Origin: an uncultured Gammaproteobacteria bacterium
GTDB taxonomy: Bacteria > Patescibacteriota > Microgenomatia > UBA8517
Assembly (NCBI GenBank): GCA_964524515.1
Contig: CAZGEA010000001.1
Span: 233,522-297,521, forward strand
Reading direction: 5' to 3'
Length of the DNA: 64,000 nucleotides
In this document: in pieces, positions 1 through 64,000 of the stretch
Layout of the letters: each line of letters begins with the position of its first letter
How positions within the stretch are numbered: position 1 is the stretch's first letter
Translations under genes and position numbers: made by a program
The notes under the pieces: model-generated
Seen by the model: the letters and a program-made list of their open reading frames with translations, nothing else
What the model was told of the DNA's origin: nothing
Database searches by the model: none

Positions 1-654
1 ATCACCCTTTGCATACCTATAAAATTTTTTAAACATTGAAAATAAATTATTTGGAACTTCCCAATAAACAATTGCTTTTGGATTTCGAACTATTTTTGCA
101 TTTATTTCTACTAATCCGTAATTAAATAAGGTATCCTCTCCAGCATCTGGTAAATTCTCATTAAAACCACCAATTTTTTTCCAAATATTTTTCCGAAATG
201 CAATCGATCTACATGATGGCAAAAAAATATCTTTATTATATTTTCTTTGAGTTACACCTAAAAAAGGAATTGCTGCTTTTGAAATTAAATTTCTACTTGT
301 CATTTGGTAAAACCCAGCAACACAATCAGTTTCCATATTATTAAACGGTTTAAGTATTTCCCCAAGCCAATTTTTATGAAGTATTACTCCAGCATCAGTC
401 ATTACTATAATAGTATGTTTTGCTTTTTTAATTCCAAAATTCCGTCCACTAGCAATATTCCCAATCTTTTTATATATTCTTATTTTTTTGTATTTACTAG
501 AAAACTTTAATAAAATTTTGTAAGTATTATCCCTTGATCCCCCATCAACAATAACAATCTCGCCACGAGGTGTGATTTGCTTAACCAAATCCTCAACCAA
601 TCTGGAAATACTTTTCTCTTCATTAAATACTGTAATTACAATTGAGTAGTTCAT
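1..654 (-). CDS. Glycosyltransferase family 2 (GT-A fold), 5' end only; the gene runs off the window edge, so it is absent from the ORF track
   Basis: Hand translation of the reverse complement is open to position 1: MNYSIVITVFNEEKSISRLVEDLVKQITPRGEIVIVDGGSRDNTYKILL...DAGEDTLFNYG. It has the GT2 N-terminal signature (IVITxxNEE ... VDGGSxDxT) and a DAGED (DxD-like) motif. The start ATG overlaps the stop of the upstream GT2 as ATGA (651-654). Confidence 0.75.
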   Translation of the reverse strand, partial: MNYSIVITVFNEEKSISRLVEDLVKQITPRGEIVIVDGGSRDNTYKILLKFSSKYKKIRIYKKIGNIASGRNFGIKKAKHTIIVMTDAGVILHKNWLGEILKPFNNMETDCVAGFYQMTSRNLISKAAIPFLGVTQRKYNKDIFLPSCRSIAFRKNIWKKIGGFNENLPDAGEDTLFNYGLVEINAKIVRNPKAIVYWEVPNNLFSMFKKFYRYAKGD

Positions 655-1526
655 CTAATTAAAATTAGAACCAAAACAATAGAAAACAACAAAATTAATA
701 AAATAATCTTTTTTGAAACATTCAATACTAACTCAACCAAAATTGAATTCATTAAACCATAGTGCTTTCTAAAATAATATCTTCTACTATTCTCAAAAAT
801 TGTCTTAATTTTTTTTATTTTTGGAGTTGTTGCTTTCCAAATATGAATTATTTTAATTTTTGGATAAATTACTATTTCATAGCCTAAGTCTTTTACTCTT
901 TTACACAAATCCACTTCCTCAAAATATAAAAAGAATTTTTCATCAAAACCATTTAATTTTAAAAACAATTGTCTTGAAATCAAAAATACTGATCCTGCTA
1001 CTAAATCAACACTCACCGGTGTATCAAATTCAGAATTCGTATTCCAATAGTTAGTAACAATACTTCTAAAAAACACAAGTTTACTTAAAAATGATAGTAC
1101 AATAATTGATCTAATTGGATTTAATTCTTTAATCCCGATTTGCATATACTTAACTCTATGTCTATTAAGCAACATTGGAGCAACAATTCCAATCGATGTA
1201 TCGTTGTTAAGATAATATAACAATTGTCTAATAACATTACTAATTAAAATACAGTCTGGATTTAAAATAAAAATATATCTACCAACTGAATAAGAAAAAC
1301 CAATATTAACTCCTTTTCCATAACCATAATTTTCATAATTATTTACAATTCTCAAGCTCTTAATCTTTAAATCTCCAATAGACAAAGGGTCTTCAGCATT
1401 ATTAACAACAACAACTTCATAATCAATTCTAGAAGTATATTTTTCAATTGATCTTAAACATTCAAACAAAATATTAATATTTTTGTAATGAACAATAATG
1501 ATTGAAACTAGTGGTTTTTTATTCAT
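651..1526 (-). CDS. Glycosyltransferase family 2 with a C-terminal hydrophobic helix (DPM1/GtrB-like architecture possible)
   Basis: N-terminus SIIIVHYKNINILFECLRSI...EVVVVNNAEDP is a GT2 signature. The C-terminal segment KKIILLILLFSIVLVLILI is a predicted TM helix. Confidence 0.85.
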   Translation of the reverse strand: MNKKPLVSIIIVHYKNINILFECLRSIEKYTSRIDYEVVVVNNAEDPLSIGDLKIKSLRIVNNYENYGYGKGVNIGFSYSVGRYIFILNPDCILISNVIRQLLYYLNNDTSIGIVAPMLLNRHRVKYMQIGIKELNPIRSIIVLSFLSKLVFFRSIVTNYWNTNSEFDTPVSVDLVAGSVFLISRQLFLKLNGFDEKFFLYFEEVDLCKRVKDLGYEIVIYPKIKIIHIWKATTPKIKKIKTIFENSRRYYFRKHYGLMNSILVELVLNVSKKIILLILLFSIVLVLILIR

Positions 1527-1579
1527 AAATATCTACAAGCACATTGACAAATTTTTTAAAAAGAATAATAATTTTCTAA

Positions 1580-3463
1580 ATGAAAAGGATATATGCTTTT
1601 GCATTAATTTTTACTTTTCTACTTCTGACCTTAATAATTCCACTAAAAAGTACTTACGCTGATACTATCACTTTTTCTGACAATTTTGACGACAACAATG
1701 CAGATGGATGGGAAGTTTTCTCTAACAATTGTTTATTTAACGGGCAACCGGCAATTTGGAGAGTTGAATCGGGCTCATATGGCACACAAGTAAACAGTGG
1801 TTTTTGTACTACTTTTTCGGGTCCATCTAATCTTTCAATTCCGACTGGTCAACCATACACACTCGAAACTGATATTAAAATGCCAATTTCAATAAATATG
1901 GACAGGAACATTATTTTTAAATTTAAAGACACATCAAATTGGTATGGATTACACTTTATAGGAAATAATGTTTATTTTGAAAAAGTTGCGAATGGCTCAG
2001 AATATATTCTACCCAATCGAGTTTTTAGTTATAACTTCCAAACAAACATAAATTACAAAATCAAAATAGAAGTACTTTCAAATTCATACAATATATTCAT
2101 AAATAACATTTTACAAAAAAACGTAGTAGAAGACGGGTCACCAACATTTGAAAACAGTCGTTTTGCACTTGGTGACGGCGCCGGAGCAATATCTAGTTCT
2201 GAAGTTTGGTTCGACAACGTTAACTTAACATTAATAGGAGTTACCCCAACTTCCACCCCACTTCCGACCTCCACACCATTACCAACTCCTAGCCCATCAC
2301 CTTCTCCAATACCCACATCAACTCCGTACACATTAAATGTTCCAGATTTCAAACAAAATGACCCAATTTGGGGAAACAAATCATATGATCACATTGCACC
2401 CACAACAATTGGGCAAGTAGGATGCACTTTATCAACTGCTGCAATGATAATGAGATATCACAATCACGATGTAAATCCAGATTCTCTAAATCAAATGCTA
2501 ATTGATTTCAAAGATGCAAAAAGTAAATTGGTAGGTTTCACAAAAGAAGGATATGTGGTATGGCCCGCTATATCAGCTCTCACAAAATCAACACTAGCTG
2601 TTAATCCAAATTTACCTAAAAAACATCTAGAATGGGTCAGGGTTAATAATCCAAGCATTCAAGCCATCAAAAATCAATTAGATTTAAACCAACCAATGAG
2701 CATAAGAGTTCCTGGGCATTCAGTTGTAGGTAAAGGATACTCTGAAAATAACATATTAATTAACGATCCATGGTCCAGTCCATTAACAAATTTAACTGAT
2801 CTTCAAAATTCACGAGGACTTATGCAAAAAATAGAAACATTTAAAGAAACTGATTCTGATCTTTCATATATCTTTCTCAAGACAGATGTTAACAATGACC
2901 TAAAAGTTTTTGATCAAAATAATAATGAAATAGACGGGTTTACTTATATTGAAGAGCCAAATTTGGCAGACAATGGCATTCAACCAAACATCAATATTCC
3001 CTCAGTAAAAATATTTGCTTACCCTCAACCACAAAATGGAGAATATAAAATAAAAATTAATAGCAATAATTCAATTTACAACATTGATTCATATCTTTTT
3101 GAAAAAGACGGCACACCAACTGTTTATAATCTAGCAGGATTTTCATCAAATGATGAAAATGACATTATTGACATAAATATAAACAACACAAATTCACTTG
3201 ATGAACAAATTACATTAGACTCAATACTCGCTGATCTAAAATTAGCCTACGACCAAGGATTAATTAAAAACAAAACTATATATCTTACATTAAAAGCTGA
3301 ACTAAACGCTGCAAAATATTTACAGTTAAACAATAAAACTATTTTATACAAATCAGCTCTAAAATTAATTCTTACAGAAATCAAAAAATGGACACCAAAA
3401 TACCTAAATTCAAATGCTTCAGTAATATTCCAGGATTCACTAAAGAAGTTAATTAATAACTAA
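1580..3463 (+). CDS. Secreted multidomain protein: signal peptide, ConA-like/DUF1080-like lectin domain, Pro/Thr/Ser linker, C39-like (papain-fold) cysteine peptidase domain, then a beta-rich C-terminal region
   Basis: N-terminal hydrophobic signal MKRIYAFALIFTFLLLTLIIPLKSTYA. The segment DNFDDNNADGWEVF...WRVESG resembles laminin-G/DUF1080-type domains. The linker is TPTSTPLPTSTPLPTPSPSPSPIPTSTP. QVGCTLSTAAMIMRY (Cys motif) and PGHSVVGKGYSENNILINDPW (His motif followed by NDP) match the Peptidase_C39_2-like fold. Confidence 0.7.
   Translation: MKRIYAFALIFTFLLLTLIIPLKSTYADTITFSDNFDDNNADGWEVFSNNCLFNGQPAIWRVESGSYGTQVNSGFCTTFSGPSNLSIPTGQPYTLETDIKMPISINMDRNIIFKFKDTSNWYGLHFIGNNVYFEKVANGSEYILPNRVFSYNFQTNINYKIKIEVLSNSYNIFINNILQKNVVEDGSPTFENSRFALGDGAGAISSSEVWFDNVNLTLIGVTPTSTPLPTSTPLPTPSPSPSPIPTSTPYTLNVPDFKQNDPIWGNKSYDHIAPTTIGQVGCTLSTAAMIMRYHNHDVNPDSLNQMLIDFKDAKSKLVGFTKEGYVVWPAISALTKSTLAVNPNLPKKHLEWVRVNNPSIQAIKNQLDLNQPMSIRVPGHSVVGKGYSENNILINDPWSSPLTNLTDLQNSRGLMQKIETFKETDSDLSYIFLKTDVNNDLKVFDQNNNEIDGFTYIEEPNLADNGIQPNINIPSVKIFAYPQPQNGEYKIKINSNNSIYNIDSYLFEKDGTPTVYNLAGFSSNDENDIIDININNTNSLDEQITLDSILADLKLAYDQGLIKNKTIYLTLKAELNAAKYLQLNNKTILYKSALKLILTEIKKWTPKYLNSNASVIFQDSLKKLINN
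2244..2326 (+). repeat. Low-complexity Pro/Thr/Ser-coding repeat (interdomain linker) inside the secreted protein
   Basis: Reiterated ACYYCMACYCC-like units encode (TPxS/TPLP)n. The antisense ORF 2053-2379 (GVG/EVG repeats) is its mirror image. Confidence 0.5.
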
Positions 3464-3465
3464 AG

Positions 3466-3657
3466 TTATACTCTACTTGAAGATCCAGGAGAAAGAATCT
3501 CTTTAATCATAGTTTTTATAAATCCAAACAATAATTTAAAAAGATACTCAATTCCATGAATAATTAACCTTCCAGCTTTTACGATCTGAAGTTCAGTTTT
3601 AACAGACATACTTTTACTATCTGTCATTTGAGAATATTGTGGTTTACCAGCGTCCAT
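3466..3657 (-). CDS. Small hypothetical ORF (63 aa) between the secreted-protein gene and the tRNA; may be non-coding
   Basis: ORF only, no recognisable motifs. It sits in a non-coding-looking gap. Confidence 0.2.
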   Translation of the reverse strand: MDAGKPQYSQMTDSKSMSVKTELQIVKAGRLIIHGIEYLFKLLFGFIKTMIKEILSPGSSSRV

Positions 3658-3683
3658 TGTAACTACATTATACTATACTTTTG

Positions 3684-3757
3684 TGGACTCGAGAGGGCTC
3701 GAACCTCTGACCTCACGAATGTGAATCGTGCGCTCTAACCAACTGAGCTACGAGTCC
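3684..3757 (-). tRNA. tRNA-Val (anticodon CAC), 74 nt, CCA not encoded
   Basis: The reverse complement folds as a cloverleaf: acceptor GGACTCG/CGAGTCC, D-arm GCTC-AGTTGGTTA-GAGC, anticodon stem CACGA/TCGTG with loop TTCACAT (anticodon CAC), variable AGGTC, and T-arm AGAGG-TTCGAGC-CCTCT. The discriminator A is followed by CAA, not CCA. Confidence 0.85.
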
Positions 3758-3842
3758 AATATGCAATTTTACCATGCCTGAAAATAATAGTTTTAACTTA
3801 AGGGGTTTCACCCATACTAAAAACCAAGTATAATAATTTTTA

Positions 3843-4400
3843 ATGTTTCAAAATAAACTAGGCTCATTTATCGTGGATACTCTTCAAGTAATTGTATTTG
3901 CTGTATCAATATTTTTATTTATCTATCTTCTAGTCATGCAACCACACAAAATCAAAGGATCTTCCATGGAACCAGACTTTCACAATGGTGAATTTTTACT
4001 AACAGACAAGTTAACTTATCGGTTCTCAGAACCAAAAAGAGGAGATGTTGTAATATTTAAAGCTCCACCAGATGACAGAGATGAATTTATAAAAAGAATA
4101 ATTGCAATCCCAGGAGACACAGTTCTAGTTCAAAACGGAAAAGTATCAGTTAATGGCAAATTAATTGATGAACCATATTTAAGCGATAACACATTCACAT
4201 CAGGCGGATCAATTGCAGTTGAGGGAACCCAACTCACAATTCCACAAGGAAAATATTTCATGATGGGTGACAATAGACCTCACTCTTTTGATTCAAGAAA
4301 TTTCGGCCCAATAGGTAAAGAAAAAATTACAGGTAGAGCTTGGATAATTTACTGGCCACCACAAAATTTTGGAGTAATTAAAGCTTTCAGTTCAATCTAA
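3843..4400 (+). CDS. lepB: Signal peptidase I (S26 family)
   Basis: N-terminal TM helix. Catalytic Ser box GSSMEP, Lys box FIKRIIAIPGD, and box E MMGDNRPHSFDSRNFG. Confidence 0.9.
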   Translation: MFQNKLGSFIVDTLQVIVFAVSIFLFIYLLVMQPHKIKGSSMEPDFHNGEFLLTDKLTYRFSEPKRGDVVIFKAPPDDRDEFIKRIIAIPGDTVLVQNGKVSVNGKLIDEPYLSDNTFTSGGSIAVEGTQLTIPQGKYFMMGDNRPHSFDSRNFGPIGKEKITGRAWIIYWPPQNFGVIKAFSSI

Positions 4401-4406
4401 GCAAGT

Positions 4407-4481
4407 GATTTACATCGCAGATGAAGTCAGGCCAATGACTTACATCACAAATGAAGTCACGCCAGTGACTTATAAATTTTT
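4407..4481. repeat. Two and a half tandem copies of a 30-bp unit, each with an internal inverted repeat (ATGAAGTCA ... TGACTTACAT). The second hairpin is followed by T6, a candidate intrinsic terminator for lepB that overlaps the parB 3' end.
   Basis: Units GATTTACATCGCAGATGAAGTCAGGCCAAT (4407-4436) and GACTTACATCACAAATGAAGTCACGCCAGT (4437-4466) match at 25 of 30 positions. Hairpin stems are at 4421-4445 and 4451-4473, and the TTTTTT run is at 4476-4481. Confidence 0.6.
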
Positions 4482-5290
4482 TGAAGTCTTTCCTCAGTCT
4501 CTTCTAAACTTCCTTTAAACTCAAAAGTAACCTTTGTTGATCTTCTTGTTCTAATTAAATTAACTTGTGTAGTTTTATCATCCTCAGCTTTTTGCAATGC
4601 TTTGGTTAATTCTACCTTCATTTTATCCAATTCCTCATTAACTACTCTCATATCACTTACACGAGCAGATGGCTTTGGGCCTTGATCAGATTGAGCCTTC
4701 ATTCGTCTTGCCAATTCCTCAGCCATACGAACAGATCCAGATTTTTTCAAAATTATTTTGTAAGCATCAACCATCAATTGAAGATCATCAATTGCAGCCA
4801 AAGCACGAGCGTGTCCTTCAGTGATAAGCCCAGACAAAAGTCCATCTTTCAATGCATCAGGAAGTGACAAAAGTCTCATAGAATTTGATACATATGCTAC
4901 AGATTTTCCAATTCGCACAGCTATCTCACTTGTAGTTAATCCAAACTCATTCATTAATCTCTCAAATCCTTTTGCTCTATCTAAAGCGTTCAAATCAACT
5001 CTTTGCACATTCTCAACCAAAGCCATTTCAAGCATTCCTTTAGGGGAAGTTTCTCGAACAACAACTGGCACATGAGTCAATCCTGCAAGCTTTGATGCTC
5101 TCCATCTTCGCTCTCCTGCAATTATCTGAAATCCTGCTGGAGTTTTTGCTGCAACCAAAGGCTCCAAAATTCCATGTTCTTTAAGTGAATCAACTAAATC
5201 AACTAAACTTTCTGGGGTAATAACTCCACGAGGTTGAAGTGGGTTAGGTTGCAATTCTTCAATTGCTAAATAAATAATTTCCTCGGCCAT
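4457..5290 (-). CDS. ParB/Spo0J-family (ParB N-terminal nuclease-like domain plus HTH) protein with a non-canonical charged, coiled-coil-like C-terminus; no parA partner in the window
   Basis: LQPNPLQPRG and IIAGERRWRASKLAGL are ParB box motifs, followed by an HTH region (TTSEIAVRIGKSVAYVSNSMRLL). The C-terminus KMKVELTKALQKAEDDK is unlike the typical ParB dimerisation domain. Confidence 0.8.
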   Translation of the reverse strand: MAEEIIYLAIEELQPNPLQPRGVITPESLVDLVDSLKEHGILEPLVAAKTPAGFQIIAGERRWRASKLAGLTHVPVVVRETSPKGMLEMALVENVQRVDLNALDRAKGFERLMNEFGLTTSEIAVRIGKSVAYVSNSMRLLSLPDALKDGLLSGLITEGHARALAAIDDLQLMVDAYKIILKKSGSVRMAEELARRMKAQSDQGPKPSARVSDMRVVNEELDKMKVELTKALQKAEDDKTTQVNLIRTRRSTKVTFEFKGSLEETEERLQKIYKSLA

Positions 5291-5308
5291 AAACTTGTAA
5301 CTAATCTT

Positions 5309-5557
5309 TTATGCTACTACTGACAAAACTTTCCTGCCCAATCTATTTGCAAAATGGACAATTCCAGGTTTAACTGCATATAAAGTGTGATCTCGTCCAA
5401 CTCGTACATTTTTTCCAGCTTTAATCAAAGTCCCTCTTTGTCTAATTAATACAAAAGACTCAGAAACTCTCTGTCCTGATGCAACTTTAACCCCAAGTCG
5501 CTTTCCTTCTGGGCTTACATGTTGTTTTGTTTTACCTGCTGCTTTATGTGTTGACAT
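5309..5557 (-). CDS. rpmA: 50S ribosomal protein bL27
   Basis: KRLGVKVASGQRV...LIRQRGT...GKNVRVGRDHTLYA...GIVHF matches the bL27 signature. Confidence 0.9.
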   Translation of the reverse strand: MSTHKAAGKTKQHVSPEGKRLGVKVASGQRVSESFVLIRQRGTLIKAGKNVRVGRDHTLYAVKPGIVHFANRLGRKVLSVVA

Positions 5558-5638
5558 AGTATTATATTTTTAGTCTAAAATAAGTTTTCACAATTGTCAA
5601 TGAATTACTTCTATGCGATTTGATATTATCTGATCTAT

Positions 5639-5953
5639 TTATGCAATTGAAGTAACAGTGAGTCTTGTGTACTTAGCTCTAAATCCTTTATGTTTTCTAA
5701 ACCTAGATTTAGCCTTAAAAGTTCGAATATGAATTTTTTCACCTTTCTCTTCATTTTTTATCTCAAAACTAACTTCATGTTTATCTAAAGTTGGTTTTCC
5801 AATTTCAATAGTCTCTCCATCCACCAATAAAAGTGGCTTAACTTTAATCGTTTTTCCATCAGTTGAGATCAAATCAACCAATAAATCTTGGCCTTCTTCA
5901 ACTTTGTACTGATGTCCTTGTAATTTAACAACTGCGTATTTCATGCCTAACAT
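5639..5953 (-). CDS. rplU: 50S ribosomal protein bL21
   Basis: MKYAVVKLQGHQYKVEEGQ is an N-terminus typical of bL21. Size is about 100 aa and it lies immediately upstream of rpmA, the conserved rplU-rpmA arrangement. Confidence 0.85.
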   Translation of the reverse strand: MLGMKYAVVKLQGHQYKVEEGQDLLVDLISTDGKTIKVKPLLLVDGETIEIGKPTLDKHEVSFEIKNEEKGEKIHIRTFKAKSRFRKHKGFRAKYTRLTVTSIA

Positions 5954-5963
5954 TATACATCTT

Positions 5964-6980
5964 TTAGCTCATAATTCCAAGCAGTATTCCCAAACTAATC
6001 ATCGTGGCTAAAAGTGAAGATCCACCTATCGAAATTAAAGGCAAAGTGAGGCCAGTAATTGGCAAAAACCCCAAATTCATACCAACATGAACAAAAGTCT
6101 GAAATATCAAAGAAAATATAATTCCCGATACAAAAACTCTCTCCTCACTCTTTATTCTAGTATCAAAAATCTTAATAATAATTAGATACAAAAGAAAAAG
6201 TAAAACCAAAACAATTATTGCTCCAAAAAAACCAAGTTCTTCAGAAATGGATGCATATGCAAAATCAGTATGCCTTTCTGGCAAAAATGCCAGTTGTGTC
6301 TGCACTCCACGGCCCAAACCTCTCCCCCAAAACCCTCCAGATCCAACAGAAATTACTGACTGAACACTATTGTAATGTGCACTTTCATTTCCACTATTAA
6401 ATAATGATTGTATTCTATCTTTTTGATAAGGATGTAAAAAGAAAAATAAAAATGGAGCCATAACAATAAATAAAACCGATGAAATTAAAATATATTTTTT
6501 ATTAACTGGAGATGAAATAAGCATTCCAATAAATCCACTCGCTGTCACAACTGCAACTCCTAATGAAGGCTGTGCAACTATCAATAGAAAAGCTATTCCA
6601 AACAAAAAAATTGATCCAATATATTTTTTCAAATTCATTTTGTTTTTCATATAAACTGCAAAAAAAACAAATAAAAATGGACGTATTAATTCACTTGGCT
6701 GAAATGCAAGATTTCCAATTGGAATCCATCTGATAACTCCACGTGATGCCTGTCCAATAATCAAAGTAATCAATAAAAGTACAATTGAAACAACATAAAA
6801 ATGTTTCCAAAAAATAGTAAGAATCGAAAAATCAATTCTAGAAAACAAAAAATAAAAAAACAGAGAAATTAGTATATAAATTAAATATGAGGGAAAAACA
6901 AATGGTGCAATCGATCTCATTACAACCAAAGAAAAAACAATTGTAATAATTATTAAGGCAGTAAAAACATATCTTCTCAT
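5964..6980 (-). CDS. SEDS-family peptidoglycan glycosyltransferase (RodA/FtsW family). This is the second copy outside the dcw cluster, so RodA-like by position.
   Basis: Polytopic. LAFLPERHTDFAYASISEELGFFG is the SEDS signature (LPExHTDFIF). Confidence 0.8.
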   Translation of the reverse strand: MRRYVFTALIIITIVFSLVVMRSIAPFVFPSYLIYILISLFFYFLFSRIDFSILTIFWKHFYVVSIVLLLITLIIGQASRGVIRWIPIGNLAFQPSELIRPFLFVFFAVYMKNKMNLKKYIGSIFLFGIAFLLIVAQPSLGVAVVTASGFIGMLISSPVNKKYILISSVLFIVMAPFLFFFLHPYQKDRIQSLFNSGNESAHYNSVQSVISVGSGGFWGRGLGRGVQTQLAFLPERHTDFAYASISEELGFFGAIIVLVLLFLLYLIIIKIFDTRIKSEERVFVSGIIFSLIFQTFVHVGMNLGFLPITGLTLPLISIGGSSLLATMISLGILLGIMS

Positions 6981-6986
6981 TAAAAA

Positions 6987-9827
6987 TTATAGAAGCTCTA
7001 CTTCAAACGAACCGTCTTTTAATTCTTTGGTATATGTCTTTTTCTTGATCCATTCAATTAATTCTTGGTTTTTTGGGTACCAATCATTAGTTACTATTAT
7101 TTCCTGATCAAGTCTTGCATTAAGTTCTTTTCTTTTTTGTTGAATTGACCGAATTAACTCACGAACTTTTGCCTCCTCCTCAAGCTCAGGAGTAATTTTA
7201 GTATCTAATATTAAATTAAGATCACCTTTACCAGTTTTAAATTCAATCACTTTTATGTTTACCTCATCTAAAATTAAACTATTATATTTTTCCAAATCAT
7301 AAACAGCATTTTCTATAATCAATTTCTGAAGTGGCTGTTTAATTGCTATATTTGCATCTTTTCGCAAAAAATGAGCTTTCTCTACAATCATTCGCACTTC
7401 AATCATTTGTTCTAATTTTTCCCTTTGATCATTAGCCATATCAACAACTTCTGGCCAATCAGCCAAATGCACTGATTCTTGCTTAGTTAAATTCTTATAA
7501 ATTTCATCAGAAACAAATGGAGCAAATGGAGCAATTAATTTACACACTGTCACTAATACTTTATATGTGGATGCAAAAAAATCATCATCTGTTCTTCCCC
7601 TGGATCTTCGAATATACCACTGTGAAAAATCATTTGTAACGAAAGTTTCGATCTCATGAGTTGCATTATATAAATCATATCTATCAAGTGATTCTGTTGT
7701 TTTATTAACTAACTCCTGCAATTTATTAATGATCCACTCATCTAAAGAATTATTACTTAAATTTTCTTTTTTATCAGGAGTCCAATTATTTAAATTTGAA
7801 TAAGTAACAAAATAATTATAAGTATTCCATAAGATCAATAAAAATCTCTTTGTAACATCTTTAACCAAATTTTCAGAAAAACGAAAACTGGGTCCAGGTG
7901 CAATTACACTATACATATACCATCTAGTTGCATCTGCTCCAACACTATTCATAATCTGCCAAGGATCAATAACATTACCCTTAGACTTACTCATTTTATT
8001 TCCTTTTTCATCAAGTAAATGTCCCAAACAAATAACATTTTTATAGGATGGCCCTTTATCAAGCAAAGCTGAAACTGCTAATAATGTATAAAACCAACCT
8101 CTAGTTTGATCAATCGCCTCACTAATATAATCTGCTGGAAAATTTTTTGATAATTCCTCTTTATTTTCAAATGGATAATGTAATTGCGCGTAAGGCATCG
8201 CACCTGAATCAAACCAACAATCAAGAACAAAATTAACCCTATGCATATGAGAACTACATTTTTTACATTTAAACTTAATCTCATCAATAAATGGTCTGTG
8301 TAAATCCAATTTTGATAAATCTTTTTGAGCCAATTCTGATAATTCTTTTACGCTTCCCACCAAAACTGTATCTCCACACTCTTCACATCTCCAAATAGGT
8401 AGTGGAGTTCCCCAATATCGACTACGAGACAACGCCCAATCTCGATTATTTTTAAGCCATTCTCCCATTCGTCCTTCTTTAATATGTTCGGGAATCCAAT
8501 TAACTGAGTTATTATTTTTTATCAAATCATCTTTTACTTCAGTTGTTCTTAAATACCATGAAACCATCGCATAATACAAAAGTGGAGTTGAGCATCTCCA
8601 ACAAAATGGATATGTATGTTTAATTGTTTCAGCTTTAAATAAATTTCCATTTTTATCTAATGTCTCAATTATTTCCTTTTCAAGAGTACGATTTTTTACA
8701 AATTTTCCAGCCCAAGGTGTCACTTCAGCAACAAATTCACCTTTTTCATTAACACTATGTTTCATTGGTAAATCATGCTTTTTTCCTAGCTTAAAATCAT
8801 CCTCTCCATACATAACTGCGGTGTGAACTATTCCAGTTCCCTCATCCATTGAGACAAAATCAGCAGAAATTACAAAATGGGACTTTTGATCATATGACAT
8901 AAAATTAAACAGGGGATGATATTCAATATTAATTAAATCTGCTCCTTTAAATTTTTCAACAATCTCACCATTAATTTCTAATTCTTTTGCTCGTTTTTCA
9001 GATAAAATCAATTTTCCATTTTCAGTTAAAATTTTTACGTATTTTTCACTCTCTGAAATGGCTAATGCAACATTTCCAGGTAAAGTCCAAGGAGTAGTTG
9101 TCCAAGCTAAAAAGTATGTTCCAGGTTCATTTTTGAGTTCAAATTTAACAAATACAGAAGGATCTTCCACATCATCTTTATAACCCAATGCTAATTCATG
9201 AGAAGACAAAGAAGTTCCACATCGAGGACAATATGGTACAACTTTATAGTCTTCATATAATCTTCCTTTATCCCAAATCTGCTTTAATATCCACCATTCA
9301 GATTCTATATAATCGTTATCCATAGTCTCATATGGATTTTCCAAATCCACCCAATATCCAATTCTTCTGGTCAATTTTGTCCATTCATCAACATATTCAT
9401 AAACACTCTTTCGACATAATGCATTAAATTCCTCTATTCCATACTCCTCAATCTGTGGCTTTCCGGAAATGCCTAATTGTTTTTCAACTTGAAGTTCAAC
9501 TGGTAACCCATGACAATCCCAACCAGCCTTACGAGGTACACTATAGCCCTGCATTGTTTTATATCTTGGAATAATATCTTTAAACGATCTTGCCTCAACA
9601 TGATGAATTCCAGGTTTACCATTTGCTGTTGGAGGGCCTTCATAAAAATTAAAATGCTTTTTACTATTTTTATTCTTGTCTAGGGATTTCTCAAAAATTT
9701 TATTCTCATTCCAATATTTCAAAACTTCTTCTTCCATTTGAGGAAAATTAACTCTTGGATCAACTGGATCAAAATGTGGTTTCTTGGATTGCATATTGCT
9801 ATTGTACCTCAGAAGAGAAAAAGACAA
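6987..9827 (-). CDS. ileS: Isoleucyl-tRNA synthetase
   Basis: Class I aaRS motifs PPTANGKPGIHH (HIGH region) and KMSKSKGN. CP1 editing region and C-terminal Zn-binding CxxC pairs (CPRCG, CWRC, CEECG, CKKC). Length 946 aa. Confidence 0.95.
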   Translation of the reverse strand: MSFSLLRYNSNMQSKKPHFDPVDPRVNFPQMEEEVLKYWNENKIFEKSLDKNKNSKKHFNFYEGPPTANGKPGIHHVEARSFKDIIPRYKTMQGYSVPRKAGWDCHGLPVELQVEKQLGISGKPQIEEYGIEEFNALCRKSVYEYVDEWTKLTRRIGYWVDLENPYETMDNDYIESEWWILKQIWDKGRLYEDYKVVPYCPRCGTSLSSHELALGYKDDVEDPSVFVKFELKNEPGTYFLAWTTTPWTLPGNVALAISESEKYVKILTENGKLILSEKRAKELEINGEIVEKFKGADLINIEYHPLFNFMSYDQKSHFVISADFVSMDEGTGIVHTAVMYGEDDFKLGKKHDLPMKHSVNEKGEFVAEVTPWAGKFVKNRTLEKEIIETLDKNGNLFKAETIKHTYPFCWRCSTPLLYYAMVSWYLRTTEVKDDLIKNNNSVNWIPEHIKEGRMGEWLKNNRDWALSRSRYWGTPLPIWRCEECGDTVLVGSVKELSELAQKDLSKLDLHRPFIDEIKFKCKKCSSHMHRVNFVLDCWFDSGAMPYAQLHYPFENKEELSKNFPADYISEAIDQTRGWFYTLLAVSALLDKGPSYKNVICLGHLLDEKGNKMSKSKGNVIDPWQIMNSVGADATRWYMYSVIAPGPSFRFSENLVKDVTKRFLLILWNTYNYFVTYSNLNNWTPDKKENLSNNSLDEWIINKLQELVNKTTESLDRYDLYNATHEIETFVTNDFSQWYIRRSRGRTDDDFFASTYKVLVTVCKLIAPFAPFVSDEIYKNLTKQESVHLADWPEVVDMANDQREKLEQMIEVRMIVEKAHFLRKDANIAIKQPLQKLIIENAVYDLEKYNSLILDEVNIKVIEFKTGKGDLNLILDTKITPELEEEAKVRELIRSIQQKRKELNARLDQEIIVTNDWYPKNQELIEWIKKKTYTKELKDGSFEVELL

Positions 9828-9893
9828 AAGTTTAACAAAATAAAACCCTCGGGATTTTGATCAAAATCAATAATCCAAAGGGTTTAAACTAAA

Positions 9894-10256
9894 TTATGGT
9901 TTCAAATAGTCAGCCGAGATGGCAAGTATCGGTCTATATTTCTTGATAAAATCCAACCAATCGTTAGTAGGATCTTTGTTGATAACAACAATTCCAACTC
10001 GGTAACTGCCATCTGCTTGTGGTATTCGCTCAATACCTAACAAATATACTACTTGTTTCATTCTTGAAACGCGTTTGTTAATTTCAGTAAACCATCTATT
10101 ACTAGGTTCCTTATAATTAATATAATCGCGCTCACCAAATGTTTCAACAAAACGATATTTATTATTTAGATAGTTACGAAGGAACACCTTTACACCAACG
10201 TAGCCAATTTTACGTTGTCCACGCAAGACATCACGAAGTATGATGATAAACTCCAT
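9894..10256 (-). CDS. Hypothetical protein (120 aa) between ftsZ and ileS
   Basis: Clean ORF in a 430-bp slot, same strand as its neighbours. No recognisable motif. Confidence 0.5.
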   Translation of the reverse strand: MEFIIILRDVLRGQRKIGYVGVKVFLRNYLNNKYRFVETFGERDYINYKEPSNRWFTEINKRVSRMKQVVYLLGIERIPQADGSYRVGIVVINKDPTNDWLDFIKKYRPILAISADYLKP

Positions 10257-10332
10257 TTTCGACTGCCTTTCTTTTCGATGAGAGTGCGAATTAAATTGAA
10301 GAATTATATCACTATAGGATCAAAAAGACAAC

Positions 10333-11553
10333 TTAATGTACCTTTCGGAGAAATGCGGGGATCTCAAATTCCTCACCAAATTCATCATCTTTATCTTTTT
10401 TCTGTTGAGGTGACTGTTGTGGCTTTAAATTCTGTTCTTCTCTCTCATCACGTCTTGACTCAACAGGATAAAGCGTTTCTTCCTTTTTCCTTTTTGGAGA
10501 CTCACCTACCAAACCTGCAATCGGATTATTTTGTGGTTGATGTTGAGTAACTACTACTGGTGCACTTTGTTGCCTTAAGTCAGCAATTCTCATAACAGTA
10601 TCATCAAATCCAGTAGCTATTGCAGTAATTCTTACCTGATCTGACAAATCATCCTTAACAACAGCTCCAAAAATTATATTAGCTTCAGGATCCGCAGCAG
10701 CTGAAATAATTCTTGCAGCCTCATCTACTTCATACATTGTCATATCAGGTCCACCAGCAATATTAAACAATACCCCCCGTGCTCCCTCCATTGATAATTC
10801 CAAAAGTGGTGATGCAATTGCAGCACGAGCAGCCATTTGAGCTCTGTTTTCACCAACACCCTGACCAATACCCAAAAGCGCAGTTCCAGCATTACTCATA
10901 ATAGTTTTTACGTCAGCAAAATCAACGTTAATAAGTCCTGGAGTAGTAATAATATCTGCAATTCCAGATACAGCCTGGCCCAATACACCATCTGCAACTT
11001 TAAATGCCTCAAGAAGAGTCATCTTGCGATCAACCACATCAAGTAATCTTTGGTTTGGAATAACAATTAATGTATCCACTTCTTTTCTCAATTTCTCAAT
11101 TCCTGCTTCAGCCACTGTCATGCGTCTTGTTCCCTCGAAAGCAAAAGGTTTAGTCACAACTGCAACAGTCAATGCTCCAGCTTCTTTTGCAATTCTAGCA
11201 ATAACAGGTGCCGCACCAGTTCCAGTTCCGCCTCCCATTCCAGCTGTAATAAACACCATATCAACATCAATTAATATATCTTTAATCTTTTCTTGTGATT
11301 CTTCAGCAGCTTGTGCACCAATTTCAGGATTTCCACCAACTCCCAATCCTTTTGTTAATTTTTCACCAATCTGAAGTTTAGTTGTTGTATTACTATTTAA
11401 TAAAACTTGTGCATCAGTGTTAACTGTTACAAAATCAACACCTAATACCAATCCACTATCAACCATTGAAGACACAGCATTTCCACCACCACCACCGGCC
11501 CCTATTACTTTTATTTTTGCGATTCTTGCTGAATCTGGTTTAACTAATGCCAT
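10333..11553 (-). CDS. ftsZ: Cell division GTPase FtsZ
   Basis: Tubulin signature [14 protein letters not shown]-terminal [14 protein letters not shown], and a disordered charged C-terminal tail. Confidence 0.95.
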
Positions 11554-11696
11554 TTTTTATTTTTTAATTGATTTACTATAACGACCTTATTAATTATTTA
11601 AACGGATCTTATCTTGTTAATTGTTTAAACGGGATCATATCCTGTTATTTGTTTATACTATATAAAAATATTTATACAAGTAGGCAGTACTCAAAA

Positions 11697-12983
11697 TTAC
11701 GGCAGAAGGTTTCGCAGTGTATCCACTATCTTATCAAAAAAACTGCCAGATGGAAGCTTCACTTTTTTACTAATACTATTTAAATTCTGTTTACTTTGCT
11801 GATTAGTTGGTGATTCATATTTAGCCCCATATAAAATAAGTCCTACTGCTGTTGAATATTCAGGATTTAAAATATCATCAACCAAACCAGAAACTCCTTG
11901 TGGTATTCCCAATCGAACAGGTAAATATAATGTTTTCTTAGCACACTCAATGGCCCCTGCAGTTAATGCTCCCCCACCTGTCACAACAGCTCCAGATGGA
12001 ACCCTATTCAAAAGCCCAGCCTTTTCCAAATCAAGTCGTACAATTGAAAATATTTCATTTAGTCGTGGCTTTATTATTCCTTCAGTTACTGTTCGAACTG
12101 ATAATTTCTTTTCTTCAATTCCATCCTCATCAGAAATAGAAAGTGATTCAATTTTATTAATATCTCGTTCTTTCTTTAATAAATCAGTTAAATTCAATTT
12201 TATTTTTTCTGCTTGTTCCAAAGAAACACGAAGTCCTATTGCCAAATCATTTGTTACATTGCGCGCGCCAACAGGAATTGCACTTGAATATGCCAATGCT
12301 CCATCAACATACGCCGCAACTGAAGTAATACCTGCACCAATATCAATCAATACACATCCCAATTCCTTTTCAGTTTCAGTTAATGTGGAAAATGAAGCAG
12401 CAACTCCCGAAAAAACAATTTCTCGAGGAACAACACCAACTTCAGAAACAGTTTTACGCAAATTCTTAAGAGCTGCAGTCGAAGCAGTGACCAAATGAGT
12501 GTCAACTTCAAGCCTTACTCCACTCATTCCCACTGGATCACGTACATCAGCCTCACCATCAACAATAAATTGTCTAGGAATAACATGAATGATCTCGCGC
12601 GATGCAGGTAATGAAATTGCCTTTGCTGCATCAATTACGCGATTAACATCAGAATCACGAACCTCACCACTTGGATCTGAAATTGCAACCACTCCAGTTG
12701 AATTCTGAGATGAAATATGCGCTCCACCTAATGAAATATACGCATCAGTTAAATTGTATCCCGCCATTCGCTCAGCAGCTTCAACTGAAGCTGTAACAAC
12801 TTCGGTAGTATCTTCAATATCAACAATCTGTCCTTTTTTAACTCCTTTCGATGGAGTTGTAGAAACACCTATAATATTAACGCTACTTTCAAATGTAACC
12901 TCATCTGTAACAAGTTGTGCAAGTAAGGTAGTAACCTTAGAAGATCCTATATCTATTCCTGCAATTATTGTATGTTTTTTCAT
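11697..12983 (-). CDS. ftsA: Cell division protein FtsA (actin-like ATPase)
   Basis: IAGIDIGSSKV phosphate-1 motif and the DIGAGIT motif. Immediately upstream of ftsZ. Confidence 0.9.
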   Translation of the reverse strand: MKKHTIIAGIDIGSSKVTTLLAQLVTDEVTFESSVNIIGVSTTPSKGVKKGQIVDIEDTTEVVTASVEAAERMAGYNLTDAYISLGGAHISSQNSTGVVAISDPSGEVRDSDVNRVIDAAKAISLPASREIIHVIPRQFIVDGEADVRDPVGMSGVRLEVDTHLVTASTAALKNLRKTVSEVGVVPREIVFSGVAASFSTLTETEKELGCVLIDIGAGITSVAAYVDGALAYSSAIPVGARNVTNDLAIGLRVSLEQAEKIKLNLTDLLKKERDINKIESLSISDEDGIEEKKLSVRTVTEGIIKPRLNEIFSIVRLDLEKAGLLNRVPSGAVVTGGGALTAGAIECAKKTLYLPVRLGIPQGVSGLVDDILNPEYSTAVGLILYGAKYESPTNQQSKQNLNSISKKVKLPSGSFFDKIVDTLRNLLP

Positions 12984-12990
12984 CTTTTAA

Positions 12991-13707
12991 TCATCTTAAC
13001 ACGGGTTGAGCCCAGCGTAAATCTATTTCTTTAATTTTAGACAATTCCGGCTCACCTTTTATTTTTGTCAAAATCAATCTCACTTCACCAACATAATATT
13101 CCAAATCATCCCCAAATGGAAAAATAATTTTAACATTATTTTTTGTAACTAACTGCATGAAATCGCGATAAATTTCATAATCTCCTTCAATAAATGATTG
13201 GTCCATTAATTTTTTAAGCAAAACTAAATTCAAATATTTCTTATCCAATTTATATCCTATTTCAAAATTTAAATCACCATTTATCTTCAAACAATTATTT
13301 TGGCTTATTTCAGTCTTCCAAAGAATTAACCCAACATCATCTATACCAAAATATTTATTATTTACTTTATAACATCCAATTTCCTTTTTTGCTGTTATAA
13401 ATACAGCCAATTTATTTGGAGGAATAAATTGAAAATAATACCCGTTAGAAAAATAAATACTAGAAAATATTCTATTTAATTTTGGTTTTACTTCAAAAAA
13501 AGAGCTTTTTTCAATTTTTTTAAGTTCACTCTCTAAAAAACTGGGGCAGAGTTCATTATTTAGTCTACATTCAACTTGGGAAATTATTAATTTACCAGAT
13601 ACAAATTGATATAATGATTTTAAAAAAAATACAATAAGAAAAATTAAAACTAAATAAAACAATACTTTCCAAATTTTAAATTTTCTCTCCCTTTTAACTT
13701 TTCTCAT
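12991..13707 (-). CDS. FtsQ/DivIB-like bitopic division protein (putative)
   Basis: Basic N-terminus plus a single TM helix (VLFYLVLIFLIVFF). C-terminal IDLRWAQPVL resembles the FtsQ end motif. It sits between murG and ftsA, the conserved ftsQ position. Confidence 0.55.
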   Translation of the reverse strand: MRKVKRERKFKIWKVLFYLVLIFLIVFFLKSLYQFVSGKLIISQVECRLNNELCPSFLESELKKIEKSSFFEVKPKLNRIFSSIYFSNGYYFQFIPPNKLAVFITAKKEIGCYKVNNKYFGIDDVGLILWKTEISQNNCLKINGDLNFEIGYKLDKKYLNLVLLKKLMDQSFIEGDYEIYRDFMQLVTKNNVKIIFPFGDDLEYYVGEVRLILTKIKGEPELSKIKEIDLRWAQPVLR

Positions 13708-13715
13708 TAGGGAAT

Positions 13716-14822
13716 TTATTTAGCAATATATTCAAAAATTAAATCCACTATTTTTTGACTTGCGTTCTTGTCAAATTCAAATTCATTTTTATAATTTTTA
13801 ACAATACTATTCCAATTTTCATTTACAAAAATTATTTTATTTAATAAATTTTCAGGAGTTAAATCATCCTCTTTTAAAACCTGAGCCAAACCACTTTTCT
13901 CAAGAGATTTTGCATTTTTTGTCTGTTCATCATACCTTGTCCATGGTATTGGAATCAAAATAGACGGTATACCCAAATATCCAATTTCACACACTGTGTT
14001 TGCTCCGCTTCTACCAATTACGATATCTATTTTTTCATATATTTCACCTAAATCATCAGGATCAATCGTTTCATATACTTCATAATTTTGTAAATTTTTA
14101 GAATAGTTATCAAATTCATTAAAATCAAAAACACCAGTTTGGTGAATTATTTTATAATTAAGTTTTATTAATTTATCAATTATTGGCTTGATTGCAATAT
14201 TAATTTTATGAGCACCTCTCGATCCTCCTGTTATATAAGCAACAGGTTTTATGTGTTTTTTTACTTTTTTAGATAATTCTAAAATTTTTGGAAGAATTGG
14301 ATTACCAACTAATACAACTTTATCTTCCTTAAAATAAAGCTTACTATCCTCTCTAGCAATTGTTATTTTATCTGCAAAAAAAGATGATAATTTATTAGCT
14401 AAACCTACCGCAACAGTTTGCTCATGCAAAATACATGGAATTTGCAATATCCATGATGCAAAAACAACAGGTAACCCAACATATCCACCGAAAGATAATA
14501 CAACATCAGGTTTAATTTTTATTAACAAATAAAGCGCGTGAATAAATCCAAAAGGAATTCTCAAAAAAGAAAAAAATGCTGCTATAGAAAGTCTCCTTGA
14601 AAGTTTTCCAGAATACAAACTATGCATTAACACATTTTTTCTAGGGAAAATAATTTGCTCAAGTGTTTTTATTTTTTTTCCTTCAATTGAAGTTTTAGCT
14701 CCGATAAAATGTATTTCAATATCTTTATGTTCTTTTTGAATTTCGTCAATAACACAATATGCTGTTGTTGCAGCATGGCCACCAGTTAATAATATTTTAC
14801 TTTTTTTAATTTTCTCTTGCAT
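13716..14822 (-). CDS. murG: Undecaprenyl-PP-MurNAc-pentapeptide:UDP-GlcNAc GlcNAc transferase MurG (GT28)
   Basis: ILLTGGHAATTA N-terminal loop, ITGGSRGAHKIN (GGSQGA-like), and GRSGANTVCEIGYLGIPSILIPIP. Confidence 0.85.
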   Translation of the reverse strand: MQEKIKKSKILLTGGHAATTAYCVIDEIQKEHKDIEIHFIGAKTSIEGKKIKTLEQIIFPRKNVLMHSLYSGKLSRRLSIAAFFSFLRIPFGFIHALYLLIKIKPDVVLSFGGYVGLPVVFASWILQIPCILHEQTVAVGLANKLSSFFADKITIAREDSKLYFKEDKVVLVGNPILPKILELSKKVKKHIKPVAYITGGSRGAHKINIAIKPIIDKLIKLNYKIIHQTGVFDFNEFDNYSKNLQNYEVYETIDPDDLGEIYEKIDIVIGRSGANTVCEIGYLGIPSILIPIPWTRYDEQTKNAKSLEKSGLAQVLKEDDLTPENLLNKIIFVNENWNSIVKNYKNEFEFDKNASQKIVDLIFEYIAK

Positions 14823-15906
14823 TTCTTGAAATTCCTAAGATTATACCAAGTGCCAAAAATAAACTCATTAAACTTGTTTTTCCATATGACAAAAATGGAA
14901 GAGGAACACCAGTTAATGGAACCAAAGCAATCATTGAACCAATATTTAAAATAACTTGTGAACCAATCCACACTGCTATTGCACTACTAACAACCTTTGA
15001 AAAAACGTCATTACTTCGTTTAGAAATTCGAAACATTCTATATACAAAATATGCATAGATTAACAAAATTGAAACAGAACCTACAAATCCAATTTCTTCA
15101 GATATTATTGGAAAAATTGAATCAGTTGAAGCCTCAGGTAAAAATAAAAATTTCTGCTTAGATTGACCAAAACCTACACCAAAAACTCCACCTTGTGATA
15201 CTGCAAAAAGTGCTTGCTGTAAATGATAAGAAGAATTAAGTGGATGTTGCATAACATTTAAAAAATCAACAATTCGCTGTCTCCTGTATGAAGAAAACAT
15301 TGCAACCATCATAACAATTAAAACTACTCCAAATAAATATTTCATTAACACTTTAATTTCGATTCCAGACATAAATATAATAGATATTCCAATAGATCCA
15401 ATTAAAAGTGCAGTTCCCAAATCAGGCTGTGCCATAATTAAAAAACAAACCAAACCAAGTGGTACAAAAAAACCGATAACAGATCTTTTCAAATGCGCCA
15501 AATTGGCAAGATACAAAATTATAGAAATTTTAACTAATTCAGAAGGTTGAAAGCTCAATGGCCCTAAACTAAGCCATCTTCTGGCTCCCAAAAGTTTATT
15601 TCCAAAACCAGGTATAAGAACTAAAAACAGTAAAAATAAACTAAATGAAAATATATAAAATGAATTCTTTCTCCAAAAATCTGTTTTTAATTTTGATATA
15701 AAAATCATAAAACAAAAACCAATAAATGACCAAAGCAAATGAAATTTGGTATAAAACAATGGATCATTAAAATGGGTTGTCGCAGATGGAGTGGAGACGT
15801 CAGCTACAAAAATTACCCCCATTACAGTAAGCAAAAAAATCAACAAAAAAAGCACTTTATCAACTGGATTTCTCTTTTCGTTATTTATCTGTTTCCTGTG
15901 TCTCAC
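14806..15906 (-). CDS. ftsW: SEDS-family lipid II flippase / PG polymerase FtsW
   Basis: Polytopic. FLPEASTDSIFPIISEEIGFVGS is the SEDS signature. Located between mraY and murG. Confidence 0.85.
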   Translation of the reverse strand: MRHRKQINNEKRNPVDKVLFLLIFLLTVMGVIFVADVSTPSATTHFNDPLFYTKFHLLWSFIGFCFMIFISKLKTDFWRKNSFYIFSFSLFLLFLVLIPGFGNKLLGARRWLSLGPLSFQPSELVKISIILYLANLAHLKRSVIGFFVPLGLVCFLIMAQPDLGTALLIGSIGISIIFMSGIEIKVLMKYLFGVVLIVMMVAMFSSYRRQRIVDFLNVMQHPLNSSYHLQQALFAVSQGGVFGVGFGQSKQKFLFLPEASTDSIFPIISEEIGFVGSVSILLIYAYFVYRMFRISKRSNDVFSKVVSSAIAVWIGSQVILNIGSMIALVPLTGVPLPFLSYGKTSLMSLFLALGIILGISRNAREN

Positions 15907-15915
15907 ATTAATTAT

Positions 15916-16977
15916 TTAAATAAGTGCCAACCACAAACCAAAAATTGCAAGTACGATTCCAGCAATCCAAGCTCTCATTACAATTTTAGGTTCCTCCCAA
16001 CCAATTGCTAAAAAAGTATGATGAATTGGTGCAAGTGGAAATATTTTTCGTTTAAAAAATTTAATTCCAATTATTTGAATTGCAGATGATGCAGCTTCAA
16101 TTACAAATATTCCACCTACGACAAAAAGTGTCGGAACATTACCAACCAATAAACCAACAACAGCAATAGTAGATCCAAAAGCAAGTGATCCAGTGTCACC
16201 CAAAAATATTCTAGCTGGCCAAATATTAAAATATAAAAATGACAAAAGACTGCCAATCCATAATGCGACAAACAAAAACACAGGTGTATCCAAATTAGTT
16301 GCAGCAATAACAATATAAGCAATCAAATAAATAACTAATAATCCTGAAGCCAAACCATCCAATCCATCAGTAAAATTAAAAGCATTTGCAAAAAATACAA
16401 TTACAAAAGCTGCAAATGGAATAAATAACAACCCCATATGAAATGTTAATTTAATAATCGGAACATAAATATAACTAATTCCAAGTTTGTTATAAAGCAA
16501 AAATCCAATAATAAAACCAAGAATCCACTGAATAATAAATTTTTGATTTCTTGTTAACCCAAACGCAGAACTACCTGGTCCTTGAACTTTACCAAAAATC
16601 TTAACAAAATCATCGAGCACTCCAAGTAATCCAAAAGAAAGAAATGAGAAAAATATTATAAATAATTCATTTCCAAGATTAAATGAACTTTCAACAACAA
16701 CACCAACCTTGTAAAGAAGTGGAAATATAATTAAAAAAAGAATAGAAACAATAGACAATATCAAAATTCCTCCCCCTATTGGGGTGCCTGCCTTTTTATC
16801 ATGAAGCTTATCAAAAAGTGATTTGTTTCGAGTCACACCTTCACGCCTACGAGTAAAATTAATTTTGTACAAAAGGTCAATAAAAGGTACAACAAAAATA
16901 CTTGTAATAAAGAAAGAAAAAATAATAATTCCCAAGGCCAAAGGCAAAACAGAAGGTATATGCATATATTGCTCCAC
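15916..16977 (-). CDS. mraY: Phospho-N-acetylmuramoyl-pentapeptide transferase MraY
   Basis: NAFNFTDGLDGLASG (the MraY NAxNxTDGLDGLA motif) and HHTFLAIGWEE. Ten TM topology. Confidence 0.9.
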   Translation of the reverse strand: MEQYMHIPSVLPLALGIIIFSFFITSIFVVPFIDLLYKINFTRRREGVTRNKSLFDKLHDKKAGTPIGGGILILSIVSILFLIIFPLLYKVGVVVESSFNLGNELFIIFFSFLSFGLLGVLDDFVKIFGKVQGPGSSAFGLTRNQKFIIQWILGFIIGFLLYNKLGISYIYVPIIKLTFHMGLLFIPFAAFVIVFFANAFNFTDGLDGLASGLLVIYLIAYIVIAATNLDTPVFLFVALWIGSLLSFLYFNIWPARIFLGDTGSLAFGSTIAVVGLLVGNVPTLFVVGGIFVIEAASSAIQIIGIKFFKRKIFPLAPIHHTFLAIGWEEPKIVMRAWIAGIVLAIFGLWLALI

Positions 16978-17003
16978 TATTATACGTTATAATTGGTATA
17001 CAA

Positions 17004-17741
17004 ATGCAAACATTAATTGCAAACTCATTGATAAACTACGAATTATTTGGTGAGAAAAACAAAGAATCAATCATAATACTTCATGGGTGGCTAAGAAACC
17101 TTATCGAATGGAGACCAATAGCTATTAAATTATCTAATAAATACAAGGTCTATATTCTCGATTTACCTGGATTCGGTAATTCACCTCTTCCTGAACAGGA
17201 TAATATTGAAATGGAATGGTATGGTCAAATAGTTGAAAAATTCATTAAATCAGAAAACATTAAAAATCCAATTGGAATTGGCCATTCATTTGGTGGGAGA
17301 ACACTATTAGTGACAGCATCCAAAATAAAATTTAAAAAAATATTTCTTGTCGATACTCCAGGAGTAACAGACCGAGACACTTTAACTAATATCAAAATAA
17401 TTATTGGCAAAATAGTAAAATATTTTCTATTTCCATTCCCAAAATATATTGTAGAAAAAATTAGACTAAAATTTTCACCAAGTTATAAAAACCTATCAAA
17501 ACCGTTAATTGAAATATTAAAAAAAATTGTAAAACAAAACTTAACAGAATATGCAGAAAAAATCGATTGTGAATCTATATTAATTTGGGGAGAAAACGAT
17601 AAAGATGTACCTTTACCAGATGCTTTTAAACTAAAAAATTTAATTAAAAATTCGACTTTACGAGTCATTTGGGGTGCAGGCCATTCACCACATATTGAAA
17701 AAACAAATAAATTTATTAACACAATCAACGAATATCTATGA
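17004..17741 (+). CDS. Alpha/beta-fold hydrolase
   Basis: HGWLRNLIEW...LPGFGNS and the nucleophile elbow GIGHSFGG, with C-terminal GAGHSPHIE (catalytic His region). Confidence 0.75.
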   Translation: MQTLIANSLINYELFGEKNKESIIILHGWLRNLIEWRPIAIKLSNKYKVYILDLPGFGNSPLPEQDNIEMEWYGQIVEKFIKSENIKNPIGIGHSFGGRTLLVTASKIKFKKIFLVDTPGVTDRDTLTNIKIIIGKIVKYFLFPFPKYIVEKIRLKFSPSYKNLSKPLIEILKKIVKQNLTEYAEKIDCESILIWGENDKDVPLPDAFKLKNLIKNSTLRVIWGAGHSPHIEKTNKFINTINEYL

Positions 17742-19126
17742 TAGATAATATTTTCCCATTAAAACTTCACTTAACAATTCTTCAACTAGAAGAATACAAA
17801 TCTTGGAGATTTATTAGCTGGATAATCAAAAATCCATCAATGCGTTTTGTAGAAACAAAAAAACCACTAAAAATAACTCAAAAAATAAAAATGATAATAG
17901 TTGCTGGATTTATTTGGTTGGTACTTTTTTCTTTTATTTCTTATTTATTATTTTCAAATTTTTTTGTGTCTTTAATTATTAGTTTATTATTAGCCACCCA
18001 ACCATGGATATTCATCATCCTTGGTCTATTCACAATTTTGCCATATGAATACTTTAATAAAATAAAAACTGTCAAAGAAACAAATTCAAAAATAAATAGT
18101 ATAAAAAATCTTAAAGTAATTGGAATATCAGGTAGTTACGGAAAAACTTCCACAAAAGAACTTTTATATCAATTAATTAAAGATGAATTCAAAACTTTAA
18201 GAACACCTGATAGCTACAACACAATATTCGGCATCGCAAAAGTTGTTAAATATGAATTAGATAAAACATATCAAGTATTTATATGCGAACTAGGTGAATA
18301 CAAAATTGGCGAAGTTAAATATTTAAGCAATATGGTAAATCCAAAGTATGGATTAATTACTGGAATTACTAAGCAGCATTTTGAAAGATTTAAATCAATT
18401 GATTCAATCACCAAAACTGTTTTTGAATTAGCGGATTTTATTGCAGATAAAACAAAAATTGCATTAAACATTTCATCTAGAGAAATTAAAAATGAATCAA
18501 AAAATTATCCCGATTCAATAAAATACGGAAATGACAATAGTAATGTATATATCAATAATGTAAATTTTGGAAAAGAATCAACTAATTTAAACTTAATAAT
18601 TAATAAAAAATTATATAAAGTAAAAACCAATCTATTTGGATTCTCAGCTATAAATAATTTATGTGGAGCAATTGCAGGTGCTCTAATTTTAGAAATTGAT
18701 GTTAAAAAAATTATTGATAAAATTCCTAATTTAAAACCATTTGATCATAGATATGAACGTGCTCAACAGGGTAAAACTACAATAGTAGATAACACTTATT
18801 CAAGCAATATTGTGGGTTTCAATGAAACTATTAAAACTGCATCAACAATAAAAGGAACAAAAGTATTAATTACTCCAGGAATTGTTGAATTGGGATCTGC
18901 AGAATTTGATGCACATCAAGAAATTGGAAAAAATTTAAATGGTGCTTTTGATAAAATAATTTTGGTCGGAGAAAATAATAGAACTAGAGCTTTAAAAAGT
19001 ACTATTACAGACAAAAATGTCTTAATAATTAATGATACAAGAAAAGAATATCAAGAAATATTAAATAATTTAATTGGAAAATATGATTGGATATTTCTAG
19101 AAAACGATGTCACACAAAATTATTAA
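17738..19126 (+). CDS. Mur ligase family protein, MurF-like, with the canonical N-terminal domain replaced by a roughly 110-aa region containing 2-3 predicted TM helices
   Basis: ATP P-loop VIGISGSYGKTSTKE, a Mur ligase middle domain, and a C-terminal DNTYSSNI (MurF DDSYNANP-like) plus LITPGIVELGSAEFDAHQEIG. N-terminal hydrophobic stretches MIIVAGFIWLVLFSFISYLLF and FFVSLIISLLLATQPWIFIILGLFTIL. Confidence 0.7.
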   Translation: MIDNIFPLKLHLTILQLEEYKSWRFISWIIKNPSMRFVETKKPLKITQKIKMIIVAGFIWLVLFSFISYLLFSNFFVSLIISLLLATQPWIFIILGLFTILPYEYFNKIKTVKETNSKINSIKNLKVIGISGSYGKTSTKELLYQLIKDEFKTLRTPDSYNTIFGIAKVVKYELDKTYQVFICELGEYKIGEVKYLSNMVNPKYGLITGITKQHFERFKSIDSITKTVFELADFIADKTKIALNISSREIKNESKNYPDSIKYGNDNSNVYINNVNFGKESTNLNLIINKKLYKVKTNLFGFSAINNLCGAIAGALILEIDVKKIIDKIPNLKPFDHRYERAQQGKTTIVDNTYSSNIVGFNETIKTASTIKGTKVLITPGIVELGSAEFDAHQEIGKNLNGAFDKIILVGENNRTRALKSTITDKNVLIINDTRKEYQEILNNLIGKYDWIFLENDVTQNY

Positions 19127-20310
19127 GCCTTAGCACCTTTTGAACCACCTGAAGCAAATCCACTTAATGCATTATTTGAAAAAGTAGTTGTCAATTTTTG
19201 TTTTGCTTTATGTTTTACAATTGCATAATCAATCAATTTATCAAGAAGTTTTGTAAAACTAACTCCCGACTCCTTCCAAAGATAAAATGATAAAGATCCA
19301 GGCATTGGATTTATTTCATTAAAATAAACTTTCTTCTCATCGTTACTCATTAAATAATCGATTCTACAAATTCCAGAACCACCAATTTCTCTGAAAAAAT
19401 CTTTAGAATATTTTTCGACTCTCTCAATTACATCTTTTTTAACTTTTGCAGGAACTATTCTTTTAAGTGATGCCATACCTTTTGACTTACCAGATTCACC
19501 AATATATTTATCTTCAAATGACAGCACACTACTCGATTTTATTGGTTCTTCACAAACTGAACATTCATAATTTCCAGGAACTCCAATCACTGAAATATTA
19601 ATTTCTCGAGCATTTTCAAGTGATTCTTCAATAATTGCTTTACTGTCGTAATAAAAACAAACATTTAGAGCATTTATTAATTCTTTTTCATTTGTAACGT
19701 GAGTTACACCAATCGAAGAGCCCAAATTAACTGGCTTTACAAAAACAGGAAAATTTAACTTTGTTTTTATTTTTTTAATTACAGATTTTGTATCATCTTC
19801 CCATTCATATTTATCAACCCAACAATCTTTCATTACAGGCACATCAACAGATCTTGCAATAGTTTTACTAAGAACCTTATCCATGGAAATGGCAGAGGAT
19901 CGCACATCACAACCCACATACGGAATATTCATTAATTCAAAAAGTCCCTGAACTGATCCATCTTCTCCATGTCTGCCATGAAAAACAGGAAACAAAATAT
20001 CAATTGGATCTTTAATCATTGATTTAAAAACTGTAAATGCTCCAGGTTTTTCAATAGTATAAGGAGATGTTGGATCAGGCATTAGTGAAGATTTTTTCAT
20101 TGATTCAATCTTTTCGATATCACGAAAAGTTTTAGGATCAAAAAAACTATTGTCGCCGACAATCCATTCACCTTTTTTAGTTATATAAATAGGCAAAACA
20201 TTATACTTTTCCTTATTCAGTGCATTAAGCACTTGAATTCCAGAAATTATAGATATTTCATGCTCAGTCGATCTCCCCCCAAACAATACTGCAATGTTTA
20301 ATTTATTCAT
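19123..20310 (-). CDS. ddl: D-alanine--D-alanine ligase (ATP-grasp)
   Basis: IAVLFGGRSTEHEISIISG is the N-terminal Ddl signature. ATP-grasp motifs ICRIDYL and YFNEINPMPG are present. Confidence 0.9.
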   Translation of the reverse strand: MNKLNIAVLFGGRSTEHEISIISGIQVLNALNKEKYNVLPIYITKKGEWIVGDNSFFDPKTFRDIEKIESMKKSSLMPDPTSPYTIEKPGAFTVFKSMIKDPIDILFPVFHGRHGEDGSVQGLFELMNIPYVGCDVRSSAISMDKVLSKTIARSVDVPVMKDCWVDKYEWEDDTKSVIKKIKTKLNFPVFVKPVNLGSSIGVTHVTNEKELINALNVCFYYDSKAIIEESLENAREINISVIGVPGNYECSVCEEPIKSSSVLSFEDKYIGESGKSKGMASLKRIVPAKVKKDVIERVEKYSKDFFREIGGSGICRIDYLMSNDEKKVYFNEINPMPGSLSFYLWKESGVSFTKLLDKLIDYAIVKHKAKQKLTTTFSNNALSGFASGGSKGAKA

Positions 20311-20342
20311 TTTAATTACTAATTATATTTTACCATGACTCT

Positions 20343-21359
20343 TTATTTTTTTACCCAAGGTAGTTTGCCATCATTTCGAGATTTAACATAGTCAATAAAT
20401 TCAAAATACCTTTTTGGATTAATAAACATGCTTCCATTTCCTGTTCCCAATTCCCAATCCTTACCTTGAAAATCACTTCCCCCCAACACCAACTTACCAC
20501 GTTCTCTGCAAACTTTTAAAACATTAATTGGAATATCTAATTTACTCCCACTATTACCCAAAGCACCCCCATGCCAGGCCATAATACCATCAATTTCACC
20601 TGACATTAAACTTTTCCAGACATCAATATCGAATGCACCTTCAGGTGAATAAAGAACAACACCACCCGCTTGATGAACTTGATCAACTACTTCCGAAAAA
20701 TGCTTTTGAACAGGTAAATATCCAGGTCTATTTACTGCAAAAAACAAATTGTACAAAAATTTTGCATCAATTCTCTGAGGGCTATTGTAATATTCATTTT
20801 CTCTACATGTATCAATTGTTTTATTCCAAATTTCATAATTAGATGCTTTTAATTCTTGAACAATCTTTTTGTTTACATCATCAGACGATTTTGAAATTAT
20901 TTCACAAAATTTAATAGCTTTTTCGCTCGTCTCTCCATTTAAAAGACTTTTCATTATATTTAGTTCTTCGTTACCTAAATTTAAAAATGAAAAACCATTA
21001 TTTTCTAAAAAACTTTTTTGCTCTAATGCAATTTCCTTATTTTGAATACTTGAACCCTTAACTGAAAAAAGTGGAATATCATCAGGATCAAATCCCAAGC
21101 AAATCAAATCAGCTCGTTTTCTTTCGTTACCTAAAAAAGTCGTGTACTCAGCTCCTGGCACAATTGCAACACCAATTTTATTTCCATATTCAATAAAATC
21201 ATGCATGTAAGGGGAAACATCTGATTTAGCCAAAAGACCAATAGCAACTACTCCTTTATTCTTTGCCATATCAATTAAAGAATATGTTGATTGTGCATCA
21301 TCCAATATATCGTAATGCACATGCATATCTACTCTTTGTTTTGGCGCATTCTCATTCAT
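20343..21359 (-). CDS. PHP-domain metal-dependent phosphoesterase (putative)
   Basis: RVDMHVHYDI (PHP motif I, HxH) and VPGAEYTT (G-x-E motif). Confidence 0.5.
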   Translation of the reverse strand: MNENAPKQRVDMHVHYDILDDAQSTYSLIDMAKNKGVVAIGLLAKSDVSPYMHDFIEYGNKIGVAIVPGAEYTTFLGNERKRADLICLGFDPDDIPLFSVKGSSIQNKEIALEQKSFLENNGFSFLNLGNEELNIMKSLLNGETSEKAIKFCEIISKSSDDVNKKIVQELKASNYEIWNKTIDTCRENEYYNSPQRIDAKFLYNLFFAVNRPGYLPVQKHFSEVVDQVHQAGGVVLYSPEGAFDIDVWKSLMSGEIDGIMAWHGGALGNSGSKLDIPINVLKVCRERGKLVLGGSDFQGKDWELGTGNGSMFINPKRYFEFIDYVKSRNDGKLPWVKK

Positions 21360-22096
21360 CTTATTTTATTCTTTGCATTTTCATATTCTTCTGGTGTATT
21401 AATACTCTTCCATTCATTTGTATCTTCCAAAAGATAACTTCTAATTAATTCATTATATTTACGTGAAAGATAAATCAAACCTGATGGAAGTGGATATTCA
21501 TTTGAATTGGGATTTATTGGAAACTCGCCATTATATCTTTTGATCCACTCACTATTCAAACAAAACGCCCCACAAAGAATAAATCGTTGATCATTAATAT
21601 TTTCTAAATTTTCTTTTGTAATAATATCTTCAACAATTCCGTCACCACTAATTCTTAAACCCCCAAGCTGATTAGAAGCTGTTGTACGAGAAACAAGCAT
21701 TGTAATCTTTGAATTTTGCAAATAATGATAATTTACAAAATTTGAAAGAGTATTTAATGAATAAAAACTAGAATCATCGGCAAAAAGCAATAAAAAATCG
21801 CTCTCATTAATAAATTGAGAATCCAAAGCTACATGTAAAGCATGGCCTGTTCCTAGCAATTCTTTTTGAATTACAAATCTAACTTGAGGAAAATCTCTTT
21901 TTACAACATCCATTACTAAATCCGCCTTAAAACCAACAACCACAACCACAGTTCCCAAATTATCTAATTTATACAAATTTTTCAAAGATTTAATAATTAT
22001 TGGAGTACCATCTATTTCAAGTAAAGCTTTAGGAATATCTCCCCCCATCCTTGTTCCTCGTCCAGCAGCCAAAATTATTGCAGCAATTTTTCTCAT
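21356..22096 (-). CDS. Stand-alone sugar-1-phosphate nucleotidyltransferase resembling the GlmU N-terminal (uridylyltransferase) domain, with no LbH acetyltransferase domain
   Basis: AAIILAAGRGTRMGGDIPKALLEIDG (NTP_transferase G-loop) and LGTGHALHVA (the GlmU LGTGHA motif). 246 aa. Confidence 0.7.
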   Translation of the reverse strand: MRKIAAIILAAGRGTRMGGDIPKALLEIDGTPIIIKSLKNLYKLDNLGTVVVVVGFKADLVMDVVKRDFPQVRFVIQKELLGTGHALHVALDSQFINESDFLLLFADDSSFYSLNTLSNFVNYHYLQNSKITMLVSRTTASNQLGGLRISGDGIVEDIITKENLENINDQRFILCGAFCLNSEWIKRYNGEFPINPNSNEYPLPSGLIYLSRKYNELIRSYLLEDTNEWKSINTPEEYENAKNKIR

Positions 22097-22127
22097 TTAA
22101 GTTTATATTTTACCATTGGAATACAAA

Positions 22128-23834
22128 TCAATTCTCTGGCCTTATCCCCATATAAGGAAAAACTTCTCTTGAAATATTAAACCATAATGGTGCAGCGGTT
22201 TCTGATCCCCACTGAGAGGTTTGAGGTTCACGCAGTATTACTAACATCACAAATTTCGGATCATTGGCTGGAGCAAATCCCACAAAAGATGCAATTGTTT
22301 TTGTAGGATCATAATGTCCAGCTACCGGAATCTGAGCAGTTCCAGTTTTTCCAGCAATCAAAAATCCCTTTGGCACGGCCCATTTCGCCTCACCACTTTT
22401 AACAGCTGCCATCATCATTTCAGTGACTTGTTTTGTAGTCGAACTCGACAATATTTGTTTTTTATCTAAATTTTCAATATTTACCTTTCCGGAATCAGTT
22501 TGAATTTCATTAACAACATGTGGCTTAATCAAATATCCACCATTTGCAATTGATGCCATGGCACGTATCATTTGAATTGGAGTGACAGCAATTCCCTGTC
22601 CAAAAGTTGCAGTTGCCAAATCAACTATATTCCACTCATTTGGTTTTCTAAATGGTGGCACTGCCTCTCCCTGCAAATCAACACTTGTTGCAGTTCCAAA
22701 TCCATACTTCCCAAAATAATTAATCAAATTATCTTTACCTAATTTATTCCCCACAAATACCATCCCAACGTTATCTGAATGAACCAAAACATCAGTCATT
22801 GTTGAATTTGGATAATACTCTTTATTCCACGTTTCAATAAAATATTTATCAATTTTGTATGACCCAAAACAAATATCACATTGTGTCTGGGGTGAAATTA
22901 CATTTGTATCAATTCCAGCAGCCATTATAAGCGGTTTCATGATTGATCCTGGCTCAAATGAATCAGAGATAGCAGGATTTTTAAACTCTTCGTTACTGTA
23001 TTTATAATATTCACGAGGATCATATGTAGGGCTTGAAGCCATTGCAAGTATTTCACCTGTTATTGGATTCATAGCAATCACGGTTCCCGATTTTGCACCA
23101 TATTTTGCAATTCCTTCTTGTAACTTTTTTTCAATAATTTGTTGAAATCTTTTATCAATTGAAGTTAAAAGTGTTACACCTGGACGTGCGAGTACATTCT
23201 TTCGAGTTCCAGAAAACAAAGGTGCCCCAAGTGCATTTGATTGTCTAGCAACGATTCCTGAATTTCCTGTTAATTCAATATTATAATATCCCTCAAGTCC
23301 AAAATATCCCATATCATAGCCCTTATCACTTTTTCCAACAAAACCCAAGACTTGTGCTGAACTTGATGCTTCAGGATAATATCTATCCTGAATTGGTTCA
23401 AAAATAACTCCGGGGATATTCAATTTTTCAATTTCTTGTTTTTTATCTCTATTTATTTTTTGTTTTATGGCAATCCAAGTAGATTTTGTTGAATCAATTA
23501 CTTTTGTTATCCTATCGCTTTCAATCTTTATTCCAGCTGAATCAGTAGATACTAAAATTGGAGCCATTCGAGCAGAAAATTCATATGTATTCATATCAAA
23601 AACATTTTTATCAACAATTAATTTATATGCATCAACTGTAATTGATAATGGTGATCCATCTCGTGCTAAAATTTCACCTCTTGGAGCATCTATTGTAGTT
23701 TCAGTTTGATATTGCTCACGAGCATATGAAGATAACCTCTCAGATGCAATTAATTGCCAATAAAAAAGACGCAAGACTAGAAGTCCAAAAAAACTAAGTA
23801 TTCCTATCCAGAGTATTGTTATTCTCCTATCCAC
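22128..23834 (-). CDS. ftsI: Class B penicillin-binding protein (FtsI-type transpeptidase)
   Basis: N-terminal TM anchor. Transpeptidase motifs SIMK (SxxK), SDN (SxN) and KTGTA (KTG). In the dcw position downstream of ftsL. Confidence 0.9.
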   Translation of the reverse strand: MDRRITILWIGILSFFGLLVLRLFYWQLIASERLSSYAREQYQTETTIDAPRGEILARDGSPLSITVDAYKLIVDKNVFDMNTYEFSARMAPILVSTDSAGIKIESDRITKVIDSTKSTWIAIKQKINRDKKQEIEKLNIPGVIFEPIQDRYYPEASSSAQVLGFVGKSDKGYDMGYFGLEGYYNIELTGNSGIVARQSNALGAPLFSGTRKNVLARPGVTLLTSIDKRFQQIIEKKLQEGIAKYGAKSGTVIAMNPITGEILAMASSPTYDPREYYKYSNEEFKNPAISDSFEPGSIMKPLIMAAGIDTNVISPQTQCDICFGSYKIDKYFIETWNKEYYPNSTMTDVLVHSDNVGMVFVGNKLGKDNLINYFGKYGFGTATSVDLQGEAVPPFRKPNEWNIVDLATATFGQGIAVTPIQMIRAMASIANGGYLIKPHVVNEIQTDSGKVNIENLDKKQILSSSTTKQVTEMMMAAVKSGEAKWAVPKGFLIAGKTGTAQIPVAGHYDPTKTIASFVGFAPANDPKFVMLVILREPQTSQWGSETAAPLWFNISREVFPYMGIRPEN

Positions 23835-24094
23835 GCAAGTGTAGAAACAGACTTAATATATATAATATTTGTTGGGTTTTTCATTAATTTTGCCAAATCA
23901 GAATTAGTTAGTTCTGATAAAGATGAATATTTAAGTAAATTTGATTCAACTAATTTGTTTTCTTTAGATAATTTCGCCAATTCCTGATAAGAATTTGTTA
24001 GTCCTCCACCCATAGATCCTGATGCAATCGATGTTACAACATTTACTACGATTAAAACACCAAATAATATAATTATTAAAAACTTTTTATTCAT
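23819..24094 (-). CDS. FtsL-like small bitopic division protein (putative)
   Basis: 91 aa with an N-terminal TM helix and a coiled-coil-like tail. It lies between rsmH and ftsI, the conserved ftsL position. Confidence 0.5.
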   Translation of the reverse strand: MNKKFLIIILFGVLIVVNVVTSIASGSMGGGLTNSYQELAKLSKENKLVESNLLKYSSLSELTNSDLAKLMKNPTNIIYIKSVSTLAWIGE

Positions 24095-24960
24095 TTTTTC
24101 TCAATCACTCTAAACTTTGCACTTCTCGATCTCGGATTTTTTGTAATTTCATCATCTTTTGGCACAATAATGTCATCAATCAATATTCCTTCACCACTTT
24201 TTACAAACTCAACAAATTTATGTTTCACCACCTGATCTTCAAGTGAATGAAAACTAATTATTCCCAATCTTCCAGTACTTTTTAAAACTGAAAATGCATT
24301 TGGAATGTATTCTTTCAAAGAATCGATCTCAATATTAACAGCAATCCTAAGTGCCAAAAAAGGTAACGTTGCTTCATTTAAATGTCCATGTCTACCCATA
24401 ACTTTGCGAACTACCTCTAAAAAATCTCCAACTGTCTCAAATTTTTTAACAATTCTTTTGGAAACCACCTCACGAGCCAAATGTGTAACTGCCAAACCAC
24501 CCATGACATCACCAAACATTCGTCTCAATTGATCCTCACGCAGTGCATTTAACAAATCACTAGCTGTTACAGATTGACTTCCTACATCGAGTCTCATGTC
24601 TAAAGTCTGTGATTCATCTTTAAAACTAAAACCTCGCTTAGATGAATCAAGGTGCACGCTACTTATTCCTAAATCAGCCAAAATTGCATCAGCGTCACTA
24701 AAATCATTATCTTTTGCAATTTTATCTATATTTCTAAAATTCCCATGAACAATAGTTAACTCATTACCTATATATTTTTTGAGTCTTTCAGATGCCAGAT
24801 CAATCATCGATTGATCTGCTTCAATAGATAATACTTTAGCTCCATTTTCTAGAAAGAAAAGTGTGTGTCCGCCATAACCTAATGTTGAATCAATTACTTT
24901 AAAATCCTTTTTAACGTTCAAATAATGCAAAGCCTCGTCTTTTAGTACTGGTTCATGCAT
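24091..24960 (-). CDS. rsmH: 16S rRNA (cytosine1402-N4)-methyltransferase RsmH/MraW
   Basis: MHEPVLKDEALHYL...IDSTLGYGGHT (RsmH N-terminal signature) and a SAM-binding fold. Confidence 0.9.
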   Translation of the reverse strand: MHEPVLKDEALHYLNVKKDFKVIDSTLGYGGHTLFFLENGAKVLSIEADQSMIDLASERLKKYIGNELTIVHGNFRNIDKIAKDNDFSDADAILADLGISSVHLDSSKRGFSFKDESQTLDMRLDVGSQSVTASDLLNALREDQLRRMFGDVMGGLAVTHLAREVVSKRIVKKFETVGDFLEVVRKVMGRHGHLNEATLPFLALRIAVNIEIDSLKEYIPNAFSVLKSTGRLGIISFHSLEDQVVKHKFVEFVKSGEGILIDDIIVPKDDEITKNPRSRSAKFRVIEKK

Positions 24961-25396
24961 TATATTTTTTACTTTCAGTCAATTTTTCCATAATCTCTGA
25001 CGAATTTTTCGAAATTTCACGGTCTTTTGCTATCCATTTATCTTGATCCCAAACTTCAACACGATCACCTAATCCTAAAAAAACAATATTATTAGAAAGC
25101 TTTGCATATTCAACCAAAAGATGAGGAAAAACTACTCTTCCTTGCTCATCTGTAGTAAGTTCATACGCAGATGCTAATAAAAATCGGTCAGTATCACGAA
25201 TTGATGCAGTAATCATTGCATCTTTTCCTTTGATCTTATCCAAAATACTTTCCCAACTACTAGCTGACGTGATAACTAAACAATCTTCATACCACTTAGC
25301 TATAATCATTTTCTTTCCTAAAAAAGTTCTAAATGCTGCAGGAATTGCGCTTCGATGCTTTAAACTTAATATTGCATTATAAGTTCCAATTAGCAT
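24953..25396 (-). CDS. mraZ: Transcriptional regulator MraZ. The start is moved to the ATG at 25396; the track ORF begins at a GTG at 25408 inside the likely SD region.
   Basis: MLIGTYNAILSLKHRSAIPAAFR, a second repeat with DEQGRVVFP (the duplicated MraZ fold), AGGAG 8-12 nt upstream of the ATG, and position at the head of the dcw cluster. Confidence 0.8.
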   Translation of the reverse strand: MLIGTYNAILSLKHRSAIPAAFRTFLGKKMIIAKWYEDCLVITSASSWESILDKIKGKDAMITASIRDTDRFLLASAYELTTDEQGRVVFPHLLVEYAKLSNNIVFLGLGDRVEVWDQDKWIAKDREISKNSSEIMEKLTESKKYNA

Positions 25397-25490
25397 TTTA
25401 TTCACCACTCCTCACCACCATAATCCATTTTGAAGAGTTTTCACAGTTATGTCAAGAGGAATTTATGCACAAAAATGCATATTTCACAAA

Positions 25491-26225
25491 TTAATTTGAG
25501 ATTATAAATACTTGAGGAGAAACTGAAACTGAAGAATCCAAACTTACCCAGTTACCACCAGAATAATAATATGCATTGGCTGAATCAACAGTCCCTTTAA
25601 GATCAGATTCAACTGTAAAAACTCCATAGGGACCATAAGTTATTTGTTTATCAAATGCATTTAATGTACCAAAAGTATTCATTACAACAAAATAGCCTTT
25701 TGGTTGTTTGGAAAATGTAAATTTAAACATTGAATCAGATGAAACACCTTCTTTAGTTTTTGAAAGGAGTACAAAATCATTAGCTTTTCTACCCAACAAT
25801 TTTCCTTGTGCATCTCGAATCGTTAACGTAAAAACTCCATTATTAACTCCTTCATCATATCTAAATTTTCCAGATGATTCAGAACCTAATAAAAGTTCAC
25901 GTTCAATCATTGTTTGACCATTCAACTTAACAGATCCAGGCACCCCTTGAGTTCTTCCGTCTTTAACTTTATAAACCAATTCATAATCAACTGAATTAGC
26001 ATTGGCAATCTTAATATTTTCAATCTTCATCTTCAAAAAATGGCCATCATTAGTTGGAGTAAGGGAAACAAATGGCATTTGATCCTGTGGTATCTCAACA
26101 ACAACATCTTCATCATCACTACTATCCGGCTTAACTGAATCAGATTTATTTAAATTTTTAAATAGAGTCAAAAGTAAAACTAATGCTGCAATTATTACTA
26201 CAAAAATAACAATTAATTTCTTCAT
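25491..26225 (-). CDS. Secreted/membrane-anchored hypothetical protein
   Basis: N-terminal signal/TM helix (LIVIFVVIIAALVLLLTLF) and a beta-rich Ser/Gly/Thr composition. No recognisable motifs. Confidence 0.6.
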   Translation of the reverse strand: MKKLIVIFVVIIAALVLLLTLFKNLNKSDSVKPDSSDDEDVVVEIPQDQMPFVSLTPTNDGHFLKMKIENIKIANANSVDYELVYKVKDGRTQGVPGSVKLNGQTMIERELLLGSESSGKFRYDEGVNNGVFTLTIRDAQGKLLGRKANDFVLLSKTKEGVSSDSMFKFTFSKQPKGYFVVMNTFGTLNAFDKQITYGPYGVFTVESDLKGTVDSANAYYYSGGNWVSLDSSVSVSPQVFIISN

Positions 26226-26257
26226 TTATCTATTTTGACTAAAATATGACCTATTTG

Positions 26258-27400
26258 TCAAATTTCACTATCAGATGGAAGCGAAAAAACTTTAATATCT
26301 CCTAAAGAATTACCAATTGCACCTTGCAACTCACCATAAATTCTTGAGGCATTAAGCATCATTCTCTTAATTTGAATATCACGCTTTTTCCATATTCTCT
26401 CCATCGATCTACGTTCAGTTTCTAAATCCTCCTGCATATTTTTAATCCCTTCTGCAAATGATTCAAATCTATGCCTAAAAGTTTCACTCTGTAAATATTC
26501 ATACAAAAAATCAAGTTTTTCATCTTTACTCAATGCTGTCTGTTTTGCAGCAGCCAATTTAATAACTTCGCGTCTAAGTATTAATGCAAGTGGAATAGCA
26601 AAATTAAACGCACAAACAATTACTCCATCAATTATTGTAAAACTCTCAATCTCACGAGGTAAATGCTTACTCACGATTATTGCCATATTTGCACTACTAT
26701 TTCTTGCATCCTCACGCAATTTTGCAATCCACGATGGTGACCACTTTGCATCCTTACTTTCCCATAAAATAACACCAGCTAATCTTCCACTTTGACCTTT
26801 TACATTTTGGATAATATCAGCTCCTTGAACTCCTTTTTTAACTTCCTTAATTTCATCAATAGGAAAATTTTCTCGAAGAGATTGCTCCAAATTAAGCTCC
26901 AAAACTTCTCCCTGCATTTGCTGAGATCTTTGAGTTAATTTATAGTTTGCATCTTCGAGTGACTTCTTTGTATCGTCCAATTGTTTTCGTAAAAATCCAA
27001 CTTCGGTTTGAGCTTTTTCCTGAATCAATTTCGACATTTTCTCTTTTTCAACTTCCAATTCATTTTCCAATCTTTTTTGAAGTTCAATTTCTTTTTGTGA
27101 ATCAGATTCTCTCAAATCTCGCATTTCCTTCATCAATGTCAAAATTTGATTTTGAAGTTTATCGTTTTTATCTTTCAGTTCAACGTTCTCATTTTCTCTG
27201 TTTTTTTTATCAGTCTCTATTTCTGAAAGTAACTTCAAACTAGCCTCTTTTTTTGCATTATTAATAGCTTCACTTAATTCACTTTCATGTTTCTTTTGAA
27301 AAGATTCAGTAAGCTTATCTTGAATTTCATGCGTTAATGCATCAGTAATTTTAATCCTCTCACCACAATTTAAACATTTTACATAAATCTCTTCATTCAT
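26258..27400 (-). CDS. DUF2130-like protein: N-terminal Zn-ribbon-like CxxC, long coiled coil, conserved C-terminal domain
   Basis: VKCLNCGERIKITD, then roughly 150 aa of heptad-rich K/E/L sequence, and a C-terminal GVQGADIIQNV...GVILWESKDAKWSPSWIAKLRED domain recalled as typical of DUF2130. Confidence 0.5.
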   Translation of the reverse strand: MNEEIYVKCLNCGERIKITDALTHEIQDKLTESFQKKHESELSEAINNAKKEASLKLLSEIETDKKNRENENVELKDKNDKLQNQILTLMKEMRDLRESDSQKEIELQKRLENELEVEKEKMSKLIQEKAQTEVGFLRKQLDDTKKSLEDANYKLTQRSQQMQGEVLELNLEQSLRENFPIDEIKEVKKGVQGADIIQNVKGQSGRLAGVILWESKDAKWSPSWIAKLREDARNSSANMAIIVSKHLPREIESFTIIDGVIVCAFNFAIPLALILRREVIKLAAAKQTALSKDEKLDFLYEYLQSETFRHRFESFAEGIKNMQEDLETERRSMERIWKKRDIQIKRMMLNASRIYGELQGAIGNSLGDIKVFSLPSDSEI

Positions 27401-27412
27401 AAATTTAATTTT

Positions 27413-27958
27413 TTATTGTAGCATCCTTCTTCCAATTTTAATTGAAGTTACTTTCTTTTCAGTAATTGTCTGCAAAAACAAATCAGGATCATCCATCTCT
27501 TTATCAATATCCCAGTAACCCAATTCAACCAATACATTTTTTGTAAAATTATTTCGAAGCGATTTTAAATTTACACTCTTCTTCAAATTAGAAAAATAAT
27601 CTTGTAGCATTAAAAACAAATGTGAATGCTCTGCTCTATCTTGCAATAATTTATCAATGACCTCAGCAGCAAAAAATGCACAAGTACTTTTTTTTAAATC
27701 TTTTTTAACATTTGAAAACGAGTCAATAAGTTCTGTTTCAATTAATATATCAAGACCTCTATTTTCAATTGCACTAAATTTTATATAATTAAAAAGCTCA
27801 ATAGCATGACGTTTTTTACTTGTTGGTTTTCTCACACCTTTTGCAATAAAAGTTATTTTACCAAAATCTTTACTAAAAATAGTTACTATTCGATCTGCCT
27901 CAGCATAATCAAAACGTTTTAATATAATCCCCTCTGAAGAATAACTTTTAAATCTCAC
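27413..27958 (-). CDS. recO: DNA repair protein RecO (compact version, 181 aa)
   Basis: N-terminal OB-fold signature EGIILKRFDYAEADRIVTIFSKDFGKITFIAKGVRK. Confidence 0.7.
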   Translation of the reverse strand: MRFKSYSSEGIILKRFDYAEADRIVTIFSKDFGKITFIAKGVRKPTSKKRHAIELFNYIKFSAIENRGLDILIETELIDSFSNVKKDLKKSTCAFFAAEVIDKLLQDRAEHSHLFLMLQDYFSNLKKSVNLKSLRNNFTKNVLVELGYWDIDKEMDDPDLFLQTITEKKVTSIKIGRRMLQ

Positions 27959-30021
27959 AATTGCATTTTTATTTCGTGATCAGTTTTAAGAACAAACTCC
28001 TGTTTTTGTTTATTCACTTTAACTGAATAGATTGGAGCATCAACACCTGGTTGTTTCTGAATTAATAACTTATATTCCTTATTTTTAATTTCAAGAGGAG
28101 TTACATAAATTAATTTAAGTTTTACAACTCCTTCAGGTCGCAATCTATACAATCCAGAAAATACAGTTTTACCAAACTCATCATATAAATCATTTTTCTT
28201 TTCCAATCCTTCAAAAGATTCCAATGTTGATCCTTGAGGGACATATACTCTAATCCATGATGGTAAAACTGAATTAAGCCATCCATCAGACTTTTGTGTA
28301 TTTTTATATGTTATATCAAGCGTAGTCTTTAGTTTGCCATCAGCTGTAATCTCAGTTTGCTTGTTAACCTCTTCAGTTACATATAAATTAGATTTTCTTC
28401 CACCTAAATTTGCATTGTTTATATGAAGATAGTCTCCATCGTAATCTTCAATTCTTCCTGCAATTTTAAATCCTTCAGATGCTTTTTGTGTCTCTTCATC
28501 CAAAGAATAAAAAAGGATATGCTTTTGAAAAACAGAATCAATTCCAGCTTGAAAAAGTGCAGGTAATTTTTCTTTTGGTTGACCAAGAGCATTGCTCAAT
28601 ACTGAATTCATCAAAGGCCCAACGATCTCTTTTCTATTTTTACCGTAATTTTTAGGAGCAAAAATTATTTTAGTTGGATCATTTTGATCCCAAACTACAG
28701 CACCCTCAACATCAGCAAAATTTTCAAGTTCATAAATAACCTGTGGACAATTACATCTTGGATCATTTTCAGTACTAAAATTACCAAATCCTGAAACTCC
28801 AATTTTTCCAATAACATTCAAAATATTCACAACAACTTGCGTATCAACTGCAATTATTCCATCGAAATCACCAATCCCAGTTTTCTTAGCTTCTCTAACA
28901 AAAAGATCCATACTTTCTTTAAAATCAGGTGACCAATTCATATCACGAATTCGTAAATTCTTAGAAATTAAGTAAGGTCCTTTAATATAGTCAACAATTG
29001 CTTCAGGTGCAGGGACAGACGGAGTGTATTTATCGTCCAATGAATAAATATCACTAGAAGATACAGGCTGTGGTTTTCCTTTATCTAACTTCATTATTGA
29101 ATAAGCAGTCAAAAAACCACCAGTTGGTCTTAATTCCTTATCATTTTGAAACAACACTAAGTATGTTCTAGGTGATTCCATTCCCAAAAGATAAGGCATT
29201 TTTTGTAAAAGTGGTTTTCCATCGGTTATGAACAAATCGATCTCACCCAAAAGAGTCTTCGCTAAAACTATATTCTCCCTAATTGGTGTTCCTCTAAATG
29301 ATTCTGGATATCTTGAAGGATTTATTGTCTCAACTTGAGATTTAATCGCAGAAACCTTAACTGATAAGTCATCAAGCCTTGGCAATACCTGGCTCATTGT
29401 TGCCAATAAAAACTCAACTCTATCATTTGCTGTTTGAACACCACCACCGTTATCTGCTTTTCCACCTTTTAATCCAATTATGTCAGCGTATGGCTCAACT
29501 GTTTCAATAACAATTTTTGAAGCTTCAATTCCCTCTTTCGCAGAAGCAAGTAACGCTGATCCGTCTCTAAAATAATAACCAGCAACAGGAACCATTTTCA
29601 TCCATGACATTCGCTGATATGTTTTATCAAGTGCGGCAATTTTTCCATCCATCTCATTTACAAAATCCTTTATTTTTACAATATCCTGGCTTTTAACTAT
29701 CTCTTTTGCTCTTGGCAAATCAGCTTTCAACACCATTGCCTGTTTATAAAAAGCATATGCTGGCATACCAACAAAAACACCAACCAATAAAATCAACAAA
29801 ACAAATACAGACGAAACACCAATAATAATTTTTTTAGCTTTTGGAGAAATATTTAATCTTCTTCTCACTTTTGGAGTCTGAATAAAACTTGTTTGTTGGT
29901 TTTCCATCATTATTTTATTTTCATGATTAAAATCACGATTCAAATCAATCTGTTGAATTTCAGGCGGCTCGACAATCGACCTAGGCTTGATTTGTGGTAT
30001 TTCAGGCAGTCTGTCATCCAT
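27955..30021 (-). CDS. Large membrane-anchored extracytoplasmic protein, DUF4012-like (putative)
   Basis: Single TM helix (IIIGVSSVFVLLILLVGVFVGM) after a charged N-terminus. The motif RTYLVLFQNDKELRPTGGFLTAY is recalled as the DUF4012 core; this family assignment is from memory and not verified. A CNCP motif is present. Confidence 0.45.
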   Translation of the reverse strand: MDDRLPEIPQIKPRSIVEPPEIQQIDLNRDFNHENKIMMENQQTSFIQTPKVRRRLNISPKAKKIIIGVSSVFVLLILLVGVFVGMPAYAFYKQAMVLKADLPRAKEIVKSQDIVKIKDFVNEMDGKIAALDKTYQRMSWMKMVPVAGYYFRDGSALLASAKEGIEASKIVIETVEPYADIIGLKGGKADNGGGVQTANDRVEFLLATMSQVLPRLDDLSVKVSAIKSQVETINPSRYPESFRGTPIRENIVLAKTLLGEIDLFITDGKPLLQKMPYLLGMESPRTYLVLFQNDKELRPTGGFLTAYSIMKLDKGKPQPVSSSDIYSLDDKYTPSVPAPEAIVDYIKGPYLISKNLRIRDMNWSPDFKESMDLFVREAKKTGIGDFDGIIAVDTQVVVNILNVIGKIGVSGFGNFSTENDPRCNCPQVIYELENFADVEGAVVWDQNDPTKIIFAPKNYGKNRKEIVGPLMNSVLSNALGQPKEKLPALFQAGIDSVFQKHILFYSLDEETQKASEGFKIAGRIEDYDGDYLHINNANLGGRKSNLYVTEEVNKQTEITADGKLKTTLDITYKNTQKSDGWLNSVLPSWIRVYVPQGSTLESFEGLEKKNDLYDEFGKTVFSGLYRLRPEGVVKLKLIYVTPLEIKNKEYKLLIQKQPGVDAPIYSVKVNKQKQEFVLKTDHEIKMQL

Positions 30022-30037
30022 GTCTTTGTATTATATA

Positions 30038-30676
30038 CTACTGGGCACCTTTTCCAGAAATCATAGCCCAAGGAGTCTTTAGTAAAATTAATATATCCAA
30101 AATTATTGATTTTCGTCTTGCATAATAAGCATCCATTTCAATTCGCTTATCAAAATTAACCTCACTTCTGCCAGATACTTGCCAAAAACCAGTTATACCA
30201 GGCTTAACAGTCAACATTTCTTCAACCAATTTTTTTGTAAGTGGATAAATATTTTGCTGTTTTTCAAGTTCTTCAGGATAATATGGACGTGGACCCACAA
30301 TACTCATTTCACCTTTTAAAACATTAAAAAACTGTGGCATCTCATCAATTGAATGCTTACGTATAAACTTCCCGATTGGTGTCACTCTCGGATCGTTTTT
30401 AATCTTATAATTACCAGAAGTCTGTTGTTCTTTATATGCTTTCTTAAATTTCGGATCTTTTCGAAGCAACTCGTAAGCATTAGGAATCATCGAACGAAAC
30501 TTATATGGATAAAATGGATTACCGAATTTACCAACTCTCTTTGGAATATCAGCAAAAACAGGCCCAGGCGAAGTCAATTTTATCCCAATCGCAGTCACAA
30601 TCATTACAGGAGAAAACATAATAATCAAAAACAAAGAGCCGAAAATATCAATTATTCTTTTAAGGAAGTAATACAT
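30038..30676 (-). CDS. Small initiating phosphoglycosyltransferase (Bac_transf family, PglC/WcaJ-C-terminal-like): polyprenyl-phosphate sugar-1-phosphate transferase
   Basis: Hallmark DEMPQFFNVLKGEMSIVGPRP plus an N-terminal re-entrant helix and FRSM. Confidence 0.85.
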   Translation of the reverse strand: MYYFLKRIIDIFGSLFLIIMFSPVMIVTAIGIKLTSPGPVFADIPKRVGKFGNPFYPYKFRSMIPNAYELLRKDPKFKKAYKEQQTSGNYKIKNDPRVTPIGKFIRKHSIDEMPQFFNVLKGEMSIVGPRPYYPEELEKQQNIYPLTKKLVEEMLTVKPGITGFWQVSGRSEVNFDKRIEMDAYYARRKSIILDILILLKTPWAMISGKGAQ

Positions 30677-30681
30677 ATTCT

Positions 30682-31764
30682 TTATTCTACAAACTCCGGA
30701 TGCTCTTTCTCCAATATTGAAAAAATTTCCTTTACTTTATCCGTCATATTCATATCAGCAACAAGCAATCCATCATCAGTATCAATTATTACCTTACCAG
30801 AAACACCAATAGTTACAACAGGCCTATTTGTTTTACTAATTATCAAATTCCCTTCACTTGAAATTTGAGTAAAATATTTTCCATCAAAAATATTCTCATT
30901 TTTTTCCTTTGACAGAGCATTATAAAAAAGCTGCCAGGTACCAGCATCTTTCCATTTCATAGAAACTGGCAAAACAGCCCGCTTATCCGCATCAAGTTTT
31001 TCAAAAATTCCAAATTCAATTGAATCTTTCCTTAGTTTTGAATACTCCTCACCCAAAACTCTTTCAAAATCATCCGTTCCGTAAAAACTTACTATCTTTT
31101 CAAAAGATTTATACATCTCAGGCTCAAGATCTTTATAAAAAGAAAGTAAAGTATCTGATCTCCAAGCACGATAACCAGTGTTAAGTAGCCAATCTCCCTC
31201 AGCAAACATCACATCAGCAATTTCTTTTGCTGGTTTTTCGACATGCTTAACAATTTTAAATATATCAAAATCACCATATTTTTCGATAAAATCACCCCTT
31301 TTTACCCACCCGTGATGAATTGAAGCAAATTCAGGCACTTGGTCAACAGAAACTATTAATGAGGTTTTTTCAGCAAAATCACTAGCTACCTTTACAGCTT
31401 TCAAAAAAATTTCTTCATCATCAATAATATGATCAGACCAAGAAGCAACAATTGTTTCATTTCCATATTTTTTATGAACAATAGAAGTTGCAAGACCAAT
31501 TGAGGCTAGTGTATCTTTTCTATCTGGTTCAGAAATTATATTATCAATTGGCAAATCGGGAGCTTGTTTTTTAACAAAATCTACATATCTTGATTCAGTA
31601 GAAACTAAAATATCAGTAATAGGAAAGGCTTTCTTAAATCTCTCAATTGTAATTTGAAAAAATGATTTATCCTTTATTAACGGATAAAATTGTTTTGGAT
31701 TACTCTTTCGACTCGCAGGCCACATTCGAGTTCCATATCCTCCACAAAAAATAATTATTTTCAT
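30682..31764 (-). CDS. Sugar-1-phosphate nucleotidyltransferase, mannose-1-phosphate guanylyltransferase (ManC)-like
   Basis: IIFCGGYGTRMWPASRKSNPKQF matches the ManC GGxGTRLWPLSRxxxPKQF N-terminus. Confidence 0.75.
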   Translation of the reverse strand: MKIIIFCGGYGTRMWPASRKSNPKQFYPLIKDKSFFQITIERFKKAFPITDILVSTESRYVDFVKKQAPDLPIDNIISEPDRKDTLASIGLATSIVHKKYGNETIVASWSDHIIDDEEIFLKAVKVASDFAEKTSLIVSVDQVPEFASIHHGWVKRGDFIEKYGDFDIFKIVKHVEKPAKEIADVMFAEGDWLLNTGYRAWRSDTLLSFYKDLEPEMYKSFEKIVSFYGTDDFERVLGEEYSKLRKDSIEFGIFEKLDADKRAVLPVSMKWKDAGTWQLFYNALSKEKNENIFDGKYFTQISSEGNLIISKTNRPVVTIGVSGKVIIDTDDGLLVADMNMTDKVKEIFSILEKEHPEFVE

Positions 31765-31775
31765 TTTATTACTAA

Positions 31776-32909
31776 TTATAATATCAAAGATTCAATCTTT
31801 TGACTAAATTTTTTCAAAAACTGCCCTTCTTCAAACCTTTTTGCATTCAAAATAAGCTCACTAAAATCAAATTTTTGATGATCTGCCCTTTCAATTGCAT
31901 CAATCAATGATTCAGAATTTTGTTTATAAAATAAAATACCAGTCTTATGATTTATTACAGTTTCACTATTACCCCCGAATCCATACGCAATAACGGGGCA
32001 CCCAGAAGCCTGGGCTTCCAATGAGACCAAACCAAAATCCTCTTTTTGAGGGCAAATTATTGCCTTTGCATTTAAATATAATTTTTTAAGAATTACATCA
32101 CTAACTTTCCCCATAAAAACAATATTATCAAAAGCCATTTTTTTAAGTTTGTATTCTTCAGGACCAACACCAACAATAATTAATTTCTTTTTAAATTTAT
32201 TAAATGAACTAACTACTAAATCAATTCTTTTATAAGAAACAAGACGAGAGACAACTAAATAGTAATCATCTTTTATAAATTTAGGTGTCTTAACAAAAAA
32301 TGAAGAATTAATAGGTGGATAAATAATATCTGAATTTCTTTTATAATATTTTTTAATCCTTTTTTTAACTTCTTTTGAAATACTAACAATCTGATCTGGC
32401 CGAGAAGATGAGGACAAATCCCATTTTTTTAAATAATCAACAACTGGTGATAACATTTTTTTTGTATATTTATTTTTAAAATATTCATCATACCCTGACC
32501 ATAAATATCGAGGAGGAGTAAGAATATAACTTAAATGTTTCACATTATTATTTGTAATAACTCCTTTTGCAAACTCTGAAGTAACTGACAAAACAAGATC
32601 AAAATTAGAAAAATCAAAACTTTCAAAAACCATGGGCATTAAGTATGGAATCAACCGATGTCTTTTTCTCAAAAATTCAATATTGTTCAAATTACTAAAT
32701 TTTTTATTTTTAAATTCTTTTACCCATGAAGCATCTCTTTCAAAATAAACTGAAGAATATAAATAACAATTTGGAAACAATTTCAACAGTGACAATAAAA
32801 CTCTTTCAGCACCACCCCAACTATTTGCCTTATCATAAACAATTGCAACTTTTAAATCTTCAAAACTTGCTCGTAAACCTCTGTAATTTTTTGTGACATT
32901 TTTTTCCAT
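31776..32909 (-). CDS. Glycosyltransferase family 4 (GT-B)
   Basis: KVAIVYD...GGAERV N-terminus and EDFGLVSLEAQASGCPVIAYGFGG (EX7E region). The annotated 5' end overlaps the upstream GT4 by 58 nt. Confidence 0.8.
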   Translation of the reverse strand: MEKNVTKNYRGLRASFEDLKVAIVYDKANSWGGAERVLLSLLKLFPNCYLYSSVYFERDASWVKEFKNKKFSNLNNIEFLRKRHRLIPYLMPMVFESFDFSNFDLVLSVTSEFAKGVITNNNVKHLSYILTPPRYLWSGYDEYFKNKYTKKMLSPVVDYLKKWDLSSSSRPDQIVSISKEVKKRIKKYYKRNSDIIYPPINSSFFVKTPKFIKDDYYLVVSRLVSYKRIDLVVSSFNKFKKKLIIVGVGPEEYKLKKMAFDNIVFMGKVSDVILKKLYLNAKAIICPQKEDFGLVSLEAQASGCPVIAYGFGGNSETVINHKTGILFYKQNSESLIDAIERADHQKFDFSELILNAKRFEEGQFLKKFSQKIESLIL

Positions 32910-33982
32910 GAATATCTCTTTACGAAATTAATTGATTTTAAAATTATTTCCTTTCGCTTCTTTAGATCTAAGGTATACACATCTCTCATTGATTCCGCAA
33001 TAGAGGTAAAATCATATGGATTAAAATAAAATGGATTATCTTTATAAATTTCTTTAAAAACTGAAATGTCTGATGCCAAACAAATAGTTCCAGCTCTCAT
33101 CGCATCAATTCCAGGAAGCCCAAATCCTTCAGAAAATGATGGGAAAACAAATCCAACAGAATATTTATATAGTGAATAAAGATCACGATCAGGAACAAAA
33201 CCTAACAAACGTACATACTCCATTTGCTCAACTGGGATACTTTTTGAAAGTCTTTCTATAAAAACATTTCTAGCAGATACAATTACAAATAATGATTCTA
33301 GTCCATATTGTTTATTCAACACATAGTTTGCCTCAATTGCACGATCTAAATTCTTATATGGATATGCATTTCCAGTGTAAATGAAATAAGGCCTATCAAT
33401 ATTGTAAGTTTTCAAAACTGACTCGCCAGTTGGTACCATAGGTGGATCTTCAACACCTTCATATATTGCAGTTATTTTATTTTTCTGCAAATTATAATAC
33501 TTAGAAACTTCTTCCATAACTGCAACACTTGGAACAATAACTTTTTTTGCAGACAAAACAGCATGTCGAAACACTCTATGATAACCAAGTCTTTTTGTTT
33601 TAAATAAAACTGAAGGTAGTGTGGAACTCTTAACAGTCTTTTGATTATGCATTAACAAATCATGAATCGTAACAATATAATTTCCATTAAAATTAATTGG
33701 CACATTAAAATGTAAAAAATGAACAAGATCAGGATTTATTTTTTTAATTTGTCTTGCTAAAAATAAATGTTCACTAATACTATAATGTTTAATATCACAA
33801 AGTACTTTATGAACACCATTTGGCACTCTTAAACTTTCAAAATATTTCTTACGAAGTAACAAATAAAATTCAAATTCTGATTTATTTTTTACAATCTCAT
33901 CAACAAGGCGACAAGTATATCTTCCCAATCCCGTATTTTCAAGTCCATAAAATCTTGCATCAATTACAATCTTTTTCATCAA
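32852..33982 (-). CDS. Glycosyltransferase family 4 (GT-B)
   Basis: EGFGLPGIDAMRAGTICLASDISVFKE. Confidence 0.8.
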   Translation of the reverse strand: MMKKIVIDARFYGLENTGLGRYTCRLVDEIVKNKSEFEFYLLLRKKYFESLRVPNGVHKVLCDIKHYSISEHLFLARQIKKINPDLVHFLHFNVPINFNGNYIVTIHDLLMHNQKTVKSSTLPSVLFKTKRLGYHRVFRHAVLSAKKVIVPSVAVMEEVSKYYNLQKNKITAIYEGVEDPPMVPTGESVLKTYNIDRPYFIYTGNAYPYKNLDRAIEANYVLNKQYGLESLFVIVSARNVFIERLSKSIPVEQMEYVRLLGFVPDRDLYSLYKYSVGFVFPSFSEGFGLPGIDAMRAGTICLASDISVFKEIYKDNPFYFNPYDFTSIAESMRDVYTLDLKKRKEIILKSINFVKRYSWKKMSQKITEVYEQVLKI

Positions 33983-34878
33983 AAATATAATTTAATAATT
34001 CTAAAATAAGTCATTATTTCTATAGCAAATAAAACCATAAAATTAATATAAAATGGATACTGATTCCACAACCTTTTTCTATAAAAAATCTTCATCGAAT
34101 TCATTCCAGATATTATGTATTTACGTCTATCAGAAATTTTTCTTTTAATCCCAGTTTCTTTTTTTCCTTTAGATACACCTTTAATATGAACTATAGAAAC
34201 TTCAGGGAAATATATTATTTTAAATTTTGCATTTTTAATCTTCCAACACAAATCAATATCTTCACCATCTAAAAAATAATCTTCATCAAACCAATTAATT
34301 TTATCTAGTACTTTCTTTGATGTATAACAAAAAGCACCTTCAAGACTATCGATCTCATGGGTTTCATCTTCACTGATGTATCCATACCAATATTTTGAAA
34401 ATAATTTTGAATGAGGGAAAAGTCTATCAATTTTAGAAAAATGAGTTAACGAAACCCATGGTGTTGGAAAAGATCTACGTGCATCCAAATCCAAACTTCC
34501 ATCAAGTTTAACAAGTTTACAAGTAATTGCACCAATACTATTAATACTTAAAAATTTATCTCTAACTCTAGATAAAACATTTTTAGAAATTATTGTGTCA
34601 GGATTCAAAAACAACACGTGTTCACCATTTACAAATTTCCGAGATGAATTATTTCCCTTAGCAAAGCCCAAATTTAAATTATTTTCAACGATAATAATTT
34701 TATATTTTGTTTTTATTTCTTTTAGTTTTTCTAAAGAATTATCAGTTGAAAAATTATCAACAACAATTACTTCAAACTTAATTTCACCAACTGAATCATT
34801 TAAACTTTTCAAACAATCTATTAAAACATCACAAGAATTATAGTTTAAAATAACAATTGATAATTCTATCTTTTGCAT
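33979..34878 (-). CDS. Glycosyltransferase family 2
   Basis: LSIVILNYNSCDVLIDCLKSL...VIVVDNFSTDNS. Confidence 0.8.
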   Translation of the reverse strand: MQKIELSIVILNYNSCDVLIDCLKSLNDSVGEIKFEVIVVDNFSTDNSLEKLKEIKTKYKIIIVENNLNLGFAKGNNSSRKFVNGEHVLFLNPDTIISKNVLSRVRDKFLSINSIGAITCKLVKLDGSLDLDARRSFPTPWVSLTHFSKIDRLFPHSKLFSKYWYGYISEDETHEIDSLEGAFCYTSKKVLDKINWFDEDYFLDGEDIDLCWKIKNAKFKIIYFPEVSIVHIKGVSKGKKETGIKRKISDRRKYIISGMNSMKIFYRKRLWNQYPFYINFMVLFAIEIMTYFRIIKLYF

Positions 34879-34879
34879 T

Positions 34880-36070
34880 TTATTTTATTACTTGGTTATA
34901 TATTTCATCGTGAATTTTAACAATTGTTTTCCAATCATACTTATCCTTCACAAAATTTTGTCCATTCAAACCAATCTCTTTTGAATATTTAGGTCTATTT
35001 AAAATATCAATTGTTGCTTTTGCTAATCCTTCAGCAGTATCGGATACTACAACATGTTTTCCATCTTCAACATGTAACCCCGCAACACCAATCGAAGTTG
35101 ATACAACAGGCAAACCAGCGGCCAACGCCTCTAATACTTTCAAACGTGTTCCACCAGGCCCAAAAATTGGTACAACCATAACCATAGACTTTTGATATGC
35201 TTTTCTAGTTTCTTTCATATTCTCACTAAACTCAATTGATTCATCACTATTTGATAACTGTTTTATGTCAGACGGAATACTTCTACCAACAATCCAAAGT
35301 TTTGCATTTTTATATTCGCTTATTATTTTTGGCCAAACCTCTTTAATTAAATAATTCACTGCTTCAACATTTTGTAACCATTTAAAATTCCCAACATACA
35401 AAACCCTTGGTGTTTCATATTTTGAATATTTCTTCTCTGAATAAAATGCCGAATCAATTCCATTTGGAATAATTTCTACTTTTATTCCTTTTATTTCCTT
35501 TTGCATTATTTTTCGATCATCGTCAGAAACTGCAACCAGTTTATGTGCTTTCTTCCAAAAATGTTTTTCCCAATATCTAAGCTTATATACATCAATCATA
35601 AAAATTGGTCTTAAAAACCAAGGTACTTGTGTATCAACATGGTGTTTATAAACTAAATATTCAATAGTTTGCTCAACTAAAATTGTAGGAATATTTGTAT
35701 CAGGTAAATGTGGCATAACATAAAATGTCTCAGCATGAATTAAATCATATTTTTCCTTTTTAAGTTCATCCCTTATTGCCAATCTTTCCAAATATGACCA
35801 ATTCCTAATAACTAAAAGTGGATAATAAGAGAATGCAGTCAAAAGTATATTTCGCAATGTCCATGGGGATCTAGGTCTTCTAAAAACCAACACTTTCTTG
35901 CAATACTTTTCTAAATCAGGAATAAAACGACGCTCACTCTCATCTTTTATCAAAGAAAATAACGTAATTTCATGATTTTTTGATAAATATCTAATAATGT
36001 TATACCATCGAGTTTGCCCACCAGACATATAAGTGTTTGGCAAAAATGGAACTAACATCAATATCTTCAT
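34880..36070 (-). CDS. Glycosyltransferase family 4
   Basis: GPGGTRLKVLEALAAGLPVVSTSIGVAGL, with GT-B Rossmann halves. Confidence 0.8.
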   Translation of the reverse strand: MKILMLVPFLPNTYMSGGQTRWYNIIRYLSKNHEITLFSLIKDESERRFIPDLEKYCKKVLVFRRPRSPWTLRNILLTAFSYYPLLVIRNWSYLERLAIRDELKKEKYDLIHAETFYVMPHLPDTNIPTILVEQTIEYLVYKHHVDTQVPWFLRPIFMIDVYKLRYWEKHFWKKAHKLVAVSDDDRKIMQKEIKGIKVEIIPNGIDSAFYSEKKYSKYETPRVLYVGNFKWLQNVEAVNYLIKEVWPKIISEYKNAKLWIVGRSIPSDIKQLSNSDESIEFSENMKETRKAYQKSMVMVVPIFGPGGTRLKVLEALAAGLPVVSTSIGVAGLHVEDGKHVVVSDTAEGLAKATIDILNRPKYSKEIGLNGQNFVKDKYDWKTIVKIHDEIYNQVIK

Positions 36071-37533
36071 TTTTTATTATTTGTTTTTATTTCTTTTGAA
36101 AGATCGAGAATAAAGAATTGTGGATCACTATAAACCATCTCGAATCGCTTTTTAAAATTCACAGAGTCTGTGTCATTCATCGCTGTTGATATAAAATATC
36201 TTCCACCCAATGCAATTATTTCATCAATTGATCTATCAACAGCAGGCCATCCAAATCTTTTAGTGTAATAAAGCAATACTGTATTTCCATTATCTGGAGC
36301 CACAACTTTTGCATCTTTTGGTGCAATGCTATCTAAAATTTGACCAGCTCTGATAAATTCTGAATGATTAATTTTGTAATATTCTTTTACTTGAAAAAAA
36401 GAAATTCCAAACATTAAAAAAGTACAAAAAGATAACAAGAAAAAAGAACCAATTCTTTGTCTAAGTTTCTTATAATTTAGCATTTCAGAAGCACCAATCC
36501 CCAAAGTTAGCGCAACAGCTGGAATTGCAATTGTTTGATAATAATCATGTCTCACATTTGCAGTTGCGATAATGCTTACATACAAAAACATTCCAATTAA
36601 GAAAAAATGATGAACAAATCCATACTTGTCTCGCTTTAATAATCCAAAACCAAAAGGTATCATTCCCCATATTCCAAGAATCAAAATACCCAGTCTTTCT
36701 CCAAATATCCATCTCCAAAAAGATGGTCTAAATCTAATTCCATCTCCATTAAACATCCAAGAAAATGCAGGAATTCCAACAACTTTATCAAAAATATATA
36801 TTCTCCAAATAAAAAATGGGATCATTGCAATATCAAGTGCAATTAATAATGGAATATTAAAAATTGTACCAATTATTCCATATTTTCTAATTGCCAAATA
36901 AACTGGAACTACCCCGTAAAATGCAACAAACGGTTTAACTAATATTCCCAATGCAAAAGCAATTGCTGCAGTAAACAAAAAGATTTTCGATTCGCTACTT
37001 ATATATTTCATAAACAAATAAACACCTAAAATTGCGAACATTGTGGCCATTGGCTCAGGTAAAATTACTCGCGAAAAAAAGATGTTAAAAGGCATAAATG
37101 CAAAATAAAAAGCAGACACCAATCCTGCCATTGAACCAACTAACTTTTTGCCAATTAAAAATAACAAATATGTTGTGATAACTGAAGCAACAATTGAAGT
37201 TAATCTGCCACTAACTTCAAGTGAAACAAATGGAAGTGCTTTTGCAAATATGTAATGAAAAAAATTAAACACAGGAAACTCAACCAATCTCAACCCTTCG
37301 CCATTATAATAACCAGTCTGAATACTTGATACGTCATAATATTGTGGATTTAATAAATTCAAACCTCGATCCATAAAAATTCTTGTAACAGATGCTGTAT
37401 CAACCTGTCTCCAAGAATGCCAATCAGCAACTGGCTGCGATATTTTATAAAGTCTAACTCCAAAACAAGCAACTATTATTAATAATATGGCAACAGTTTC
37501 AAATAATTTGTAAAATCTAACTGATATCTTCAT
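36067..37533 (-). CDS. GT-C-fold membrane glycosyltransferase, ArnT/PMT (GT83/GT39)-like
   Basis: Polytopic (at least 10 hydrophobic segments). First-loop motif ADWHSWRQVDTASV (the sWRQxDT motif seen in ArnT/PMT_2 family). C-terminal soluble domain of about 110 aa. Confidence 0.65.
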   Translation of the reverse strand: MKISVRFYKLFETVAILLIIVACFGVRLYKISQPVADWHSWRQVDTASVTRIFMDRGLNLLNPQYYDVSSIQTGYYNGEGLRLVEFPVFNFFHYIFAKALPFVSLEVSGRLTSIVASVITTYLLFLIGKKLVGSMAGLVSAFYFAFMPFNIFFSRVILPEPMATMFAILGVYLFMKYISSESKIFLFTAAIAFALGILVKPFVAFYGVVPVYLAIRKYGIIGTIFNIPLLIALDIAMIPFFIWRIYIFDKVVGIPAFSWMFNGDGIRFRPSFWRWIFGERLGILILGIWGMIPFGFGLLKRDKYGFVHHFFLIGMFLYVSIIATANVRHDYYQTIAIPAVALTLGIGASEMLNYKKLRQRIGSFFLLSFCTFLMFGISFFQVKEYYKINHSEFIRAGQILDSIAPKDAKVVAPDNGNTVLLYYTKRFGWPAVDRSIDEIIALGGRYFISTAMNDTDSVNFKKRFEMVYSDPQFFILDLSKEIKTNNKK

Positions 37534-38968
37534 TTATTTTCTTTCTAAACGCAATCGATACACAAAAACCACTAATTAGCCAAAAGATTGTCGCGAATTT
37601 TGAAGCTTCAAATATATCAATAAAGACAGCAGTTAACAATAGACCTGGTAATGCACATAAATATCCCATTACAAACAACTTCTCAACCGTATTATTTTTT
37701 TCATTTCTAACATATCTTATCAAAACTTTTATAATTACAACCAATATAGTAATAAAACTCAAAAATCCCAATATTCCAACTTCACCCAATAATCTCAAAA
37801 AATCATTATCAGTGGCTAGTGTTATCGATGAATACCCAGTTCCCAATAACGGATTCTTTGTAAAAGCTCTAATTGCCCTTGGCCAACTAGCATTTAATCT
37901 AATATTTGTAGATCTATCCTCAAAAACAGGCACAGCAGTTGGAGCTGGAGTTGTATCAATTAATGTTGCACTTTCAGAAGCTGCATTTACTTCAAAAATA
38001 ATTTTAGGATTATACAAAATTGAATCTTTAATGTGTTGCACTTGTGGGAAAACAACTTCAAAAATTCTAGTATATCTTTCAATTAAATTTGTTGAAAAAC
38101 TTAAAACTAAAAAGCTAAACACCACAAATAAAAACATAATCAAATACTTTCTAAGCCAAAACAAAAGCAAACAAATGCTCAAAATATATGAGACAAATAT
38201 TGTCCGCGATGCTGCAAGTGCCAATAACCACATACCAGAACAAAGAATTAAAATTAATAAAAAATTATTTCTTTTCTGAATTGAAGACAATTCACTTTTT
38301 TCTCTAACAAACAATATTCCAATCAAAATTGAACTTATTAAAAGTATATAAAGCGAAAGATCATAATGCCCCGCAAAAGTCGAAACCAAGTGCGCTCCAG
38401 GCATAAACCGCAGTGCAACTCCAGAAGAATATTCAGCATTTTGAGTAGTTATAACTGGAAATGAAAAATACTTTTGCAAAAACCCAACTGAAAAAGCTAC
38501 AACAAAAGTTAATATAAAAATATTCAAGAAAAACATTAAGTTTTTTTTGTTTCTTAATGCACTATAACCTACAAAAAACAAGATCATATATTCAAATCTT
38601 CTAAATAAATGCAATATTCCAGTTGATGGACTAACACTCTTAGTAATGAGTATCGCAGCAGCTAACGACAAAGCACCAACAAGCCAAAATATTACAAATG
38701 AAAAAGTAATTTTGTCTTCAAAAACTGATCTCAAAGCACCAATAGGTTTTTTAATATCAATTGTTTTAATACTTATTAAAAACCACAAAAAAACACATGC
38801 TAATATAACAAAATCCTCCAAACGAACTGAAACATAAGATCCAGGAACCAAAATAAATGGGAACTTAGGATAAAGAGGAATAAAAACTATCAAAAGTCCA
38901 ACAAGATACTTAAACAAATCTTCCTTTGGATACTTTAAAAAATTAAATACCGATAAATGTTTTCGCAT
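37517..38968 (-). CDS. O-antigen ligase/polymerase family (Wzy_C domain) membrane protein
   Basis: Polytopic. Large loop with RLNASWPRAIRAFTKNPLLGTGYSS...DNDFLRLLGEVGILG (Wzy_C/O-antigen ligase motif R...W...P.lG.G ... h.n.yL). Confidence 0.7.
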   Translation of the reverse strand: MRKHLSVFNFLKYPKEDLFKYLVGLLIVFIPLYPKFPFILVPGSYVSVRLEDFVILACVFLWFLISIKTIDIKKPIGALRSVFEDKITFSFVIFWLVGALSLAAAILITKSVSPSTGILHLFRRFEYMILFFVGYSALRNKKNLMFFLNIFILTFVVAFSVGFLQKYFSFPVITTQNAEYSSGVALRFMPGAHLVSTFAGHYDLSLYILLISSILIGILFVREKSELSSIQKRNNFLLILILCSGMWLLALAASRTIFVSYILSICLLLFWLRKYLIMFLFVVFSFLVLSFSTNLIERYTRIFEVVFPQVQHIKDSILYNPKIIFEVNAASESATLIDTTPAPTAVPVFEDRSTNIRLNASWPRAIRAFTKNPLLGTGYSSITLATDNDFLRLLGEVGILGFLSFITILVVIIKVLIRYVRNEKNNTVEKLFVMGYLCALPGLLLTAVFIDIFEASKFATIFWLISGFCVSIAFRKKINEDIS

Positions 38969-39857
38969 ATGTTTTTGCCAATTCTGGTTTAAGTATAACG
39001 TATAATCCTGCTCTCAAAAGTGATCCTGTTCTCAAAAACAAATTGAGTATTGGATACTGCCATTTATTATAATGTTTTTTAAAAAACAATTTTATATTTT
39101 TAAATTCCCAAACAATAGAAAATCCAGATCCACCACTTGCACCACCTAAATGTATAATATAACTATTAGGATTAACCAAAACTCGATAATTATTCTGTTT
39201 AGCACGGTAACAAAAATCAACTTCCTCTACATACATAAAATAATCTTCATCGAAATAACCAATTTCACCAACCAACTTTCTTTTAAATAAAAAAAATGCA
39301 CCTGTTACCCAATCCAATTCAATAAATTTATTATTTTGATGTGACGAATGAGGTGGATGAAAAAATTTTAAAAACCTATCCAGAAATGGGATATCTTCAA
39401 CAAAAAACATCCAACAAAAAACTCTAAATAAACTAGGAAAATAACCCCCAGTACCTTGATTACTTCCATCAATATTTCTCAACATCGAAGAAACTATTCC
39501 TACATTTTTTTCTTCAATAAAATCAATCATTTCTTGAAAAACATTAGTTTCAATTAAAGTATCAGAATTTAAAAGCAAAATATATTTTCCTTTTGCAATT
39601 CTCATTCCTTGATTGTTTGCTTTAGCAAAACCATAGTTAGACTGATTTTTAATTATTTTTATAATACTTTTATATTTTTGGTAAATTGAGTTACTCTTTT
39701 TAAATTCATCAACTGTTCCATCTTTTGAATTATTATCAACCAATATAATTTCAATATTTAATTTATTTTTAAATTTAATAATTGATTCAATACAGTTTTG
39801 AAGAATCTCTCGAGTATTATAACTTACAATAATTACTGACAATTCAGTTTTATCCAT
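38943..39857 (-). CDS. Glycosyltransferase family 2
   Basis: LSVIIVSYNTREILQNCIESI...IILVDNNSKDGT. Confidence 0.8.
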   Translation of the reverse strand: MDKTELSVIIVSYNTREILQNCIESIIKFKNKLNIEIILVDNNSKDGTVDEFKKSNSIYQKYKSIIKIIKNQSNYGFAKANNQGMRIAKGKYILLLNSDTLIETNVFQEMIDFIEEKNVGIVSSMLRNIDGSNQGTGGYFPSLFRVFCWMFFVEDIPFLDRFLKFFHPPHSSHQNNKFIELDWVTGAFFLFKRKLVGEIGYFDEDYFMYVEEVDFCYRAKQNNYRVLVNPNSYIIHLGGASGGSGFSIVWEFKNIKLFFKKHYNKWQYPILNLFLRTGSLLRAGLYVILKPELAKTYAKTFIGI

Positions 39858-40386
39858 TTCTTCGAAGAATTACTTTCAAAAAATTAAACATTTCCGAAGA
39901 GAAATTTGTAAAAACCAAATAAACAAAAAATATTGTAATTGAACCAAGTATTACTCTGGAATAAGCAGATGTTGGTACATATTTAAGAATTATTTTCTGC
40001 CTATAATGAACTCCTTTATACCAAATTTCATCTTTAGCTAAATTAGGTTCAAATCCATTTATAAAATAACTATCACGAAATGGCATTGTAAGCTCTTCCA
40101 AAAAAGTACTTCTTGTTTGGTCTCGAACTAAAGTTTGTGAATCCTCAGGAGGATAATTTAATCGAAGTGATGGACCACCATATTGTTTCTGATAATAACT
40201 AACAACTTCATCACGTGTTAAATCAGTAAAATATGCTCTCCTAAATGGAGTTTCAATATCAGCTTCTTCAAATGATTGCTGCGAATTATCAGCCGGCATT
40301 GGAAAACCAGATGAAGGTAAACCCAAATAAACCAAAAAAAGAAATGAAAAAACATAAAATAATACTACAAATACTTTTTTCTTCAC
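39850..40386 (-). CDS. Hypothetical membrane protein (N- and C-terminal TM helices)
   Basis: Clean ORF with ATGA-type coupling to its neighbours. No recognisable motif. Confidence 0.45.
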
Positions 40387-40985
40387 TGGAATAATCTTGC
40401 CCTTCCCAAAACATAATTTAAATTTTTATTTTTTCGCTCACCTATTTCTTTTGCAGGCACACCACCAACGATTGAAAAATCCTCAACTGGTTTCGTTACA
40501 ACTGCCCCAGCAGCAACAACTGCCCCTTTACCAATTTTTACCCCCGGCAAGATAATTGCACGAGGTCCAATAAAAACATAATCACCGATCTCCACAATGT
40601 CATTATGTGCCACAAAATCCGATGAATTCAAATCATGTTCTGAATTAAAAATCATTACTGAAGATGCTATATCAACATGGTTCCCAATCTTTATATTTGA
40701 TCGCCCATCCAAAAACACATGATCACCAATCAAAGAATCTCGACCAATCTCAATATTTCGAGGATCATAAAAATTTGCCCACATATGAATTGTTGAACCT
40801 TTTCCAATCCGAACTCCAGCAAATCTATATACAATTTTTCGGATGGTGTGAAGCGGAATATGACCAGTCCATCGAAGCATCATTAATTCAAAATCAAGCC
40901 AATAATTAAAAATTCTATTAATAATTTTTTGAGAAGCTTGCTCATTAGTAAGTTCTCTTCCCATTTTATCTTTAAATATCTTCAT
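40383..40985 (-). CDS. Hexapeptide-repeat (left-handed beta-helix) sugar O-acetyltransferase
   Basis: Tandem [LIV]GxxxxI hexapeptides: [27 protein letters not shown] ... [31 protein letters not shown]. Confidence 0.85.
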
Positions 40986-40992
40986 AAATAAT

Positions 40993-42120
40993 TTAACTTT
41001 CAGTTAATGCATTCATTGTATCAATTGCCGTATTATCCCAAGAAAATTTTCTTGTTTGTTCTAAAAGTCTCTTTACAAGATTATCATATTCCAAATCTTT
41101 CATCTCTAAAACTTTATTCATTCCATCTGCTATTGAATCAACGTTGTGTGGATCAACATAAATTGCAGCAGTACCGCCAACTTCAGGCAAACTTCCAGAT
41201 TTTGAAATAACAACTGGAATCCCTGAAGCCATACTACTTAGTACATCGAGTCCAAAACCTTCCCAAAAAGATGGTAAAAGAAATGCCTTTGCACCTCTAA
41301 TTAATGCTACTTTATCTTTTTCATCAACATAACCTGTAAAAATAACCTTATCTTCTAAACCTAATTTTTTAACTTCTGCAAATATATCTTCATATAGCCA
41401 ACCTTTTTTTCCGCCAATTACTAATTTAATCTTTTCATCGGTTTTCAACACTTTTTGGTATGCTTTAACTATACCCATAACATTTTTCGATGGTTTTAAA
41501 GTTCCCAAAAATAAAAAATATTCATTTAAACCTATAGAAAACTTTCTTTTTACTCGTCGCACATCAGAATGAGTAATAATTTGATTAAATTTTTCTCGAT
41601 CGTATGATAAATATGTAACAATAATTTTATTTTTTACTAATGGATAATGTCGTACAATATCTTTAGCAGTACTTTGTGAGATAGCAAATATTTTTTTAGA
41701 AATAAACATCGACCAAGCACTCCAATACTTCAACTGCCAAAAATCATATTTTCTAAATTGCTCCGATGAATTGAGGTATCCTAAGTCCATAATAGAACAA
41801 AAAGCTTTTACTCTCATTAGTGGTGGTAGATAATGACTAGGAGTAAAAAAAACATCTAATTTTGGTGAATCAAATAATAACTTAGGCATTAACTTTGTAA
41901 TAACCCACAGTTTGTTACCTTTTAAAATTTTATATTTTATAAAATCACTCTCTTTTGGTAAATCGTTAAGAGGTTTTTCCTTTAAATAAATTATTATCTT
42001 ATGATTCTTATTCCATCTATCCTGTAGTTTCTCAATTGCTAACAATAATTGATGTGCATAAACATTTACTCCAACACGTACTTTTGTATTTGCTTCATTA
42101 CCATCAATTCCTATCAACAT
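40993..42120 (-). CDS. Glycosyltransferase family 4
   Basis: [30 protein letters not shown]. Confidence 0.8.
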
Positions 42121-42129
42121 ATGTCTCTA

Positions 42130-43221
42130 TTATACCAATGATTCATACAATTGAATTGTTTTCCCAGCTGAATCGCTCCATTTAAATTTCATTGATCTAT
42201 TTTTACCACTTTTAATATAAAAATCCCTTTTACTTAGTACTTTCTCGATCCCATCAACTAATGATTCAAGTGACTTTGGATCAATTAAAACTGCAGAATC
42301 ACCTGCAACCTCAGGAAGACTAGATGTGTTTGAACAAACAACTGGAACACCACAATTCATAGCTTCAAGAATAGGCAAACCAAATCCTTCATAAAGAGAT
42401 GGATAAACCATAGCACTAGCTCCAGAATACAAAGCTGGAATTTCATCTTTATTTACATGACCAGTAAAAATCACATTATCCAATTCACCATTAACTTGAT
42501 AATGATTCTGACCACCAATAATTACGAGCTTATATTTTTTCTTAAATCTAGAAAACGCCTTAAGAAGCAAATTTGTATTCTTTCGTCCACCAACTCCAAT
42601 TGTTACTAAATAATCCCCACTTATTTCATACTTCTTCAAAACCAAATCAATTTTATTTTTATCAATTTTGCCATAATTAGCTGATACAGCCTCAGGAATA
42701 ACTACTATTCTTTTCTCATCAATTCCATATTCAATTGCATCATTCTTTGTTGATATTGATGGAACTATAATTTTATCTGACTCTTTTCGTACCAATTCAA
42801 GTCTTCTTTTATGAACTTCAACAATTTTAGGATTTGTCTCACTTTCAAAAAGAATTGGAGCAAAATCGTGCACTGTTGTAACTTTTATTCCATTAAATCT
42901 AGGCTCAGTCCAATCTGATGTATGAAATAAATCAAGATCACCAACTATCAAATTTATTGGCATAAAATGAATTTTATTCCAAATAATATCTGCAATACTT
43001 GGAGAAAATGGTGTAACCAACATCCTGGTGTTATTATTTTTTACCAAATTGTAAAAACGATTAAAATCTTCACGTCTTCTTAATGTTCCACAAAAAAATG
43101 TATATAAATTTTTTTTATCAATTTCTAAAATACTTTTAACAAGATTTTCAGTATAAACTGACACTCCTGTTTCATAAATCAATTGCGATATATCGATACC
43201 AATCTTCATTTTATTTCTCAT
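42130..43221 (-). CDS. Glycosyltransferase family 4
   Basis: EGFGLPILEAMNCGVPVVCSNTSSLPEVAG. Confidence 0.8.
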   Translation of the reverse strand: MRNKMKIGIDISQLIYETGVSVYTENLVKSILEIDKKNLYTFFCGTLRRREDFNRFYNLVKNNNTRMLVTPFSPSIADIIWNKIHFMPINLIVGDLDLFHTSDWTEPRFNGIKVTTVHDFAPILFESETNPKIVEVHKRRLELVRKESDKIIVPSISTKNDAIEYGIDEKRIVVIPEAVSANYGKIDKNKIDLVLKKYEISGDYLVTIGVGGRKNTNLLLKAFSRFKKKYKLVIIGGQNHYQVNGELDNVIFTGHVNKDEIPALYSGASAMVYPSLYEGFGLPILEAMNCGVPVVCSNTSSLPEVAGDSAVLIDPKSLESLVDGIEKVLSKRDFYIKSGKNRSMKFKWSDSAGKTIQLYESLV

Positions 43222-44527
43222 ATCTCCACACTAATATACCATTAAAATTAATATCACCAGTTTTTCGATATCCAACTGATTCAATTTTTAATCTAGTACT
43301 ATCACTAGGGTCACTCACTTCTTGGACATACCTCAATAAAAAAATCTTATTTGTTTTCATTTCAAAATTTATATTCCCAGAATAATAATTATCTTTTTTG
43401 GCATAAAATTTATATGCCTCCATTTGGCTATTTGACGGGAACACAACAATCGAATCCTTATTTTCACTATTTAATTCAACAAATGATACTAAACCTCTCC
43501 AATCTTCCCTTTGAAAATTATGATTAAACAAATACACACTTGATGTTGTGATGTTAATTGACAACAAAACAAAAACAATCAGCATGTTTATCTTTTTAGA
43601 AAAATTAAAAACCCCAATTGAAACTAACAAATAAAATGCAGGTAATAAAAATAAAAATCTAAAATAATTAAGAACAGGTATTTTAAATGAAATTAAAATA
43701 GCAATCAAAAACGGAAAAAATAACCACAAAAAAACTACCTTTATTTTTTTAAATAAATAAAATGATTTATATATTAAATAAAAAAATAATAAAGTAACGA
43801 TCAAAGAAACAAAACCATATATTATTTTATTATCAAAGCTCACCCTTCCTAAAATAAACTTAACTGGCAATAAAAATATCTCTTTAAATGATAATTCCCC
43901 TAAAAGTTTTGACCAAGCAGGTGAGTTAGAAATTGAACTAAATCCAGAAAACAATTGTATAAAAAACACATTTGACCAAAATACAAAAAATAATAGTGTT
44001 GGTAAAAACGAATACATTATTCTTTTAATATTATTTCTATCCAAATATGAATCAACAATAAAAATAGGAAATATTAAAGTAGCTAAATAATCAGTCATCG
44101 CAACTAAAAGTAAACACAAAGAAAATAATAACCATTTTTTACAAAGATACGAATAAATCAAAAAACAAACCAAAAAAGTTACCATTGAATACATCCTCGC
44201 TTCCTGTGAGTAATAAATATGAAGTCCAGATGTGGCAATCAATAAACTTGCAAACAAACCAATCTTTTTGTTTACAATTTTCTCGCCGATCTTATAAATT
44301 AAAAAGATTGTACCCAATCCAAACAATATTGATAAACCTCTTCCGGGAATCAGTCGAAACAATAGATAATATAACGGAGGGTGAAAATCTCCAACTATAA
44401 ATTTATTAAAAAAATCTGAAATACTAATGCTAACTGTTGAAAAAGTAGTTGCCTCGTCAAGCCATAGTGATTGATTTATCGATATTATTCTTAACAAAAA
44501 ACCAAAAAATATTATTAAACTAATCAT
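43211..44527 (-). CDS. GT-C-fold membrane glycosyltransferase, PMT_2/ArnT-like
   Basis: Polytopic. First extracytoplasmic loop SLWLDEATTF (the DE motif typical of GT39/GT83-like enzymes). Confidence 0.6.
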   Translation of the reverse strand: MISLIIFFGFLLRIISINQSLWLDEATTFSTVSISISDFFNKFIVGDFHPPLYYLLFRLIPGRGLSILFGLGTIFLIYKIGEKIVNKKIGLFASLLIATSGLHIYYSQEARMYSMVTFLVCFLIYSYLCKKWLLFSLCLLLVAMTDYLATLIFPIFIVDSYLDRNNIKRIMYSFLPTLLFFVFWSNVFFIQLFSGFSSISNSPAWSKLLGELSFKEIFLLPVKFILGRVSFDNKIIYGFVSLIVTLLFFYLIYKSFYLFKKIKVVFLWLFFPFLIAILISFKIPVLNYFRFLFLLPAFYLLVSIGVFNFSKKINMLIVFVLLSINITTSSVYLFNHNFQREDWRGLVSFVELNSENKDSIVVFPSNSQMEAYKFYAKKDNYYSGNINFEMKTNKIFLLRYVQEVSDPSDSTRLKIESVGYRKTGDINFNGILVWRYEK

Positions 44528-45357
44528 TTTCCACTTTTACCAAAAAGAGTCATCTCAGTAATTCCCATAAAAATTCCAAAATCATAAATAATTTTGAAAA
44601 TTAGAAAATAAAAATTACTATGTTTTATCGATTTATAAATTCCAATAATTAAAGAAATTACAAAACTAGAAACAAAAAGTGTATAAAGTTGTCCAATAAA
44701 ACCAAATTTATAATCTCTTTTAGCAATCCATTTTGATTGTTTATAAATTTCAGATAATTTTTCTGGATTTTTATGATAATAAACAGCATCCTGAGCCAAA
44801 GTTGCTTCATAATCTAATTTTTCAGATAAACTCCAATCATCAGTATAGCCACCTTTTGAAAAACCATTTACTTTTTCAAATTCTCTTTTAAGAATTGCTC
44901 TAAATACTTTTTGAGTATCAGGGTAGTCAACAGAGATTCTTCTCTTTATTGGCAAATTACTATTAATATTCCAACATTTAGACCACACATTATTCCAATT
45001 TAAAACATACTCATCCTTACTAAATGTTCCCTTTGATTCATTTTTAATAATCGGCTTAATCAATTTTTCAACAAATTTTTTATCAAAAACCATATCTGAA
45101 TCAACAAAAATTAAAATATCACCTTTAGATTTTTGAGCTCCATAGTTTCTTGCAGCAGCCGGGCCCATGTGTTTCTGTTTTAAAATTATTAAGTTATTAA
45201 AATTTAAGTTAGAAACAAAATTTAATGTATTATCAGCTGAACCATCATCTACAACAATTAACTCTAAATCTTTATATGTTTGATTTTTAATTGAGTTAAG
45301 ACAATCAACGATGTGCTGTTCTTCGTTATATGTCGGAATAATTATTGATACTTTCAT
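44524..45357 (-). CDS. GT2 polyprenyl-phosphate sugar synthase-like (DPM1/GtrB/ArnC architecture: GT-A domain plus two C-terminal TM helices)
   Basis: VSIIIPTYNEEQHIVDCLNSI...LIVVDDGSADNT and a C-terminal FGFIGQLYTLFVSSFVISLIIGIYK...FYFLIFKIIYDFGIFMGI. ATGA-coupled to the downstream GT-C gene. Confidence 0.7.
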   Translation of the reverse strand: MKVSIIIPTYNEEQHIVDCLNSIKNQTYKDLELIVVDDGSADNTLNFVSNLNFNNLIILKQKHMGPAAARNYGAQKSKGDILIFVDSDMVFDKKFVEKLIKPIIKNESKGTFSKDEYVLNWNNVWSKCWNINSNLPIKRRISVDYPDTQKVFRAILKREFEKVNGFSKGGYTDDWSLSEKLDYEATLAQDAVYYHKNPEKLSEIYKQSKWIAKRDYKFGFIGQLYTLFVSSFVISLIIGIYKSIKHSNFYFLIFKIIYDFGIFMGITEMTLFGKSGK

Positions 45358-46370
45358 TTAATGATCTTATCAAATTGATCAATGTATTTTTGTGCAATTT
45401 TGCTCCATCCAAAATTACTTGACTGATTAAATGGTTTTCTTCCCCACTTAGTATTTAAAGCTTTTTTAATTAAATTTGAATACTCAATTAAGTTATTCGG
45501 ATCAACAAAATATCCAGCATCACCCACAATTTGTTTTCTAATTGGATCATCTGAACAAACAATTGGTAAATTTGAAGCCATAGCTTCAAGCATCACAATA
45601 CCAAATGACTCATAAAATTGAGTTGAATATGTAAATAAATCACACGATCTATATATTATCGGCATATCTTCATATTTTGATTCAATTATTCTAAATCGTC
45701 CTGGCATCATTCTATTTGCTTGTTCTTCCAATTTACTTTTAAGACTTCCTTTTCCTACAATCAAAAGTGAAACACTATCCAATTTTGAAACAGCATTAAT
45801 AACCAAATCAAATCTCTTAATATCTTCAAGCGCCCCACAAGACAAAACAATTGGATGTTTTAATCCAAAATCTCGCTTTTGACCATTCGGATTAAATTTC
45901 ACAGAATCAACACCATTTGGAATTGTTACAACTTTTACAAATGGCGCAAAATTACGAGCCCAATTACTTTGAAATTCAGTCAAACCAATAAATAAATCAG
46001 GAAAACATAGTAAATTAAATTTATCATCCCTTCCCAATCCAGATTGCCCAGGAATAACTAATTTAGTTTTCTTTCCAAATGTCCATATTTTCGAAAATAA
46101 ACTTTGAAATCCACCATTTGTGGCAAATAAAACATCAGTATCCATTGAAACATTCATCAAAGCCTTAACGGCAAACAAATTCTGATCATTAATTGTAATT
46201 GTTTTATAAAATGAGTTAGTTAGCTTTTCACCAGTTTGATAAACAGTAACATTGTGACCAAGTTGAACAAACTTATTTGAAAGTTCATGCACATATGTCT
46301 CAACTCCTCGATACACAGAACCACTATGCTTACTCAAAAAAACAATATTTAATTTTTTATTCTTTTCCAT
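45354..46370 (-). CDS. Glycosyltransferase family 4
   Basis: ESFGIVMLEAMASNLPIVCSDD. Confidence 0.8.
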   Translation of the reverse strand: MEKNKKLNIVFLSKHSGSVYRGVETYVHELSNKFVQLGHNVTVYQTGEKLTNSFYKTITINDQNLFAVKALMNVSMDTDVLFATNGGFQSLFSKIWTFGKKTKLVIPGQSGLGRDDKFNLLCFPDLFIGLTEFQSNWARNFAPFVKVVTIPNGVDSVKFNPNGQKRDFGLKHPIVLSCGALEDIKRFDLVINAVSKLDSVSLLIVGKGSLKSKLEEQANRMMPGRFRIIESKYEDMPIIYRSCDLFTYSTQFYESFGIVMLEAMASNLPIVCSDDPIRKQIVGDAGYFVDPNNLIEYSNLIKKALNTKWGRKPFNQSSNFGWSKIAQKYIDQFDKIIK

Positions 46371-47713
46371 ATTTCTAAATTAAGATTATCAATTCTATTA
46401 ACTTCATAAAAAGAATTAAGATAAGCACTAAATAACACCGATCTATAACCATCAATATCATAATAACTTTTATTTGTATCGTTTGTTTTAATTATATACT
46501 CCGGGTTTTTATCACTATTCCATTTGTTAAGTGTATTCATTGATTCGTTTTGTATTTCAAAATACCAAGGATAATTATCCAACCATGGTGTTGGCGGCAA
46601 TAAATTTGCACTAAAATATAAACCAGAATGCAAACCTAATAAATAAACATTATCGCTTTTTAAAATTACTTCATTCAAAGTATTTGATATCTTTAAATCA
46701 CTATTTTCAAAAAATCTAATCGAATTGCTAAATTTAAAACTTGGTTTAATAATAAAATAGCCCATCAAAATAATTAAAATCAAAATTAATATTTGCTTAC
46801 CAGCGGTAAATTTATTTAAAACTATTCTCCATAACAATACTGATATAATTAAATTGCTAGATAAATGAATTGGTGTATATCTAGGAAACATCAAAAATAA
46901 AGACAATAAAGAAAATATAACTAATGACAGACTAATTTTATTTCTTAAATTTCTTTTCAAAACAATCAAAAATATTGGAAAGTTTACAATAAACATAAAA
47001 ATCATTTCCCTCTTTGAATTTAATAAATATAAATACCCAGGAATTTCTCTCCAAAAATATAATGGGTAATAAATTGCCCATCTATAAAAATCACCAACAG
47101 TATTTGAAGTTACAAGATATAAAATAAAAATGGTAACAGGAACAACAAAACCTAAAATATAATTAAGTAAAATTTTTAAGTTTCTTTCATATATTAAAAC
47201 TAATAACAAACTAGGTGGAAAAAAAATTATTGAGGTTTGTTTTGTTAAAAAACATAAGCCTAAAAATAAACCAGCTAAAAAAAATCGACTTCTAATATAA
47301 TAAAATATAAAAATTATTAAATACAAAGATAAAATTGAATCAGGCCAAAAAGAATTTGGTACAAACTCAAACATCAATATTACTAAAAATAATCCATACA
47401 ATATTACCTTTAAGTCTTTTTTTAAATTGATAACTTCAAATACTTTTATAAAAACTAATAAAGTAATTAATTTATAAAAAATAAAAAATAATTTCAAAAA
47501 AAATGGATTAACAAATCCAATCTTAAAAAATAAAATTTGTGGCAAAATAGAAAGTGGCGTATAAACAAACACCAAATCTTTATATAAAACAAGTCCATTA
47601 TTTACAAAATAGGGAAAACTAAGCATCTCAGGCCACAATGTAAATGAAAATGACATCAGAAAAATTATCTGCAAAATGAATAATATAATTAAACCAAAAT
47701 TATACTGTTTCAT
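46349..47713 (-). CDS. Polytopic membrane protein with a C-terminal soluble domain (possible GT-C/polymerase-like)
   Basis: About 10 hydrophobic segments in the first 330 aa, then a hydrophilic tail of about 120 aa. No recognisable motif. Confidence 0.45.
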   Translation of the reverse strand: MKQYNFGLIILFILQIIFLMSFSFTLWPEMLSFPYFVNNGLVLYKDLVFVYTPLSILPQILFFKIGFVNPFFLKLFFIFYKLITLLVFIKVFEVINLKKDLKVILYGLFLVILMFEFVPNSFWPDSILSLYLIIFIFYYIRSRFFLAGLFLGLCFLTKQTSIIFFPPSLLLVLIYERNLKILLNYILGFVVPVTIFILYLVTSNTVGDFYRWAIYYPLYFWREIPGYLYLLNSKREMIFMFIVNFPIFLIVLKRNLRNKISLSLVIFSLLSLFLMFPRYTPIHLSSNLIISVLLWRIVLNKFTAGKQILILILIILMGYFIIKPSFKFSNSIRFFENSDLKISNTLNEVILKSDNVYLLGLHSGLYFSANLLPPTPWLDNYPWYFEIQNESMNTLNKWNSDKNPEYIIKTNDTNKSYYDIDGYRSVLFSAYLNSFYEVNRIDNLNLEIWKRIKN

Positions 47714-48531
47714 TTTTTATATGAAATCACACTTATACTATCTCCTTTATTTAATATTGTAGCCAAAATATCATATGGAATATTTAATATAGTATTTAAA
47801 AGCCTCCTTTGCATATTAAACAAACTAATTTTAAATTCTAAAATAACACTATTATATTCAAAAATACCAGATCTAGACTTTGCCGTTAACACTTCAAAAT
47901 TATTTCTTTCAAGCAGTATCCTCAATGGAGTTTCAGAAAATTGATAAACATGCTCAAATGGCAATAAATATGGCCACCTTGATTTTGCTATATTAGACTT
48001 CAAACTATTAAAATTTGGAACATCAATATACAATATTCCACCTTTCTTTAAATACTTATATGCCAAACTAATAAACAAGTTTGGGTCTTCAATATGCTCA
48101 AGTGTATGATTCATAACAATAAGATCAAAATAGTTACTCTTAAAATTAACTTTCTCAAAAATATTTTTATTAACCATATGCCCTTTTTTAATCGCTAATT
48201 CAGAATTCTTAGAAGGCTCAACTCCATATGTATCCCAGCCGTGTTTTTTAAAAATATCTAAAAACAAACCATTTGTGCAACCAATATCCAAAACTTTTCC
48301 TTCTTTAGTGACATATTTTTCAATCAATTTATATCGTTTAAGAAAAATATTTTCAAAAATTTTTTGACTTAAATTATATTGATCATCACGATGATAATTT
48401 TCATAATTTTCAGTTTTCTTTGAATCAATATAAACCACGCTACAATTCATACATTGAATAGCACGCCAATTTAATCCAAAAAAAATACCCCTAACATTTT
48501 TTGATTTACAGATATTGCATATAAATTTCAT
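47710..48531 (-). CDS. Class I SAM-dependent methyltransferase with an N-terminal Zn-ribbon
   Basis: CNICKS...CMNCS is a CxxC...CxxC pattern. Motif I VLDIGCTNGLF, acidic post-I residue YGVEPS, and motif IV VMNHTLEHI. Confidence 0.8.
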   Translation of the reverse strand: MKFICNICKSKNVRGIFFGLNWRAIQCMNCSVVYIDSKKTENYENYHRDDQYNLSQKIFENIFLKRYKLIEKYVTKEGKVLDIGCTNGLFLDIFKKHGWDTYGVEPSKNSELAIKKGHMVNKNIFEKVNFKSNYFDLIVMNHTLEHIEDPNLFISLAYKYLKKGGILYIDVPNFNSLKSNIAKSRWPYLLPFEHVYQFSETPLRILLERNNFEVLTAKSRSGIFEYNSVILEFKISLFNMQRRLLNTILNIPYDILATILNKGDSISVISYKK

Positions 48532-48532
48532 A

Positions 48533-49399
48533 TTAATAACCCTCGTTAATCTTCATATATCTACGTTTAAATTTTCTCAAAGGTGTCTCAATCAATGACA
48601 CCAAATAAAATAAACTATTCATCTTTTTCCATACATTAGAAACTATTTTCAACTTAGGAATAAAAAAGACTTCTGGGTAAAAAAAATCTTTTGCAAACTC
48701 TATACCCAATTCATGTTTTAATTTTCTAGATCTTTTATAAACTTCAAAATCACGAGATGACACATCTGATCTTTGTAAATGTGTTGCATGCAAATACGGT
48801 GCGTCAATAAAAACTATTTTTTTCTGAGACCGATCTTGAATCATTTTCTCGTTAATATCTGTCCAACCCCAAGTTCCATGTGGTTTAGACGAATGAATCC
48901 CAGGTATTCTCAAATTAAAAGCTCGCAAATTGTAATGACCAGTACGGCCTGCAAGATGATAATGTCCAGCCTTAGCCTCTTGATAATGATACATATCCCC
49001 TACAAGATTTATTGAAGGAACGACTATCGATTCTATTTTATTGTTTTTTAATTTAATTTGTGAAACAACCTTATTAATAGAGTCATTCCACCATATTTCA
49101 TCACCATCAACCACTATTACCCAATTTAATCCATCATTACCTTTAACTTCTTGCAAATCTAAATCTAACATTTGCTGTCTATATCTTTGCTCATCAAAAA
49201 AACCATCCGTATCAAATTTTTTATAAAAAATCTTATTTTTAAACTTATTAATATTTAATATTTCATCAATTACCAATCTTGTTTTATCTTTACTTCCCAT
49301 ATCCCAAATTCTTACTTTATCAACGCTGTTAATAACAGACATTACCGAATACCAAATAAATCTTCCTTCATTTTTTACCAGAATATGTACTGTTATCAT
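48533..49399 (-). CDS. GT-A-fold glycosyltransferase-like protein (GT2-like, divergent)
   Basis: HILVKNEGRFIWYSVMSV...VDKVRIWDMGSKDKT resembles the GT2 N-terminal pattern. A DGDE (DxD-like) motif is present. Confidence 0.45.
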   Translation of the reverse strand: MITVHILVKNEGRFIWYSVMSVINSVDKVRIWDMGSKDKTRLVIDEILNINKFKNKIFYKKFDTDGFFDEQRYRQQMLDLDLQEVKGNDGLNWVIVVDGDEIWWNDSINKVVSQIKLKNNKIESIVVPSINLVGDMYHYQEAKAGHYHLAGRTGHYNLRAFNLRIPGIHSSKPHGTWGWTDINEKMIQDRSQKKIVFIDAPYLHATHLQRSDVSSRDFEVYKRSRKLKHELGIEFAKDFFYPEVFFIPKLKIVSNVWKKMNSLFYLVSLIETPLRKFKRRYMKINEGY

Positions 49400-50670
49400 T
49401 TTATTTCTTTAAATTTAAAATACACCCATAAAAATGGAATAATAAAGTTCGATAAATTTCCAATCAGCACAATTATTGATGCACCAATATAACCATACAT
49501 GGGAATAAAAACATAACCACTAACTAAAGTTATAAACAAATTAATCGAAGTAGTCACAAAAAATAATTTAGGATATGAAAAATAATACAAAACTGCAGAA
49601 TGAACTGGAATTGATATTAGAAAAATTACCTGAGCAAACAACAAAATCATAAATGGTGTGAAACTCTCTTTATAATTTAATCCATAATAATTATTTATTA
49701 AATAATATCCTATCACCCCGCCAAAAATAAAACCAAGCAAAGAAAGAAAAACAACAAATAATTGTAATTTTTTTAAATATTTAATCGCAGTTCTGTTGTC
49801 ATTAAATTTAGTTAATTTTGGAGCCACAACTGCCGCAATCGCTACAACAATTTGTGGAATAACAGATGTTAAATTAACAGCGACAGAATATACTCCTAAA
49901 TCACTTAATGACAAAAATCTACCAGAAAGCAATGTGTCTAATCTTGAACCAACCGCAGATATAACAGTAAATACGATAACCCATTTATTAAACTTTATAA
50001 ACTCGTAAGCAATTTTATTTTCATTCTTAACATTTAAAAAATTAGGCAAAAATGTAAATGAAACTAAAAAACCCAATAGTGGAATTGAAATATAAATAAG
50101 CAAAGCACTTGAAATTGATAAATATCCAAAAATATACAAAAATACAACAACAATCAACCTAACAAAATTCATTGAAACATTTAACGTTCCCCACACCCAA
50201 AACTTTTGAAGTGCCTGCAAACTACTAGTCGAAAATATAAATAAAGTTAAAGTTAAAACTCCAAACAATGCAATACGAAATGGATTAATCAATTCACTTT
50301 TAAAAAACAAAGAATTTGACAAAAAAGGAACAAAAAACCAAATGATAACTATAATGGTTAAAGATGTTACTAATAAAATTTTTAATCCATATTTTAAAAA
50401 CATTAATGCTTTTTCTTTATCATTATCAATATGCCTACCTACAAAATTAACTATACCTGTATCAATTCCCAATTTTGAAACATCGGATATCAAACTAATT
50501 GCTGTAACTGAAATAAAAAATATTCCAAAATTATTTGTACCTAAAAATCTTGCCATTAATATATAAAATATAATTCCCAAAATCCCGTTTAATATAGTTG
50601 AAGTACTGACTAAAAAAGTTTGGTTTAACGTCCTACTTTTTATTATTTCTTTTATCACTCTCAATCTCAT
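49396..50670 (-). CDS. Wzx-like oligosaccharide flippase (MOP/PST family)
   Basis: About 12-14 TM segments over 424 aa. N-terminus TLNQTFLVSTSTILNGILGIIFYILMARFLG is typical of polysaccharide biosynthesis (PST) proteins. Confidence 0.7.
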   Translation of the reverse strand: MRLRVIKEIIKSRTLNQTFLVSTSTILNGILGIIFYILMARFLGTNNFGIFFISVTAISLISDVSKLGIDTGIVNFVGRHIDNDKEKALMFLKYGLKILLVTSLTIIVIIWFFVPFLSNSLFFKSELINPFRIALFGVLTLTLFIFSTSSLQALQKFWVWGTLNVSMNFVRLIVVVFLYIFGYLSISSALLIYISIPLLGFLVSFTFLPNFLNVKNENKIAYEFIKFNKWVIVFTVISAVGSRLDTLLSGRFLSLSDLGVYSVAVNLTSVIPQIVVAIAAVVAPKLTKFNDNRTAIKYLKKLQLFVVFLSLLGFIFGGVIGYYLINNYYGLNYKESFTPFMILLFAQVIFLISIPVHSAVLYYFSYPKLFFVTTSINLFITLVSGYVFIPMYGYIGASIIVLIGNLSNFIIPFLWVYFKFKEIK

Positions 50671-53242
50671 ACATCATAAGTATAACAACAATTAAAACTA
50701 ATATTGATACGAAAGTAATCACCAAACCAATCCTAAAATAATCCTGGCCTAAATATTCAATTGAAATCTGTTTCCAATTTGGCTTTACATAAAATAAATT
50801 TAAAAAAGAAAATAATGGATAACTATTACCAACCAATTGATCATTATTTTTCAAATTCCACAACTTATCATAAGTATCTTTTAATAAAACCCAATTAACA
50901 TTAGAATTATCACTTACAAAATGTCTCCATGGTCTATCAGATTTATAATCTAAATTATAATTATTTGCAGGCAATACTTTTATTTTGTCCTTATCTAAAT
51001 CTGAAATTCTATAAGTTTTAAACTTACTAACATATTTTTTTGAAGTCTCAACAGCCTGATTATAATTCTTTTCTGGAGCTATAAAAATAGTATTCAAAAC
51101 TGAAAAGTCAGAATCATTTTCAATTTCCAATTCTTTAATATTCTCATCAATTTTTATTTTAGTAATAGTCCAATTAAATTGTTTTATATCATTTTTATTT
51201 GTTGATAAGAATTTATCACCAAACTTAATTTTGAGAGGATTACCATTAGAAAATGTTCTAAATCCAATGTAATAATCACCAACTATATATTTATTCGTAA
51301 TGTTAATAATAATTTTTTCACCTTGTTTTGATGAATAAAATATATTCTTGTTATAAACCATATTTCTTAAATCAAAACCACGAATTAAAAGTTCATATTT
51401 CCATTTTAAATAGTTAGCATTATCTCCTATTGCCCAACTATTTTTCACAATTTTATTAGTATCAATAAAATCCTTTTGTAAAAGTGATGAAACTAAATCA
51501 TTATCATCTGCATTATTAAATATTACTTCAACAGTATCAGCTGAAATTTCGTCTGGATCAAATGGTTTAAAAATTCCGTCTTCAAAAAATAATTGAGGAA
51601 ATTGATTTGGTAAATTTATTTGATAAGGTTCGCCAATTACCAAAAATACTTTATCAAAACCTACAATTCTTTTTTCAGGAAAATCAATTTTATAAATATT
51701 AATATTATCAATACTTTTTGAAGCCATTCCAAGAGAAACAAACCTTGCATTCATTTTTACTTGGTCAATCTTATCGTTTATATCCAATGGGATATTTTTG
51801 ACTACACCTGAAAAAATTACATTATTTATTCCCAAAAATCTAAACCAATCTAAAAAATCAAAATTATACATGAAATTAAAGGCATCTCCTCCCTTATTCA
51901 TCAACTTAAATATCGGCAAATTGATCAAATCTCGACCACTAATTCCTTGATTATTTTCAGTTTGATATGTAAATGGGTGAAAATATGGCATCCACAAAGC
52001 TCTTGAAAAATTTTCTTGATTTAAATACTGATAAACATTTTTCAAATTATTACCACGACTTATCATTAGTGTGCCATTTAAAGTATTACTAAAAACTGGA
52101 AAAACTAAAAAACTAAAAAATAAAATAAATGTATAAAAAATATAAGGTTTTATTTTTACAAATCTAATAGAAATTAGATTATAAGTATAAGAAACTAAAA
52201 GAGATGTTGTCATTGCAGTAATCACAAAAAATTTACTTGAATCTCTAAAAATGAAACCAAAAAATATTTTGGAAGTTAAAAAAATATTCACAAACCCAAA
52301 TGGCTCAGTTTCACCTTTCAATAAAAACACTGATGCTAGAAAAATTAATCCCAGCGATATCAATTTTCTTGATGGTTTCAAAAAAACACCCAATATGATA
52401 AACACAAAAACAAATGCAAACAAAAAACTCGGATATGTTATTAACCCATATTGGTTTAACGGCCAATGTGGTTGATAAAACGTTAATCCATTCAATAAAG
52501 AAAAAAATCTACTATTTAATTGAACCGGCAAAAAACTCTCATACATTCCACTAATTGCTGGATATAAAAAATAAGAAAATAACGGAATCAAAATAATAGT
52601 TGAAAATAACGCTTTAAATGCAATCTTTCTCTTCCAAAGAGAATAAAAAAGAAAACTAAAAAACAAGACCAAAAAGGCAATTCTGAAATCAGCGATTGAA
52701 CAAAGGAAAATTACCAAAAGAAACTTGATAAATTTTTGCTTAGTAAAATATATTTGAAAATTAATAAATGTCAAAAATACGAAGGGTGCCAACCCATACG
52801 CTAAATAAACTCCAACTTGCCCACCATCAACCAATAAAATTGAATATGTGTTAATAGTATAAATAAATGTACAAAGTATAGATGATAAAAAATTTAACTT
52901 AAATCTTTTTGCTAATAAATATGATCCAATAATGGAAAAAAACAAACCCGGAAAATAAAAAAGTAATCGAACTATTAAATCATTGTCTAATTTTAAAAAA
53001 AGTCCCAATATCGAATATACAAACATTATTGGCGATATCCAAAATAAGGATTGTGGTCCACCAAAATTATTTGCTCTTGAAACCCAGCTTGATGGTTCAC
53101 CAAAATTATCTATAAAAGCATTTTCATAAAAATACGGGGCATCACCCCAAACAAGTGGTGAATTTAAAAAAAACGACCTATACGCTAAAAATAAAATTAA
53201 AAAAACTGGCAATATAAATATTATTTTTTTAATTTTTAACAT
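50633..53242 (-). CDS. Giant (869 aa) membrane protein: N-terminal polytopic domain (about 14 helices) plus a C-terminal extracytoplasmic domain of about 450 aa; GT-C-like (YfhO/AftD-like architecture, putative)
   Basis: First-loop acidic motif VWGDAPYFYE after TM1, a dense run of hydrophobic helices to about residue 400, then a beta-rich hydrophilic region. Confidence 0.45.
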   Translation of the reverse strand: MLKIKKIIFILPVFLILFLAYRSFFLNSPLVWGDAPYFYENAFIDNFGEPSSWVSRANNFGGPQSLFWISPIMFVYSILGLFLKLDNDLIVRLLFYFPGLFFSIIGSYLLAKRFKLNFLSSILCTFIYTINTYSILLVDGGQVGVYLAYGLAPFVFLTFINFQIYFTKQKFIKFLLVIFLCSIADFRIAFLVLFFSFLFYSLWKRKIAFKALFSTIILIPLFSYFLYPAISGMYESFLPVQLNSRFFSLLNGLTFYQPHWPLNQYGLITYPSFLFAFVFVFIILGVFLKPSRKLISLGLIFLASVFLLKGETEPFGFVNIFLTSKIFFGFIFRDSSKFFVITAMTTSLLVSYTYNLISIRFVKIKPYIFYTFILFFSFLVFPVFSNTLNGTLMISRGNNLKNVYQYLNQENFSRALWMPYFHPFTYQTENNQGISGRDLINLPIFKLMNKGGDAFNFMYNFDFLDWFRFLGINNVIFSGVVKNIPLDINDKIDQVKMNARFVSLGMASKSIDNINIYKIDFPEKRIVGFDKVFLVIGEPYQINLPNQFPQLFFEDGIFKPFDPDEISADTVEVIFNNADDNDLVSSLLQKDFIDTNKIVKNSWAIGDNANYLKWKYELLIRGFDLRNMVYNKNIFYSSKQGEKIIINITNKYIVGDYYIGFRTFSNGNPLKIKFGDKFLSTNKNDIKQFNWTITKIKIDENIKELEIENDSDFSVLNTIFIAPEKNYNQAVETSKKYVSKFKTYRISDLDKDKIKVLPANNYNLDYKSDRPWRHFVSDNSNVNWVLLKDTYDKLWNLKNNDQLVGNSYPLFSFLNLFYVKPNWKQISIEYLGQDYFRIGLVITFVSILVLIVVILMMYEIESDKRNNKK

Positions 53243-53408
53243 ACAAATATAATAACCAAAACAATGTGAAGAAAAATAAATAATTTGAGATTCTTATTGA
53301 AAAACCATACTTATTAAAAAATAACACTATGATAAGAAAAAAATTTATTAAAATAATTAATAAATATCCCAGTTTACGAATCATATAAGGTGAAGTATAA
53401 CAGACTAT

Positions 53409-55283
53409 ATGAAAAACTATATTTACTTTATTTTAGTCACAACTTTATTTTTAATACCTATTCTAGTTAATACAAAAATATTTACTAAAAGAGATAATGA
53501 TTACCAAAATTTTTTTAAGCCCATCTATATTTATTCTAAAAATTCAATAACTAATGACCATATTTTTCCACTTTGGAATAGAATGTATTTTGCAGGTACA
53601 CCACTTTATCCTGATCCACAATCGCAAATTACATATATTTTTAATATTATTTTACTTTTTATTCCAATTGATTTAGGCGTAATAATATTAATCTACATTC
53701 ACATACTCTGCTCTGGAATCCTTGCACACAAATTTTCTAAAAACATTCTAAATTTTGATAATAAAACTTCATTATTCTTTGCAACTGGCTACATGTTTTC
53801 TTACAAAGTTGCTACTTATATTGAAGCTGGACATATCGGTTTAATATATTCCTGGACTTGGATACCACTATATTTATTAGCACTATTTAAATTAATAAAA
53901 AACGATAAACAGAAATACTGGGTACTAATTCTCTGTTTTAGTTCATATGCAATTTTAGTTAATCATATAATTATTTGGTCATATTTATTAATTCTCTCAC
54001 TTACTTTACTATTAGTACCAATTATTCGCCAAAACTTAACGAGAAAAATAGTATTAATATTTGCATTTGCTTTATCAATTTCAATAAATAGCTTTATATT
54101 AATTCCACAATATTTGTGGTCAAAAGAAACATCTAGGAAAACATTAATTACCAACCCAGATCTTTACCCCAAATGGACAAACAAAATAGAAACTATATCA
54201 AACATGATTACACCTTTAAAATTTAGCATCGAAAAAATTCAAAAAAATGATAATGAAAAAATAGTGTCAGCCGGAACTATAATCAGTTTATTTGCAATTC
54301 TTGGTTTGACTAAATTAAACAAAGCAAAAAAAATATTAACAATATTAATAATTACTCTAATATTCTTGATTTATTCTAAATTTCTAATAAACGACTTTAT
54401 TAAATTAACTAGAGTTACAACTAGACTTTCTTTTATACCGACAATACTAACTTTAATTTTATCTTCTGTTTGGATAAACAAAATCAAAAATATTAAAACT
54501 AAACTTATTTTAATATTATTTATAATAATCGAATTCACATCATTCTTTTGGCTATATATAAACAAAAAACCAAACAATACAAAATACATATCAGACAATA
54601 TCCCAAATAAAATAAACTCAAGAGTATATTGCACAACTAGATGCATATCTCAAGAAATGGCCTCAGAACATAAAATATACTTAATTGATGGTTATGGCAC
54701 GCTTCCACAATACAATTTTTACAAAAATGCATGGGGCCTAACTGGGGGCTACTGGAATTACTATACATTATCAATTCCACCATTTGGGCAAATACTTTAT
54801 GAACAAAAGAAACCAGATATCGAACTTTTAGGCGAATACTCAACAAAATATATCTTAAGTCCGTACAAAATAGAAGACAATAATTTAATTAACATCAAAA
54901 CTTTCGAAAATATTTACATTTATGAAAATAAACTTTTTAAAGAAAAAATTACAAGTAATTCACCATTTGCTTATAAAATAAAAGAGAACGCTAACGAAAC
55001 AAATATTAATTTTGAAAAAAAATTCACTGGTCATCTAAAATTCTCAGAAGTTTATTCACCCGGATGGATTGCGATCACAGAATCACAAATTATTAATAGT
55101 GAAGAAACACCAAGTGGAATTCAATCGTTTCACGTAACAATACCAACATCAAAAATAAAACTTACATACATACCGCCAGGTATCAAAACAGGACTACTCA
55201 CATCTATATTCACTTTAATAATTACTTATTTTTTCTCTTATCACCAAGTACTATTTCATAAATCAAAATCAAAAGTCCAATAA
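53409..55283 (+). CDS. Large (624 aa) polytopic membrane protein, GT-C-like (putative); the only plus-strand gene in the glycan locus
   Basis: TM1 then KRDNDY loop, multiple helices to about residue 400, C-terminal soluble domain, and a final TM-like helix. Confidence 0.45.
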   Translation: MKNYIYFILVTTLFLIPILVNTKIFTKRDNDYQNFFKPIYIYSKNSITNDHIFPLWNRMYFAGTPLYPDPQSQITYIFNIILLFIPIDLGVIILIYIHILCSGILAHKFSKNILNFDNKTSLFFATGYMFSYKVATYIEAGHIGLIYSWTWIPLYLLALFKLIKNDKQKYWVLILCFSSYAILVNHIIIWSYLLILSLTLLLVPIIRQNLTRKIVLIFAFALSISINSFILIPQYLWSKETSRKTLITNPDLYPKWTNKIETISNMITPLKFSIEKIQKNDNEKIVSAGTIISLFAILGLTKLNKAKKILTILIITLIFLIYSKFLINDFIKLTRVTTRLSFIPTILTLILSSVWINKIKNIKTKLILILFIIIEFTSFFWLYINKKPNNTKYISDNIPNKINSRVYCTTRCISQEMASEHKIYLIDGYGTLPQYNFYKNAWGLTGGYWNYYTLSIPPFGQILYEQKKPDIELLGEYSTKYILSPYKIEDNNLINIKTFENIYIYENKLFKEKITSNSPFAYKIKENANETNINFEKKFTGHLKFSEVYSPGWIAITESQIINSEETPSGIQSFHVTIPTSKIKLTYIPPGIKTGLLTSIFTLIITYFFSYHQVLFHKSKSKVQ

Positions 55284-55605
55284 AAAATGATTGAAAAGCA
55301 TACACTGCAGTTCTTTCAGCCCAAACATTTATTTCAAAAAAACGCATAATAGCTGTAAATAACCAAAATACTAAAGTTATTACGAACAATGCCCTACTCC
55401 TCGCACCTAATAAAAACACAGACAAAACTATTGAAAAAAAAGTAATAAAATTTACAGTAATAGGAAAAAATGGATGAAAATATCCTGCTGATCTCAAAAC
55501 GAACAATAAAATAAGAATAATATTAAAAATTGTTAGTTGAAACTGATGTAAAACAGTCCAAGTGTTCGCTTTATTTATAATATTCTTTAAAAAAAGAAAT
55601 TTCAT
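55222..55605 (-). CDS. Small 4-TM membrane protein, GtrA-like (putative lipid-linked sugar translocase family)
   Basis: 127 aa with four hydrophobic segments. ATGA-coupled (55602-55605) to the upstream giant membrane-protein gene. Size and topology fit the GtrA family; no specific motif was verified. Confidence 0.4.
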   Translation of the reverse strand: MKFLFLKNIINKANTWTVLHQFQLTIFNIILILLFVLRSAGYFHPFFPITVNFITFFSIVLSVFLLGARSRALFVITLVFWLFTAIMRFFEINVWAERTAVYAFQSFFIGLLILIYEIVLGDKRKNK

Positions 55606-58600
55606 TTTTGTATTACCATTTTTCTCTTTAACAGATAAACACTAGTAAATAGCACTGCAGTAACTAATGATACAACTCCACCAAGAACTATCAAATTTTG
55701 CCTTTTATAATATAACCTAAATTTATAGTTACTTTTCGCACTATCAACATACCAAACATTAGCATATAAATTTCCAGTAAAGTGTGTTTCATTAATTTCT
55801 TTATCATCTCCCACAAAAACCATTTCCCAAAGTGGAGAGTAATTTTCAGAAAATACAATCAAATGTGGAGCTTTTACATTGTAGACTTCACCTTCATATT
55901 CGACCGGTGATGTTTTTGTAAATTTAATATCTGGAAGCAATAATTCCGGCTTATTTATTACTTGCTCAAGATATAAATCATTTGAAAAAACTCTATAAAA
56001 ACGAAGGTTCTTATATAACACTTTTGTTCCAAGTGCATCTTTTGTTAGTGGTGCCAACAATTCAATTTTAACATTTGAAACAGTTTGAACAGGCTCATAA
56101 TAAAAGCTAAAAGCTCCCCATTCAGGATAGTTTGGCATTCTCTCAACTTGAGCCTTAACTAAATTTTTTGTATTTCCTTGATTTATCAATATTGCAGCGT
56201 TGTTACCATAAATTTGTTTATAGTCAACAGAAACAAAATAATTAGACATATAGTCAAAACTGCCTATACTGTATTTTGCAGACACATCCTTTTTTGATTT
56301 ATTCATTATTGATAAATAATCACCATCCAAATCCCTCAAATTATTAAATTGACCTTCACCATTTTTAATAAAATTATTATCAACTAAATTATCATTTGTT
56401 ATATTTAATACAATTTCATGATCACCTTTTCCAAAGATTAATGGGGACAATCGAACATAAGTATCATTTAAACTTAAAATTTTAATTTGCGATTGCTTAC
56501 CATCAACAATTAAACTAATTCCTCCATTTAATGGAATACCAAACTTTTCTAAATTATATCTTTCAATAATTGGTGAGTATTCGCCACTCGTATTAACAGT
56601 AAATTTATAAATAACTTTACTCAAATCACGCACTGAAAGTCTATCTACTAAATTTGATTGATTATTTCTAAAATTAGTAAAATCCTCATTCTGTGAATTC
56701 TTTGCAACAATTATAGATTTTGTTTGTATACCTTTTACTTGATTGATAACACTATCATTTTGATTTGCCAAAACAAAATTCTCACTATTAAGGGGAATTG
56801 TTTTAATTGCTTTATCGTAAGGATATGCAAAACTAATTAACTGACTCACTTGCAATTTCAAAGTATCCATATTACCTTCAGGGTACTCATATATATTCCA
56901 TGATCCAAAACTTTTTGATTTCTTTTTAACAATTTGCTCAGGTAATACTGGAGAGAGACTTTCTTGATCACCTTTTTCTAATATCTGTGAAACATTTAGT
57001 TTTTTCAAAACATTATCTGCCCTATACAATTCACCTCTCTTAACACTTGAATAAAACATTTTTACAAGCTGTGAAATTGGCGATTCTGGTGCAGTAATTG
57101 GTAAAAACAAAGTTTCACGATCAACAACTAATGCCAAAACTGATTCAATTGCATTGTAACCCCACGAAAATCTTTCAATCTCATTATCTGGATAATTTAT
57201 TATTCTTCCATTTTTATTCTGGTCAATATACTTTGCTGCATCAAATAAATAACTAGGAAAATGAATATAAAAATTATCATGCATCGAAGCTCTAAATATT
57301 TTCCCCTGAACAAGTGGGTAATTATAAACTAAATTTCCAAAAATTATTATGAACCCAAAAAAAGATAATAAATACAAATATATTTTGGGATATTTATTCT
57401 CTTTAAAATTACTATTAAATGAATAAAACAAAAGTGAAATTAAACCTGCAACAGAAATAATCAAAAGTGGTGTAAAAATATACCAAGGACTTCTAAACAA
57501 ACTAAAAAATGGCAGATGCTGACTCAAAAAATGAAATATATACCCCGTAGGTAAATGTGTTCCGACACCCAAAAATACACCAATTAACATCATCAATCCA
57601 AATCCAATATATAAGTAATTTTTTTCCTTTTTCCAAAAAATTAATGCTATAAAACTAAGACTTGGAAGTAAAAAACTAAATATCAAAAAAGGTAATTTAA
57701 AAAAATAATTAACTGCATATGGGATATATAAGGGCTGATTAGTTGTCGAATCAAGTGAATACCAATCCCAAGCCCCTTGTTGCCTCCAAATATTTAATAT
57801 ACTAGTATTTTCCGATAAACTATCGATCCAATTTGTATACCCAATCTTATCAATACTTCCTGATGGTGCAATTGTTCCAAATATAAAACTAAATGTTGGA
57901 AAAATCCAAATTGCATTAATTAATAAAATTGGCACAGCTAAAGTTAAAAAATTTAAAAATGAAAATTTCAAAAAATCAAAAGTCCTTACACTTAGAACTA
58001 CACCAAACATATATATAGCAATAACTGCAAAAAAACACATAAAATATGCAGGATTAATTCCAGAACCAGATAGAATAATTCCAACAATCATTGAAAAAAA
58101 CAAAGCTTTTGGTCGACTTATACTTTTTTTATTCATATATATAATTAACACCAGTCCAAAAGGTATTGCTGAAATTAACGACAAATTAGAAACTTTTACA
58201 TTCTCCCAAGTGTTAAATACATAAACATTAAAAACATATATCGAAACAAAGATTAATTGTGATATTTTATATTTTTCAAATATCACTTTTGATAGTGAAT
58301 ACGAAGCAAAAACGATTAAACTAAACCAAAACAGTAAACTAAATAATTCAACTAATTGAAGTGAAAAGCCAAGTTTATATGGTAAATATTGAACAAAATG
58401 AAAAAACAAACCTGCAGTTGAAGATGAAAAATCACCACCAGCATTTCCAATTGGATTCCATGTAAAAAATCTCCTCAAAAACCATATTTCAGGATTCAAT
58501 GGAAAATTCGTATCTGATCCGTTTATTAATGCGTCTCCTCGCCCTTTAAACCAAACAATTGGAGTCAGAGAAAATAGAATGAGAATAATGTTTAACCAAT

Positions 58601-58634
58601 TACTTGAAACAAAACGATTAATCCTTTGCTTCAT
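55602..58634 (-). CDS. Giant (1010 aa) membrane protein: N-terminal polytopic GT-C-like domain (about 450 aa) plus a C-terminal extracytoplasmic region of about 550 aa and a terminal TM anchor
   Basis: TM1 then the GRGDALINGSDTNFPLNPE loop and many helices. The C-terminal hydrophilic beta-rich region ends with a hydrophobic helix VVSLVTAVLFTSVYLL. Confidence 0.45.
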   Translation of the reverse strand: MKQRINRFVSSNWLNIILILFSLTPIVWFKGRGDALINGSDTNFPLNPEIWFLRRFFTWNPIGNAGGDFSSSTAGLFFHFVQYLPYKLGFSLQLVELFSLLFWFSLIVFASYSLSKVIFEKYKISQLIFVSIYVFNVYVFNTWENVKVSNLSLISAIPFGLVLIIYMNKKSISRPKALFFSMIVGIILSGSGINPAYFMCFFAVIAIYMFGVVLSVRTFDFLKFSFLNFLTLAVPILLINAIWIFPTFSFIFGTIAPSGSIDKIGYTNWIDSLSENTSILNIWRQQGAWDWYSLDSTTNQPLYIPYAVNYFFKLPFLIFSFLLPSLSFIALIFWKKEKNYLYIGFGLMMLIGVFLGVGTHLPTGYIFHFLSQHLPFFSLFRSPWYIFTPLLIISVAGLISLLFYSFNSNFKENKYPKIYLYLLSFFGFIIIFGNLVYNYPLVQGKIFRASMHDNFYIHFPSYLFDAAKYIDQNKNGRIINYPDNEIERFSWGYNAIESVLALVVDRETLFLPITAPESPISQLVKMFYSSVKRGELYRADNVLKKLNVSQILEKGDQESLSPVLPEQIVKKKSKSFGSWNIYEYPEGNMDTLKLQVSQLISFAYPYDKAIKTIPLNSENFVLANQNDSVINQVKGIQTKSIIVAKNSQNEDFTNFRNNQSNLVDRLSVRDLSKVIYKFTVNTSGEYSPIIERYNLEKFGIPLNGGISLIVDGKQSQIKILSLNDTYVRLSPLIFGKGDHEIVLNITNDNLVDNNFIKNGEGQFNNLRDLDGDYLSIMNKSKKDVSAKYSIGSFDYMSNYFVSVDYKQIYGNNAAILINQGNTKNLVKAQVERMPNYPEWGAFSFYYEPVQTVSNVKIELLAPLTKDALGTKVLYKNLRFYRVFSNDLYLEQVINKPELLLPDIKFTKTSPVEYEGEVYNVKAPHLIVFSENYSPLWEMVFVGDDKEINETHFTGNLYANVWYVDSAKSNYKFRLYYKRQNLIVLGGVVSLVTAVLFTSVYLLKRKMVIQK

Positions 58635-60684
58635 ATATATTTAACTCATTTATAACCCATGAAGCAAAATTATGAGTTCCAATTTGTTCAATTCTTAAAT
58701 ATCTATATTTTTCAGGTTTCATGTATATATTTATAATGCCACTTGTATCAGGTTGTATTGCTTTTGAATAATAAACTTCTTTCCAATTAATTTTATCATT
58801 CGATAAACTAATTCTATAGCCAACTTTATCCTGATTGGAATTATTATAGGAGTCAATTTGAATATGAGCAATCGCCATTTTATCTTTAAAATCAATATCA
58901 AGATATTGATAATTTGAATATGGAAGCTGTGAATCCCAAAATGTCTCTCTTTTTGCGTCACTTAAAAACTTTATGTTTACCTTATTTAATGTTGAAGTCA
59001 CGATATAATTCTTTATCTTCCTCTCATTTGATAAATACCCCTTCAATCTACCCCTTATTTCACTAGTTGTATCAAATACTTCATTAAGCTGACTATCATA
59101 TCGAAAAGAATAAATAAAATTCATATCAATATTTTTATTCTTCACCATTTTTGCCAAATCATCAAAAACTCTATAGTATCCAAAACTTTTACCATCAATC
59201 TCCTTATAATCTTGGCTTTCAATATCCCATAAATAGTAATTATCAAAAAATTTACCGGAAAGATTTAATCTTGATTGATTATAAACCATAAATGTATGTC
59301 CAAAGCCTGACTGAAAAGGTAATATTTTATCCTTTTCAGCCAAACCATAATATGATTTATCACTTTCACTATACAAAATAAAATCATTTTGGTTATCAGG
59401 AATAATCAAAGAAGCTTTTCTCAAAATTTCAATTCGCTTTTTAGCATCACTATTTAACATATTAAAATAATTCTGAGTTAAAAATAAATTAAATACAAAA
59501 AATAATATTAAAAAAATATTCAATACTTTTCCCTTACTAAAAATTATTGGCAATATCATCGCCATCCCAATATTCAAAAAATATAAGTTACGTGAATCAA
59601 AATATACACTAAATCCATAAACCCCTGGTGATAACGAATATATAAAACTATTTAAAACAATAAAAACCAATCCGATCATTAGTATTAACTTATTATTCTT
59701 ATCGCTTGTCTCACAATATCTCGTTTTAAAAATTAAATAAAATATAAAATTTATAACAATAACAAGAGATACTGATATAACATTTTCTGAATATCTATCA
59801 AAACTTGTAGTTCCAATTCCTCCAGTTATTTTATTAGGAATTAAAGAGGTAATTTTGTTTGAAAAATAAATTAAACCATTTGAACTTAATATTAATTGAG
59901 GTACCACCTTAAACGGCGAAGTAAGCATATTAAGTATTAATGTTTGCGTACTTTGGGTTTGAGTTACAATTTGCTTATCATTTGTAGCTTGGTGAGGTAA
60001 AAATAAAGCAAAAACTCTAAATATACTGTAAATTAAAAATGATATAAAAATAAATTTAAAAACATATATTTTATATTGCTTCTTATTTGAGAAAAAAAGA
60101 TAAAATAAATAAACAATAAACATTCCAATTGATATTTCTTTAAAAAGAAGAGAAGCAAAAAGAAAAAAAACAGAAACTAATAAATCCTTTTTATTTTCAG
60201 AAGAAAATGATTTTATAAAAAAAATGAATGAGAAAATTGCAAAAATTACTGCTCCATGTGTGTTTAAATCTGTAACAACCCAAGTTGTAGCTTGAATACC
60301 CGATGCAGAAATACCAAAAATAAATGCAACTATCAATGAATATTTTTCACTATTAGATAGCTCACGCGCCAATAAATAAACTAAGCAAGTAATAATTATA
60401 TGAAAGATAATACTCACAAGTGCCCAAGGGAAATAGTTAACTTTAAATATTCCAAATAAAAAATCAAAAACCAAATCACGTAGTGGAGTGTAATGTCCAA
60501 TCTTTGGGTAAAAAAAATTAGCAATTCTATTTATAAAAGGTAGCGACTGATTCAAATAACCAGATCCAAAGGCCTGCCATTCATCTTGTTGATAGAACCC
60601 CTTAAAAAGGGGCAGATAACATACAACAATTACAAATAAAATTAATAAAATAAACTTATTTTTTTTAAAAAATTGCCACCTCAT
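58618..60684 (-). CDS. Giant (688 aa) GT-C-like membrane protein with a C-terminal discoidin-like (F5/8 type C) carbohydrate-binding domain
   Basis: TM1 then the FYQQDEWQAFG (DE) loop and about 11 helices. The C-terminus YQYLDIDFKDKMAIAHIQID...YRISLSNDKINWKEVYY...YRYLRIEQIGTHNFASWVINELNIYEA matches the discoidin pattern (W..V, S.DG.nW, R...~ E..vy). Confidence 0.5.
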   Translation of the reverse strand: MRWQFFKKNKFILLILFVIVVCYLPLFKGFYQQDEWQAFGSGYLNQSLPFINRIANFFYPKIGHYTPLRDLVFDFLFGIFKVNYFPWALVSIIFHIIITCLVYLLARELSNSEKYSLIVAFIFGISASGIQATTWVVTDLNTHGAVIFAIFSFIFFIKSFSSENKKDLLVSVFFLFASLLFKEISIGMFIVYLFYLFFSNKKQYKIYVFKFIFISFLIYSIFRVFALFLPHQATNDKQIVTQTQSTQTLILNMLTSPFKVVPQLILSSNGLIYFSNKITSLIPNKITGGIGTTSFDRYSENVISVSLVIVINFIFYLIFKTRYCETSDKNNKLILMIGLVFIVLNSFIYSLSPGVYGFSVYFDSRNLYFLNIGMAMILPIIFSKGKVLNIFLILFFVFNLFLTQNYFNMLNSDAKKRIEILRKASLIIPDNQNDFILYSESDKSYYGLAEKDKILPFQSGFGHTFMVYNQSRLNLSGKFFDNYYLWDIESQDYKEIDGKSFGYYRVFDDLAKMVKNKNIDMNFIYSFRYDSQLNEVFDTTSEIRGRLKGYLSNERKIKNYIVTSTLNKVNIKFLSDAKRETFWDSQLPYSNYQYLDIDFKDKMAIAHIQIDSYNNSNQDKVGYRISLSNDKINWKEVYYSKAIQPDTSGIINIYMKPEKYRYLRIEQIGTHNFASWVINELNIYEAKD

Positions 60685-61673
60685 TTAATAAAATTCGCCA
60701 AAAATTTTCTCCCCCCTTGAGATGTCAAAAATACATACATTATTACATTCGTTGTTATCCACACTACAATCGGTTCATACAATCCCAGTATTGTTCTGTG
60801 TTTAATCGATCTGAATATTCCATAAAACAAAGGTCCAATAATTGTCTCAGAATACAGTACCCACAATGCCAATTTAAAAATCGATTTTTTGTCTGATGTA
60901 TCTATCCATGTCCAATATCTTTTTTCATTTTTCACAAAAAAAGTTTTCTTAAGATTTCTAACTCTTTTATCAATCATAGTTTTAATGTCTGGAACAGTCA
61001 GATGATGCAAACCAGCGGATTTAACATACGCATATTTATCAAAACCTTTATTTAAAAGTATTACTAAATTATCAAGTTCATAAAACCTTTTTCTTTTTGA
61101 AATCTCATCAATCGACAGTATTTGTTTAGTTCTAAAAACACACAAACCCATTGATAAAATATTATTTTTATTAAATATCATCAAATCGTATCCATTTCTT
61201 TTTTCCGTTATTAATGACTCTACACTTGGAGTTAAATAAACAAACAAAGGGTCTCTTTGTATAGGATCAAGAGTTAAATATTTATTAAGCAATGGGTCAC
61301 TTTTATAAGAAACAAAACCTGTAGTAGAAGCTATGAGTGTTTTATCATTTTCAAGAGGTTCCACCATCTTCTTAATCCAGTATGAAGTAGGTAAATCTAT
61401 ATCTGCATCAAGGTATGTATAATATTTTCCACTTGCTCTCTTTAAAGAAATCATCTTTGCTGTTAGATAATCATTTTCTTTGTTCTTAATTATCTTTACA
61501 AATTTATATTTCCTGGCAATTTCAATTGTCCCATCAATACATCCATTATCCACAACAAAAACTTCGATTTTGCCACTATATTTTTGCTTTTTAATTGAGT
61601 CAAGACAATTCGCAATATTTTTTTCTTCGTTATATACAGGAATAGAAATAGTAATAGAAGGCATTCTTTTCAT
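60681..61673 (-). CDS. GT2 polyprenyl-phosphate sugar synthase-like (GtrB/DPM1-like: GT-A domain plus C-terminal TM helices). The start is trimmed to the MKRM methionine, which removes a 68-nt overlap.
   Basis: ITISIPVYNEEKNIANCLDSI...VFVVDNGCIDGT, and a C-terminal LALWVLYSETIIGPLFYGIF...IVVWITTNVIMYVFL. Confidence 0.7.
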   Translation of the reverse strand: MKRMPSITISIPVYNEEKNIANCLDSIKKQKYSGKIEVFVVDNGCIDGTIEIARKYKFVKIIKNKENDYLTAKMISLKRASGKYYTYLDADIDLPTSYWIKKMVEPLENDKTLIASTTGFVSYKSDPLLNKYLTLDPIQRDPLFVYLTPSVESLITEKRNGYDLMIFNKNNILSMGLCVFRTKQILSIDEISKRKRFYELDNLVILLNKGFDKYAYVKSAGLHHLTVPDIKTMIDKRVRNLKKTFFVKNEKRYWTWIDTSDKKSIFKLALWVLYSETIIGPLFYGIFRSIKHRTILGLYEPIVVWITTNVIMYVFLTSQGGRKFLANFIK

Positions 61674-61674
61674 A

Positions 61675-62859
61675 TTATTCAAAATTAAACATAGTTGGAT
61701 AAATCTTTTTATAATAAAACTTATTATTAAGTTCAACTGCATTTAATTGATACTTTTTATAATTTGACATTATTTTTTTAATTGCAGCCACTAATTGAAT
61801 CGAACTATAGTAATCAATTACGATTCCCGCTTTGTGTTTCTTGATCACATTTGAAAACTCAATAATATTTGTTGTAATCACTGGTAAACCAAAATTAATA
61901 TATCTTTTTGGTTTTCCCGGATCAGTATAAAAAGAAACAGTTCCTGGCTCTGGCATATATGGTGCAATTCCAATATGACAATTTTTCAAAATTTTTTCAA
62001 ATTGACTTTCCTCAACATATCCATAAAACTTAACAGACAGTGGGCTATTCTTAGCACGCCTCTTAAAATATAACTCTTCAGGTCCAGAGCCAATTATTTC
62101 AAAACTAATATTTGGAAAGTTTTTATGAATTACTTCCTGATTATCAAAAATTATATCCAAACCTTGGCTTTTTTTAAGTACACCAATAAATCCAATTTTA
62201 ATTTTTTTATCGTGAACTTTCATGTTTGAATTAAAATTCGCTTCACCAGTTGCAATAGGAACAACTTTATAAATTCCCAACCTAGGAATTATATTTTCTC
62301 TTTTTCGAGGTAAAATCATTCTCTTGTGCAAGAAAAATGTATTATCAGAAAAAAGTGTAGCAAATTTATCAAATTGCCAATAAACTCTTCTCATCAAAAC
62401 AACAATTTTTTTCTCGTGATTAAATGGATAATAATCCCAAACCCAAAATAAAGTATTTTTTACAAGTCCGACTTTCTTAAGAAGAATTCCGATTGTCGCT
62501 GGAAAGGCATTAACAGTAAAATAGATATCAATTTTTCCGTATCTAATATAAACACTGGCAAAGGCCCAAAAAATCTGAACGAAAGTTAAAATTGATTTCA
62601 GCGGAAGTAAAAAAAATAAAAGTTTTTGAGAAATACTAAATTCATAAAAAGGAGTCTCTTTTTCCAAAATTCCATCTTTATATATTGCTAATTTATTTAT
62701 TTTCTTTTTGTTTCCTATCTGATAAAAACCAGCCAGAAACAAAAAGACATACTTATTATTCTCACGTAAATAATCCAATATTTTTCCGGAATTATCATAC
62801 GGAAAATAATTTACATAAAATACTTTTTTTACGGAAAAATCACTCTTATCTTTTTTCAT
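61675..62859 (-). CDS. Glycosyltransferase-like protein (GT-B-like C-terminal half, divergent)
   Basis: The C-terminal region IGIAPYMPEPGTVSFYTDPGKPKRYINFGLPVITTNIIEF resembles a GT-B donor-binding half. The N-terminus has no clear match. Confidence 0.45.
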   Translation of the reverse strand: MKKDKSDFSVKKVFYVNYFPYDNSGKILDYLRENNKYVFLFLAGFYQIGNKKKINKLAIYKDGILEKETPFYEFSISQKLLFFLLPLKSILTFVQIFWAFASVYIRYGKIDIYFTVNAFPATIGILLKKVGLVKNTLFWVWDYYPFNHEKKIVVLMRRVYWQFDKFATLFSDNTFFLHKRMILPRKRENIIPRLGIYKVVPIATGEANFNSNMKVHDKKIKIGFIGVLKKSQGLDIIFDNQEVIHKNFPNISFEIIGSGPEELYFKRRAKNSPLSVKFYGYVEESQFEKILKNCHIGIAPYMPEPGTVSFYTDPGKPKRYINFGLPVITTNIIEFSNVIKKHKAGIVIDYYSSIQLVAAIKKIMSNYKKYQLNAVELNNKFYYKKIYPTMFNFE

Positions 62860-63835
62860 TAATTAATTGAGGTAAATATAATTTTACTTGTTCCTCGATC
62901 CAGTTGTAAGTCTCTAATAATCCATCCTCAAGCGAAACTTGAGGTGTCCACCCCAAAACCCGATTTACCATTGTATTGTCAGAATTTCTACCCCTAACAC
63001 CTTGTGGCCCGTCTATGTGTTTTTTCTTAATTTTAATTCCAGCAATACTAGAAACAATATCTGCCAAATCATTTATGCTTACCATTCTGTCCTGCCCAAT
63101 ATTAAGAGGTTTATTGTAATCTGATTCCATAAACAGGTCTATTCCTTTTACACAATCATCAATGTAACAAAAAGATCTTGTTTGATTACCATCTCCCCAA
63201 ATTTCAATCTCTGGATTATTTGTCAATTTTGCAATTGCAACTTTCCTACAAAAGGCTGCAGGAACTTTTTCCCGACCGCCTCTCCATGTTCCCATTGGAC
63301 CAAATATATTGTGAAATCTTGCAACTCTCATCTCGATTCCATAATCATTCTGATAATATGTACACATCAATTCATGAATCAATTTTTCCCATCCATATGA
63401 ATCTTGAGGGGAAGCGGGAAAGGCGTCATCTTCTTTCAAAGGTGAAGGGTTCTCTGTCAATTGTTTAGATTCAGGATACACACATGCAGTTGAAGAATAA
63501 AAATACTTTTTAACACCATTTTCTCTACTGGCTTCAAGGGTATTTGTACTAATCATCATATTGTTATGAAAAATTAAAGAAAAATTATTTGATATAAAAC
63601 CCATTCCACCCATATCTGCTGCCAATGAATACACTTGATCAACTCCTTCAGTTGCCATCAAAGCATTTTCAAAATTACGCAAATCAAGAAGTAAAAATTC
63701 ATTTGAGTGATCTGCTGAAAATTCTGGTTTTTTAATATCAACTCCTCTAACCCAATAACCTTTATCTCTAAGAAATTTTACAAGATGGCTACCAATAAAA
63801 CCTCCTGCCCCAGTAACCAATACTTTCTTTTTCAT
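62846..63835 (-). CDS. NAD-dependent nucleotide-sugar epimerase/dehydratase (extended SDR)
   Basis: VLVTGAGGFIGSHLVKFL (Rossmann TGxxGxxG), the catalytic triad region STACVY ... YGWEK (YxxxK), and RFHNIFGP. Confidence 0.85.
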   Translation of the reverse strand: MKKKVLVTGAGGFIGSHLVKFLRDKGYWVRGVDIKKPEFSADHSNEFLLLDLRNFENALMATEGVDQVYSLAADMGGMGFISNNFSLIFHNNMMISTNTLEASRENGVKKYFYSSTACVYPESKQLTENPSPLKEDDAFPASPQDSYGWEKLIHELMCTYYQNDYGIEMRVARFHNIFGPMGTWRGGREKVPAAFCRKVAIAKLTNNPEIEIWGDGNQTRSFCYIDDCVKGIDLFMESDYNKPLNIGQDRMVSINDLADIVSSIAGIKIKKKHIDGPQGVRGRNSDNTMVNRVLGWTPQVSLEDGLLETYNWIEEQVKLYLPQLINEKR

Positions 63836-64000
63836 AATAGATTATTATCACAGATCCACGATTTCGTAAATTCAAAACCCTTTTTAAAACTAACTCTAGG
63901 CACAAAACCCAGTTCTTTTCTTGCTCTACTAACGTCAAAATAAAAATTAGATGTCATAGCTTTTACCCTTTTTGGATAAATTAGAGGTTTAACGCGAAAC
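63832..64000 (-). CDS. C-terminal end of a second extended-SDR nucleotide-sugar epimerase/dehydratase; the gene continues beyond the window and is absent from the ORF track
   Basis: Hand translation gives ...FRVKPLIYPKRVKAMTSNFYFDVSRARKELGFVPRVSFKKGFEFTKSWICDNNLL*. It has the typical SDR C-terminal D.skA...LG..P motif. The stop TGA overlaps the downstream ATG (ATGA). Confidence 0.55.
   Translation of the reverse strand, partial: FRVKPLIYPKRVKAMTSNFYFDVSRARKELGFVPRVSFKKGFEFTKSWICDNNLL

Follow-up and report, generated by a model that had tools for sequence, protein, structure and literature searches.

A conserved trio of two GT-C-type proteins and a small membrane protein in a Microgenomates glycan locus resembles the GtrA/GtrB/GtrC systems but is not one of them

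Introduction

In the GtrA/GtrB/GtrC systems for O-antigen glucosylation of phage P22 and the Shigella phages SfX and SfV, one locus encodes a membrane GT2, a small four-TM protein and a polytopic GT-C, in P22 in the order gtrA-gtrB-gtrC, and a lipid-linked donor serves an enzyme on the outer side of the membrane, a scheme that the locus described here probably shares. The mycobacterial arabinogalactan machinery (AftD, Rv3789, PpgS (Rv3631)/Rv3632/Rv3779) offers a second parallel, since Rv3789 is a GtrA-family protein and a small four-TM protein is associated there with a GT-C. AftD itself is about 1400 aa long and has an essential residue, D41; its chain re-enters the membrane through a single helix, TM12, followed by TM13-16 (bioRxiv 10.1101/2019.12.22.885152). 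Further relatives are the CsbB/GtcA/YfhO systems of teichoic-acid glycosylation and the Pgf system of S. mutans (PgfS, PgfM1, PgfE, PgfM2), in which a GT2 and an epimerase are encoded with two large membrane proteins and surface adhesins are glycosylated (PMC5856776). Lastly, a system that modifies finished polysaccharide after polymerisation employs a PRPP-dependent polyprenyl-phosphoribose synthase and a small four-TM, SMR-like protein encoded in the same locus, and carbohydrate-binding modules have been described on the GT-C enzymes AftD, Emb and GT136, in some cases with binding to the acceptor polysaccharide (PMC11127046).

A sequence-only reading of the locus studied here had described it as a Gtr-type module with a duplicated, giant GT-C component. 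We find that the region resembles the classical GtrA/GtrB/GtrC system but is not a member of it.

Results and Discussion

Anatomy of the locus

The window, that is, the whole stretch of DNA analysed, is 64 kb long and comes from an uncultured tiny-genome CPR/Microgenomates (Patescibacteria) bacterium. The relevant features are:

62846-63835, minus strand: NAD-dependent sugar epimerase/reductase, upstream flank (Pfam Epimerase)
61675-62859, minus strand: GT4 glycosyltransferase, upstream flank (Pfam Glycos_transf_1)
60681..61673, minus strand: membrane-anchored GT2, 330 aa (Pfam Glycos_transf_2, AlphaFold2 model)
58618..60684, minus strand: predicted PMT_2/ArnT-like GT-C, 688 aa, with C-terminal discoidin domain (Pfam PMT_2)
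58654..58971, minus strand: F5/8 type C (discoidin) domain of the 688-aa protein, aa 572-677 (Pfam)
55602..58634, minus strand: predicted AftD/YfhO-like GT-C, 1010 aa (PF11847 matches in homologues)
55222..55605, minus strand: small four-TM membrane protein, 127 aa (conserved family, synteny)
53409..55283, plus strand: predicted YfhO-like GT-C, 624 aa, convergent to the operon (Pfam YfhO, NCBIfam PgfM2)
50633..53242, minus strand: predicted 869-aa GT-C, paralogue of the 1010-aa protein (hhalign)
49396..50670, minus strand: MOP/Wzx-family flippase, 424 aa (Pfam Polysacc_synt, NCBIfam MOP flippase)

The four ORFs that had been proposed as the module are all on the minus strand, lie where they had been placed, and are transcribed in the order GT2, 688-aa protein, 1010-aa protein, 127-aa protein. 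ATGA stop/start overlaps join the GT2 to the 688 gene and the 1010 gene to the 127-aa gene, the latter as had been noted from sequence, and 17 nt are shared between the 688 and 1010 genes. The last three genes in the list above belong to the same conserved neighbourhood and lay outside the module as first drawn.

Taken as a whole, the window encodes an initiating phosphoglycosyl transferase, a Wzy_C protein, a Wzx, numerous glycosyltransferases of the GT4 and GT2 families and a fifth GT-C; the region forms the upstream end of a Wzx/Wzy-type locus for a cell-envelope glycan. For the upstream epimerase/reductase the nearest NCBIfam model was GDP-L-fucose synthase (135 bits, below the model cut-off). 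Neither it nor the upstream GT4 had homologues in the related loci L001-L013 (Woesebacteria, Daviesbacteria), and these flanking genes are not conserved with the trio described next.

The conserved unit

Which of these genes belong together? Synteny was compared in L001-L013, in 55 metagenome-recovered loci and in 37 long loci. The order PMT_2-like gene, AftD-like gene, small gene is kept in every one of the L001-L013 loci with room for it; across the metagenome loci the small gene lies directly 3' of the AftD-like gene in 53/55 and the PMT_2-like gene directly 5' of it in 52/55. At the 52 AftD-like/small-gene junctions measured, the small gene starts between -31 and +26 nt from the AftD-like stop. 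Most junctions overlap, and -4 and -17 nt are the commonest spacings. A homologue of the GT2, in contrast, occurs within about 8 kb of the trio in only 19 of the 37 long loci. The conserved unit is therefore the trio of PMT_2-like GT-C, AftD-like GT-C and small protein, and not GT2, GT-C and small protein as the sequence-only reading had it.

A different GT2, resembling PpgS (177 bits against NF058614, full length), is found near the trio in 14/37 long loci; in several of these it comes immediately after the small gene and is paired with a DUF2304 protein. This arrangement recalls the mycobacterial machinery and lends plausibility to the earlier suggestion that a lipid-linked donor is used on the extracytoplasmic side, as relatives carry a PpgS-like polyprenyl-P-sugar synthase with DUF2304 beside the same genes. 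Of the wider neighbourhood, a 624-aa homologue is present in most related loci, and wherever the 869 gene was seen its homologue mostly adjoins a Wzx-like gene. In the window, too, the flippase gene (Polysacc_synt E 8e-20, Polysacc_synt_3 E 1.4e-17) overlaps the end of the 869-aa gene.

Two GT-C lineages in one operon

That the two giant polytopic proteins are GT-C enzymes is supported, at the level of predicted topology and family matches, for both. The 688-aa protein has about 9-11 hydrophobic segments and matches PMT_2 over aa 67-218 with 27.2 bits, just over the cut-off of 26.1. Just after TM1, D34 is invariant and E35 at least 80% conserved among 72 family sequences. The discoidin-like domain that had been ascribed to one of the giant proteins is indeed there, at aa 572-677 (F5_F8_type_C, E 3.5e-11; F5_F8_type_C_2, E 2.3e-8). 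Homologues occur in two forms, of roughly 540 and roughly 690 aa, and the shorter form is devoid of this domain.

The 1010-aa protein begins with some 10-11 TM segments (aa 9-438), continues with a non-hydrophobic domain of about 540 aa and closes with one C-terminal TM (978-1003), an arrangement of GT-C domain, large outer domain and return TM that is like that of mycobacterial AftD. It has no Pfam match of its own and fails the Pfam AftD model, but PF11847 (GT-C_AftD, the N-terminal GT-C model) is matched by 13 of its 27 homologues (43-53% identity), the best of five checked individually reaching 32.3 bits (cut-off 26 bits) across aa ~40-495. When the family profile was searched against solved structures, no GT-C and no AftD chain was retrieved. 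D41 and D68 in the first external loop are invariant in a 27-sequence alignment and at least 80% conserved in 53 sequences, and hhalign pairs the last ~90 aa of the protein with the YfhO-like C-terminus at 89-91%.

An Asp shortly after TM1 is common to all four large proteins (invariant in the 688 family and, as D34, in 19 sequences of the 869 family; at least 80% in the 1010 family; within an RDNDY motif in the 624 family), paralleling D41 of mycobacterial AftD (bioRxiv 10.1101/2019.12.22.885152). Relatedness of the 688-aa and 1010-aa proteins was given a probability of just 2-5% by hhalign; contrary to what had been supposed, the GT-C component is not duplicated, and the two represent separate GT-C lineages. 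The true paralogue of the 1010-aa protein is the 869-aa gene product (hhalign 99.1%, E 7e-19, 702 columns with small alignments; 99.5%, E 2e-23, with larger ones), and the 624-aa GT-C gene sits between the two. The 624-aa protein aligns with the 869-aa family across the TM domain (95-97%), and its C-terminus resembles Pfam YfhO (22.7 bits, below cut-off; YfhO is matched by 2/12 homologues) and NCBIfam PgfM2 (E 1.6e-6, far below the family cut-off).

These features set the locus apart from its mycobacterial counterpart as well as from the Gtr systems, which have a single GT-C, as opposed to the two unrelated ones in this operon and two more nearby. Relative to AftD, the 1010-aa protein is shorter (~1000 aa) and is without TM13-16. 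UbiA-type phosphoribosyltransferase and DprE-like genes were absent from the window in Pfam scans, which thus gave no hint of an arabinofuranose donor, nor is there a PRPP-dependent polyprenyl-phosphoribose synthase as in the polysaccharide-modifying system (PMC11127046). The host, moreover, is a CPR bacterium and not an actinobacterium.

Could the operon instead glycosylate proteins, as PMT or the S. mutans Pgf system does, with S-layer, pilin or other surface proteins as substrates? The PMT_2 match of the 688-aa protein, the resemblance of the 624-aa protein to PgfM2 and a similarity of the GT2 to PgfS (E 1.4e-4) would be in keeping with this, as would the occurrence of a GT2 and an epimerase alongside several large membrane proteins, as in pgf (PMC5856776). 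However, the Pgf matches all lie far under the family cut-offs, the locus sits within a Wzx/Wzy polysaccharide cluster, and a glycan acceptor is suggested by the discoidin domain and by the large outer domain of the AftD-like protein. The YfhO-type C-terminal modules of the 624- and 1010-aa proteins are a point in common with the CsbB/GtcA/YfhO systems, through matches that are weak and under the family cut-offs. We consider protein O-glycosylation improbable.

The membrane-anchored GT2

In public gene calls, as in all 25 aligned homologues, the GT2 starts at 61673, which is 1 nt past the GT4 stop codon; the 353-aa extension to 61742 is merely the longest ORF. Glycos_transf_2 covers aa 32-145 of that 353-aa ORF (E 1.3e-24). 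The AlphaFold2 model (pLDDT 91) shows a GT-A domain, an interface helix and, towards the C-terminus, two TM helices (262-292 and 296-317) that are moderately hydrophobic (a Kyte-Doolittle threshold of 1.0 places them at 264-290 and 293-321), in agreement with the earlier description of a GT2 with C-terminal TM helices and with membrane anchoring in place of solubility.

In a Gtr-type system the GT2 would be a GtrB/DPM1/ArnC-type synthase, the 127-aa protein a GtrA-like flippase and the large proteins enlarged Gtr GT-Cs. The GT-C identity of the large proteins and the GtrB-like GT-A domain with its C-terminal hairpin speak for such a system, and K236, R237 and R239, part of an invariant K236-R237-x-R239-N240 in the interface helix (25-sequence alignment), form a basic cluster that could bind a lipid phosphate. 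The GtrB/DPM1/ArnC architecture claimed for this protein proved not to be specific, however: sequence matches span only the generic N-terminal 100-145 aa, the alignment with P22 GtrB extends over the first ~100 aa only, and where P22 GtrB (DVDLQD) and the PpgS-like protein (DADGQF) have a Q after DxD-x, the GT2 reads DADIDL. Hyaluronan synthase, PcManGT and BcsA rank nearer to the model than GtrB, ArnC and DPMS do, and the NCBIfam models nearest to the GT2 are XrtG-associated GT, PgaC and NodC, not ArnC. The GT2 falls outside the GtrB/DPM1 family and is no fixed component of the module.

The Foldseek top match of the model was PcManGT (6yv7, E 2.9e-11), and PcManGT (Pyrobaculum) and the class I hyaluronan synthases are its best structural matches, membrane-proximal helices included. 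It is possible, if somewhat short of an even chance, that the GT2 is a minimal cellulose-synthase-like enzyme which, like PcManGT, lengthens a lipid-linked glycan on the cytoplasmic side, and that the GT-C donors come from an unlinked PpgS/DPM1-like enzyme. Relatives do have a separate PpgS-like synthase, and 8 loci contain both GT2 types, which are therefore not redundant. In contrast to PcManGT and the hyaluronan synthases, to which its sequence identity is 11-18%, the GT2 has just two TM helices and no N-terminal TMs, so it has no channel of its own, and at the helix equivalent to that with QxxRW it has KRxRN, without the sugar-stacking Trp and with basic residues that suit a phosphate acceptor. 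Also counting against an extending role, no PpgS/DPM1-like synthase was found within the 64-kb window.

A four-helix protein family that is not GtrA

The 127-aa protein has an N-terminal helix followed by four hydrophobic helices, as had been recognised from its sequence, and its charge bias (K+R high in the N-terminus, loop 2 and C-terminus, low in loops 1 and 3) indicates an N-in/C-in four-TM topology. Its family comprises 62 representative clusters in 1.84 billion proteins and is thus a real conserved gene, found here in Microgenomates/Patescibacteria records only. The best-conserved residues lie in the outward-facing loops 1 and 3 (Y42-F43-x-P45 and W95-A-E-R98..Y102); the structure model is of low confidence (pLDDT 67).

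Of the likeness to GtrA that had been proposed, size and topology stand and sequence similarity does not. The ORF had no match to PF04138, which was also absent from the 25 most frequent families among the matches listed at E<=10 for 51 members of the small-protein family, and comparison with a real GtrA alignment in hhalign gave 0.1%; identification as GtrA was rejected. The family belongs to no Pfam family and had no match in the PDB or BFVD libraries, and no SMR or EmrE match was among the Pfam and PDB matches listed, a difference from the polysaccharide-modifying system. This is a putative four-helix membrane protein family that is undescribed and, here, limited to Microgenomates. Since the small four-TM flippases of known systems come from unrelated families (GtrA; SMR-like, PMC11127046), a non-homologous analogue is conceivable, but the conserved residues face outward and do not line the membrane core, and the small gene is coupled to a GT-C gene and not to the GT2. 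Gene order differs from that of P22, no GtcA/GtrA-family protein is present, and the GT2 lies outside the conserved unit. On balance we regard a Gtr-type system as unlikely.

Might the small protein be the separately encoded counterpart of the TM13-16 bundle of mycobacterial AftD? The 1010-aa protein ends right after a single TM comparable to TM12 and the overlapping next gene encodes four TM helices, which speaks for the idea. Against it, the small-protein family profile retrieved no AftD chain from the PDB at E<=10, none of the 62 representatives (longest 334 aa) is a fusion to a GT-C, and nowhere do the four GT-C families contain a region similar to it. We rate a split AftD as the least probable of the alternatives.

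A probable role outside the membrane

Glycosylation outside the membrane is the likeliest role of the region. We favour, with a probability of roughly 0.55, a reading in which the tightly coupled trio operon carries out extracytoplasmic glycosylation inside the Wzx/Wzy glycan locus. Both GT-C enzymes would act at the outer membrane face, transferring sugars from polyprenyl-monophosphate donors to the glycan of the adjoining Wzx/Wzy pathway. If so, finished polysaccharide may be modified after polymerisation, as in the system of PMC11127046, and the discoidin domain of the 688-aa protein may hold the acceptor glycan. The 127-aa protein would be a dedicated partner of the AftD-like enzyme, probably in a complex with it; because its conserved residues face outward, we favour a membrane subunit at the outer-leaflet interface, and flipping or presenting the donor seems less likely. 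The GT2 would work at the cytoplasmic membrane face on polyprenyl-phosphate or a lipid-linked acceptor and may supply one donor. As a counterpoint on the matter of the acceptor, PMT_2-family enzymes can glycosylate proteins instead of glycans.

Gene content of the region

The four open reading frames described in the sequence-only reading are all present on the minus strand, and we list them here together with their neighbours.

Genes of the GT2, the GT-C proteins, the small membrane protein and the adjoining flippase
60681-61673, minus strand, GT2 glycosyltransferase, 330 aa
58618-60684, minus strand, 688-aa GT-C protein with PMT_2 and discoidin domains
55602-58634, minus strand, 1010-aa GT-C protein, with GT-C_AftD matches in its homologues
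55222-55605, minus strand, 127-aa small membrane protein with four predicted TM helices
53409-55283, plus strand, 624-aa YfhO-like GT-C protein, relative of the 1010-aa and 869-aa proteins
50633-53242, minus strand, 869-aa GT-C protein, paralogue of the 1010-aa protein
49396-50670, minus strand, Wzx/MOP-family flippase, its gene overlapping the 869-aa gene

The ATGA coupling proposed between the 127-aa and 1010-aa genes is seen as an overlap at their junction, the same overlap is present between the GT2 and 688-aa genes, and the 688-aa and 1010-aa genes overlap by 17 nt. The 624-aa gene converges on the 127-aa gene from the opposite strand, and the 3′ ends of the two share 62 nt. For the GT2, a 353-aa start that would add an N-terminal hydrophobic segment was dropped because the 330-aa start, situated 1 nt past the stop codon of the GT4 gene upstream, is the one used in public gene calls and by every aligned homologue.

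A three-gene module conserved in Patescibacteria

In thirteen related loci from other Patescibacteria the order of a PMT2-like gene (540-696 aa, corresponding to the 688-aa protein), an AftD-like gene (~1000 aa, corresponding to the 1010-aa protein) and a small gene (118-163 aa) is invariant. A scan of metagenomes with an AftD-like profile returned 80 loci, and our counts use the 55 distinct loci with room for these neighbours. The small gene is directly downstream of the AftD-like gene in 53 of the 55 (49 found automatically and four by inspecting ORFs called from upstream starts) and the PMT2-like gene is directly upstream of it in 52. At the 52 junctions measured, the small gene starts between -31 and +26 nt from the AftD-like stop, most commonly at -4, and the commonest spacing at the PMT2-like/AftD-like junction is -17 or -4 nt.

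The GT2 is far less constant in its association with these genes. Among 37 long loci a homologue of it is found within ~8 kb in 19, and a short PpgS-like GT2 in 14; eight loci have both types, 11 the GT2 only, six the PpgS-like protein only and 12 neither. These counts do not bear out the idea that the two types are complementary across loci, and they give no sign that the two are functionally equivalent. Similarly, the GT4 and epimerase genes upstream are not conserved neighbours of the trio in the related loci. The synteny of the trio and the patchy occurrence of the GT2 therefore lead to the conclusion that the conserved module is GT-C, GT-C and small protein, rather than the unit of GT2, flippase and GT-C that the sequence-only reading had put forward. 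Further downstream, the YfhO-like gene and a homologue of the 869-aa gene with its Wzx partner recur in most long loci.

Against NF058614 the PpgS-like GT2 scores 177 bits across its whole length, and in some loci a DUF2304 protein comes after it. For instance, in one related locus (L003, 10392-11419), and also in L004, L005, L024 and L047, the small gene is directly followed by a PpgS-like GT2 (228 aa) and a DUF2304 membrane protein. This pair is a split form of polyprenyl-P-sugar synthase, and none is found in the window.

The small membrane protein is not GtrA

Is the 127-aa protein a GtrA-like flippase, as its size and helices had suggested? Judged by its relatives, the ORF is a real, conserved gene, with 15 close homologues and 62 representative clusters (52-334 aa) among 1.84 billion proteins. 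The likeness to GtrA holds for size (the ~120-aa class), for the four TM helices and for the cytoplasmic position of both ends, but not for family membership. The distribution of lysine and arginine in 51 members puts the two termini and loop 2 on the cytoplasmic side, giving an N-in/C-in four-TM topology, and an AlphaFold2 model of low confidence (pLDDT 67) has helices at residues 21-40, 51-66, 71-89 and 93-125.

The family check was negative by Pfam, NCBIfam, hhalign and HMM alike. Pfam gave nothing for the ORF at E<=0.1, and PF04138 (GtrA) was absent from its matches at E<=10 and, for the 51 small-protein members at E<=10, from the 25 most frequent of the 62 families matched. NCBIfam gave no GtrA match for the ORF, a GtrA HMM run over every ORF of the window and over more than 90 related loci found no match, and hhalign of the small-protein family against an alignment of genuine phage GtrA proteins (P22, epsilon34 and others) returned a probability of 0.1%. 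At the level of sequence, then, the 127-aa protein is not GtrA. Additionally, the small-protein family showed no relationship to four GT-C families, Wzx or DUF2304, and its profile found no AftD, SMR or other meaningful match among PDB sequences. A fold search of viral structures with the 127-aa model gave no match below E=1, a result that is uninformative because confidence in the model is low.

The best-conserved residues of the family (Y42, F43, P45, W95, A96, E97, R98 and Y102) are in the two outward-facing loops. From their position we infer that the 127-aa protein more probably works at the interface of the outer leaflet than by carrying a substrate through the core of the membrane. Two distant members of the family, P0254 and P0257 (E ~4e-4 to 8e-4), retain the WAE-T-Y motif and each have an extra TM segment and, at the C-terminus, a LytR_C domain, which otherwise goes with enzymes attaching cell-wall glycopolymers.

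The GT2 is membrane-anchored and not specifically GtrB-like

The AlphaFold2 model of the GT2 (pLDDT 91, pTM 0.87) has a GT-A domain, an interface helix (230-245) on which the invariant K236, R237, R239 and N240 sit, and a C-terminal hairpin (262-317). The C-terminal TM helices that had been noticed from sequence are thus seen both in the model (helices 262-292 and 296-317, pLDDT 85-95) and by hydropathy (segments 264-290 and 293-321). It follows from the hairpin that the GT2 is membrane-anchored, so that the possibility of a soluble processive GT2 does not apply. Pfam matches the protein to Glycos_transf_2 (E 1.3e-24) and D91 of its DAD motif is invariant.

The proposed likeness to GtrB, DPM1 and ArnC fared less well, coming down to generic N-terminal matches. 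Profile matches in PDB are confined to residues 4-145, with chondroitin synthase best, ArnC at E 8e-7 and GtrB at E 1.3e-5, and among solved GT2s chondroitin synthase, GalT1 and TarS rank above DPMS, ArnC and GtrB. By hhalign, P22 GtrB aligns over 101 N-terminal columns only, and the C-terminal TM region shows no relationship to the GtrB C-terminus, DUF2304 or GtrA. A hallmark of GtrB/DPM1/ArnC-type synthases is DxD-x-Q, with a glutamine two residues past the DxD. This motif is present in P22 GtrB (DVDLQD) and in the PpgS-like protein of L003 (DADGQF) and is missing from the GT2 family, which has DADIDL (the window GT2), DADMDL or GADMRF. The GT2 is not specifically GtrB/DPM1/ArnC-like. That it might be a fused PpgS and DUF2304 is also unsupported, because its C-terminal TM region is unrelated to DUF2304 or to the GtrB C-terminus. 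Foldseek with the GT2 model ranked PcManGT first; PcManGT is reportedly a dolichyl-phosphate-dependent mannosyltransferase, and by analogy a lipid-phosphate-linked acceptor for the GT2 is plausible.

The large GT-C proteins

The 688-aa protein has ~9-11 TM segments by hydropathy and a PMT_2 match barely above the cut-off (27.2 versus 26.1 bits). The discoidin-like domain ascribed to one of the giant transferases is on this protein (Pfam F5_F8_type_C, aa 572-677, E 3.5e-11). The 1010-aa protein has ~11 TM segments, a soluble domain of ~540 aa and one C-terminal TM segment at 978-1003, and its family is found in Patescibacteria in at least 321 clusters. Pfam and NCBIfam gave no match for the 1010-aa protein itself, and PF11847 (GT-C_AftD) was not matched even at E<=10. 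Of 27 homologues (43-53% identity), however, 13 match PF11847 over aa ~40-495, and the best score among five homologues checked singly is 32.3 bits against a cut-off of 26 bits. The 1010-aa protein is thus below the PF11847 threshold for the AftD family, and some of its homologues pass it.

Hydropathy and alignments show the features by which GT-C enzymes are recognized, a polytopic N-terminal membrane domain (typically 7-13 TM) and a conserved acidic residue in its first external loop. In the 1010 family this loop has two aspartates, D41 and D68, which do not vary in an alignment of 27 sequences and are conserved to at least 80% in a set of 53. The D41 of mycobacterial AftD, located in the corresponding loop, is essential (bioRxiv 10.1101/2019.12.22.885152). 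Just past TM1 of the 688 family, D34 is invariant and E35 is at least 80% conserved; D34 is invariant in the 869 family, and the 624 family conserves an RDNDY motif. Neither the profile of the 1010 family nor that of the 624 family matched a solved GT-C among PDB sequences.

Are the two giant proteins duplicates, as had been proposed? They are not duplicates of one another, the hhalign probability between their families being 2-5%. By the hhalign comparisons, the 1010-aa protein has its true paralogue in the 869-aa gene product (99.1-99.5%, E 7e-19 to 2e-23), which is tied to a curated GT-C family solely through this match. The 624-aa protein, whose YfhO match (22.7 bits) is under the cut-off of 28.5, is by the same kind of comparison a YfhO-like relative of the 1010-aa and 869-aa proteins. 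With these identities, there are therefore four GT-C genes within ~11 kb. The 869-aa gene and the overlapping Wzx/MOP flippase gene are kept as a pair in related loci; this pair might be a GT-C with its donor flippase, or its flippase might be the Wzx of the repeat-unit pathway.

Relationship to known systems and proposed function

The sequence-only reading regarded the region as a Gtr-type three-component module. The test for GtrA fails outright and that for GtrB fails on the discriminating features, and the region falls outside the Gtr system. The gene order also differs: in P22 it is gtrA-gtrB-gtrC, whereas in the window, and in 53 of the 55 loci, the small gene is downstream of the AftD-like GT-C. 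Nevertheless, the region would work like the multi-component transmembrane glycosylation systems, namely Gtr, CsbB/GtcA/YfhO, Pgf, the mycobacterial AftD/PpgS pathways and GT136 of C. youngae. AftD itself has a C-terminal bundle of TM13-16, unlike the single C-terminal TM of the 1010-aa protein, and for the decaprenyl-P-arabinose pathway of AftD we found no UbiA or DprE-like genes in the window. Acceptor-glycan binding by discoidin-type or large outer domains is described for AftD, Emb and GT136 (PMC11127046; bioRxiv 10.1101/2019.12.22.885152).

Given the GT-C hallmarks, the PpgS-like synthases near the trio of relatives and the discoidin and other outer domains, both GT-Cs are likely to work on the outer side of the membrane with polyprenyl-monophosphate sugar donors. 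The acceptor is probably a polysaccharide from the adjoining Wzx/Wzy pathway, and the GT2 may make one of the donors or extend a lipid-linked intermediate. Tight coupling, near-obligate co-occurrence and the outward-facing conserved loops suggest that the 127-aa protein is a dedicated partner of the AftD-like protein. We favour the role of a subunit, with flipping or presenting the donor as the alternative. An alternative candidate for the flippase is the neighbouring MOP-family protein; a precedent is the archaeal AglR/AglS pair, in which a Wzx-like protein is paired with a dolichyl-P-mannose-using enzyme.

A bolder reading takes one of two forms: either the trio assembles into a hetero-oligomeric machine for glycosylation that is obligate and found in Microgenomates alone, or the four-TM protein is the first of a third family that flips polyprenyl-P-sugars or presents donors, with no relationship to GtrA or the SMR/ArnEF type. 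This reading is tentative, with a probability of roughly 0.3, and under either form the AftD-like enzyme would depend on the 127-aa protein for its function.

To our knowledge, the cell envelopes of the CPR/Patescibacteria, organisms with tiny genomes, are almost unstudied biochemically. The window has four GT-C genes in ~11 kb and a fifth further on. That an operon of two GT-Cs and a small protein is strictly conserved and translationally coupled suggests that some glycan or glycoconjugate of the envelope is important to these organisms, and as a defined three-gene set the operon is open to reconstitution in another host. The unannotated small membrane-protein family, almost always found with one GT-C lineage, additionally offers a way into the question of how GT-C enzymes acquire or place their lipid-linked donors. 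We found no literature on this CPR operon or small-protein family, and nothing relevant on this locus in CPR or on DUF3367 outside mycobacteria; the potentially novel points are the small protein's role and a possible complex of the three products. There is also a lesson for annotation, in that a small four-TM protein beside a GT2 and a GT-C needs a family test before it is labelled GtrA.

Genomic setting

The trio and GT2 are at the upstream end of a large glycan locus that runs from about position 30 kb through the rest of the window. This locus has an initiating phosphoglycosyl transferase, a nucleotidyl transferase, many GT4 and GT2 genes, a Wzy_C protein, a further PMT_2 GT-C, an acyltransferase, a methyltransferase and a Wzx/MOP flippase. 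G+C is ~28% in the window, and the informative homologues are all from Woesebacteria, Daviesbacteria or unclassified Patescibacteria.

Other features of the window
1580-3463, plus strand, 627-aa protein with a Peptidase_C39_2 domain, near the window start
10333-25408, complete dcw-type cluster (FtsZ, FtsA, MurG, FtsW, MraY, Mur ligase, Ddl, PBP transpeptidase, MraW, MraZ)
27955-30021, minus strand, DUF4012 protein, 688 aa, one TM, directly beside the initiating phosphoglycosyl transferase
36067-38968, minus strand, fifth GT-C (488 aa, PMT_2/PMT) and adjoining Wzy_C (O-antigen ligase/polymerase-like) protein, within the glycan locus
43211-44527, minus strand, polytopic 438-aa ORF, ~7 TM, no Pfam match, among glycosyltransferase genes
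44524-45357, minus strand, second GT2, 277 aa, with a pair of strongly hydrophobic TM segments at its C-terminus (aa 218-267)
46349-47713, minus strand, polytopic 454-aa ORF, ~9 TM, no Pfam match, among glycosyltransferase genes

The organism makes peptidoglycan, as follows from the complete dcw-type cluster. The 277-aa protein, whose PDB and NCBIfam matches are those of a generic N-terminal GT2 only, is another membrane-anchored GT2, and the 438-aa and 454-aa ORFs could be polymerase- or ligase-like proteins. GC skew is below zero in all 2-kb bins of the window (-0.11 to -0.32), and the minus strand carries nearly all of its genes.
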